Shown here: positions 1 through 32,000 of the stretch, one piece after another
Layout: every line of letters starts with the position of its first letter
Position numbering within the stretch: the stretch's first letter is position 1
NCBI GenBank assembly: GCA_963677105.1
Contig: OY781871.1
Location: 930,417-962,416, forward strand
Length of the DNA stretch: 32,000 nt
Direction of reading: 5' to 3'
DNA from: Candidatus Saccharimonadota bacterium
Lineage (GTDB): Bacteria; Patescibacteriota; Gracilibacteria; UBA4473
Program-made: the position numbers and the translations under genes
Notes under the pieces: generated by a model
Told to the model about the DNA's origin: nothing
Seen by the model: only the letters and a program-made list of their open reading frames with translations
Database searches by the model: none

Positions 1-1
1 T

Positions 2-1777
2 TTAACCGGAAATGAGTTTGAGAAATTGAGAGGAGTGAAACAAAAATTAGTGATTGAGCGATTGCTTCAATCAGAGGCGACAGATTCGGAATTGCGTGAG
101 TTGGCAAGTCCAACTGTTTTAAAAAATTTAGCAGAAAAAGAGATTATAACCTTTCGTCTTGGAGAAATTGTTCCAGCTGCGCAGCCTGATTTTACGCGTC
201 CGACACATAATTTATCTCTTGCACAACAAGAAATATTTGAGAACATTTCTAAATCAAAAAAGCCGTGTTTGCTCTGGGGAGTTACGGGTTCTGGAAAAAC
301 AGAAATTTATAAAAAGTTGGCGGAAAAAGTTATTTCTGCCGGAAAACAAGTACTTATTTTATTGCCAGAAATTGCACTGACGCCACAACTTATTGCAGAA
401 TTTCGTTCAGTTGGTTCGGTTGCCGTTTGGCACTCAAAACTCTCAGAAGGAGAACGAGTTCAAGAATGGGCAAGATGTGCTTCTGGAGAAGCTCAGATTT
501 TAATTGGAGCGAGAAGTGCAGCCTTGATTCCGTTGCCAAATGTAAAGCTTATTGTTTTGGACGAAGAACATGAATGGACGTTTAAATCAGAAACAGCACC
601 ACGATTGTGGACACATGATGTAGCAGAATGGCTGAGTTTTATGTTACAAACAAAACTTGTATTTGGTTCAGCAACACCGCGATTAGAAAGTTGGATGCGT
701 TGTGAAAAAGGGGAGTGGAATCGTTGTGATTTGAGGGAACGAGTAAACGAAACAGAATTACCCAAGATTCAGTTTGTCGATATGAGAAATGAAGTGAAAT
801 TTGGGAATTATGGACCGATTTCTTCTTATTTAGCAGAAGCCATTGGAGAAACCGTTGACGCTGGAAAACAAGTAGTTTTATTTCTCAATCGTCGAGGATT
901 TTCGGGGTCTACAACGTGTCGTATGTGTGGAGAAACCCATAATTGTCCGTACTGTGATGTTCCCATGAAATTGCATAGAAATGGAGCAAATTCACGAATG
1001 ATCTGTCATGTATGTGGACATTTAGCGCCGTTTACAGATCGATGTCCAAATTGCGATGCAGAAGATTTTGTATTTCGTGGATGGGGAACACAACAAGTAG
1101 AACACGAATTGAAAGAAAATTTTCCAGGACTTCGTGTGCTGCGCGCGGATGCAGATTCAGTAGGAGGAAAACACGATTTTCGAAAGCTCTGCGATAGGTT
1201 TTCTGCGCATGAAGCAGATGTTCTTTTGGGAACACAAATGGTGGCGAAAGGATTAGATTTTGAAAAAGTAGCACTCGTTGGAGTTATTCTCGCAGATGTT
1301 GGATTATCGCTTCCTGATTTTCGTTCAGAAGAACGAGCGTTTCAGTTACTAACACAAGTTTCTGGACGCGCTGGAAGAAGAAAAACGCAGGGAAATATTC
1401 TCATTCAAACTTTTAAACCAGATGAAAAAGTATTCTCGTTCGTAAAAAAACACGACACGGGAGGATTTCTCGATTGGCAAAAAACAGCCCGTTCTTCCAC
1501 AGGATTGCCTCCGTTTGGAGCGATTGCGAAAATAGGATTTTCAAATGAAGATAAAAAAGTTTCGTTCCAATTGGCACAAGATCTATTTCGTGAGGTGAAA
1601 AAAAGAAACGATTGCACATGTAATTTCGCGCCAGCATTTTGGCCACGAACGCATGGAAAATATCATTTTCGCGTATTTATTCAGACGAAAACACGAGAAG
1701 AATTATATGTAATATTACGATCGTTAGATTTACCACAAAGCGCAAAGATAGATGTGAATCCGGCAAGTTTATTATAA
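2..1777 (+). CDS. priA: Primosomal protein N' (PriA replication-restart helicase), 5' partial
   Basis: The frame is open to the window edge, with no stop from nt 2; the track start at 26 is a TTG. Motifs seen: Walker A GVTGSGKTEIY, DExH box LDEEHE, Cys-rich zinc insert CRMCGETHNCPYCD...CHVCGH...CPNCD, and motif VI QVSGRAGR. Walker A lies only about 90 aa from the edge, so the N-terminal DNA-binding domains must be upstream. Confidence 0.9.
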   Translation, partial: LTGNEFEKLRGVKQKLVIERLLQSEATDSELRELASPTVLKNLAEKEIITFRLGEIVPAAQPDFTRPTHNLSLAQQEIFENISKSKKPCLLWGVTGSGKTEIYKKLAEKVISAGKQVLILLPEIALTPQLIAEFRSVGSVAVWHSKLSEGERVQEWARCASGEAQILIGARSAALIPLPNVKLIVLDEEHEWTFKSETAPRLWTHDVAEWLSFMLQTKLVFGSATPRLESWMRCEKGEWNRCDLRERVNETELPKIQFVDMRNEVKFGNYGPISSYLAEAIGETVDAGKQVVLFLNRRGFSGSTTCRMCGETHNCPYCDVPMKLHRNGANSRMICHVCGHLAPFTDRCPNCDAEDFVFRGWGTQQVEHELKENFPGLRVLRADADSVGGKHDFRKLCDRFSAHEADVLLGTQMVAKGLDFEKVALVGVILADVGLSLPDFRSEERAFQLLTQVSGRAGRRKTQGNILIQTFKPDEKVFSFVKKHDTGGFLDWQKTARSSTGLPPFGAIAKIGFSNEDKKVSFQLAQDLFREVKKRNDCTCNFAPAFWPRTHGKYHFRVFIQTKTREELYVILRSLDLPQSAKIDVNPASLL

Positions 1778-1855
1778 AATCAACGGTTATTTTTTATCGA
1801 GAAACAAGCGGTGCTTTTATTGATTTTTCATTGCATTTCTCTACACTCATAATCG

Positions 1856-2017
1856 ATGAGTTCCGTTCAAAAATTTATGTGTAACGATTGTGAAGCTCTT
1901 TGGGAGGAAATTCCTAATGGAGAAGTTTTTTGTCTTGCATGTGGTTCACGAAATATAGAAGATTTGGCGGAAACGTGTCAGAAATGTCATCGCACATGTG
2001 GACAGTGTGGTAAATAA
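1856..2017 (+). CDS. Small 53-aa zinc-ribbon protein with 8 Cys (FmdB/CxxC_CxxC-like architecture), absent from the ORF track
   Basis: My own translation gives MSSVQKFMCNDCEALWEEIPNGEVFCLACGSRNIEDLAETCQKCHRTCGQCGK*. An in-frame TAA sits at 1850-1852, ATG at 1856 (alternative ATG at 1877) and TAA at 2015-2017. The Cys pattern is CxxC-14-CxxC followed by CxxC-3-CxxC. The ORF ends 7 nt before the next gene's ATG. Confidence 0.55.
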   Translation: MSSVQKFMCNDCEALWEEIPNGEVFCLACGSRNIEDLAETCQKCHRTCGQCGK

Positions 2018-2024
2018 AACAAAC

Positions 2025-3431
2025 ATGAAAAAAATATTTGCTGTATTCGGGATAATGCTTCTTGCGTCGACCTTTTCTGGATGTCAGAAAAAACCAGAAC
2101 CAGATAGAATTGTTCCAGCTGGACAGAGTGCAAAAATGCAAGTATGGACAGCACGAGAGACGAAAGTTTTAAAAGCTTTAGCAAAAGAATTTATTTCTGC
2201 CACGAACATTCCGGGATTTTCCATTGATGTTATTACGTTTGAATCAGAAGAGATTTTACAAAAAACATTGGTAGAAAAAATGGCTGAAGGGGCTGGTCCA
2301 GATGTAGTTTTGACCGATGGAGAATGGATTGGTTTTAATTCTGGAAAATTAGTTCCATTAAAACAAGAGGAAGGATTTGGTATAAATGAATATGGTTCAT
2401 CTTTTGTGCGACTTGCAACAGAATTATTAATTCAAGAAGATGAAATATACGGAGTTCCTTTATCAGTAGATACGTTAGCAGTTGTTTATAATGAAGAACA
2501 TTTAATTGATCGTTTAACGAATCGAAATCAACCAGGTCGTACATGGAAAGAGTTTCAGCAAGATGTAGAATTACTTACAAAACAAGACAAATCTTTTAAT
2601 CGTTTTGCTCGTTCAGGAACAGCTATTGGACGAACAGACAACACAAAACATGGAGTAGAATTGCTTGAAAATATAATGCTCCAATATGGCACACCATTCT
2701 TTTCTGAAGATCAAACAAAGGCGACATTCGCTTCTACAAAAGGAGTCAATCCTGAAGGACGACGTCAGAATTTTGGTGTAGCGGGATTGAAATTCTTTAC
2801 GAGTTTTGCGAATGAAAAATATAAAAACTTTTCTTGGAATGAATATTTAGCGGCAAGTGAAGATGAAAATAAAGAATTTACAGCATTTGCAAAGGGTGAT
2901 GTTTCCATGGTATTTGCGTATCCAAAAGATTTAGAAACAATTCGATCACTTATTAAATCAGAAAAAAAAGGTATTAGTGAAAAAAATATGCATGTTGCTT
3001 TGTTGCCACAAGTTTTAGATCCAGAAAATACTACAAGTAGAGTTGTACTGGGAAAATTATTTGCTGGAGCAGTGGCTCGTACGACACAATTTCCGGATGC
3101 TTCATGGAGATTTTTGAAATTTCTTTCGCGACGAAATATTCAATCAGGATTTTACGATGCAACAGGATTGCCGACGGCGCGTCTCGATTTGATTCTTGAA
3201 CAAGCAGCAGAACCAGAAAGTGGAATATTTGCGAGACAAGCAAAATTTGCTCGTTCCAATTTACTCCCGATAGACAAAATTTATTTTCACAAAGAGCTAG
3301 ATTTATTAGTACAAAATGTAAATAAAGGAGGAAATGAAGAAGAATTACTTAAAAAACTTGAATCTAAAATAACGTCTCTTCGACAAGAAACATTAAAGTT
3401 GGATAAATTGATCGAACGAGAAAAGAAATAA
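2025..3431 (+). CDS. Extracellular solute-binding lipoprotein (ABC-type family-1 SBP-like)
   Basis: Signal peptide plus lipobox MKKIFAVFGIMLLASTFSG|C. SBP-like N-lobe: QVWTARETKVLKALAKEF...GPDVVLTDGEWIGFNSGKLVPL. I prefer ATG 2025 to the track's GTG 1998, which would bury the signal peptide. Confidence 0.75.
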   Translation: MKKIFAVFGIMLLASTFSGCQKKPEPDRIVPAGQSAKMQVWTARETKVLKALAKEFISATNIPGFSIDVITFESEEILQKTLVEKMAEGAGPDVVLTDGEWIGFNSGKLVPLKQEEGFGINEYGSSFVRLATELLIQEDEIYGVPLSVDTLAVVYNEEHLIDRLTNRNQPGRTWKEFQQDVELLTKQDKSFNRFARSGTAIGRTDNTKHGVELLENIMLQYGTPFFSEDQTKATFASTKGVNPEGRRQNFGVAGLKFFTSFANEKYKNFSWNEYLAASEDENKEFTAFAKGDVSMVFAYPKDLETIRSLIKSEKKGISEKNMHVALLPQVLDPENTTSRVVLGKLFAGAVARTTQFPDASWRFLKFLSRRNIQSGFYDATGLPTARLDLILEQAAEPESGIFARQAKFARSNLLPIDKIYFHKELDLLVQNVNKGGNEEELLKKLESKITSLRQETLKLDKLIEREKK

Positions 3432-4600
3432 TGAATAAATCTTGTACTTGGAAACAACAAATGGGAGAATTTCTTTCTATTGGAGGAGAACTTTTGTTTT
3501 GGCTTACTTGGTGGTTACCAACAGGATTTTCCTTAGGAGGAAATCCTACGTTTTTTGGAGAATTTTATTCTGAATTATCAGTTATTTTACCAATCTCAGG
3601 AATGGGACTTATTTTGTGGTGGATTGGGAAATTAATTCTTGCTCCACGATTAAATCCTCAAAAAATAATTTTTCCACTTATTTGGTTGGTCGTGTGGGGA
3701 ATAAATACGATTTTTTCGTTTGATCCATCGATATCAATTTCTTATCTATTAGTGTGGGCGGTTGGATTATTAGCATTAGGAACGAAGGAAACTTTTTTCG
3801 CAGTTGGTGCACGACGTATCTTTTTTGGTCTAGGTCTCGCTCTTGGTTTTGCAGCTATTCGATGGTTCCCAATGTTAGACGTTTCGTCCGAACTTTTATC
3901 TATTGGTGCCGTTTGGGGATTAATTTTTCTTTCATGGGAACCAAGATTTTTCGGAAAGTTTTTTTGGCAAATGCTCTTTTTAATTGGAGTATTTTTTTCA
4001 GGAAGTTTGGCAGCACAATTTGCAGCGTTAATGGTGTTAGTTTTTGGACGAAGATGGTTTGGTATTTCTTCTGGAAAAAAATCACCTTTTTGGTTGGCGA
4101 TTATGATTTGGGGAATTGTTTTTGGATGGCAGTTGGCTGAAAACGGACCATTTATATTGAGAATGCAACCCTATTGGATACAGATTTTTCACGATTGGAA
4201 ACAATTCCTTTTGGGAGTAGGAGAAGGACAATTTCTCGTTGGATTACAACATTTTTCATCAACATTATTAGACGCAACTCAACTGCGAATTCCTGAGAGT
4301 GGAGCAATTATAACTTTTTTTGAACACGGAATTATTGGTGTGATTTCATTTCTTGTATTACTCCTTTTTACCAATTCAAAACGTCCGCCATTTCTTTCTT
4401 GGTGGTTAGTTTTCTTCTGGATTTTTTCTCCTGTATTTGTGACACGAGAAGAGGGAATACTGTTTCTTTTAGTATTACTAGCAACACAAATTCCAAGAGA
4501 ACGTATCGAAAAAAAACGAAAAAGACCTCAACGCCGAAAAAGAGTTGGGCGACCACGAACGACATCAATTGCGGAAGCAGGAGATTTACCAGCGAGTTGA
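3431..4600 (+). CDS. Polytopic membrane protein, O-antigen ligase/Wzy-like, with a highly basic C-terminal tail
   Basis: About 10 hydrophobic segments. A late loop LLGVGEGQF...IPESGAIITFFEHGIIGV resembles the GxGxGxF...HNxyLxxxxExGxxG region of the Wzy_C/O-antigen ligase family. The tail is KKRKRPQRRKRVGRPRTT. Its ATG overlaps the upstream TAA by 1 nt (TAATG). Confidence 0.5.
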   Translation: MNKSCTWKQQMGEFLSIGGELLFWLTWWLPTGFSLGGNPTFFGEFYSELSVILPISGMGLILWWIGKLILAPRLNPQKIIFPLIWLVVWGINTIFSFDPSISISYLLVWAVGLLALGTKETFFAVGARRIFFGLGLALGFAAIRWFPMLDVSSELLSIGAVWGLIFLSWEPRFFGKFFWQMLFLIGVFFSGSLAAQFAALMVLVFGRRWFGISSGKKSPFWLAIMIWGIVFGWQLAENGPFILRMQPYWIQIFHDWKQFLLGVGEGQFLVGLQHFSSTLLDATQLRIPESGAIITFFEHGIIGVISFLVLLLFTNSKRPPFLSWWLVFFWIFSPVFVTREEGILFLLVLLATQIPRERIEKKRKRPQRRKRVGRPRTTSIAEAGDLPAS

Positions 4601-5400
4601 ATTACTTGAAGCCAGAGAGATCCATTTTTACAGATTAGTTCAATACTTTGTTCACTTTTCTCAAGAGAACATTTGAGAATTTTAACAGGTCCACTTTCCG
4701 TCATAATAAAAATTCCTGGCCAAACATCAAATGCACGATATTTGTTCCAAATCGTTTCAGCAGATTCTGTTTTAAGAAAAATTTCTCCATTAGATTTTTC
4801 AAATTTCCCACAATGAGTAGCTTCTATTTCTTCCTGAGGAAGAGCGGGAAGTGTTTCGAAGTTTTTTACCAATTCAGGAAGAGCATCTGCAGATTTATTC
4901 GACCAATCGTTCCATAATTCTTTTGTTCCACGATTATTAATTTCTTCTTTCATTTGCCATAAAATATCTCCCGCATCGAGTTCTTTTACCATTTTTTGTA
5001 ATGTGATTCCTGAAATTGTATCACCATTTAAAATAGCAGATTGAACGGGTGAGGCGCCTCGCCATTTTGGTAATAATGAGAAGTGAACATTTACTGTTGG
5101 AGCGAGTTTCAAAGCTTCTTCTGGGAAAATAACACCAAAAGCAATTACAACTCCTAAATCAGGAGTAAGTTTTTTATAAACATCAATAATGTCGTTTTTT
5201 TTCTCTATTTCAAAAACAGAAAGATGTAACTTTTCGGCTTCTTTTTTCACAGGACAAGCAGTCAGAACTTGTTTTCGACCAACTTTTTTATCTGGTGGAC
5301 ACAACACTCCCAAAATTTCAATATCAGCATCGACTGAAAGTGCTTGTAAACTCGGGACAGCAATGTCGGGAGTTCCGGAAAAAAGTATTTTTCGTGCCAT
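4528..5400 (-). CDS. fmt: Methionyl-tRNA formyltransferase
   Basis: N-terminus is ILFSGTPDIAVPSLQAL. Formyltransferase core is NVHFSLLPKWRGASPVQSAILNGD, followed by a C-terminal beta-barrel-like domain. Confidence 0.9.
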   Translation of the reverse strand: MARKILFSGTPDIAVPSLQALSVDADIEILGVLCPPDKKVGRKQVLTACPVKKEAEKLHLSVFEIEKKNDIIDVYKKLTPDLGVVIAFGVIFPEEALKLAPTVNVHFSLLPKWRGASPVQSAILNGDTISGITLQKMVKELDAGDILWQMKEEINNRGTKELWNDWSNKSADALPELVKNFETLPALPQEEIEATHCGKFEKSNGEIFLKTESAETIWNKYRAFDVWPGIFIMTESGPVKILKCSLEKSEQSIELICKNGSLWLQVIQLAGKSPASAIDVVRGRPTLFRR

Positions 5401-5429
5401 TTTTATTCAATTGTGGCAAACTGCCATCG

Positions 5430-6056
5430 ATGCAAATCGTGCCAGAAATTCTCAAAAAAGTCGAACTTGCTGGAGCACAATTAGTTGCTGTGACGAAATA
5501 TTTTTCACCAGAGGAGACTAACAAGATTGTTTCTTATTTACGTAATACTGAGACAATTATTGGGTTTGGAGAAAACCGTGTTTCTCAAATTTCTGAAAAA
5601 AATATTGAGAGAAAGAAAATGCATTTCATTGGAAATATTCAATCTCGTGATATTCCTCAAATTTCAAAACATTGTTCAGTAATTCATTCTTTATGTTCTG
5701 TGAAACACGCAGAAATTTTAGCAAAACGAGAAGAATTACTAGCTGTTTTTATTCAAATAAATATTTCTCGTGAGCCTCAAAAATCAGGAATTATGCCAGA
5801 AGAATTAGAATCATTTTTGATCAAGATTCAAGAATATAATCTCGATATAAAAGGATTATCTGCAATAGGAGCAGGAGAATTTAATGAAAAACAAAAACGA
5901 GAAGAATTTCGGGAATTAATTTTTTTGCGAAACAAGTTTCTTCCAGGAAAAAAGATTTCTGCAGGAACTTCTCGAGATTTTGAAATCGCATTAGAAGAAG
6001 GAATAGAGATAGTTCGTATTGGAAGGGCGCTCTTTCAAAGTCCAAATAACAAATAA
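5430..6056 (+). CDS. yggS: YggS-family pyridoxal-phosphate-binding protein (alanine racemase N-terminal fold)
   Basis: LVAVTKYFSPEE carries the PLP lysine context, followed by GFGENRVSQ and a C-terminal IVRIGRALF. ATG 5430 is preferred because the track's upstream extension (5295) overlaps fmt and looks non-protein-like. Confidence 0.8.
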   Translation: MQIVPEILKKVELAGAQLVAVTKYFSPEETNKIVSYLRNTETIIGFGENRVSQISEKNIERKKMHFIGNIQSRDIPQISKHCSVIHSLCSVKHAEILAKREELLAVFIQINISREPQKSGIMPEELESFLIKIQEYNLDIKGLSAIGAGEFNEKQKREEFRELIFLRNKFLPGKKISAGTSRDFEIALEEGIEIVRIGRALFQSPNNK

Positions 6057-6169
6057 CAATTATCAAAGTATAAATTAAAATAAAACGAAGCAATCTTCGA
6101 AAAATTTTAGTCGAACATAAATAGTAGAAAAATATTGAAACTTTTTGAAAAATCTATACAAATAACGTG

Positions 6170-7078
6170 ATGGAAAAGTCCTCCCCAAAAACTTCGTTCA
6201 AGAGAGTTGCTATTTATACCCATAATAAGCCCTCAAAGGAAAAGGAGGAGAGCTTATTTATTAAAGAAAAAATAATTCCATTTTTAAAAGAACATGGAGT
6301 AAAAGAGGTTCATGGAGACATTAGAACAGTCTCATTAATGGAGAGCTCAATAGATCTTATTGATGATGAACAATCATATGATTTGAAAATTGGAATTGGG
6401 GGAGATGGGACATTATTAAAAATGATGAGAACGCTCCAAAAAAATGATGGTTTGTTTTTGGGAATTAATTTTGGAACGCTTGGTTTTTTAGCCGAATTAC
6501 ATCCTTCTCAGTGGAAAGAATCGTTAACACAGATTTTTAATGGAAAATATTTCGTTGATGAACGAATGTTATTGAAAGCTTTTGTGTGGAGGATGAATGC
6601 ACAAGGAGAGAAAGAAAAAATATTTCGAGCGTATGCATTAAATGATCTTGTGTTCGGACATGGAGGATTGGCACGTTTAACAAACTTTCGTGTACGAGTC
6701 GGACGTCGAAATCTTTCAATATATCGAGCAGACGGATTAATCTTTGCTACACCAACAGGAACCACTGCATATTCATTATCTGCGGGAGGACCAATTGTAT
6801 ATCCAGGACTTAGTGCCGTAACAGTAACACCAGTTGCACCACATCATTTAACTCATCGTCCGATTGTATTGGGAACAGATCGTGCTATAAATTTAGATTT
6901 TGATGCACGAGCAGAATCGGTTTCTTTCACTGTTGATGGACAGATTCATTTTTCAATGCGTCCGAGTGATGAAGTAACTATTCAGCGTGCAACGCGTACG
7001 GTTAAATTCATCCGATTAAAACAATCACATTTTTTTCGAACACTTCGTAATAAAATGGGCTGGGGAGAAAAAAAGTAA
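6170..7078 (+). CDS. nadK: NAD+ kinase
   Basis: Motifs GIGGDGTLL, ALNDLV and ADGLIFATPTGTTAYSLSAGGPIV. The start is either GTG 6167 or the adjacent ATG 6170. Confidence 0.9.
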   Translation: MEKSSPKTSFKRVAIYTHNKPSKEKEESLFIKEKIIPFLKEHGVKEVHGDIRTVSLMESSIDLIDDEQSYDLKIGIGGDGTLLKMMRTLQKNDGLFLGINFGTLGFLAELHPSQWKESLTQIFNGKYFVDERMLLKAFVWRMNAQGEKEKIFRAYALNDLVFGHGGLARLTNFRVRVGRRNLSIYRADGLIFATPTGTTAYSLSAGGPIVYPGLSAVTVTPVAPHHLTHRPIVLGTDRAINLDFDARAESVSFTVDGQIHFSMRPSDEVTIQRATRTVKFIRLKQSHFFRTLRNKMGWGEKK

Positions 7079-7149
7079 TCAAATATTAAAGTACAAATTA
7101 CAAACTTGATTCACTTTAAATCTTTATTAAATTTCATTACAATTCCTTT

Positions 7150-10100
7150 GTGAAAAACAAAATAAAAATCCTCCTGTTTTTATTAAGTCTGTTGTGCGGA
7201 TTTTTTCCTATGAATGTGATCGGAGAAATTGCTTCAGTCCAGCCAGCAAGATTGTATAAAGCAACTCATGCAGACAATAATTACGTAACATTTCCAAATG
7301 ATATTGGGAGTTTAAAAGGACATACTGTTCGATTTAGAACAATCTATGATTCTACGGTTTCTACATATGGTTTATTTGGAGCAACCGATTCAATAGGTCG
7401 TAGATTTGATATTTATTGTTATTCTGGTGGGTTTCGAGTATTTAATCCTAAAAATGCTACCTATTCGGAATACAGAAAATTTGGTGATTCTTTTGCCAAT
7501 GGAGATCTTTTAGATGTAGAGGTTACATGGAGTGATTTGGATGCAGTTGCTCCTACAGTAATCGTTAATGGAACTACATTGACGAGTGGTTCTGCAGGAA
7601 ACGTTGGACTAAGTGCTACAGTGAGCACGTTTTATCTTTATTCAATTGCAGTTGGAGGGGGAATAGGAAATTCTACATATGCGGGGAATAACTATCTTGG
7701 TGATGTGCGTGTTTATAATTCAAGCGATGAGTTGCTACACTCATGGCATTTAGATGAAGAAGAGGGAACAGTCGTGTATGACAGCATACAAGAGTGGGAA
7801 AGTGCAGAGTTAAATATTGGAAATGAGTTTATTCCATGGGGAGCTTCAGGATGGACTACACATACAAATGTTGCGGGAGGAGTTGAATTACAAAGTAATA
7901 CAAGCGCTGGAAGTTATACTGGAGTTGATCTAGATATGACCTGTGGAGAAGCCGATAATAAAACGTTTCGAGTTCAAGCAATTGTTGAGGTAACAAGTAT
8001 TGATACTGGAAATATAAATATAAAACTTGGTTCAGCTGGTGGTGGTTATACCGAATCAAGTGATCAGTATAGAATCTCAACTACGGGGACATTTTATATT
8101 GATGAGTTAATGGTCAAAGATTCATATATCGAAGAACATTCAACAATTCCTTTTGAGTTTTCTACATCGACAGATTCAGGTACAACAGCTACATATACGA
8201 TTTCTGATATTTCTGTAAAAGAAGTCCATGCACCTTCTCATGGAACAATATACAATGCGACTGAAAACACTTTTTTTACAGAAGATCCCCAATTTAAAAG
8301 TTATCAAAATGATTTTGGATACACAAATGTTATAAATAATAAAAGTGCGACTCGATATTGGGATACAGGTGTTACAGTTGGTTCTAGTGCAGATATTAAT
8401 CTCGAAAATTTAAAGGTAGAAGCACTTCTTAATGTTCAAACAGCGACAGCGAATCAATATGCTTTTCGAGTAACAAACAGTGGTACCGACGGAAGGTTCT
8501 ATGTTCGAAGTAATGGAACAGGTGGATTTCAATTTGGAAATGCTGAAATATACCCCGTTTCCACAGGTTTATTTGAAGTAGGTGAATGGATAAAAGTAAC
8601 GGCAGTAAGTCTTGATGGGATATATATAAATGATGTGAAAAAAATTGATACGAGTGAAGGGACGATTGGTACTCAAGCAGTAAACACACCATTACTTATT
8701 GGAAATACTTCAAATTCTTTATTACAAGGCATAAAGTATTTTAAAATTTACGACGGAGACACTCTAATAAAAATAATAACAGTTAATGATGATGGAGAAT
8801 TTGAAGATCAAGATGGGAATGTTTTAACAGCAAGTGGAACGGGAGATTATTCGAGTATGAAAATACCTGTTGTAATAGATAAAATGGGAATGGCTCAATC
8901 GAATGATGTAGCAGGTGGTTCTTTAGACTCTACGTATTCAGGAATTACTAAGAATGAAATACAATTGGCAGAATCAAATGTCGCCCAATTTGATGGAACA
9001 GATGATTGGGTGAAAATTCCAGGTTCAGGAACACCTTTTGCGGGGAAAGCTTTTACTAGATTTGAAACTAAAATATATCCGACTTCTACAGCGACATATC
9101 TTTCATTATTCGATACAGGAATGGGATATCAAATAAAAGGATGGAGATCTTTTTTAAATTCTTCAAATCAAGTGGCAACACAATTACATAGAAGTAGTGC
9201 TGTTGAGTCTATTACATCGACACTTTCTGTGAATTTGAATGAATGGAATACGGTACAAGTTGAAATTGATGAAGTTAATAAAAAAATGATTTATACAATA
9301 AATGGAACGAGTGAAGAAATTTCATATGTAAATGATTTCGTAAATGAATCTCATTCTGGTTATGCATGGGTTGGGTTTAGTGGAGGAATTTCCTATTACG
9401 GAGGTTTAATAGATTGGCTTGAATTTGATACAGAAGATAAAACCTATCGATATGATTTTGGAGAGGGAAATGGCGTTATTGTTTATGATAGAGTGCCAAC
9501 TGCTTACGGAGATAATTCAATAGTTAGTAATCTAGAAAATAGTACTCTAGCACCATATACAACTTTTACTTCTAATGGGTCAACAGGATTTGAAGCAGTA
9601 AGTGATGGAAGCGGAAGTCAGTATTGCGGAACAGCAGATGAAATAAGTATAATAACTGGAGAGAGTTATTTAGTAGAATTTGATTTAACTCTTAATAGTG
9701 GAACTGTGCCTTCTATAAGATTTTTATCTGGTGACGCAGCTGGTACGTCTTCAAATATTATTAATTCAGTAGAAGGTCATAATCAAGTTGTTTTAACAAC
9801 TACAAATACCACAACTGCTAGAATGCAGTTTAACAATCTCTCAGCGGTTGTCGATTTTGAAGTTTCTAATTTAACTATTAAAGAAATCTACTATCCAATT
9901 AATGGAACAATCACTAATGCAGATATAAATACTTTTTGGGTCACAGATAACACAACTTCAGCTGACAATCTGGTGAACGGATTTAGTGAAGCCAATATGT
10001 TAAACGGAGTAGATGATAAAACATTGATAACAGACTCTACGAATCTAGGTGGAACGAGAGCGGTAATTACTTGTCGGACAGATTCTTCTACTCGACAAGC

Positions 10101-12144
10101 AGTATTTTCTGGAGCATTTGATTCTTCTATTATTTATTTTGATTCTAGTGGATTGTTTGGTTCTGGAACGGCTGGTACGAGTGGAGTGTCAACAATAAAT
10201 GCTTGGAATGATGGAGAGTGGCATACTTTTGATATAACAAAAAATGGAACAAATGATTACACGATATTAGTAGATGGAGAGGATGATAGTGGAGGAGCTA
10301 GCACTGGATATAGGATAACAAATGCTGTTGGTATTGCACACAGTAGTCCCTTACTTCCTTTTGATGGAGAAATTAAAGAGATAGCTATTTATGACAATAG
10401 TGATGTGGTATTAGCTCATTATATAGCAGTAAGCGAGGGTAGATTCCAAGACACGGTTTCTGGTAATTATTATTCCAGTGATGGAAGTGGATATAAACAA
10501 ATAAATATTCCTTCTCAAATAGGAAATACGGGAGTAGATGTTAATGGAGATTTTTTGACAAATGTTCCGAAAGATCTGACGCATTCAGTTCTTGCCTATA
10601 AGACAGTGGGAAGTTTTGATGGAGTAGATGATTATATTGCACTTGGAGATATTGTACCTATTTACGACAGTTCTTTTACTGTTTCTATGTGGATTTATCA
10701 TTCAGCGATAGGGGATAGAGCGATTCTATTTGGAGATTATTCTGTTCCAGGATCAAATAATAGTATGAACCTTGAAATTCACACAGCAAATCAATTGCGA
10801 TTTTGGTGGGGAGGAAGTCCACAAGTATATGGTGCTAATAATACAATTCCTCTTAATGAATGGACGCATGTAACATTTGTGAGGGATAGGGAAAATAGTA
10901 AGGTGTATTCATACGTAAATGGCGTAAAAGACATTGATTACACAGGGGCAATTATTGATAGAACGCCTACTTCTGTTTCTTATATTGGGCGCGACGGAAG
11001 AACAGGAGCAACTGCTTTTGAAGGAAAAATAAGCGATTTTCGTGTATACGATCGTGCATTATCTGATGCAGAAATATTAAAACTTTATCAGAAGGAAAAT
11101 GTAGATTTAGGATTAGTTGCATATTATCCTTTTACAGAAGGAGCTGGCATAAACGTGTATGATGTGAAAGGAGATGATATTGCGACAATAAAAGAGACAA
11201 CTGCATCAGATTTTTGGGAGATAGATTCTACACTTCCATTTTCGCAATTAGAGAAAAATGGGTTCTCTCAAGCACTTGTAAATACAACGGATGGAACGGC
11301 TTATACGCCAAGCAATGTTGCGTATGGAGAATGGGAATTTGATCTCTATAAAGATGTTGGAAGTAACGTGAATTTTGTTCCTTTTATTAATTCTGACTCT
11401 GGAACAGGGGCATTAATGGATGGTTATGGTATTTTCTTTTATCCCACAACCAATACCATAGATTTCAGAAGATATGACGATGGTGTTTCGAGTCCGTTAA
11501 TGGCTACAGCGAGTGGTTATGTTGATAATAATACTTGGTATCGTCTTAAGATAACACGTTCTCTTTCTGGCGAGTTTACTATTTATATTAAAGGAGGAAG
11601 TTTTGGTTGGACGGATTGGACTGAAGTAGTTGAAAGTACGGGTTTAAATCCAAGAACAGATAATACTTACACAACATCGAATTATTTTGTCATAGATCTA
11701 GATGAAGGGGATGAAATAGCAAATGTTACGATTGGAAATCATAGAGCGACATTACATGAATTTGAAATGGGGACAGGGGAATATGAGAAAAAGTTTCTTC
11801 CAGCAAAAAATGGAAGTGGAACTGATGTATTAGGGAGCATATTACGATTATTTGGTAATGATACATCAAGAGCTTATACAACTTCAGATTTAGCAATAAT
11901 TGTTGCGAAGAGATTAGCAAAAGCAGGAGTAAATTATTGGAATTCTACAACACAAGAATTTCTGACTGGTCGAGCAGAAGGAACACTTGTAGATGTAACA
12001 TTAAATACAGATAAAATGAAAACAACAAGCGAGCTAGCTACTATTAGTAGTACAAATTCGGCGGAAGAAGGTCATCATTATTGGGACACTTTGTTGAGAA
12101 AATTTTTAATAGGACTTGCAAACGGAACATTGACAGACTTTTAG
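7150..12144 (+). CDS. Giant secreted multi-domain concanavalin A-like/LamG lectin-fold protein (1,664 aa)
   Basis: A GTG start gives the signal peptide KNKIKILLFLLSLLCGFF. One textbook LamG_3 module spans aa 1153-1314: FDGVDDYIALGD...SFTVSMWIY...NEWTHVTFVRD...VYSYVNGV...FEGKISDFRVYDRALSDAEILKLY. At least five more divergent copies of the same pattern and two CBM-like modules follow. Composition is N/T/S/G-rich with only 5 Cys. Confidence 0.85.
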   Translation: MKNKIKILLFLLSLLCGFFPMNVIGEIASVQPARLYKATHADNNYVTFPNDIGSLKGHTVRFRTIYDSTVSTYGLFGATDSIGRRFDIYCYSGGFRVFNPKNATYSEYRKFGDSFANGDLLDVEVTWSDLDAVAPTVIVNGTTLTSGSAGNVGLSATVSTFYLYSIAVGGGIGNSTYAGNNYLGDVRVYNSSDELLHSWHLDEEEGTVVYDSIQEWESAELNIGNEFIPWGASGWTTHTNVAGGVELQSNTSAGSYTGVDLDMTCGEADNKTFRVQAIVEVTSIDTGNINIKLGSAGGGYTESSDQYRISTTGTFYIDELMVKDSYIEEHSTIPFEFSTSTDSGTTATYTISDISVKEVHAPSHGTIYNATENTFFTEDPQFKSYQNDFGYTNVINNKSATRYWDTGVTVGSSADINLENLKVEALLNVQTATANQYAFRVTNSGTDGRFYVRSNGTGGFQFGNAEIYPVSTGLFEVGEWIKVTAVSLDGIYINDVKKIDTSEGTIGTQAVNTPLLIGNTSNSLLQGIKYFKIYDGDTLIKIITVNDDGEFEDQDGNVLTASGTGDYSSMKIPVVIDKMGMAQSNDVAGGSLDSTYSGITKNEIQLAESNVAQFDGTDDWVKIPGSGTPFAGKAFTRFETKIYPTSTATYLSLFDTGMGYQIKGWRSFLNSSNQVATQLHRSSAVESITSTLSVNLNEWNTVQVEIDEVNKKMIYTINGTSEEISYVNDFVNESHSGYAWVGFSGGISYYGGLIDWLEFDTEDKTYRYDFGEGNGVIVYDRVPTAYGDNSIVSNLENSTLAPYTTFTSNGSTGFEAVSDGSGSQYCGTADEISIITGESYLVEFDLTLNSGTVPSIRFLSGDAAGTSSNIINSVEGHNQVVLTTTNTTTARMQFNNLSAVVDFEVSNLTIKEIYYPINGTITNADINTFWVTDNTTSADNLVNGFSEANMLNGVDDKTLITDSTNLGGTRAVITCRTDSSTRQAVFSGAFDSSIIYFDSSGLFGSGTAGTSGVSTINAWNDGEWHTFDITKNGTNDYTILVDGEDDSGGASTGYRITNAVGIAHSSPLLPFDGEIKEIAIYDNSDVVLAHYIAVSEGRFQDTVSGNYYSSDGSGYKQINIPSQIGNTGVDVNGDFLTNVPKDLTHSVLAYKTVGSFDGVDDYIALGDIVPIYDSSFTVSMWIYHSAIGDRAILFGDYSVPGSNNSMNLEIHTANQLRFWWGGSPQVYGANNTIPLNEWTHVTFVRDRENSKVYSYVNGVKDIDYTGAIIDRTPTSVSYIGRDGRTGATAFEGKISDFRVYDRALSDAEILKLYQKENVDLGLVAYYPFTEGAGINVYDVKGDDIATIKETTASDFWEIDSTLPFSQLEKNGFSQALVNTTDGTAYTPSNVAYGEWEFDLYKDVGSNVNFVPFINSDSGTGALMDGYGIFFYPTTNTIDFRRYDDGVSSPLMATASGYVDNNTWYRLKITRSLSGEFTIYIKGGSFGWTDWTEVVESTGLNPRTDNTYTTSNYFVIDLDEGDEIANVTIGNHRATLHEFEMGTGEYEKKFLPAKNGSGTDVLGSILRLFGNDTSRAYTTSDLAIIVAKRLAKAGVNYWNSTTQEFLTGRAEGTLVDVTLNTDKMKTTSELATISSTNSAEEGHHYWDTLLRKFLIGLANGTLTDF

Positions 12145-12152
12145 TAACAAAA

Positions 12153-12180
12153 AAAACCCTTATCAGACGACAAGGGTTTT
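12153..12180. terminator. Bidirectional intrinsic terminator between the convergent giant gene and hppA
   Basis: AAAACCCTT (12153-12161) pairs with AAGGGTTTT (12172-12180) around a 10-nt loop. An A-run lies 5' and a T-run 3', so it reads as hairpin plus U-tract on both strands. There are only 3 G:C pairs. Confidence 0.55.
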
Positions 12181-12226
12181 AAATATCAAATTTTAACTTT
12201 GCACTTTGTTATTTAAAGCAAAGCGC

Positions 12227-14257
12227 CTATCCCAATAATCCGTTTACCGAGAATAATCCAGCAAAAATTAATGAAACAACAGTCATTAATTTAATTAGAA
12301 TATTAATAGATGGTCCAGAAGTATCTTTGAATGGATCACCAACAGTATCTCCCGTAACGGCTGCTTTATGTGCATCTGATCCTTTTCCTCCATGAGCACC
12401 ACTTTCGATATATTTTTTAGCATTATCCCAAGCACCTCCGGAGTTTGCCATAGAAATAGCAAGCATTACTCCAGAAACAAGTGCTCCTGCTAATAATCCT
12501 CCAAGAGCGGCAGATCCAAGTAATACTCCAACGGCAACTGGTACAATAACAGCCATTAATCCCGGAGCAATCATTTCACGAATAGCGGCAGTGGTAGAAA
12601 TGTCTACACAACGTGCATGATCTGCTTTTGCTTTTCCTTCCATAAGTCCTTTTATTTCTCGAAATTGACGACGAACTTCTTCGATCATATCAAATGCTGC
12701 ACGTCCTACAGCAGACATTGTCATTGCTGAGAAAATAAATGGTAAACATGCTCCAAGAAGCAATCCGATGATCACCGTTGGCGACATGATATCAATTGCT
12801 TGTAAGCTTGCTGCTTGTGAGTAAGCAGAGAATAGCGCAAGCGCTGTAAGTGCAGCAGATCCAATAGCGAATCCTTTTCCAATAGCAGCAGTAGTGTTTC
12901 CCGCTGAATCAAGTGCGTCAGTTTTCTTACGAACGTCTGCTCCAAGTTCTGCCATTTCTGCGATTCCACCAGCGTTATCTGCAACTGGTCCGTATGCATC
13001 AACTGCGAGAGAAATTCCCAAAGTAGAAAGCATTCCTACAGCAGCAATAGCAATTCCGTAGAGTCCTGCAAAATGAAATGCAATAAAGATTGCCACACAA
13101 ATTAATACAACAGGAAATGCAACAGATCGATATCCAAGAGCAAGTCCTTCGATAATTGTTGTCGCGGCTCCTGTTCCCGTAGCTTCTGCTACTTTCTGAA
13201 CTGGTGAGTGATGTTCTGAAGTATAGTATTCAGTAATTTTTCCAATAAGAACTCCTACAATAAGTCCACCGGTCATAGCAATGAAAACACCAAGTCCTTT
13301 ATCTCCAAGAAAGTAGTTTGATAAAAAGTATCCTGCGATAACAACAAGAGCAGAAGCAAGCCACAATCCTCCGTGAAGAGCTGCTCCAATATTTCCTTTT
13401 TTTCCAACTCGAACGAAGAATGAACCAATAATAGAACAAATAATTCCAACTCCTGCTAAAGCAAGAGGAAAATAAATTCCGTTCATTCCAAATACAGCAA
13501 ACCCAAGAACCATCGCAGAAATGATAGATCCTACATATGATTCAAAAAGATCTGCACCCATTCCTGCTACATCACCAACGTTGTCCCCAACATTATCCGC
13601 AATTGTTGCAGGATTTCGAGGATCGTCTTCTGGAATTCCTGCTTCAACTTTTCCGACCAAGTCAGCTCCTACGTCAGCAGCTTTTGTGTAAATTCCTCCA
13701 CCAACACGTGCAAACAATGCAATTGAAGAAGCTCCAAGAGCAAATCCTGTGATAACATTTAGAATTACTTTTGTTTCAATCCCGATGTGCGTAAAGATTG
13801 CCATAAGCAATGTAAGTCCTAATAATCCAAGACCCACAACAGATAATCCCATAACTGCCCCAGAACGGAAAGCTACAGTCAGTGCTGATCCAAGACTTTT
13901 TCGTGCTGCTTCAGCGGTACGAACATTTGCTTTTGTTGCAATTTTCATTCCAAAAAACCCAGCAAGAACACTTGAGATAGATCCATATATAAATGAAACC
14001 GAGGTCCAGAGTCCTTCATTAATTGCTGTAGATTTTTCATCAAGAAAGAAGAATAAAATGACAGCAAGTATTAATACGAAAATAGAAAGTACTTTATATT
14101 CTCGAGTTAAAAATGCCATTGCTCCTTCCGCAATAGCTTGTGCAATTTCTTGCATTTTCGCATTTCCAGCTGATTTTTTTCCAATTAATATAGAAAAAAT
14201 TACAGCAACCAGAAGCGAGGCGATACTGGTAAGTCCAATGATAAGAAAATAGTTCAT
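12227..14257 (-). CDS. hppA: Membrane-bound ion-translocating pyrophosphatase (K+-dependent-type signature)
   Basis: [73 protein letters not shown] and [14 protein letters not shown]. The protein has about 16 TM segments. Confidence 0.95.
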
Positions 14258-14286
14258 ATAAAAAATGGGTTAAATTTTCGTGGCAA

Positions 14287-14314
14287 ATTTTACGAAAAAC
14301 CATGTAAAACGCAA
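14287..14314 (-). promoter_or_regulatory. Candidate sigma70-type promoter for hppA
   Basis: On the minus strand: TTGCGT (14314-14309), 16 nt spacer, TAAAAT (14292-14287). It lies about 30 nt upstream of the hppA ATG. Confidence 0.4.
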
Positions 14315-14346
14315 ACTAAAATAACGAGTTGCAGATTTTAAAAATG

Positions 14347-15522
14347 CTAATTCTTCATTACGATCTTTATCCCTGGAAGTTCTTTTCCTTCAAGAAATTC
14401 GAGCATTGCTCCACCGCCAGTAGACACATGAGTAAATTGTTCTACGGAAAACCCCAGTGTTTTTAATGCCGCAACAGTATCTCCACCACCAACAATAGAT
14501 TTTGACATTTTATTTTTCGTGATAGATTGAGCAACAGCAATTGTCCCTGTGTCGAATGGTTTTTTCTCAAAAAATCCCACAGGACCATTCCAAATAACGC
14601 TTTGACTATGAGAAATTACTTCACTGAAACTTGAAATTGAATGAGGACCAAGGTCGAATATTTTCATGTCGCCACTTACGTCTTCGATTGGTACATAAAC
14701 AGAATCAGAATCTGGATCTGGATCACTTGCAACTTGAACATCAATTGGGAGGTGAATACTTGTTTTATATTCTTCTGCTAATTTTAAAACTTCTCTTGCT
14801 GTCTCAATTTCTTCTTCTTCGAATAAACTTTCTCCAATATCATATCCTTGTGCTGCCAAAAATGTGTTTGCAAGCGCACCTCCAATGAGAATGTTTTCAG
14901 CCGTTTTTGCAAAGTGTTTTAATACAACCACTTTTGTTTTCATTTTTGCTCCACCAACAACAACTGAGAGTCCTTTGATTTTATTAGTAGAAAGAAAGGG
15001 GGAGAGATGTTTGATTTCACTTTCAATAAGACGTCCAGCACATGTTTCTACACCTACTTCGGCAAGACCGACAACAGAAGCGTGTGCACGATGTGCAACA
15101 GAAAATCCATCAAGAACAAAAAGATCTGCCTCAAGTCCATCACGAATTTGTTTTGCGAAATTTGGATCATTTGATTTTTCTCCTTTCCAAAATCGAGTGT
15201 TTTCATGGAGCACTATTTTATCATCAATAGCAGTGAAATCAGAACGAAAATACACTTGTTCTCCCAATAATTTTGTAACAATAGGAACTAATATTTTTGT
15301 AGAAAGTTCGGGAACAATGTTTCCTTTTGGTCGTCCAAGATGAGTAAGTATGTGTACTTGCTTTGCGCCATTTTGCACTAAATATTGAAGTGTTGGCATA
15401 GCGAGAATAATACGACTATCATCCGTAATTTTTCCGTCTTTTATCGGAACATTAAAATCTACTCTTACAACAACTACCTTGTCTTTTACGAGCTCAGGAG
15501 TAAGTGGTTTGATGGAAATCAT
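14347..15522 (-). CDS. pgk: Phosphoglycerate kinase
   Basis: VVVRVDFNVPIKDGKITDDSRI, LTHLGRPKG, VVGGAKMKTKV and STGGGAMLEFLEG. ATG 15522 (MISIKPL...) is preferred to the track start at 15576. Confidence 0.93.
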   Translation of the reverse strand: MISIKPLTPELVKDKVVVVRVDFNVPIKDGKITDDSRIILAMPTLQYLVQNGAKQVHILTHLGRPKGNIVPELSTKILVPIVTKLLGEQVYFRSDFTAIDDKIVLHENTRFWKGEKSNDPNFAKQIRDGLEADLFVLDGFSVAHRAHASVVGLAEVGVETCAGRLIESEIKHLSPFLSTNKIKGLSVVVGGAKMKTKVVVLKHFAKTAENILIGGALANTFLAAQGYDIGESLFEEEEIETAREVLKLAEEYKTSIHLPIDVQVASDPDPDSDSVYVPIEDVSGDMKIFDLGPHSISSFSEVISHSQSVIWNGPVGFFEKKPFDTGTIAVAQSITKNKMSKSIVGGGDTVAALKTLGFSVEQFTHVSTGGGAMLEFLEGKELPGIKIVMKN

Positions 15523-15582
15523 TTTTTTGGGAAATAAATACACGTAAATTATTGGGGAAAGTTTAGTAGGTATCAAATTTTT

Positions 15583-15611
15583 TTCACAGGAAAGTAAAAA
15601 TCAGTTACACT
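15583..15611 (+). promoter_or_regulatory. Candidate promoter for gatB (possibly a leaderless transcript)
   Basis: TTCACA (15583-15588), 17 nt spacer, TACACT (15606-15611). The gatB ATG starts 7 nt after the -10 hexamer and no SD is present. Confidence 0.35.
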
Positions 15612-15618
15612 TCTCAAG

Positions 15619-17034
15619 ATGGAATTGGAAGCAATTATTGGTCTCGAAATACATGCACAACTTTCAACGGCATCAAAACTTTGGTGTGGTTGTGACAATG
15701 ACGCATTTGGAGCAGAACCTAATTCGCGAATTTGTCCTGTTTGTTGCGGATTTCCGGGAATGTTGCCCGTTCTAAATAAAGAAGCGTTGCGTTTAGCAAT
15801 GCGAGCATCAAAAGCATTGGGATGTGAGATACAAGAGTTTTCAAAGTTTGATCGTAAGAATTATTTTTATCCAGACTTACCGAATGGATATCAAATTACA
15901 CAATATGATCAACCGTTAGCATTGTCAGGAAAAGTGGAGATTATACACAACGGAAAACATAAAAAAATAGGTATTACTCGAATTCATATTGAAAATGACG
16001 CAGGAAAATTGACACATGAAAAAAAAGGAACATTCATTGATTTCAATAGAGCTGGATCACCTTTGATCGAAATTGTTACAGAACCAGAACTTCGTTCTCC
16101 ACAAGAAGCAAAAATTTTCGCCCAAGAATTGCAAAAGATTTTACGAGCCGTTGGTTCCTCAGAAGCAGATATGGAAAAAGGAATGATGCGATTTGATGCG
16201 TCAATTTCATTACGTCCCGTTGGAGACAAAAACTTATATCCACGGTCTGAAATAAAAAATTTAAACACATTTTCGGGATTAGCGCGTGCGCTTGAATTCG
16301 AAATAGAACGTCAAACAAAATTATGGGAGAAAAATGAACGTCCTCAATTAGAAACGACAAGAGGATTTGATGATGCGACAGGAAAAACGAAGTTGATGCG
16401 AAAAAAAGAATCAGCAGATGATTATCGTTATTTTCCAGAACCAGATTTGCCTCCATTACAGTTTACTCAAAAAGAAATAGAACAGTTGATAGGGGATTTG
16501 CCAGAATTACCGATTGAGAAATATATGCGTTATAAAAGCGAATTAGGGCTTACTGACGCAGAATCATTACGGTTATCTGAAGAACCAGCATTGGCAAAGT
16601 TTTTTGAAACAGCGCTTGAAAAATCAACAGAACCACGAAAAGTGGCGAATTTATTATTATCAGTGGTATTAGCAAAAACAAATTGGCAACAAACAGATAT
16701 TACGCCACAACATTTAGTAGAAGTGGTAGATTTGATTTCAGCAGGAAAAATATCGTCGACTGGAGGAAAACAGATTATAGAAGCGGCAATGAAAATGGGA
16801 AAATCGGCAATAGAATTAATGGATGATCTGGGGTTGAAACAGGTTTCAGATACGGGACAGCTTGAAGAATGGATTAATGAGATGTTAGAAGAAAACAACG
16901 AGACAGTAGAACAATTTCGTGCCGGAAAAGAGAAAGTATTAGGGTTTCTTGTGGGACAAGTTATGAAAAAATCATCAGGAAGTGCAAATCCATCTGTGGT
17001 TCAAGAAATATTATTGGGAAAATTAAAGCAATGA
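15619..17034 (+). CDS. gatB: Asp/Glu-tRNA(Asn/Gln) amidotransferase subunit B
   Basis: GLEIHAQL, CPVCCGFPGMLPVLN, RKNYFYPDLPNGYQITQ, IENDAGK, and the C-terminal YqeY-like tail GFLVGQVMKKSSGSANP. Confidence 0.95.
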   Translation: MELEAIIGLEIHAQLSTASKLWCGCDNDAFGAEPNSRICPVCCGFPGMLPVLNKEALRLAMRASKALGCEIQEFSKFDRKNYFYPDLPNGYQITQYDQPLALSGKVEIIHNGKHKKIGITRIHIENDAGKLTHEKKGTFIDFNRAGSPLIEIVTEPELRSPQEAKIFAQELQKILRAVGSSEADMEKGMMRFDASISLRPVGDKNLYPRSEIKNLNTFSGLARALEFEIERQTKLWEKNERPQLETTRGFDDATGKTKLMRKKESADDYRYFPEPDLPPLQFTQKEIEQLIGDLPELPIEKYMRYKSELGLTDAESLRLSEEPALAKFFETALEKSTEPRKVANLLLSVVLAKTNWQQTDITPQHLVEVVDLISAGKISSTGGKQIIEAAMKMGKSAIELMDDLGLKQVSDTGQLEEWINEMLEENNETVEQFRAGKEKVLGFLVGQVMKKSSGSANPSVVQEILLGKLKQ

Positions 17035-17924
17035 AATTCTTTTCGTTACCGAAAAAAGTAATAGTTATGGAATTATTATTGCTGAGTGTGAGTGTATTTT
17101 TTTTGTTTCTCGTATATAAAGGAAATACAGAGTTTCGTGTAGTTGGAACGATAGGATTATTATGTATTTTGTGGGGAAGTTTTATTGAGCCATTACTTTT
17201 AGTCATTCGAAAAAATGTTTTCCAAGAAGATTCTCTACAAGGATTACGAATAGCAGTGATATCGGATCTTCATATCGGGATATTTTGTTCGAAAAAAAAT
17301 CTAGCGCGCATTGTGCGAAAATTAAATACATTAGATGTAGACGCAGTTTTAATTCCCGGAGATTTTCTTTATGGAAAGGCAATAGATTTTGCAGGAGAAT
17401 TAGAACCACTTTCTCATATAAAAGCTCCAGTATTTGTGACACTCGGAAATCATGACCATATTTTTAAAGGAAAAGATTCGGGTATTTCTTTTTTGAGAAA
17501 AAAATTAGTATCGTTTGATGTCCGTGAGTTAAAAAATGAAGCAATTAAGTTCAAAGAAAATATTTGGTTTGTTGGAGTAGATGATAATGATTCGGGATTT
17601 GATGATTTATTGATAGCATTTCAAAATGTACCAGAAAATGCGGCAACTATTTTACTCGCGCATTCACCCGATATTCTACAAGAAAAACTTTCTGCTCGTG
17701 CAAACTTCATTATTACAGGACATACTCATGGCGGACAGATTCGTATGCCTTGGGGAAGTATTCCATTTGTAATTCCAATAAATGATTCAACGTATGATCG
17801 TGGATTATTTTCTGAAAAAAAGTTATTAGTAACTTCAGGAATAGGAATGGTCGGAATACATGCTCGATTTCTTAATCCGCCAGAAATACGAATAATTTCA
17901 TTTATTTCGTCGGATTCGAATTGA
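17031..17924 (+). CDS. Membrane-anchored calcineurin-like metallophosphoesterase (YkuE/YaeI-like), paralog 1
   Basis: Two N-terminal TM helices are followed by the MPE motifs SDLHIG, PGDF, GNHDH, LAHSPD and GHTHGGQI. Its ATG overlaps the gatB TGA (ATGA at 17031-17034). Confidence 0.8.
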   Translation: MKFFSLPKKVIVMELLLLSVSVFFLFLVYKGNTEFRVVGTIGLLCILWGSFIEPLLLVIRKNVFQEDSLQGLRIAVISDLHIGIFCSKKNLARIVRKLNTLDVDAVLIPGDFLYGKAIDFAGELEPLSHIKAPVFVTLGNHDHIFKGKDSGISFLRKKLVSFDVRELKNEAIKFKENIWFVGVDDNDSGFDDLLIAFQNVPENAATILLAHSPDILQEKLSARANFIITGHTHGGQIRMPWGSIPFVIPINDSTYDRGLFSEKKLLVTSGIGMVGIHARFLNPPEIRIISFISSDSN

Positions 17925-17993
17925 AAGAAGAAGAAAAATTTGATAAAATGCCAAAGCAAGGGTAAAAACTCTTTGCACTCACACAAACAAAAT

Positions 17994-18242
17994 ATGTTTT
18001 TTCTTGAATACTCGCTTGAGGTAATGCAATTAGCATTTGGATTAGGATTTCTTGTCCTCGTGTTTTTTGTGGTTCGTCCGTTAATTCGGATTCATCGACT
18101 ACTTGCAAAGATTGATTATTTAGCGGATAAAATGGAAGGATTAGCAGAATTATTTGAAGAATATATTCGTAAACCAGCACAAGTTATGTCGCAGGTTTTA
18201 AAATTTGTATCACCTTTTTTGTTTCGTCGGAGAAAAAAATGA
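17994..18242 (+). CDS. Small membrane protein (one TM helix plus an amphipathic helix; DUF948-like architecture, tentative)
   Basis: MFFLEYSLEVMQLAFGLGFLVLVFFVVRP then LIRIHRLLAKIDYLADKMEGLAELFEEYIRK. Its stop overlaps the next ATG (ATGA at 18239-18242). ATG 17994 is preferred to the track's TTG 17940. Confidence 0.5.
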   Translation: MFFLEYSLEVMQLAFGLGFLVLVFFVVRPLIRIHRLLAKIDYLADKMEGLAELFEEYIRKPAQVMSQVLKFVSPFLFRRRKK

Positions 18243-19141
18243 AACACGTACCGTGGCCTGTTTTAGTCGCTGAGTTTGTTTGTTGGAGCGTGCTATTAGT
18301 GATTCCTTTATATATTTGGTTTGGAGATGTCCCTTTTGAATTAGTCTGGATATTGGGTGTTGGATGGATTATTTGGGCGTATATGCATTTTCTTGCTCCA
18401 AATTTTCTTATGACATACAAAGTGTCTTTGCCAAAAATAGGAAAACATGCATTAAAAATAGCTTTAATTGCAGATTTGCATGCTGGTCCATTTAAAGGAA
18501 CACGCTTCTTTAGACGTGTTGTAAAACGAATTAATAAAGAGTCTCCAGATATAATATTAATTCCTGGTGATTTTTTGTTGGGAACAGCTCAAAAGTTTGC
18601 AAAAAAATTAGAACCGCTAAAGGATCTTTGTACTCCAGCTTTTTATACATTAGGAAATCATGATCATTGGTTACATAATCCAAATGGAAAAGAGGCGGGA
18701 AGTTCATTTCTTCGAAAAAAATTAAAAGAATTTGGGCTTTGTGAATTAAAAAACAATGCAATAAAGTGGAAGAATCAAATATGGATAGCAGGAGTAGATG
18801 ATAATTATTATGGATATGATGATTTGGACAAAGCCTTTCAAAAAGTTCCAGATATGGAGGAAAGTATTTTATTGGCACATTCGCCGGATATCGTTGATAA
18901 ATTCAAAGATGAAAAAAGACCGGCGTTAACAGTATGTGGACATACGCATGGTGGACAAATGGCTTTCCCGTGGTTTATAAAACATATTCCTGATATTGTG
19001 TTTCATATTGTTCGACAAGAATTCGTTTGGGGGTGGTTTGGAAACGAACGTATGTTTGTGACAATGGGAGTTGGAGAATCCGGTTCACGTGCACGTTGGT
19101 GGGTTCGTCCGGAGGTTGCGATATTGAATTGTGTGGAATAA
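18239..19141 (+). CDS. Membrane-anchored calcineurin-like metallophosphoesterase, paralog 2
   Basis: Same architecture and motifs as 17031..17924: ADLHAG, PGDF, GNHDH, LAHSPD, GHTHGGQM. It aligns colinearly with paralog 1, for example SFLRKKL, ELKNNAIKWKNQIW/ELKNEAIKFKENIW, and GVDDN. Confidence 0.8.
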   Translation: MKHVPWPVLVAEFVCWSVLLVIPLYIWFGDVPFELVWILGVGWIIWAYMHFLAPNFLMTYKVSLPKIGKHALKIALIADLHAGPFKGTRFFRRVVKRINKESPDIILIPGDFLLGTAQKFAKKLEPLKDLCTPAFYTLGNHDHWLHNPNGKEAGSSFLRKKLKEFGLCELKNNAIKWKNQIWIAGVDDNYYGYDDLDKAFQKVPDMEESILLAHSPDIVDKFKDEKRPALTVCGHTHGGQMAFPWFIKHIPDIVFHIVRQEFVWGWFGNERMFVTMGVGESGSRARWWVRPEVAILNCVE

Positions 19142-19145
19142 ATAG

Positions 19146-19184
19146 TTGACAAAGTAATGACAACGCGTGTACAAAAGTGGTACA
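19146..19184 (+). promoter_or_regulatory. Candidate promoter with an overlapping inverted repeat (possible RHH operator)
   Basis: A perfect TTGACA sits at 19146-19151. An A/T-rich -10 candidate TACAAA lies at 19170-19175 with 18 nt spacing. The inverted repeat TGTAC-N7-GTACA (19168-19184) overlaps it, 20 nt upstream of the RHH gene. Confidence 0.3.
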
Positions 19185-19203
19185 TTATTTAATTATTTCA
19201 TAG

Positions 19204-19434
19204 ATGGCACATATTCAAATTCGTATTCCTGCAGCAGAAAAGGAAGCTGCTGTTGTAGTACTTGAAAACATGGGATTAAACCTATCCTCTGCTATTAAAA
19301 TATTTTTACGAAGAACGGTTCAAGAAGGACGTCTTCCGTTTGATGTGGTTGCAGACGCTAATCGTATGCCTTCTCGTTTTGAAAATTCACTTGAACAATC
19401 ATGTCCCAGTTTCTCTCAGCGCAAAATTGGTTAA
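19204..19434 (+). CDS. RelB/DinJ-family ribbon-helix-helix antitoxin-like protein (no cognate toxin seen)
   Basis: IQIRIPAAEKEAAVVVLENMGLNLSSAIKIFLRRTVQEGRLPFDV matches the DinJ/RelB pattern (i.iRid..lK..a..vl..lGls.S.ai..fl..v...g.lPF). Confidence 0.7.
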   Translation: MAHIQIRIPAAEKEAAVVVLENMGLNLSSAIKIFLRRTVQEGRLPFDVVADANRMPSRFENSLEQSCPSFSQRKIG

Positions 19435-20582
19435 AAGAACTCTCAAGTGAGGCTCAATTTTTTCGAAAAAATACAGAACCATCTCTTGATGTAGTTCATA
19501 AAATACTCGACATTTTAGGAAGACCAGATGAGTCTTTTGCATGGAGAATTATTATTGGTGGAACTGCTGGAAAGGGGACTACTTGTCGTTTAGTTGAAGA
19601 TGTATTGCTTCATTCTGGAAAAGAAGTTGCAACACTTTCTTCTCCTCATATACAGGTGATTACAGAGAGAATTCGTATTAATGGAGAATTGATTTCGATG
19701 GAAAGTTTTGGTAAGTCTGTTTTGAAAATAAAAGAAGTTTCAGTTTTGGCGTCAGTGGTTCCTACTTATTATGAAGCTATTGTTTGTGCAGGAATTTTGG
19801 CAGCGAAAGAGGCAGGATGTAAAATTCTTATTGGAGAAATTGGTCTTGGTGGAAGACTTGATGCAGTAAATGCAATTCGTGGAAAAAGAATTGCCGCCGT
19901 TACATTTATTGGACAAGATCATCTTGAAAGGTTTGGTGGAAAATTAGAAAATTTGGCGCAAGAAAAGGCAGGTATTTTTACGAAAGATGCTTGTTTTTTA
20001 TTGTCTTATGAGCAAAATTTTAGATCAATATTTAAAAAAGTTTCCAGTCGAGAGATTCTCTTTTTAAAAGGAGTTCGGAAAAACTTGAATAAAAAACTTG
20101 CTCGAAATATATGTAGAATAGTTCTCGAAAACAGTGATTTCGTGATGACGAAACCAAAACTTCCTTGTCGTTGGGAAAAAATAAAATCAAATGAAGGAAA
20201 TATTATCATTTTAGATGGAGCACATTCTGCACCACGTTTTGAGAATATACTTCCGAAGCTGAAGAAAATTTCAGGGAAAAAAGTTGGTATTTTGGGATTA
20301 GGGAAAAATCATGATCCAGAAGCGTTTAAAATTATTGAAAATGAATTTGATGAAATATTTTGGGTAAAAATTTCTGAAATACGAGATTCTTGGGCACCTG
20401 AAAAATTACAGAAAATAATAAAAAGAGGAATAGTGTGTTCAGATGTTAAGAGTGCATTAAAACAGGCACAGGACTTAAACGGAACTATTTTTGTGAATAG
20501 CTTTTTTCTTGGTGGAGAAGTGCGGAATATGTTTTATGATCCAGTGAAAATATTGGAGCAACAAACGGAATTTCCTCAGTAA
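19401..20582 (+). CDS. folC: Folylpolyglutamate synthase/dihydrofolate synthase family (Mur-ligase superfamily)
   Basis: The sequence is colinear with FolC motifs: GGTAGKGTTCR (P-loop), SSPHI, ERIRING, EIGLGGRLDAVN, DHLERFG...AQEKAGIF and LDGAHS. The only ATG that keeps the N-terminus overlaps the RHH gene by 34 nt. Confidence 0.8.
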   Translation: MSQFLSAQNWLKELSSEAQFFRKNTEPSLDVVHKILDILGRPDESFAWRIIIGGTAGKGTTCRLVEDVLLHSGKEVATLSSPHIQVITERIRINGELISMESFGKSVLKIKEVSVLASVVPTYYEAIVCAGILAAKEAGCKILIGEIGLGGRLDAVNAIRGKRIAAVTFIGQDHLERFGGKLENLAQEKAGIFTKDACFLLSYEQNFRSIFKKVSSREILFLKGVRKNLNKKLARNICRIVLENSDFVMTKPKLPCRWEKIKSNEGNIIILDGAHSAPRFENILPKLKKISGKKVGILGLGKNHDPEAFKIIENEFDEIFWVKISEIRDSWAPEKLQKIIKRGIVCSDVKSALKQAQDLNGTIFVNSFFLGGEVRNMFYDPVKILEQQTEFPQ

Positions 20583-21028
20583 CCTCGATCCATTGCTTCA
20601 TTTGCAAGTTGGTCTGCGCGTTTATTTTTTTCGCGTGGAATATGTTCAAAAACGATATTGTTAAACTTCTCTCGTAAGAGTGAGGCTTTTTTAAATAAAG
20701 GTTTTATATTTATATTTTTTACTTTCCAATTCCCTGACATCTGTTCTACGGCCAATTTTGAGTCCAATCGAACCAGAAGGTCAGTGACTTTGTTTTCAAG
20801 TGCTAATTCCATTCCTCGAATCATTCCGGTGTATTCTGCAAAATTATTTGTCTGGTGTCCACACCAGATTCTGTCATAAGCAAATTCTTTTCCCTGTGTA
20901 TCAAAAAGTACGCATCCAGCACCAGCAATTCCAGGATTTCCTCGTGAACCACCATCAGCATAGAGAGTTGCTTTTTTTATGGCAGAAGATTGAGTTTTTC
21001 TGGGGATTGTAGAAAACAAATCATTCAT
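20576..21028 (-). CDS. rnhA: Ribonuclease HI
   Basis: The DEDD residues sit in their usual context: LYADGGSRGNPG, NNFAEYTGM, VRLDSKL and KNKRADQLANEA. Its ATG overlaps the proS TGA (ATGA). Confidence 0.9.
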   Translation of the reverse strand: MNDLFSTIPRKTQSSAIKKATLYADGGSRGNPGIAGAGCVLFDTQGKEFAYDRIWCGHQTNNFAEYTGMIRGMELALENKVTDLLVRLDSKLAVEQMSGNWKVKNINIKPLFKKASLLREKFNNIVFEHIPREKNKRADQLANEAMDRGY

Positions 21029-22722
21029 TTTGATAAAAATGTAACAAGTTTATCAAATGGAACATGAGTCGTTTTTCCCGTTTTTCGAGCAACAATTTCT
21101 GCCATTCCAGATTGTATTCCCCGTTCAGAAATTACGACGCGATAGGGAATTCCAAGAAGTTCAGAATCTGCGAATTTTTGACCTGGTCCTACTTTTTTAT
21201 CACGACGATCATCGTATAAAACCTCAACTCCAGCTTTTTGTAATTTTAAATATAGTGCGTCTGCTTTTTCAAAAACAGAATCATCTTTTCCAATAGGCGC
21301 AAGATATACTTTAGCTGGTGCGACATTTTCTGGCCAAACAAGCCCTTTTTCATCTGCAAATATTTCTGCCAAAACTCCCATTATTCGAGATATTCCAATT
21401 CCATAACATCCCATAATGATTTCTTGTCCATTGGAATGGAAATTGAATGCTTTCGAAAACTTATTTGCTAAAGGGAAAATATTTCCTACTTCGATCGCCT
21501 GGAATGTTTCATACTTTTCGCCAGTTTCAGGATAAAAATCACCTTTTTGTGCAACTTTTATATCATAAAATTTTTCTGGTTTTTTTATGTCACGATCGAA
21601 GTTCACATTGATTGAATGGAAATTTTCTTTATTTGCTCCCATTTCAAAATTAATTCGTCCTTCACAGGATTCATCCCAGAAAATAAGTACTTCTTTTGGT
21701 AAATTAAGAATTCCTGCATATCCTACTGGAGCGCCCGTAATTCGTTTTACAGTTTCTTCACTTGCGAGTTCCAAAGATGGACAGTTGGACACTTTTCGGA
21801 GTTTTCGGATATCTATTTCTCGATTTCCACGAACAGCTGCTGCTACGATAGTTTTTCCGTCTTCTGATTCAAATAAAATTGTTTTTGTTGTCTTCTCAAC
21901 AGGAATATTTAGAAAATTCGCTAGTTCTTTCACACCAATTATTCCTTTTCCTAAAACATCTTTCATTTCTAAAATTTTTTCATCAGCATTTTCCCATTTT
22001 GGAGCATTACAAGGAGTGATCTCTTTATTGAGATATTTATCTTTACTCTTGACATAAAATAATTCATCTTCTCCAATAGGGGAAAGCGTTTGGAATTCAT
22101 GAGAAAATTCAGAAAATGCTCCGCCGTCAGCGGCGACAAACTTTGTAATATCTCCAATTCCAAGTCTTTTGTATATCTTGTGATACGCATTTGTCATTAC
22201 GTCATAATATTTTTCAAAATCTTCCTGAGAAGTGTGAAAGGAATACGCATCTTTCATGAGAAACTCTCGTCCGCGTAAAAGCCCGGATTTGGCTCGTGGT
22301 TCATTACGAAATTTATTTTGTATTTGGAACACACATTTTGGGAAATCTTTCGGGGAATTTGCAAATGTTTGCACCAAGGGAGTTATGAGCTCTTCATGTG
22401 TCGGATTGAGCGCTATCTCTTTGTTTCCAGAAAGTTCTAATTTAAATAAAACATCAATCTCATTCCATCGTCCTGTTTGTTCCCAATTTACTTTTGGAGA
22501 AAGTGCCGGCATAAGTAATTCAGATGCGCCAACAGCTTCTATTTCAGATCGAACAATATTTTCTATTTTTCGTAAAACCTTGAGCCCTAAAGGCAAATAA
22601 GAATAGACTCCGGCCATTTCTTTGTTGATAAATCCTCCTCGAATGAGTAACTCTGCATTTTTAGAGTTTTCATCAGAAGGGGACTCTTTAAGAGTTTTGA
22701 GTAATAATTGAGTATATTTCAT
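21025..22722 (-). CDS. proS: Prolyl-tRNA synthetase (bacterial type with inserted editing domain)
   Basis: Class II motifs: FRNEPRAKSGLLRGREFLMKDAYSF, GCYGIGISRI. It also has a central INS-like domain and a C-terminal anticodon-binding domain. Confidence 0.95.
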   Translation of the reverse strand: MKYTQLLLKTLKESPSDENSKNAELLIRGGFINKEMAGVYSYLPLGLKVLRKIENIVRSEIEAVGASELLMPALSPKVNWEQTGRWNEIDVLFKLELSGNKEIALNPTHEELITPLVQTFANSPKDFPKCVFQIQNKFRNEPRAKSGLLRGREFLMKDAYSFHTSQEDFEKYYDVMTNAYHKIYKRLGIGDITKFVAADGGAFSEFSHEFQTLSPIGEDELFYVKSKDKYLNKEITPCNAPKWENADEKILEMKDVLGKGIIGVKELANFLNIPVEKTTKTILFESEDGKTIVAAAVRGNREIDIRKLRKVSNCPSLELASEETVKRITGAPVGYAGILNLPKEVLIFWDESCEGRINFEMGANKENFHSINVNFDRDIKKPEKFYDIKVAQKGDFYPETGEKYETFQAIEVGNIFPLANKFSKAFNFHSNGQEIIMGCYGIGISRIMGVLAEIFADEKGLVWPENVAPAKVYLAPIGKDDSVFEKADALYLKLQKAGVEVLYDDRRDKKVGPGQKFADSELLGIPYRVVISERGIQSGMAEIVARKTGKTTHVPFDKLVTFLSK

Positions 22723-22779
22723 TTATTTTATGCGAAAAAATCGTTCAAATTCTACTGTGCATCACAATATTTTCCAAAT

Positions 22780-23919
22780 TCAATTTATTATTTCAAATCC
22801 TGCTTCGCGAGCGCTTTTTATATTTTGAAAATATTTTATAGGCTCAAGTCTTTTGTACCAACTACTTTTCGGCGTATGAGCTTTTCCACTTTTAGAAATT
22901 TTTATAGGACAATTTACATCAAAAACAGATTTCTTTTGTACTTTCCCTTGAAGTGCTTCTGTTGCGCAATTAATCCATGCACCACGAGGATTTTTATATA
23001 CTTCTTCCTGAAGGGCTAAAAATTCTGTTTTGAATTGAGTATCGACTTCATTGAAAAAAGTTTTCCCGTATCCATTTTTAATCATTTCTTTATTTATATG
23101 TCGAGGTTGTCCAATTTTGTTAAGTTCTTTTGGAATCCATACATGGCGTAAAATACAACGTTTATCGTCCAACTGAGATATGTCTTGAGTGAGTTCTATG
23201 TTTTTTCCTAGAATTAATTGAGAAAGAAAATCTCTTGATTCTTTGCCAAAACATTGATGTCCACGTCGTGTATCAAGTGGTGATGGAGTTGCAATTCCTA
23301 ATAAATGAACGCATGCACCATTTTCAAGAGTAATTAGGTTTCCACTTTCAATAGAAGCAACTCGTCCAATTGATATAGGAGCAAGTAAATGAGCAAATTT
23401 CTTTTTCCAATTCATTGTAATGACACCTGCGTTTTTCCTTATTTTTTCATTCATTTTTTGATACATTGGTTTATCCCAAACACCAATCTTATTTTGAAAA
23501 GCAACTGCTTCTGCTTTTTTAAATTTATTATCGAATCGAGTGTTAATAGAATCTGATTTAAAATGACCAAGACCCTTTTTTAGAAGGAGTTCTACAAGAT
23601 TTTCTCCATTTTCTAATTTTACATGACGAGGATAAACATTATTGTTTCGAGAAACCTGATCTTCAAGTATTTTTATATTTTGTGTTTCAAAAATAAGTTT
23701 TAAGAGACGATAAGTTTGTCGAGAAGTTCCTCGTTCTTTTCTTGTGGGAAAGAGGTGATCTGGTCCATCAAATCCGATGAGTTGTATTACTTTTCCATCA
23801 GCAAGAAGGGCATGTTCAGTATCAATAGTTCGTATTACTTTTGAGGGTTTCCAATTAAGGGCTGATACAGAACATGTAGTAATAACACCGATTAACAAAT
23901 AATATATTTTATATTTCAT
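22780..23919 (-). CDS. Secreted protein with two staphylococcal-nuclease (SNase/thermonuclease)-like domains and a C-terminal small conserved motif
   Basis: Signal peptide MKYKIYYLLIGVITTCSVSA. Domain 1: IDTEHA...IQLIGFDGPD...YPRHV...KIGVWD. Domain 2: IESGNLI...VHLLGIATPS...ILRHVW...NPRGAW. The tail is CPIKISKSGKAHTPKSSWYKRL...SAREAGFE. ATG 23919 (or 23934) is preferred to the track start 24078, which overlaps tig. Confidence 0.7.
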   Translation of the reverse strand: MKYKIYYLLIGVITTCSVSALNWKPSKVIRTIDTEHALLADGKVIQLIGFDGPDHLFPTRKERGTSRQTYRLLKLIFETQNIKILEDQVSRNNNVYPRHVKLENGENLVELLLKKGLGHFKSDSINTRFDNKFKKAEAVAFQNKIGVWDKPMYQKMNEKIRKNAGVITMNWKKKFAHLLAPISIGRVASIESGNLITLENGACVHLLGIATPSPLDTRRGHQCFGKESRDFLSQLILGKNIELTQDISQLDDKRCILRHVWIPKELNKIGQPRHINKEMIKNGYGKTFFNEVDTQFKTEFLALQEEVYKNPRGAWINCATEALQGKVQKKSVFDVNCPIKISKSGKAHTPKSSWYKRLEPIKYFQNIKSAREAGFEIIN

Positions 23920-24011
23920 TAAAAATACGCTCATTGAGATACAAAAAATTGTCAAAAAAAATATTTTCGTTACCCTCTGCTCGTATAACTTTTTCTTAAA
24001 AGAACGAAAAT

Positions 24012-25259
24012 ATGGTTGATTACAAAACAATTTCAGGTTCACGTATAGAATTTCAACTCGAAATTTCTGAAGAATCAATTAAAAAAGCGCATAAAATAAC
24101 AATTGATTCCTTTCGTAAAAAAGTTGGAGTGAAAGGATTTCGAAAAGGACATGCGCCAGATGAGGTTGTATTACAGTCTGTTGGACTTGAACGAATCTCA
24201 TACGAAGCGATGAATAGAGCTATAGACATGGAATATAAGGGATTTTTATCGAAAAATGATATCTCTCCAGTAAGCGCACCATCTGTTGACGTGAAGGATT
24301 GGGAAAAGAAACCACTTCAAGTAAAATGTATAGTTGAAGTATATCCAGAAGTGAAATTAGGTGATTTTTCAAAAATAAAAGTAGCGCCAATTGATGTAAA
24401 GGTGGAAGAAAAAGAAATTGATGATGTTATATCTACAATTATGTCCGATTCACAACTTGGAAAAAAAGTTGATCGTACAGCGAAGAAAGGAGATATTGTC
24501 GTGATTGATTTTCTGGGAAGAGGAAAAGATAATTCAGTTTTGCCACGAACAGACGGAAAAGAACAACGTGTTCGTCTAGGAATAGGGCACTTTTTGGAAG
24601 ATTTAGAAGCTGGAATTATTGGAATGAAGGCAGGAGAAGAAAAGAAGGATATTAAGGTGAAATTTCCGAAGAATTATCATTCTTCTGATATGGCAGGGAA
24701 GACAGTTCCATTTGAAGTAAAAGTACATTCCGTCGAAGAAATTTCAGTGAAAGACTTTGATGAAGCAATGATTGAGAAGGTAACAGGACAGAAAAAAACA
24801 GTGGAATTATTTCGAAAAGATTTAAAAAGTATGATCGTAGCAAATAAAACACAGACAGAGAAAAAGAAGCGAATAGAGGAGTATCAAGATAAGTTAGTTA
24901 AAATGACAAAATGTGAATTGCCAGAAAGTTGGATTCAAGGAGAAGTTAATTCTCGAATGGAACGACTCAAGGCGTCTCCACAGTTTCAACACGATCCAGA
25001 TGCTTTTTGGAAACAAGTTGGGAAAACAGAAGAAGCCATGAAAAAGGAGTTTATAGGTTCTTCAGAAGAGAGTTTAAAATCGTATTTAGCCTTAGTGGAG
25101 GCTGTTAAACAATCAAATATTATGCTTTCCGCAGAGGAGGAAAAAGAAGCCCTTCATGAAGCAGGGCATGCTCCAGAAAATGTTTCAAAAGAACAAGCCA
25201 TGGAGAAAGCAGTTTTAAGTAGAAAAATTGACAAGTTCCTTGAGCAGGCAGTATCCTGA
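24012..25259 (+). CDS. tig: Trigger factor
   Basis: N-terminal ribosome-binding signature GFRKGHAP. A central FKBP-like region (GDIVVIDFLG...GMKAGEEK) and a helical C-terminal arm domain follow. Confidence 0.9.
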   Translation: MVDYKTISGSRIEFQLEISEESIKKAHKITIDSFRKKVGVKGFRKGHAPDEVVLQSVGLERISYEAMNRAIDMEYKGFLSKNDISPVSAPSVDVKDWEKKPLQVKCIVEVYPEVKLGDFSKIKVAPIDVKVEEKEIDDVISTIMSDSQLGKKVDRTAKKGDIVVIDFLGRGKDNSVLPRTDGKEQRVRLGIGHFLEDLEAGIIGMKAGEEKKDIKVKFPKNYHSSDMAGKTVPFEVKVHSVEEISVKDFDEAMIEKVTGQKKTVELFRKDLKSMIVANKTQTEKKKRIEEYQDKLVKMTKCELPESWIQGEVNSRMERLKASPQFQHDPDAFWKQVGKTEEAMKKEFIGSSEESLKSYLALVEAVKQSNIMLSAEEEKEALHEAGHAPENVSKEQAMEKAVLSRKIDKFLEQAVS

Positions 25260-25264
25260 TTTCG

Positions 25265-25498
25265 ATGAAAAAAGTATTTTTTTCGCTTTCGGGAATAGCC
25301 ACGCTTATTGCTCTCATTATCTGTTTTCAGAATATTGCAGTTAGTGCAATGGTTGGGATTTTCTTTGGTGGGGGAAGTGGTACTTTGTTTTGGCCACTAG
25401 CTTTTTTGTTTTTACTTGGAGCAGTTGCAGGTTTCTTCTTGGGATTAGCGCTTCTAGCAAAGAAAGAACAACCTCATGACATTGGTGGCGGATTTTAA
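25265..25498 (+). CDS. Small integral membrane protein (two TM helices, Gly-rich loop; LapA/DUF1049-like, tentative)
   Basis: Sequence is MKKVFFSLSGIATLIALIICF...GGGSGTLFWPLAFLFLLGAVAGFFLGLALLAKK. It starts 6 nt after the tig stop. Confidence 0.5.
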   Translation: MKKVFFSLSGIATLIALIICFQNIAVSAMVGIFFGGGSGTLFWPLAFLFLLGAVAGFFLGLALLAKKEQPHDIGGGF

Positions 25499-25792
25499 TA
25501 TTTAAAAGCAAGATCAAGTAATTATTTACGTTTAGGTTATTTTTTGTGATATTCGAACGAACGACGTTGTCCAACAATTACCTTGTTCTTGTGTGTATAA
25601 TTTTTTTGTTCATCAGTATTTTATTGATACATTTTTTTGTTCAATCTTTTGTTTTTTTGTGAACGTGTTGAAAAAAATGTTTCACAAGAAGCCTTATCTG
25701 ATGCGAGGTCAACTTGTTTTGCACAAAAAAGATTTGACGAAAGAGGGGAAATCGAATACGTTTTTTGTACTAGACATTTCTGTGCAAAAAAA

Positions 25793-26368
25793 ATGCTCAA
25801 AAAGATTTTTGGATCCGGCGCCCGAGTGAAACTATTTCGACAGTTCTTATTAAATCCTAAGGAGGAATTTTTTATACGAGAACTTACACGTATTCTTGAT
25901 GAGCAGATTAATTCATTACGAAGAGAGCTTGCGAATTTAGAAAAAATTGGAATGCTTAAATCTTCAGAGCGAAACAGAAAGAAGTATTATAGATTGAATC
26001 CACATTGTCCCATTTTATCGGAATTGACTTCAATTATTCGTAAAAATGAGAAATCATATGTTACATTGCTTCAAAAAATATCTAAGCTCGGAGGAATTGA
26101 TATATTAATTCTTGGTGGACAATTTATTGGCAAAGAAGCAGATGTTGATTTATTTCTAGTTGGAGATGTTAAAAAAGAATCACTTGCAACATTTGTTGAT
26201 AAGGAATTCCCAGAGCAGCGAATTAAATTTTCTGTGATGCCACGGGAAGACTTTTTGTATCGAATGACTCTCAAAGATAAGTTTGTAAAAACATTGTTTG
26301 AAGAGAGAGAAAACATTATTTTGAAGAATAAGTTGAAAAAAGACACAGAGCCACTCGTTGTGCTTTGA
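25793..26368 (+). CDS. Winged-HTH (ArsR-like) domain fused to a minimal nucleotidyltransferase-like domain
   Basis: The N-terminal ARVKLFRQFLLNPKEEFFIRELTRILDEQINSLRRELANLEKIGMLK...KKYYRLN is wHTH-like. The C-terminal ILILGGQFIGKEADVDLFLVGD resembles the G[GS]x(n)DxD NTase motif. ATG 25793 is preferred; the track's upstream 52 aa look non-coding. Confidence 0.6.
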   Translation: MLKKIFGSGARVKLFRQFLLNPKEEFFIRELTRILDEQINSLRRELANLEKIGMLKSSERNRKKYYRLNPHCPILSELTSIIRKNEKSYVTLLQKISKLGGIDILILGGQFIGKEADVDLFLVGDVKKESLATFVDKEFPEQRIKFSVMPREDFLYRMTLKDKFVKTLFEERENIILKNKLKKDTEPLVVL

Positions 26369-26385
26369 TTTTTTTTGAAAAAAAC

Positions 26386-26413
26386 TTGCACTCCGGAATG
26401 TTTCCGGTAAAGT
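26386..26413 (+). promoter_or_regulatory. Strong sigma70-like promoter of rplS with a palindrome in the spacer
   Basis: An A7 tract and C precede TTGCAC (26386-26391), 16 nt spacer, TAAAGT (26408-26413), then CGCGCG. The spacer is almost entirely the perfect palindrome CCGGAA-TGT-TTCCGG (26393-26407). Confidence 0.55.
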
Positions 26414-26453
26414 ACGCGCGGCTTGCTTTTGCGAGAACGTAAATATAACGAAA

Positions 26454-26972
26454 ATGTCATTATTGATTCAGAAATTCGCCAATAAGTTTTGTAAAGAATC
26501 TGTACCAGATTTGCGTCCAGGAATGATTGTAAAAATTCATCAAAAAATTAAAGAAGGAAATAAGACGAGAGTGCAAATTTTTCAGGGAACAGTTATTGCT
26601 GTAAATCCAGGACACAACGTTGATGCGACTTTTACCGTTCGAAAAATATCAGAGGGAATTGGTGTTGAGAAAGTATTTCCATATCATTCTCCAAATGTTT
26701 TAAAAATTGAGGTTCAACGAGCACAAAAAGTTCGTCGAGCGAAATTAACATTTTTGCGAGAACGAAGTGGAAAAGCACTTCGATTGAAAGAAATTCCATT
26801 AAACTTGAGAGAGAATACATTTGAAAAAGTTGAACCGAAAGTTGAAGAAGCTCAGAAAGAAGAAGTGAAAAAGGAAGAACCAAAAAAAGAGGAACCGAAA
26901 GTAGAAGGGGTTATTGAAACAAAAGAAGAAGCACCAGCCGAAGAGAAGAAAGAAGAAAAAGCAGCAGAGTAG
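26454..26972 (+). CDS. rplS: 50S ribosomal protein L19 with a roughly 55-aa Lys/Glu-rich C-terminal extension
   Basis: L19 core: PGMIVKIHQKIKEGNKTRVQIFQGTVIAV...FTVRKISEGIGVEKVFPYHSPNVLKIEV...RRAKLTFLRERSGKA. Tail: EKVEPKVEEAQKEEVKKEEPKKEEPKVEG...EEKKEEKAAE. Confidence 0.93.
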   Translation: MSLLIQKFANKFCKESVPDLRPGMIVKIHQKIKEGNKTRVQIFQGTVIAVNPGHNVDATFTVRKISEGIGVEKVFPYHSPNVLKIEVQRAQKVRRAKLTFLRERSGKALRLKEIPLNLRENTFEKVEPKVEEAQKEEVKKEEPKKEEPKVEGVIETKEEAPAEEKKEEKAAE

Positions 26973-26998
26973 TTTTACTCACTAAATATTGAAATAAG

Positions 26999-27024
26999 AA
27001 TCTCGCTTTGGCGGGATTTTTTAT
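26999..27024 (+). terminator. Intrinsic terminator after rplS
   Basis: AATCTCGC (26999-27006) pairs with GCGGGATT (27011-27018) around a TTTG loop, with one G:U pair. A T-run extends to 27022. Confidence 0.7.
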
Positions 27025-27095
27025 TAATGATAAAGAGGGGTTTTGACAAACATCTTTTCTTTCTATATTTTTGATACACTTATTGAAATAAAAAT

Positions 27096-27350
27096 ATGGA
27101 ATATATAGATATTATGGGATATATAGCTGGAATATTGGTTGTAATTTCATTGTTACCACAAACAATTAAAAGTTGGCGGACAAAATCAACAAAAGATTTA
27201 TCTTTATGGAGATATATTATTTATTGTATTGGTTTAATGCTTTGGATTGGATACGCGATTATTATTGGTAATGGACCAGTTGCAGTAATGAATAGTATTG
27301 GATTGTTTTTTTCACTTTCTATTTTGTATCTAAAGATTAGATATAAATAA
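27096..27350 (+). CDS. SemiSWEET (PQ-loop, 3-TM sugar transporter half-unit)
   Basis: The protein is 84 aa with three TM helices. The LLPQTIKSWRTKSTKDLS PQ-loop motif and overall colinearity match known bacterial SemiSWEETs. Confidence 0.8.
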   Translation: MEYIDIMGYIAGILVVISLLPQTIKSWRTKSTKDLSLWRYIIYCIGLMLWIGYAIIIGNGPVAVMNSIGLFFSLSILYLKIRYK

Positions 27351-27355
27351 TACAA

Positions 27356-29008
27356 TTATGCTACATCAGATTTCTCTCCTAAATACGTCGTATATAAATA
27401 ATTTGTTTGAGCAGGGAATTCTGCTGCAAGTGTGTCGACTTGTTTTGCAACAGGAATAATTTCGTGTTTCTTGCGTAGTTTCCGTATATTTATTGTTGTA
27501 GTTTTCATTCGTTCTGCTATTTCTATATCACTAAAGCCAAGTACTTTTGCTTGAAGAAGAAGTTCTTTATTTATGGATTCTCGTTTATCTAATTCACGAG
27601 CACATACAGCAATACGATCTAATTGTTGCAAAAACCATCGATCGATTTTTGTCATTTCCCAAATCTTTTCTACATCAAATATTTCTCGATAAAGAGCTTG
27701 TGTTACAGCGAATAATCGTCGCGGAGAAGCAATGCGAATGGAGCTTTCTAGTTCAGAATCTTTAAATTTAATTGGCGAACAGAGAACTCCGTTTGATCCG
27801 ATTGCAAGCATTCGAACAGCTTTTTGTACTACTTCTGGAAAATTTCGTCCAAGAGCCATAACTTCTCCAACAGATTTCATTTCCGTTGCAATTTGATGAC
27901 TTACTTTTCGAAATTTTTGCAAATCCCAACGGGGGATTTTTAGTGCAACATAATCAAGTGCAGGTTCAAAGAAAGCAGTTGTTTTTTGCGTAATTGCGTT
28001 TGGAATTTCTGGGAGATTTTTCCCGAGAAGAATTTCGGCAGCAACGGCTGCAAGTGGATATCCAGAAGCCTTTGAAGCAAGCGCAGAACTTCGACTCAAT
28101 CGGGCGTTTACTTCAATAACACGATACTGTGTATCATCATTTGGATTTAGTGCATATTGAATGTTACATTCTCCCACAATTCCTAAATGACGGATTGTTT
28201 TTATCGCAACGGTTCGAAGGAGCTGAAATTCTCGGTTTGCCAATGTCATAGAAGGACTAATAACAATCGATTCTCCAGTATGAATTCCCAAAGGATCAAA
28301 GTTTTCCATATTCAACACAGTAATACAGTTGTCTGAGTTGTCTCGAACAACTTCATACTCAATTTCTTTCCATCCACGCAAATCCTCTTCAACGAGAACT
28401 TGTGGAGAGAAGGCAAGCGCTTCTTTTACCATTTTTTCAAAATCTTCTGGTCTCTCACAAAATCCAGAACCTTTTCCTCCAAGAGCAAATCCGGCTCGCA
28501 TAATAAGAGGAAACCCAATTTTTTTCGAAGCAGCAATAGCGTCTTCTAGTGAATACGCAGCAATTGAACGAGGAGTGAAAACATCGATTTCTTTTAATTT
28601 TTGTACGAAAATTTCTCTATCTTCAGTAGACTCAATCACGTTTACTGCTGTTCCCAAAACTTTTATCCCAAACTTTTTTAAAATACCTGATTTCTCGAGA
28701 GCAAGACCACAATTAAGCGCAGTTTGTCCTCCGAAAGAAAGAGCAAGTGCATCAGGTTGTTCTTGAGCAATAACTTTTACTACAAACTCAGGTGTGACCG
28801 GAGAAAAGTAGACTTTATCTGCTCCACAAAAATGAGGATCGGTTTCTATCCATTGAGGATCAGTTTGTACAGTTGCAATATTTGGATTAATGAGAATTAC
28901 CTCATGTCCAGCTTTTTTAAAGGTTTTGATAGCTTGTGAGCCAGAATAATCAAACTCACCTGCTTCACCAATTTTTAGTGCTCCAGATCCAAGAAGTAAA
29001 ATTTTCAT
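27356..29008 (-). CDS. carB: Carbamoyl-phosphate synthase large subunit, N-terminal half only (carboxyphosphate ATP-grasp plus oligomerisation domain)
   Basis: The sequence is colinear with E. coli CarB residues about 1-555: ILLLGSGALKIGEAGEFDYSGSQA, GGQTALN, EYEVVRD.SDNCI, IEVNARLSRSSALASKA.G.PLA, MKSVGEVMA.GR. It ends at VDTLAAEFPAQTNYLYTTY, the exact junction where the second homologous half normally begins. Confidence 0.9.
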   Translation of the reverse strand: MKILLLGSGALKIGEAGEFDYSGSQAIKTFKKAGHEVILINPNIATVQTDPQWIETDPHFCGADKVYFSPVTPEFVVKVIAQEQPDALALSFGGQTALNCGLALEKSGILKKFGIKVLGTAVNVIESTEDREIFVQKLKEIDVFTPRSIAAYSLEDAIAASKKIGFPLIMRAGFALGGKGSGFCERPEDFEKMVKEALAFSPQVLVEEDLRGWKEIEYEVVRDNSDNCITVLNMENFDPLGIHTGESIVISPSMTLANREFQLLRTVAIKTIRHLGIVGECNIQYALNPNDDTQYRVIEVNARLSRSSALASKASGYPLAAVAAEILLGKNLPEIPNAITQKTTAFFEPALDYVALKIPRWDLQKFRKVSHQIATEMKSVGEVMALGRNFPEVVQKAVRMLAIGSNGVLCSPIKFKDSELESSIRIASPRRLFAVTQALYREIFDVEKIWEMTKIDRWFLQQLDRIAVCARELDKRESINKELLLQAKVLGFSDIEIAERMKTTTINIRKLRKKHEIIPVAKQVDTLAAEFPAQTNYLYTTYLGEKSDVA

Positions 29009-30090
29009 TTTTGTAATTGTTCTATAAATTCATCAAACAAATATTCTGCATCTTCTGGTCCAGCACAAGCTTCTGGATGAAATTGTGTTGCAGAAAAGGG
29101 AAGTGTTTTATGACGAATTCCTTCTACGGTTCCATCGTTTAAATTTTCAAACCAAACTTCCCAATCATTTGACAGCGATTTTTCATCGACTACAAATCCG
29201 TGATTTTGCGTTGTAATTAAGCAACGCCCAGAATGTTTGTCTCGAACGGGTTGATTTACTCCGCGATGTCCATATTTCATTTTTTTTGTTGCTCCATTAG
29301 AAGCGAGTCCGAGCATTTGACATCCAAGACAAATTCCAAATGTAGGAATCTTTCTATGAATCGCTTCTCGAGCAATTTCAATTGTTTCAGTCATAGTGTC
29401 AGGATCTCCTGGACCATTTGAAAAGAAAATTCCATCAAATTTTTCATTCAACTCAAATGGATTTTGATTAAAAGGAACGCGAATTATTCGGATTCCACGA
29501 CGAAGAAAATTTCTAAAAATACCGTTTTTTGCACCACAATCAACAAAAGCGATGGTTATTCCTATCGGCTTATGTGGTTCCATAATTTCCATTATTTGAG
29601 GACTTACTGATGGAACAAATCTTCCGCGTAATTCATCAGAATATTTTTTATCAGCATTTTTCCCAAGTTTTCCCAATACGGTTCCATGTTCTCGTAATGT
29701 TTGTGTTAATTGTCTTGTGTCAACACCAGAAAGAGCAGGAATATTTTGTTCTTTGAGCCAAGCTTGAAAACTTTTTACAGCAGTTGAGTGAGAATGTTTC
29801 AAGCTTTCTTCAGCAATTACGACTCCTCGAACCCAAATCTTTGGTGATTCAAAAGTTTTATCTACTTTTGGGGCATGTTTGTAACCTTCAAAGTTTTTTG
29901 GATTTGGAACTCCATAATTTCCAATTAAAGGAAAAGTGAAAACAACAATTTGTCCAAAATAACTGGGATCAGTAAGAACTTCGAGATAGCCAGTCATTCC
30001 TGTTGTAAAAACTACTTCGCCAGTGGCACTTGCATTTGCACCAAAAGATTGTCCAGAAAATTCTTGTCCGTCTGCGAGAAATAGTTTCAT
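29005..30090 (-). CDS. carA: Carbamoyl-phosphate synthase small (glutaminase) subunit
   Basis: FTTGMTGYLEVLTDPSY, the class-I GATase nucleophile elbow FGICLGCQML, and the His/Glu context QFHPEA. ATGA overlaps are present at both ends. Confidence 0.93.
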   Translation of the reverse strand: MKLFLADGQEFSGQSFGANASATGEVVFTTGMTGYLEVLTDPSYFGQIVVFTFPLIGNYGVPNPKNFEGYKHAPKVDKTFESPKIWVRGVVIAEESLKHSHSTAVKSFQAWLKEQNIPALSGVDTRQLTQTLREHGTVLGKLGKNADKKYSDELRGRFVPSVSPQIMEIMEPHKPIGITIAFVDCGAKNGIFRNFLRRGIRIIRVPFNQNPFELNEKFDGIFFSNGPGDPDTMTETIEIAREAIHRKIPTFGICLGCQMLGLASNGATKKMKYGHRGVNQPVRDKHSGRCLITTQNHGFVVDEKSLSNDWEVWFENLNDGTVEGIRHKTLPFSATQFHPEACAGPEDAEYLFDEFIEQLQK

Positions 30091-31523
30091 GATTCAGTAT
30101 CTAATTGCATTTGATGTGCTATTTGTAATATACGAGCTTCTTGCATTGCTGGTCCGATGATTTGAATACCAATTGGTAATTCTTCATCAGAAACTCCAGC
30201 AGGAAGAGAAATTCCACATTGTCCAGCAAGACACGATGGAGCAAGAAACATGTCTTCAAGATACATTTTTAATGGATCATCTAGATTTTCACCGACTTTG
30301 AAAGCAGGTGTTGGAGAAACAGGAGAAAGTATTGCATCTACATTTTTCCATGCTTCATCAAAATCTTGTCGAATAAGTGTCCGTACACGTTGAGCTTGTC
30401 TATAATATTGATCAGAGTATCCAGAAGAGAGAACAAAGGTTCCAATGAGAATTCGTCGTTTTACTTCATCACCAAATCCGGAAGATCGTGATTCTGTATA
30501 AATATTTTGTAAATCTTCCTTGTTTTTACATTCTCCAAAACGAAGTCCGTCGTATCGTGCCTGGTTTGATGAAATTTCTCCAGGAGCAATAATATAATAT
30601 GCGGCAACAGCATATTTAGCATGAGGTAGCTCAATATCAATAATTTTTGCACCAAGAGAACGAAGTTGTTCTTCCGTCGCAGACATTACTTGTGCTACAT
30701 CAGAATCGATACCATCTTGAAAGAATTTCCGAGGAATTCCTATTTTCATTCCGTGAATAGAACGATCGAGAGATGAAATATAATCAGGTACTTCAACATC
30801 AGGAGTTGTTGAATCTTTTTCATCATGTCCAGCGATTACTTGAAGCATCATGGCACAATCTTTTGCAGTCTTTGCCATTGGACCAACAACATCAAGTGAA
30901 CTCGCCATTGGCATTGTTCCCCAGCGAGAAACTCGCCCGTAAGAAACTTTTAATCCAGTAACACCACAGAAATGAGAAGGATGTCGAATAGATCCATTTG
31001 TTTCTGTTCCAATCGCTCCAGCACAAAAATTAGCAGCTAATGCTGCAGCAGAACCACCAGAACTTCCTCCAGCAACATAATCTGTATTATGTGGATTTCG
31101 CGTAACACCAAATGCAGAGGTTTGGGTACTTGCTCCCATTGTAAATTCATCAGTGTTTGTTTTTCCAATAAGAACTGCACCAGCATTTTTTAATTTCTCC
31201 CAAACAGTCGCGTCATATGGAGACTGAAAATCTTTTAAAATATTTGAAGAAGCCGTCGTTTTAGATTCGGTAGTGCAGACAACATCTTTTAGTGCAATTG
31301 GCATTCCATCGAGAGGAGAAAGAAGTTCATTATTTTTTCTTCGAGCGTCGGCATCGTCAGCCATTTCTCTCGCTATATCAAATGTTGGAGTAACAAATGC
31401 GTTGATCTCTTTTTCACGAGATTCTATTTCTACAATGAAGGCTTCAGTTATTTCTCGAGAACTAGCCTCTCCGCTGTGAAATAGCTCAGAAAGTTCGGAA
31501 AGTGTTTTTTTTGCAAGATTCAT
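30087..31523 (-). CDS. gatA: Glu-tRNA(Gln) amidotransferase subunit A
   Basis: Amidase signature GGSSGGSAAALAA...GTETNGSIRHPS. ATG 31523 is preferred; it forms an ATGA overlap with the gatC stop. The track start 31577 would overlap gatC by 58 nt. Confidence 0.93.
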   Translation of the reverse strand: MNLAKKTLSELSELFHSGEASSREITEAFIVEIESREKEINAFVTPTFDIAREMADDADARRKNNELLSPLDGMPIALKDVVCTTESKTTASSNILKDFQSPYDATVWEKLKNAGAVLIGKTNTDEFTMGASTQTSAFGVTRNPHNTDYVAGGSSGGSAAALAANFCAGAIGTETNGSIRHPSHFCGVTGLKVSYGRVSRWGTMPMASSLDVVGPMAKTAKDCAMMLQVIAGHDEKDSTTPDVEVPDYISSLDRSIHGMKIGIPRKFFQDGIDSDVAQVMSATEEQLRSLGAKIIDIELPHAKYAVAAYYIIAPGEISSNQARYDGLRFGECKNKEDLQNIYTESRSSGFGDEVKRRILIGTFVLSSGYSDQYYRQAQRVRTLIRQDFDEAWKNVDAILSPVSPTPAFKVGENLDDPLKMYLEDMFLAPSCLAGQCGISLPAGVSDEELPIGIQIIGPAMQEARILQIAHQMQLDTES

Positions 31524-31816
31524 TTCTGAATATTTGGAATATGAATTTTTTGTTTCTCTATAGGATGAGGTGAGCACTCAATTAATTCTTTTTCATAAGA
31601 ACAACGATCGATTTCATCTTCTCTCCAAACATTTTCAAGTCCAGTAGTTTGAGACGTTTCAGGCACATTTTTTGTATTTACTTCTTGAAGTTGTGCAAAA
31701 AAATGAACAATTTTATCAAGTTGTGGAGCAAACTTTGCCGCTTCCTCAGCAGAGAGCCTCAATTTAGAAAGCTGTGCAAGGTGTTTGATGTCGTCAGGGG
31801 AAATATTACTCTTCAT
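31520..31816 (-). CDS. gatC: Glu-tRNA(Gln) amidotransferase subunit C
   Basis: Sequence is IKHLAQLSKLRLSAEEAAKFAPQLDKIVHFFAQLQEVNTKNV...REDE. Size and position immediately upstream of gatA fit gatC. Confidence 0.88.
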   Translation of the reverse strand: MKSNISPDDIKHLAQLSKLRLSAEEAAKFAPQLDKIVHFFAQLQEVNTKNVPETSQTTGLENVWREDEIDRCSYEKELIECSPHPIEKQKIHIPNIQK

Positions 31817-31896
31817 TTATCTTGCGTAGTGTACTTAAAAATAATCAGAAGTTAAAATTTTTCCTTGTGAAAATAAGATTGTTTTACTAAAAAAAC

Positions 31897-31924
31897 TTGC
31901 CAAAGCACTTGAAATTCGTAGTAT
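31897..31924 (+). promoter_or_regulatory. Second copy of the rplS-type strong promoter module, firing toward the right window edge
   Basis: An A7 tract and C precede TTGCCA (31897-31902), 16 nt spacer, TAGTAT (31919-31924), then T and CGCGCG. This is the same architecture as 26379-26420. No ORF follows within 31925-32000. Confidence 0.5.
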
Positions 31925-32000
31925 TCGCGCGTCGTCAAGCTAATCTGACTTAAGAGCAGCGGGAAGCGACAACTACTTACTTATTTATTTTCCCACAAAT

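Follow-up and report, generated by a model that had tools for sequence, protein, structure and literature searches.

What kind of protein is encoded by the only gene without a housekeeping role in an otherwise ordinary bacterial gene block, and what might this protein do for its producer? The DNA analysed here, a window of 32,000 nucleotides, carries priA, fmt, yggS, nadK, hppA, pgk, gatB and similar genes as neighbours of a giant gene, the sole non-housekeeping gene in it. The open reading frame (7150..12144, + strand, GTG start, TAG stop) encodes 1,664 aa and occupies 15.6% of the window, in agreement with the 5-kb gene, 1,664 residues and about 16% given in an earlier note on this DNA. The composition described there, rich in N, T, S and G and nearly free of Cys, was also recovered (T 10.7%, G 9.9%, S 9.4%, N 7.0%; 5 Cys in total).

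GatB loci place the organism in the Gracilibacteria/Peribacteria-class Patescibacteria, and the window lies on a 0.96-Mb contig, which fits the reduced genome that had been supposed. In the closest relatives the neighbour proteins are 80-92% identical and the gene order is kept, and the giant gene is absent between nadK and hppA. At L003, L004 and L012, where the order of neighbours is kept, the nadK-hppA slot is filled by 0.4-1.8 kb of other sequence. The gene is thus accessory, as had been proposed; probably it was inserted in this lineage alone, at a variable position within housekeeping genes whose arrangement is otherwise conserved. The features of the locus are as follows (U, LamG_3-type or ConA-like modules; C, CBM-like modules; J, motif strands; L1 and L2, linkers).

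7115-7143, + strand: promoter-like element TTTAAA-17-TACAAT; 6 nt separate its -10-like box from the GTG
7150-7224, + strand: GTG start and predicted signal peptide (aa 1-25), MKNKIK / ILLFLLSLLCGFF / PMNVIG, then E26
7225-7743, + strand: U1, LamG_3-like (aa 26-198), by family hhalign
7744-7782, + strand: J1, WHLDEEEGTVVYD (aa 199-211), by its motif position the usual opening strand of a LamG_3 repeat
7783-8265, + strand: C1, CBM-like beta-sandwich (aa 212-372), paralogue of C2 by alignment
8266-8874, + strand: U2, LamG_3-like (aa 373-575), opening with HGTIYNATENTFF...FKSYQND, by family HMM
8875-8979, + strand: L1 linker (aa 576-610), KIPVVIDKMG..NDVAGGSL, by alignment
8980-9450, + strand: U3, LamG_3-like (aa 611-767), by alignment and HMM
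9451-9489, + strand: J2, YDFGEGNGVIVYD (aa 768-780), by motif position
9490-9924, + strand: C2, CBM_4_9-like beta-sandwich (aa 781-925), by AF2 and homologues
9925-10449, + strand: U4, LamG_3-like (aa 926-1100), opening with INGTITNADINTFW, by hhalign and HMM
10450-10605, + strand: L2 linker (aa 1101-1152), collinear with L1 and conserved in family alignment A1
10606-11121, + strand: U5, canonical LamG_3 (aa 1153-1324), by Pfam PF13385
11122-11163, + strand: J3, YYPFTEGAGINVYD (aa 1325-1338), without a CBM-like module behind it
11164-11784, + strand: U6, predicted divergent ConA-like jelly-roll (aa 1339-1545), by AF2 and Foldseek
11785-12141, + strand: linker and C-terminal tail (aa 1546-1664), a twin repeat
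12153-12180, no strand assigned: hairpin in the gap where the giant gene and hppA converge, by terminator scan and folding

The gene is separated from its neighbours by 71 bp upstream and 82 bp downstream. The upstream gap that the earlier note had remarked on holds the promoter-like element, and a TA(C/G)AAT-N6/7-GTGAAAAA arrangement is preserved in L001 and L092, 5' of three homologous genes. The folding energy of the downstream hairpin is -11.4 kcal/mol for the + strand and -17.9 kcal/mol for the - strand (z < -4 for both). A bidirectional terminator, as had been claimed, is plausible; it would be weaker for the giant gene, since the hairpin qualifies as a terminator in the scan on the - strand only, with just UUUU behind the stem on the + strand.

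Where translation begins decides whether the protein is exported. The NCBI/ENA record (P0001) is 1,644 aa long, i.e. it begins at Met21 (ATG 7210, MNVIG...), and a protein made from this start would be cytoplasmic and lack the signal peptide. ATG is a stronger initiator than GTG, and no Shine-Dalgarno motif favours either GTG 7150 or ATG 7210. Against the downstream start, however, the 20 codons before Met21 read as a textbook n- plus h-region, and the leader aligns with MKKQIFPLLISLGFLCSFFVVEAAG (P0004), MKKNIKFLLLSLCFLTGIFSVQAAG (L001:10165) and MKNELKILLVSLCALCSFFPVQAAG (L092:1882). The GTG start and signal peptide are kept in four homologues at the protein and DNA level, together with the upstream -10-like box, whereas the position of Met21 carries no Met in the homologues (VVEAAGE, SVQAAGE, PVQAAGE). 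The cell-type relatives P0020, P0025 and P0007 also have a signal peptide at the N-terminus. The leader conforms to the pattern of a Sec/SPase I signal peptide, for which a positively charged n-region, an h-region of 10-15 residues and small residues at -3/-1 are expected. ATG 7210 of the public record is thus probably the wrong start; the earlier fear that translation truly begins at MNVIG is not borne out, and a cytoplasmic product appears extremely unlikely. Translation would start from GTG 7150, and aa 1-25, with their classical n-h-c layout, would direct Sec export and be cut off, probably behind VIG25.

The mature protein of ~1,640 aa would be a string of eight independent beta-sandwich modules (aa 26-1545): five of LamG_3 type, one divergent ConA-like and two CBM_4_9-like. 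The count of about eight modules given in the earlier note stands; the view that all follow one LamG-like type does not, as two are CBM-like. Of the eight modules as they stand in the window protein, only U5 scores above a curated Pfam threshold. It matches Laminin_G_3 (PF13385, clan CL0004) at aa 1157-1309 with 108.7 bits against a cut-off of 27.6 (3.7e-31), so that this module is as unmistakable as had been stated; the whole protein scores 143.5 bits against PF13385 across 5 stretches. The AF2 model of U5 (pLDDT 75-95) retrieves pentraxins, sialidase lectin domains and the BoNT HCN receptor-binding domain in Foldseek, with E values of 1e-8 to 1e-7. AF2 models were built from the per-segment alignments A5 and A7; the MAFFT alignments A2 and A3, in which modules were mixed and fragments stacked on C2, were set aside.

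Homology of U1-U4 to the LamG_3 domain is supported by the family HMM or by hhalign. U4 aligns with U5 at 99.76% (E 1.3e-27) and is matched by the U5-family HMM with i-E 2.1e-13; it has a weak Pfam Laminin_G_2 match and patchy AF2 confidence (pLDDT 30-80). For U3 the values are z 9.7 against U5, i-E 1.3e-11 and hhalign 99.05%. U2 is matched at aa 408-522 (i-E 2.6e-9; hhalign 94.7% against U5), and its FKSYQN is invariant in A1. The weakest LamG_3 case is U1, with a marginal U5-family HMM value of 0.13; the U1 and U5 families align by hhalign at 95.2% (E 2.9e-8, 138 columns), and the counterpart region in P0008 is Pfam LamG_3. The linker L1 can be aligned both to L2 (NIPSQIGNTGVDVNGDFL) and to a stretch behind U6, FLPAKNGSGTDVLGSIL.

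C2 is the most widespread piece of the protein, found in 132 of the 149 best hits. Its AF2 model is all-beta (pLDDT 94-98), and its equivalent in P0005 is matched by Pfam CBM_4_9 (PF02018) at 2.5e-9, with 31.1 bits against a cut-off of 25.9. C1 and C2 of the window protein themselves have no Pfam match, CBM_4_9 included. C1 aligns locally with C2 (z 4.7), is collinear with it in the super-module alignment and has homologues in P0012, P0108 and P0144.

U6, which contains the motifs AYGEWEFD and NNTWYRLKITR, has no match among Pfam families or PDB sequences and compares with U5 at 77% by hhalign. A jelly-roll beta-sandwich is supported by its predicted model, which has a core pLDDT of 70-94 and retrieves CBM66 (the best PDB match), galectins, GH16, neurexin LNS and pentraxin in Foldseek (probability up to 1.0, E 1e-4 to 5e-3, TM ~0.5 normalised to target). 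An apparent kinship between C2 and U6 (hhalign 99%) was an artefact of U6 rows with nested C2 and fell to 0.7% once these were cleaned. Taken together, Pfam, family HMM, hhalign, local alignment and AF2 with Foldseek support a lectin or jelly-roll nature for all eight modules.

The GH16 similarity raises the question whether the protein is a secreted polysaccharide-degrading enzyme, with U6 as a GH16-like catalytic domain and the other modules as substrate-targeting CBMs. The U6 model does resemble GH16 1,3-1,4-beta-glucanases (probability 0.98-1.0; ranks 25, 45 and 47) and has a conserved acidic strand, WEFD, with a nearly invariant E; ConA-like genes of phages have also been interpreted as glycoside hydrolases (PMC12911398). 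The top fold matches, however, are the non-catalytic CBM66 and galectins, and the GH16 signature ExDx(x)E is absent: in the strand G-E-W-E-F-D-L-Y the first Glu is not conserved, only WE(F)D is. Searches against Pfam and PDB sequences returned no glycosidase family. An enzymatic function is thus very unlikely. CBMs are usually found attached to enzymes; the modules of the window protein would share the beta-sandwich fold of CBM_4_9 (PF02018) and CBM66, but no enzyme accompanies them.

An ancient duplication within the protein, of ~560 aa, gave rise to residues 199-767 and 768-1324. The earlier note had placed a shared motif at three module junctions. The positions (aa 199, 768 and 1325) are exact, but the junction role is not retained: judged by its sequence pattern, the motif is no junction but the strand with which LamG_3 repeats canonically begin, and it precedes every LamG_3 repeat in the tandem LamG_3 proteins P0002 and P0003 too. 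Around J1, H197, W199, H200, D202, E203, G206 and D211 are invariant in A1, as are E772, G773, G775, Y779 and D780 of J2. J1 and J2 are parted from the rest of their LamG_3 repeat by a CBM-like module, and at J3 a third CBM-like insert (~130 aa) is present in P0004, P0005 and P0006 and absent from the window protein (A1 columns 1700-1850). Each CBM-like module would thus be nested inside a LamG_3 repeat, behind its first strand and ahead of its body. This nested-insertion topology is unproven because of the low AF2 confidence for U4 and for the junction strands (pLDDT below 50).

Close known parallels are the bacterial tandem LamG_3 proteins P0002 (1,672 aa) and P0003 (2,575 aa). Like the window protein, both consist of repeated LamG_3 jelly rolls, which start with the strand (W/Y)x(L/F)DExxGxxxxD and end with ...RxYNRALSxxEIxxLY; U5 with J3 fits this pattern exactly. 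In the window protein, by contrast, the SGNGN loop after the first strand is twice replaced by a CBM-like module of ~150 aa, the divergent U6 and a novel tail are added, and no more than one module reaches the Pfam threshold. Identity to the two proteins is confined to U5 (5-19% of the query).

How could an exported protein of this kind be held at the cell? No LPXTG, canonical lipobox ([LVI][ASTVI][GAS]C), TM segment or SLH was found in it by regex, hydropathy and Pfam scans; hydrophobic 19-aa windows of the whole protein are confined to aa 3-28, and Cys16 sits in LLLC, which is not a canonical lipobox. The absence of a TM anchor, LPXTG and lipobox noted earlier is therefore upheld, and in the absence of a recognisable anchor surface retention would rest on the tail. 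The tail consists of two ~45-aa repeats (about 1570-1612 and 1618-1664; repeat z 13.0), each predicted as a helix and three strands (AF2: H254-264/E271-291 and H302-310/E319-339, pLDDT 62-89). It had no Pfam match and no PDB sequence match, a search of 5.8 billion clusters gave one additional fragment only, and the repeat is limited to cell-encoded family members. This twin alpha/beta repeat is a candidate for holding the protein on the envelope of its own producer.

A large, exported, Thr/Ser/Gly/Asn-rich and almost Cys-free protein made of beta-sandwich repeats might instead be a structural coat, S-layer-like or a fibrous envelope, in which the modules build the surface and recognise no foreign ligand; in a related CPR bacterium, the fibrous surface has been proposed to consist of giant proteins (PMC8080830). 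A core envelope component, however, would not be expected to be missing from the closest relatives. Moreover, about 15 billion proteins yielded fewer than 10 cell-type loci, so that the family is very rare, and Pfam searches gave no SLH or S-layer motif. We consider a coat function improbable.

An initial word-indexed search with the full protein returned only the protein itself and two generic LamG_3 proteins, and the orphan status that this implied was overturned by an exhaustive HMMER search with 229 hits. A profile search of genome contigs with A1 found no relative in that collection, which does not include the source genome. The cell-encoded members have a signal peptide and the tail repeat and occur in four different housekeeping contexts; the S1-giant-RuvB locus is kept in three contigs. 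Other collinear members are phage-encoded, lie between capsid and tail genes and have neither signal peptide nor tail repeat. P0008, P0028 and P0073 share the module order and the motifs LHxWHxDE, FKSYQN and PNKTYxYxFGEGAG with the window protein; they have another N-terminus and, in place of the YWD tail repeat, a C-terminus of the form ...YELDPYHxxFxNAExxKKR...KIYKxIKKP. The phage-type homologues are nearly devoid of annotation.

The collinear homologues in capsid-to-tail clusters open a phage-related reading, and they allow a virus-connected role in place of a host-cell role. The giant gene would have been exchanged with phages, for example as a domesticated virion fibre, secreted to act as decoy or receptor mask against related phages, or as a remnant of a phage structural gene. 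P0008, P0028 and P0013 lie amid capsid-tail genes or beside a lysin-like gene. Two hits have C2 fused to a tail-tube protein, and C2 also occurs in the IMG/VR contigs L094-L096 (viral scan with alignment A10). In BFVD, multi-LamG proteins of phages with these folds number in the hundreds, and the four chromosomal contexts of the cell genes suggest mobility. In PHROGs, U5 alone matches (PHROG 8510, 'virion structural protein'). The known phage multi-LamG virion proteins (PHROG 8510; Q5GQG3 of Synechococcus phage S-PM2; P0008, P0013, P0028) consist of the same module types, but differ from the window protein in lacking a signal peptide, in their termini and in their capsid-tail position. No phage genes such as terminase, portal, capsid, tail or integrase genes, no tRNA genes and no flanking repeats were found around the giant gene, which therefore lacks mobile-element borders and does not qualify as a prophage in situ, and its GC content matches that of its surroundings (0.355 vs 0.358). 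The conserved cell-type signal peptide, promoter/start region and tail, and the S1-giant-RuvB locus, point to a long-established cellular function. A virus-related role of the window gene thus seems unlikely.

A common ancestry is a separate matter. The giant gene would share ancestry with phage virion-module proteins, with the same body and different ends. As a tentative and rather doubtful proposal, cell giants and phage head-module proteins could form one family with exchangeable ends, the signal peptide and YWD tail directing the body to the cell and the phage N-terminus and KIYKxIKKP to the virion. If so, the equipment for recognising glycans would be common to an ultra-small symbiont and the phages that infect it. 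It could have passed to the cell, which took over a virion fibre as a means of adhering to its host, or to the phage, which took over the cell's adhesin. A captured adhesin could bring the phage to the habitat of the host or reach the cell as an 'adhesion AMG'. C2, U6 and the two end modules would then represent domain families of the phage-symbiont interface that are new and lack annotation.

The account we favour, and regard as reasonably probable, is that of a multivalent protein which leaves the cell by the Sec route, binds carbohydrates outside the cell or on its surface, and most likely serves as an adhesin. The analysis itself shows the reading frame, the conserved start, the homologies and folds of the modules, the absence from relatives and the phage homologues; that the protein is exported, binds glycans, stays at the surface and acts as an adhesin is our inference, as is the episymbiotic lifestyle supposed in the earlier note. 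With many weak glycan sites on it, a single chain would bind with avidity to surfaces coated by polysaccharide, for instance those of other cells or of polymers. Protein-protein binding and catalysis are further known roles of ConA-like and LamG folds. A surface adhesin is among the proteins to be expected in this group. We know of no concanavalin/LamG surface protein of CPR/DPANN that has been studied experimentally. Such proteins are listed with the surface features by which CPR/DPANN cells are thought to adhere to other microbes, and organism group, fold class and the proposed role, attachment of small symbionts to larger cells, are as here; these papers, however, name a domain-annotation category and not the window family, which is rare and has collinear phage homologues (PMC11310336, PMC12911398). 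In the CPR predator Vampirococcus lugosii (Absconditabacteria), giant surface proteins have been proposed for host recognition and attachment (PMC8080830). Like the window organism, it has a reduced CPR genome with very large predicted surface proteins and belongs to a related class. Its giants, unlike the window protein, carry PKD, WD40, integrin, fibronectin and DUF11 domains (PMC8080830), and its lineage has a different genetic code, whereas the window genes use TGA as stop.

Recognition of and attachment to partner cells in ultra-small Patescibacteria is little understood beyond type IV pili, and exported multi-lectin proteins that differ from strain to strain are obvious candidates for what sets the host range. 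The locus described here is a well-delimited candidate, with module borders, a start corrected with respect to the public record, and naturally gene-less relatives. Since the family is shared collinearly with capsid-to-tail phage proteins, published 'concanavalin/LamG auxiliary metabolic genes' of CPR phages may be virion proteins; if confirmed, such genes would have to be read as virion proteins and not as metabolic cargo.

The giant gene was found to be a single ORF of 1,664 aa (GTG start, TAG stop) that takes up 15.6% of the window, close to the 16% or so put forward in the earlier note. At 0.355, its GC content matches the 0.358 of the window. The gene and its borders are as follows.

7079-12226: interval between nadK and hppA (the slot)
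7150..12144, + strand: giant gene
12153-12180: hairpin in the 82-bp gap downstream of the giant gene

The separate upstream gap noticed before measures 71 bp and contains TTTAAA-17-TACAAT. The supposed bidirectional terminator was borne out in part: the hairpin folds on both strands (-11.4 and -17.9 kcal/mol; z below -4), but a full U-run is present only on the hppA side. The surroundings are all housekeeping, with priA, a solute-binding protein (SBP) gene, fmt, yggS and nadK upstream. Downstream lie hppA (convergent), pgk, gatB, two metallophosphoesterase genes, a Mur-ligase-like gene, rnhA, proS, a nuclease gene, tig, rplS, carA, carB and gatA.

The source organism was placed with a GatB search, which returned 580 relatives. 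The best of these, at 80% and 76% identity, carry the names Candidatus Peribacteria or Gracilibacteria, and all top matches were Patescibacteria of the Gracilibacteria/Peribacteria class. TGA is the stop codon in 10 of the 22 window genes; thus, this organism of the Gracilibacteria class uses the standard code and not code 25. Three related loci (L003, L004, L012) keep the order SBP-hyp-fmt-yggS-nadK-slot-hppA-pgk-gatB-..., with proteins 56-93% identical to those of the window. The giant gene is missing from all three, and the contents of their slots vary.

Slots corresponding to window 7079-12226.
L004, 6041-6419: 380 bp, one 73-aa ORF
L012, 4306-4773: 470 bp
L003, 4850-6626: 1.8 kb, three unrelated small ORFs

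The giant protein gave zero tblastn matches in 80 GatB loci. The differing slots together with this blank indicate that the slot is variable and that the gene occupying it is lineage-specific, in keeping with the accessory status first assigned to it. Repeats, tRNA genes and an integrase were looked for at its borders and none was found. The small slot ORFs differ in each relative and have no Pfam matches (one of L003, 204 aa, has a signal-peptide-like N-terminus); in each slot a separate terminator hairpin precedes hppA.

Other window genes also deserve mention. The metallophosphoesterase paralogue directly after gatB (17031-17924) is a second strain-specific gene of the window; in L003 and L004, which do not carry it, gatB is followed at once by a 100-aa ORF and the second phosphoesterase. 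The carB-like ORF adjoining carA (27356-29008; genome <1 Mb) encodes only 550 aa, half of a standard CarB, with one pre-ATP-grasp, one ATP-grasp and one oligomerisation domain. The longest-ORF starts of yggS and the nuclease gene overlap divergent neighbours by 67-105 bp (4528-5400, -, with 5295-6056, +; 22780-24078, -, with 24012-25259, +), and their true starts are probably further downstream.

The public record of the giant protein (P0001, on a 962,416-bp contig) has 1,644 aa, which puts its start at ATG 7210 (MNVIG) and leaves out the signal peptide. To assess this start call, the leaders of four homologous genes, which begin alike, were compared.

Leaders, each followed by E.
Window giant: MKNKIKILLFLLSLLCGFFPMNVIG
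Homologue P0004 (locus L001): MKKQIFPLLISLGFLCSFFVVEAAG
Second gene of L001, read from 10165: MKKNIKFLLLSLCFLTGIFSVQAAG
L092 gene, read from 1882: MKNELKILLVSLCALCSFFPVQAAG

Where the window protein has Met21, all three homologues have a residue other than Met; the GTG and the leader are kept. The start-region DNA is likewise conserved (TA(C/G)AAT, 6-7 nt, GTGAAAAA): a -10-like TA(C/G)AAT lies 6-7 nt before the GTG, and AAAAA follows (window 7138-7157; L001 4823-4842 and 10153-10172; L092 1870-1889). Four genes of the family, drawn from different organisms, thus share this arrangement in their DNA, and with such a spacing the mRNA may be leaderless or nearly so, beginning at the GTG. A Shine-Dalgarno motif precedes only one of 22 window genes (a weak GGAG), so it does not discriminate between GTG 7150 and ATG 7210. 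Signal peptides also open other cell-type relatives (P0020, P0025 and P0007). The public start is probably wrong, and the cytoplasmic protein that it implies, which the earlier note had named as the case against its own reading, is scarcely credible. Given the conserved start and leader, predicted Sec export is well supported; cleavage would fall after G25. The only hydrophobic stretch is formed by aa 3-28. As first described, neither LPXTG nor a canonical lipobox was found, and the protein is rich in T, G, S and N (10.7%, 9.9%, 9.4% and 7.0%) and poor in Cys, of which it has five.

The module map, with LamG_3-type modules U1-U5, a divergent ConA-like module U6, CBM-like modules C1 and C2, junction strands J1-J3 and linkers L1 and L2, reads: signal peptide – U1 – [J1 – C1 – U2 – L1 – U3] – [J2 – C2 – U4 – L2 – U5] – J3 – U6 – linker – tail (two repeats). 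The earlier count of about eight beta-sandwich modules stands, but they are of two kinds and not of one. The only solid Pfam domain, Laminin_G_3 at aa 1157-1309, coincides with the LamG domain originally placed at aa 1153-1314; a weak Laminin_G_2 match lies at about aa 1014-1053. The bracketed super-modules (aa 199-767 and 768-1324) align collinearly (z 13.2 against shuffles), the strongest module pairs being U3/U5 (z 9.7), C1/C2 (4.7) and U4/U6 (4.2). Almost no trace of this duplication is left at the DNA level, so it is old.

Family profiles were built from the matches of an exhaustive search (query aa 21-1150, E ≤ 1e-3). The U5-family HMM matched U2 (aa 408-522, 2.6e-9), U3 (611-757, 1.3e-11) and U4 (952-1083, 2.1e-13), U6 weakly (1e-4) and U1 marginally; hhalign against U5 gave 99.8% for U4, 99.0% for U3, 95.2% for U1, 94.7% for U2 and 77% for U6. 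In the AF2 model of aa 760-1330 (34 rows), C2 is all-beta (pLDDT 94-98), U5 reaches 75-95 and U4 is patchy (30-80); its PDB matches are lectin domains of trans-sialidases, pentraxins, BoNT HCN and CBM40. Window C2 has no Pfam match; its equivalent in the homologue P0005 passes CBM_4_9. The model of aa 1325-1664 (28-row alignment; mean pLDDT 74.8) has a beta-sandwich core (70-94) and a tail of two repeats, each a helix plus three strands (62-89). Foldseek matched the U6-region core to ConA-like folds in the PDB (CBM66, galectins, GH16 glucanases, neurexin LNS, pentraxin). A glycanase with U6 as its GH16-like catalytic domain is nonetheless very improbable, as U6 is missing the catalytic ExDx(x)E and its best fold matches are non-catalytic.

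The three motifs reported at aa 199, 768 and 1325 were found there, but they do not mark module junctions. The pattern (W/Y)x(L/F)xE(G)xGxxVYD corresponds to the usual opening strand of a LamG_3 repeat, as in the matches P0002 and P0003, where each repeat opens with ...GLVGWWKLDExSGTxAxDSSGNGNxGTL. The end of U5 plus J3 fits this template exactly (RVYDRALSDAEILKLYQKENVDLGLVAYYPFTEGAGINVYD). At J1 and J2 a CBM-like module of ~150 aa replaces the usual SGNGN loop, and the repeat resumes past it with HGTIYNATENTFF or INGTITNADINTFW. Pairing of J1 and J2 with the downstream LamG body is putative, the modelled junction strands having pLDDT <50. A third CBM-like insert follows J3 in P0004, P0005 and P0006 and is lacking in the window protein (family alignment, columns 1700-1850). 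Some 40 further members of the family carry C2 within a hairpin of a U6-type domain (...WYRLKVARLQSEGVF-[C2]-DADTFAVFIKGGNFG...); the corresponding stretch of the window protein is uninterrupted (WYRLKITRSLSGEFTIYIKGGSFG). Its occurrence in both U6-type hairpins and LamG_3 loops suggests that the loops of ConA-like domains serve as insertion sites for the C2 module. Phage proteins of 450-1,000 aa form a large group (e.g. P0010, P0013, P0022, P0024; L088, L089) with the shared motif ...NNTWYRLKVARLQSEGVFKDIPTLQ-[C2]-RRIYDADTFAVFIKGG..., in which C2 is nested in a U6-type ConA-like hairpin; Pfam has no family for either module.

The family search gave 229 matches in two classes. Cell-type members begin with a signal peptide, end in the YWD tail repeat and lie in housekeeping contexts, four different ones on the chromosome. 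Phage-type members have no signal peptide, a different N-terminus and a conserved C-terminus (...YELDPYHxxFxNAExxKKRxxxxY...KIYKxIKKP).

Gene contexts of the two classes.
Cell type, window: nadK, giant, hppA
Cell type, L001: S1 – P0004 – second giant – RuvB
Cell type, L083: P0005 – RuvB
Cell type, L093: DnaB – pilin-like – S1 – giant
Cell type, L090: TIM – DUF3352 – P0020 – pyruvate kinase
Cell type, L092: KhpB – peptidase U32 – giant
Phage type, P0008 (L084): after terminase, intein, portal, ChaB and major capsid gene
Phage type, P0013 (L088 and L089): between capsid gene and connector, tube and tape-measure genes
Phage type, P0028: near M15 peptidase

In the second giant of L001, TAG replaces the conserved Trp codon of NNTWYR (14848-14850) and in-frame homology runs on to 15456; gene callers give two ORFs (1,547 and 146 aa). 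The gene is either a pseudogene with a nonsense mutation or has been misread in sequencing. On the P0008 contig, an intein-containing ORF (Intein_splicing, 3632-4828) directly follows the terminase large subunit gene.

The window protein and P0008 are collinear across both super-modules and have family-specific motifs in common. At 30% identity over aa 567-1127, P0008 is as close to the window protein as some cell-type members (P0005 30%, P0006 28%). C2 is present in 132 of the 149 best matches, in two of them fused to tail-tube proteins, and in IMG/VR contigs. Multi-LamG phage proteins with a similar fold number in the hundreds in BFVD, and U5 matches PHROG 8510, 'virion structural protein'. 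The capsid-to-tail gene order suggests that the phage-type genes encode virion proteins rather than metabolic cargo. For the window gene itself, a virus-related role as a gene exchanged with phages is unlikely, and a structural coat protein somewhat less likely still.

Concanavalin/LamG proteins are among the surface features thought to attach CPR/DPANN cells to other microbes, and those encoded by some CPR/DPANN viruses have been read as auxiliary genes promoting host adhesion (PMC11310336, PMC12911398, on groundwater viromes). Giant surface proteins of Vampirococcus were proposed as attachment devices (PMC8080830). The category is thus known and expected. The family itself appears to be undescribed, as do the U6-type, C2 and tail modules (none with a Pfam family), the nested module arrangement, the clean cell-type/phage-type split with swapped ends, and the phage-gene position in the capsid-to-tail module.

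The ORF is intact, start and leader are conserved, eight folds are of lectin or CBM type, the closest relatives do not carry the gene and phages have homologues. On this basis we favour, with some confidence, a Sec-exported, multivalent carbohydrate-binding protein mediating adhesion. The original observation is confirmed and its interpretation supported in part: it holds for the leader, the lectin or jelly-roll nature of the modules and the accessory status, but not for the junction motif or the single module type. The modules would bind glycans, and the tail repeat, the only part exclusive to cell-type genes, may retain the protein on its producer; the identity of the adhesion target is something we infer. 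More tentatively, an ultra-small symbiont and its phages may share recognition hardware in the form of a single gene family whose display ends can be exchanged.

Follow-up and report, generated by a model that had tools for sequence, protein, structure and literature searches.

How does an organism make carbamoyl phosphate when the large subunit of its CPS stops at the end of the first half? The question is raised by carB(N), the last gene of a tight gatC-gatA-carA-carB(N) operon in the window, the whole 32-kb stretch of DNA analysed here. The gene is half-size, as the original prediction stated. Its 550-aa product contains only CPSase_L_D1, CPSase_L_D2, and CPSase_L_D3 in Pfam and matches model positions 8-549 of 1052 of TIGR01369, i.e. 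the N-terminal ATP-grasp and oligomerisation domains only. In a MAFFT alignment, the product is colinear with residues 9-554 of E. coli CarB, and its last residue corresponds to residue 554, where ~555 had been predicted. The second ATP-grasp unit, responsible for carbamate phosphorylation, is missing from the polypeptide. Pfam gives no PF02142 match for the MGS-like allosteric domain in the product, and this domain is also missing from the precomputed Pfam lists of all half-size homologues. The product ends in ...VDTLAAEFPAQTNYLYTTYLGEKSDVA, directly followed by the stop codon. The C-terminal tail is the end of the protein here; in full-length CarB, it is the lead-in to the second half.

Table 1 Features of the carB(N) locus, with positions in the window.
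Feature	Position	Strand	Evidence
SemiSWEET transporter gene	27096..27350	+	NF037968, 82 bits vs cutoff 80; PQ-loop/MtN3_slv
carB(N), stand-alone CarB N-terminal half (CPS.A)	27356..29008	-	550 aa, ATG start
C-terminal tail ...PVAKQVDTLAAEFPAQTNYLYTTYLGEKSDVA, near-invariant in half-size family	27359..27451	-	Homologue sequences
Oligomerisation (integrating) domain CPSase_L_D3, residues 424-499	27512..27739	-	PF02787, 80.9 bits
ATP-binding ATP-grasp domain CPSase_L_D2, residues 130-334	28007..28621	-	PF02786, 233.7 bits
Pre-ATP-grasp domain CPSase_L_D1, residues 2-126	28631..29005	-	PF25596, 131 bits
carA, glutamine amidotransferase small subunit, 361 aa	29005..30090	-	TIGR01368, 407.9 bits, cutoff 307
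gatA, amidase subunit of Glu/Asp-tRNA amidotransferase	30087..31577	-	PF01425, 489 bits
gatC, first gene of the block	31520..31816	-	98-aa ORF; orthologous gene of relatives is GatC by Pfam

In the PDB, the product scores highest against human CPS1 (715 bits) and against CarB of E. coli (633 bits). Its NF003671 score (688.5 bits) is above the cutoff of 599, whereas its TIGR01369 score (788.8 bits) is below the cutoff of 1027, so threshold-based annotation may call carB absent or 'partial'. Judged by sequence, the product is an unambiguous CarB N-half with a CarA partner.

The stop codon of carB(N) is TAA at 27356-27358 ('tta' on the + strand), and translation therefore ends there in every bacterial code. 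Some Gracilibacteria use genetic code 25, in which UGA encodes Gly. A genetic-code artefact of this kind is rejected, since the carB(N) stop is TAA and both carA and gatA end in TGA, used as stop. The half-size ORF could also be a sequencing or assembly frameshift, which the original prediction had named as a possible cause of the stop, or the remnant of a carB under loss. Isolated truncated carB ORFs do occur, for example a 562-aa ORF on an unrelated high-GC contig (L068) that ends in ...TNYLYLTY. However, half-size CarB homologues of 539-580 aa form >100 clusters at 90% identity, which share 70-87% identity and come from Peribacteria, Gracilibacteria, and Altimarinota. In the window gene and in 19/19 orthologous loci read as DNA, the ORF ends 0-2 residues past ...(N/D)D(V/I/A), and assemblies made independently of one another, circular chromosomes (1.30 and 1.33 Mb) among them, share this stop position. 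The dN/dS of carB(N) is ~0.06 against 85-87% identical orthologues, indicating purifying selection, and is low in the oligomerisation domain as well. Past the stop, no frame of the minus strand has C-half coding potential. The clade-wide conservation of the stop and the strong purifying selection refute an artefactual stop, and an artefact or decaying pseudogene is hardly credible.

In a neighbor-joining tree, the half-size family is monophyletic, has a short stem branch, and is sister to full-length CarBs of Patescibacteria (CPR). The truncation is traced to a single origin at the base of the Peribacteria/Gracilibacteria/Altimarinota clade, from a full-length CPR CarB, and the ancestry of the family is placed inside the CPR radiation, from a eukaryote-like/Bacteroidota-like type of CarB. 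The sister proteins (P0092, P0106, P0110, and P0114; the 1096-aa CarB of Ca. Peribacter riflensis), its closest relatives in the tree, share 59-62% identity with it over the N-half. Unlike the half-size family, they include a second ATP-grasp half, which in the complete members is accompanied by the allosteric domain. Top matches of 916-958 aa suggested CarBs lacking the allosteric domain, but P0092 is cut by a contig end. Several other matches of this length end in junk C-terminal sequence and resemble fragments, either chimeric or cut at the end of a contig. Two features mark the half-size family: a loop after QTD, in the pre-ATP-grasp domain, with 8 residues more than full-length relatives have there, and the signature YPLAAVAAEI, against YPLA[YFH][VI]AAKL otherwise. 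A metagenome scan with the family signature GYPLAAVAA returned mainly full-length CarBs of other phyla and only two new family loci. We found no description in the literature of a half-size CarB in Gracilibacteria, Peregrinibacteria, or CPR.

The active site of the half is preserved. The carboxyphosphate-site, K+-loop, and carbamate-tunnel residues are all intact in the window and 14 relatives: the equivalents of E. coli R129, R169, E215, H243, Q285, and E299 are kept, as are those of N301, R303, and R306. The equivalents of N236, D238, and S247 are also conserved in half-size CarB, according to the alignment. In E. coli CarB itself, the N-half and C-half residues are identical at the equivalent positions E25/E577, R306/R848, M378/M911, and E383/E916, so two N-halves joined as a dimer would restore this tunnel along with a competent second site. 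The active site and tunnel predicted from the alignment suit the phosphorylation of bicarbonate as well as that of carbamate.

CarA is intact as well, with its Cys-His-Glu catalytic triad (C269/H353/E355). The TGA stop of carA overlaps the ATG of carB(N) in an ATGA, which implies 1:1 co-translation, and the stop of gatA overlaps the start of carA in the same manner. The gatC-gatA-carA-carB(N) order is kept in relatives, and the linkage of carA and carB(N) is kept almost throughout the 20 neighbourhoods examined. In some relatives, ABC-transporter, toxin-antitoxin, or other genes are inserted between carA and carB(N), and the pair are still neighbours; a third CPS piece near the two genes is never seen, even in these loci. 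Downstream lies the convergent SemiSWEET gene that had been predicted, with 5 nt separating the two stop codons. It is not functionally part of the operon. Relatives lack SemiSWEET at that position; their usual downstream neighbours are rplS (L19), hyp genes, or others.

These data bear on the proposal that the half has been neofunctionalised, producing carbamate or carboxyphosphate only, with the reaction completed by, e.g., an ArcC-type carbamate kinase, or serving another carboxylation or amidation. The native chemistry of the N-half does stop at carbamate, and the family has its own signature and longer loop. CPR bacteria often have enzymes of the arginine-deiminase pathway, including carbamate kinase, which also counts in favor of the proposal. 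However, none of the catalytic or tunnel residues specific to CarB has changed, the family branches off on a short stem, and neither a carbamate kinase nor any other candidate partner recurs in the 20 neighbourhoods. In addition, free carbamate decomposes and is channelled in known CPSs (PMC6022934). We therefore consider a neofunctionalised half improbable. The different carboxylate-activating activity envisaged in the original prediction finds no support, because conservation extends to every catalytic and tunnel residue specific to CarB and to the CarA partner.

If the half is a genuine CPS component, the missing half may be encoded elsewhere. As predicted, no C-half is present in the operon: tblastn with a C-half bait finds none in the window, and the sole match is a 28% cross-match to the N-half ATP-grasp, which was to be expected. 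Nor is a C-half found within ~10 kb of carB(N) in 20 related genomes (~396 kb in total, 70-87% identity), despite the near-universal linkage of carA and carB(N). In a positive control with full-length loci, most yield their fused C-half to the same bait, at 59-71% identity. Each of these contexts shows ~20 kb of a ~1-1.3 Mb genome, or ~2%, so an unlinked C-half gene would be missed, and a randomly placed one would be missed ~98% of the time. We also searched 1.84 billion representative proteins by HMMER, using the C-half of the sister clade as bait. Among the best 150 (at least 398 bits) of 1716 strong matches, there is no credible stand-alone C-half, and none related to the sister clade. Short proteins may share a cluster with long ones in the representative library, an effect observed at the 90% level, and a stand-alone C-half could therefore hide under a full-length representative. 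Short single-stretch matches (P0174, P0194, P0209, P0256, P0257, and others) are rejected as fragments, eukaryote-like pieces, or a partial protein of Geothermarchaeota. P0220 (853 aa), the only candidate beginning exactly at the start of the C-half, consists of the C-half, the allosteric domain, and PyrB. It is rejected as the partner: its ORF opens at nt 22 on a contig of 3.4 kb, and the related proteins are CarB-PyrB fusions of 1,400 aa, marking it as a contig-edge fragment.

A carB naturally divided where its two halves meet is known from Methanocaldococcus jannaschii, in which two genes in adjacent regions encode the N and C halves. M. jannaschii is archaeal and has both halves, close together, unlike what is seen in the neighbourhoods of the half-size CPR family. 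[quoted passage not shown] 2001, described in PMC6022934). There too, an N-half of ~550 aa is made as its own polypeptide and terminates at this domain boundary, and CarA is separate. The CPS.B gene of Aquifex exists, unlinked, and the active enzyme is a 1:1:1 complex. In contrast, no CPS.B is found here in any neighbourhood examined or among the best 150 of the 1716 protein matches, carA and carB(N) are co-operonic, and the origin is independent, within CPR.

By analogy with Aquifex, carB could be an ordinary split gene, with an unlinked gene for CPS.B, with or without the allosteric domain, and a heterotrimer of CarA, CPS.A, and CPS.B. An intact N-half, conserved tunnel residues, coupling to CarA, and purifying selection would be equally expected for such an enzyme. 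Moreover, carB lies away from carA in Ca. Peribacter riflensis and L005, unlike the carA-carB(N) operon. In Ca. Peribacter riflensis, carA and the full-length carB are ~130 kb apart, which shows that the group need not keep its CPS genes together. On the other hand, the neighbourhoods and the best 150 representatives yield no C-half, the single promising candidate is a contig-edge fragment, and fission with relocation before the radiation of the clade is less parsimonious than a simple 3' deletion. A split carB is the chief alternative, which we place short of an even chance.

To our knowledge, one half has been shown to sustain the whole CPS reaction only with engineered fragments. Both CPS.A and CPS.B function as engineered halves (Guy & Evans 1996; Guy et al. 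1997, as cited in PMC6245113). As dimers, engineered GLN-CPS.A and GLN-CPS.B from mammalian CAD and E. coli CPS are described as carrying the glutamine-dependent synthesis through to completion (Guy & Evans 1996; Guy, Bouvier & Evans 1997; Serre et al. 1999, as cited in PMC6245113). When isolated, Aquifex CPS.A and CPS.B each catalyse both ATP-dependent partial reactions (PMC6022934). One synthetase half plus a glutaminase is also the architecture that we propose for (CarA.CarB-N)2. The engineered halves are laboratory constructs, whereas CarB(N) would be natural, clade-wide, under purifying selection, and with its oligomerisation domain kept. A natural single-ATP-grasp homodimer has been claimed before, for the 41-kDa 'smallest CPS' of Methanobrevibacter smithii (Popa et al. 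2012, as discussed in PMC11915815). Its role as a CPS is disputed, because ATP-grasp phylogenies never place the protein with CarB and it lies in a pseudomurein gene cluster (PMC11915815). In contrast, CarB(N) is a clear CarB N-half (788.8 bits, TIGR01369) with a CarA partner.

A homodimer of one ATP-grasp half, as considered in the original prediction, is consistent with everything seen here, and is biochemically well founded because the engineered halves are each functional. Against it stands that a separate C-half is present in the natural cases known for a lone CarB N-half, Aquifex (PMC6022934) and Methanocaldococcus. We infer, rather than observe, the genome-wide absence of a C-half, the dimeric state, and the activity of CarB(N). 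With a probability of roughly 0.5, the natural stand-alone CPS.A would act with CarA as a dimer of identical halves that makes carbamoyl phosphate. We give even odds that the clade lacks any CarB C-half and that both ATP-dependent steps are carried out by a natural, clade-wide (CarA.CarB-N)2, whose two sites are identical. In this enzyme, two CarA-CarB(N) protomers would associate about the two-fold axis that relates the halves of canonical CarB. One ATP-grasp site would phosphorylate bicarbonate and capture ammonia derived from CarA, yielding carbamate. The carbamate would then travel along a tunnel, now truly symmetric, to the partner's identical site, where it would be phosphorylated to carbamoyl phosphate. 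As CarB(N) has no allosteric domain, the enzyme would not be regulated by UMP, IMP, or ornithine.

Pyrimidine synthesis is the most probable destination of the carbamoyl phosphate that CarA and CarB(N) would make, given that pyrB and pyrC are present in the close relative Ca. Peribacter riflensis. HypF, a user of carbamoyl phosphate, may be a further recipient in some members, for [NiFe]-hydrogenase maturation. In one lineage, hypE-D-C-(A)-F and genes of a group 3b-like hydrogenase abut carB(N), and a 499,835-bp contig carries both HypF and a half-size CarB. The HypF cluster P0395 is also represented on a 370,753-bp contig. A dedicated supply for hydrogenase maturation is rejected as a general role: there are ~12 HypF clusters (at least 49% identity) against >100 half-size CarB clusters. 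No hyp genes are found near carB(N) in the other contexts examined. HypF would thus be no more than an extra sink, and only for some members.

Pyrimidine (UMP) synthesis is scored as incomplete in metabolic reconstructions of Gracilibacteria (PMC9166423), and a missed half-size carB may possibly contribute to this score. If an unlinked C-half exists, the family would be a third, independent bacterial case of carB fission. If the homodimeric enzyme is real, CPS would here have returned to the homodimeric form that is presumed to predate its duplication (pre-LUCA), with no earlier unambiguous example from nature. A widespread natural pair of CarA and CarB(N) would directly test the idea of a homodimeric ancestral CPS. 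It would also show how far genome reduction trims a universally conserved enzyme, and would provide a minimal, unregulated CPS for structural and synthetic-biology work.

The half-size carB gene, carB(N), encodes a protein, CarB-N, with the pre-ATP-grasp, ATP-binding, and oligomerisation domains of the carbamoyl phosphate synthetase (CPS) large chain as its only Pfam matches. The NCBIfam equivalog model TIGR01369 aligns over positions 8-549 of 1052 with 788.8 bits, under its cutoff of 1027, and the NF003671 cutoff of 599 bits is passed with 688.5. The top solved-structure match is human CPS1, not E. coli CarB. In alignment with E. coli CarB (from NC_000913), the last residue corresponds to residue 554, the junction of the two homologous CarB halves. 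The stop codon lies 5 nt from that of the convergent SemiSWEET gene, and tblastn of the 32-kb window with a C-half bait matches only the N-half ATP-grasp at 28% identity, the expected cross-match. Domain content, end point, SemiSWEET, and window search therefore bear out every descriptive statement of the original prediction, namely a 550-aa ORF with the carboxyphosphate and oligomerisation domains only, ending near E. coli residue 555 next to a convergent SemiSWEET, in an operon with no C-half.

The alternative that the stop is an assembly or frameshift artefact is refuted. A search of 5.8 billion proteins returns >100 clusters (90% identity) of 539-580-aa homologues, all without a second half; the half-size homologues are 68-87% identical to CarB-N over the full length, and their clusters are named, where a source is given, Candidatus Gracilibacteria, Peregrinibacteria, or only 'bacterium'. 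Genome-scan records with half-size carB are titled Candidatus Peribacteria, Gracilibacteria, and Patescibacteria UBA4473, and the gene is also present on a complete 1,295,315-bp Candidatus Altimarinota chromosome (OZ245819.1). At the DNA level, the stop falls 0-2 residues past ...(N/D)D(V/I/A) in the window gene and in 19 of 19 orthologous loci. Relative to 85-87% identical orthologues, carB(N) has a dN of 0.09-0.10, a dS of ~1.5-1.7, and a dN/dS of ~0.06, and its oligomerisation domain is likewise constrained. The clade-wide stop position and the low dN/dS also refute a pseudogene. The UGA = Gly code of some Gracilibacteria is ruled out as the cause of the stop, since carB(N) ends in TAA while carA and gatA end in TGA, indicating that the standard code is in use. 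These observations confirm carB(N) as a conserved, clade-wide stand-alone gene for CPS.A, the N-terminal half, of CPR bacteria. Our literature searches found no prior description of a half-size CPR CarB.

carB(N) is the last gene of a tight gatC-gatA-carA-carB(N) operon, with an ATGA stop/start overlap at both the gatA/carA and carA/carB(N) junctions, and the window CarA is canonical with an intact C269/H353/E355 triad. This gene order is found in most relatives; in some, carA and carB(N) are separated by an ABC transporter, a toxin-antitoxin pair, a methyltransferase, or unknown ORFs, and two lineages have no carA within 10 kb. The junction is an insertion hot spot (an ABC transporter ATPase and permease pair, a methyltransferase, a HicA-type toxin, and an AAA_33 kinase-like gene), at which the two genes stay neighbours despite the inserts. 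Other window genes (priA, fmt, NAD kinase, H+-PPase, pgk, gatB, proS, trigger factor, and rplS) are typical CPR housekeeping genes. Very large extracellular proteins are reported for Peribacteria, and the laminin-G ORF probably encodes one of them. The two phosphoesterase paralogues directly follow gatB, with a 100-aa ORF between them. The ORF between trigger factor and rplS (~190-243 aa) is kept throughout the lineage, with 64-90% identity among relatives.

Coordinates of features in the window and in fetched loci of relatives and controls (L numbers)
Feature	Location	Strand	Remarks
carB(N)	window 27356-29008	-	550 codons, ATG start, TAA stop
Post-QTD loop of CarB-N	window 28820-28870		residues ~47-62
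SemiSWEET	window 27096-27350	+	downstream of carB(N)
Laminin-G surface protein	window 7150-12144	+	1,664 aa, two Laminin_G_3 (concanavalin-like) domains
Calcineurin-like phosphoesterases (Metallophos)	window 17031-17924, 18239-19141	+	two paralogues, ~300 aa each
ORF between trigger factor and rplS	window 25637-26368	+	no Pfam match
Orthologues of that ORF	L009 12700-13275, L010 3681-4412, L017 12315-12959
carA-carB(N) junction inserts	L001 8375-9990, L007 7738-9940, L120 8351-9969, L123 9453-9900, L121 9139-9936
hyp and hydrogenase gene set	L002/L003/L004 11704-16636 and 17608-21644 (also L015); L126 5970-16438
pyrG-purF-carA-carB contig	L068 5919-8863		truncated carB

The C-half bait, residues ~554-942 of P0106 (the closest full-length relative), was run by tblastn against every fetched locus. 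No C-half is found in 20 of 20 half-size-lineage contexts (~396 kb), in which the bait matches only the N-half at 27-30% identity. Among the controls, most loci from Bacteroides and other full-length lineages yield the fused C-half at 59-71% identity, and more distant lineages yield it at ~40-58%; controls without a match are short contigs, contigs ending inside or just after the N-half, and the truncated ORF of L068. L068 is an unrelated high-GC metagenome contig whose carB ORF, with only 562 aa, ends in ...TNYLYLTY* and precedes a Xaa-Pro-peptidase-like gene. Here a Bacteroidota-type carB is truncated independently, at nearly the same boundary; a pseudogene, an assembly chimera, and a second natural half are all possible readings.

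Searched exhaustively by HMMER with the same bait, 1.84 billion representatives at 50% identity give 1716 matches at E < 1e-30, and the best 150 of these (at least 398 bits) include no credible stand-alone C-half; the short single-stretch proteins among them are gene fragments, eukaryote-like pieces, or a partial Geothermarchaeota protein. One candidate partner, P0220, starts exactly at the C-half start and is fused to aspartate carbamoyltransferase, yet it is a fragment at the edge of a 3.4-kb contig, where it begins at nt 22; the proteins related to it are CarB-PyrB fusions of 1,400 aa. Four ~1,400-aa bacterial proteins (P0271, P0272, P0273, and P0135) join a complete CarB, with both halves and the allosteric domain, to aspartate carbamoyltransferase; such fusions resemble the CAD/URA2 arrangement minus its glutaminase and dihydroorotase parts. 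The negative searches speak against a C-half gene that is either linked or easy to recognise. They are compatible with an unlinked one, because the loci reach ±10 kb around the gene and cover ~2% of each half-size-lineage genome, and because short and long proteins can fall into one representative cluster (observed at the 90% level), so that a C-half may hide under a full-length representative.

We take the carboxyphosphate site of E. coli CarB to comprise R129, R169, E215, H243, Q285, E299, N301, R303, and R306, its K+ loop E215, N236, D238, and S247, and the N-half wall of its carbamate tunnel I20, A23, E25, M378, V381, and E383. All of these residues are kept in CarB-N and 14 relatives. When the two halves of E. 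coli CarB are aligned with each other, E25/E577, R306/R848, M378/M911, and E383/E916 form pseudo-symmetric pairs, and all catalytic residues are identical between the halves. Given this symmetry, two N-halves placed about the native two-fold axis would rebuild the tunnel and supply a second competent kinase site. According to PMC6245113, which cites Guy & Evans 1996 and Guy et al. 1997, the halves of CPS fold independently and are equivalent in function, and the same source lists Serre et al. 1999 under the title 'Half of S. cerevisiae CPS produces and channels carbamoyl phosphate'. In isolation, Aquifex CPS.A and CPS.B (C-half) each catalyse both ATP-dependent partial reactions (PMC6022934). 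The M. smithii protein, the sole claimed natural mini-CPS, is now doubted (PMC11915815). On the strength of the symmetric conserved residues and the half-enzyme biochemistry, we regard a (CarA.CarB-N)2 enzyme as the mechanism with the best support, at a probability of about 0.5. Tentatively, carB may instead be an ordinary split gene with CPS.B encoded at an unlinked site, which predicts the same outcome in every test except the neighbourhood and representative searches; in both of these the C-half was sought with negative results.

In a neighbor-joining tree of the N-half region that uses E. coli as the outgroup, all half-size proteins form one clade, sister to full-length Patescibacteria/Peregrinibacteria CarBs (P0092, P0106, P0110, and P0114; 59-62% identity); CarBs of other CPR, of DPANN, and of Bacteroidota come next. 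The truncation or fission of carB is a single event. The gene table of the complete Ca. Peribacter riflensis genome lists a 376-aa carA, an unlinked full-length carB of 1096 aa, pyrB, and pyrC (PMC4736985 supplement 2); ancestrally, therefore, this part of the CPR had a canonical CPS supplying pyrimidine synthesis. All of the top-scoring 'full-length' relatives (P0092 and P0106-P0120) have 916-958 aa and stop close to the allosteric-domain start. P0092 is cut by a contig end and several of the others carry junk tails (e.g., ...GRASCRERV, ...RRSEER); the proteins seem to be fragments, not a class without the allosteric domain, although the clustered break points are odd. The half-size family has the signature YPLAAVAAEI in place of YPLA[YFH][VI]AAKL, and a post-QTD loop ~8 residues longer (PQWIETDPHFCGA versus SKGLA in full-length relatives), which is absent in the homologue P0067 and ~30 residues long in P0100/P0103. 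Both features could be dimer-interface adaptations.

Pyrimidine synthesis would be the default sink of carbamoyl phosphate, because purF, purM, and purC lie near the carB(N) locus in several relatives and both pyrB and pyrC are present in riflensis. HypF also consumes carbamoyl phosphate. In the lineage of the homologue P0083, hypE-hypD-hypC-(hypA)-hypF lie directly downstream of and convergent with half-size carB, followed by group 3b-like [NiFe]-hydrogenase genes (Fer4_22, NAD_binding_1/DHODB_Fe-S_bind, and Oxidored_q6); on a 499,835-bp Peribacteria contig (CAYFJZ010000001.1), the same set is ~200 kb from carB(N). HypF clusters of the half-size lineage number about a dozen versus >100 half-CarB clusters; therefore, HypF is at most an extra sink in some members, not a general explanation. 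If the C-half is absent, CarB-N would be the first convincing natural single-half CPS; if an unlinked C-half exists, it would represent the third independent carB fission.
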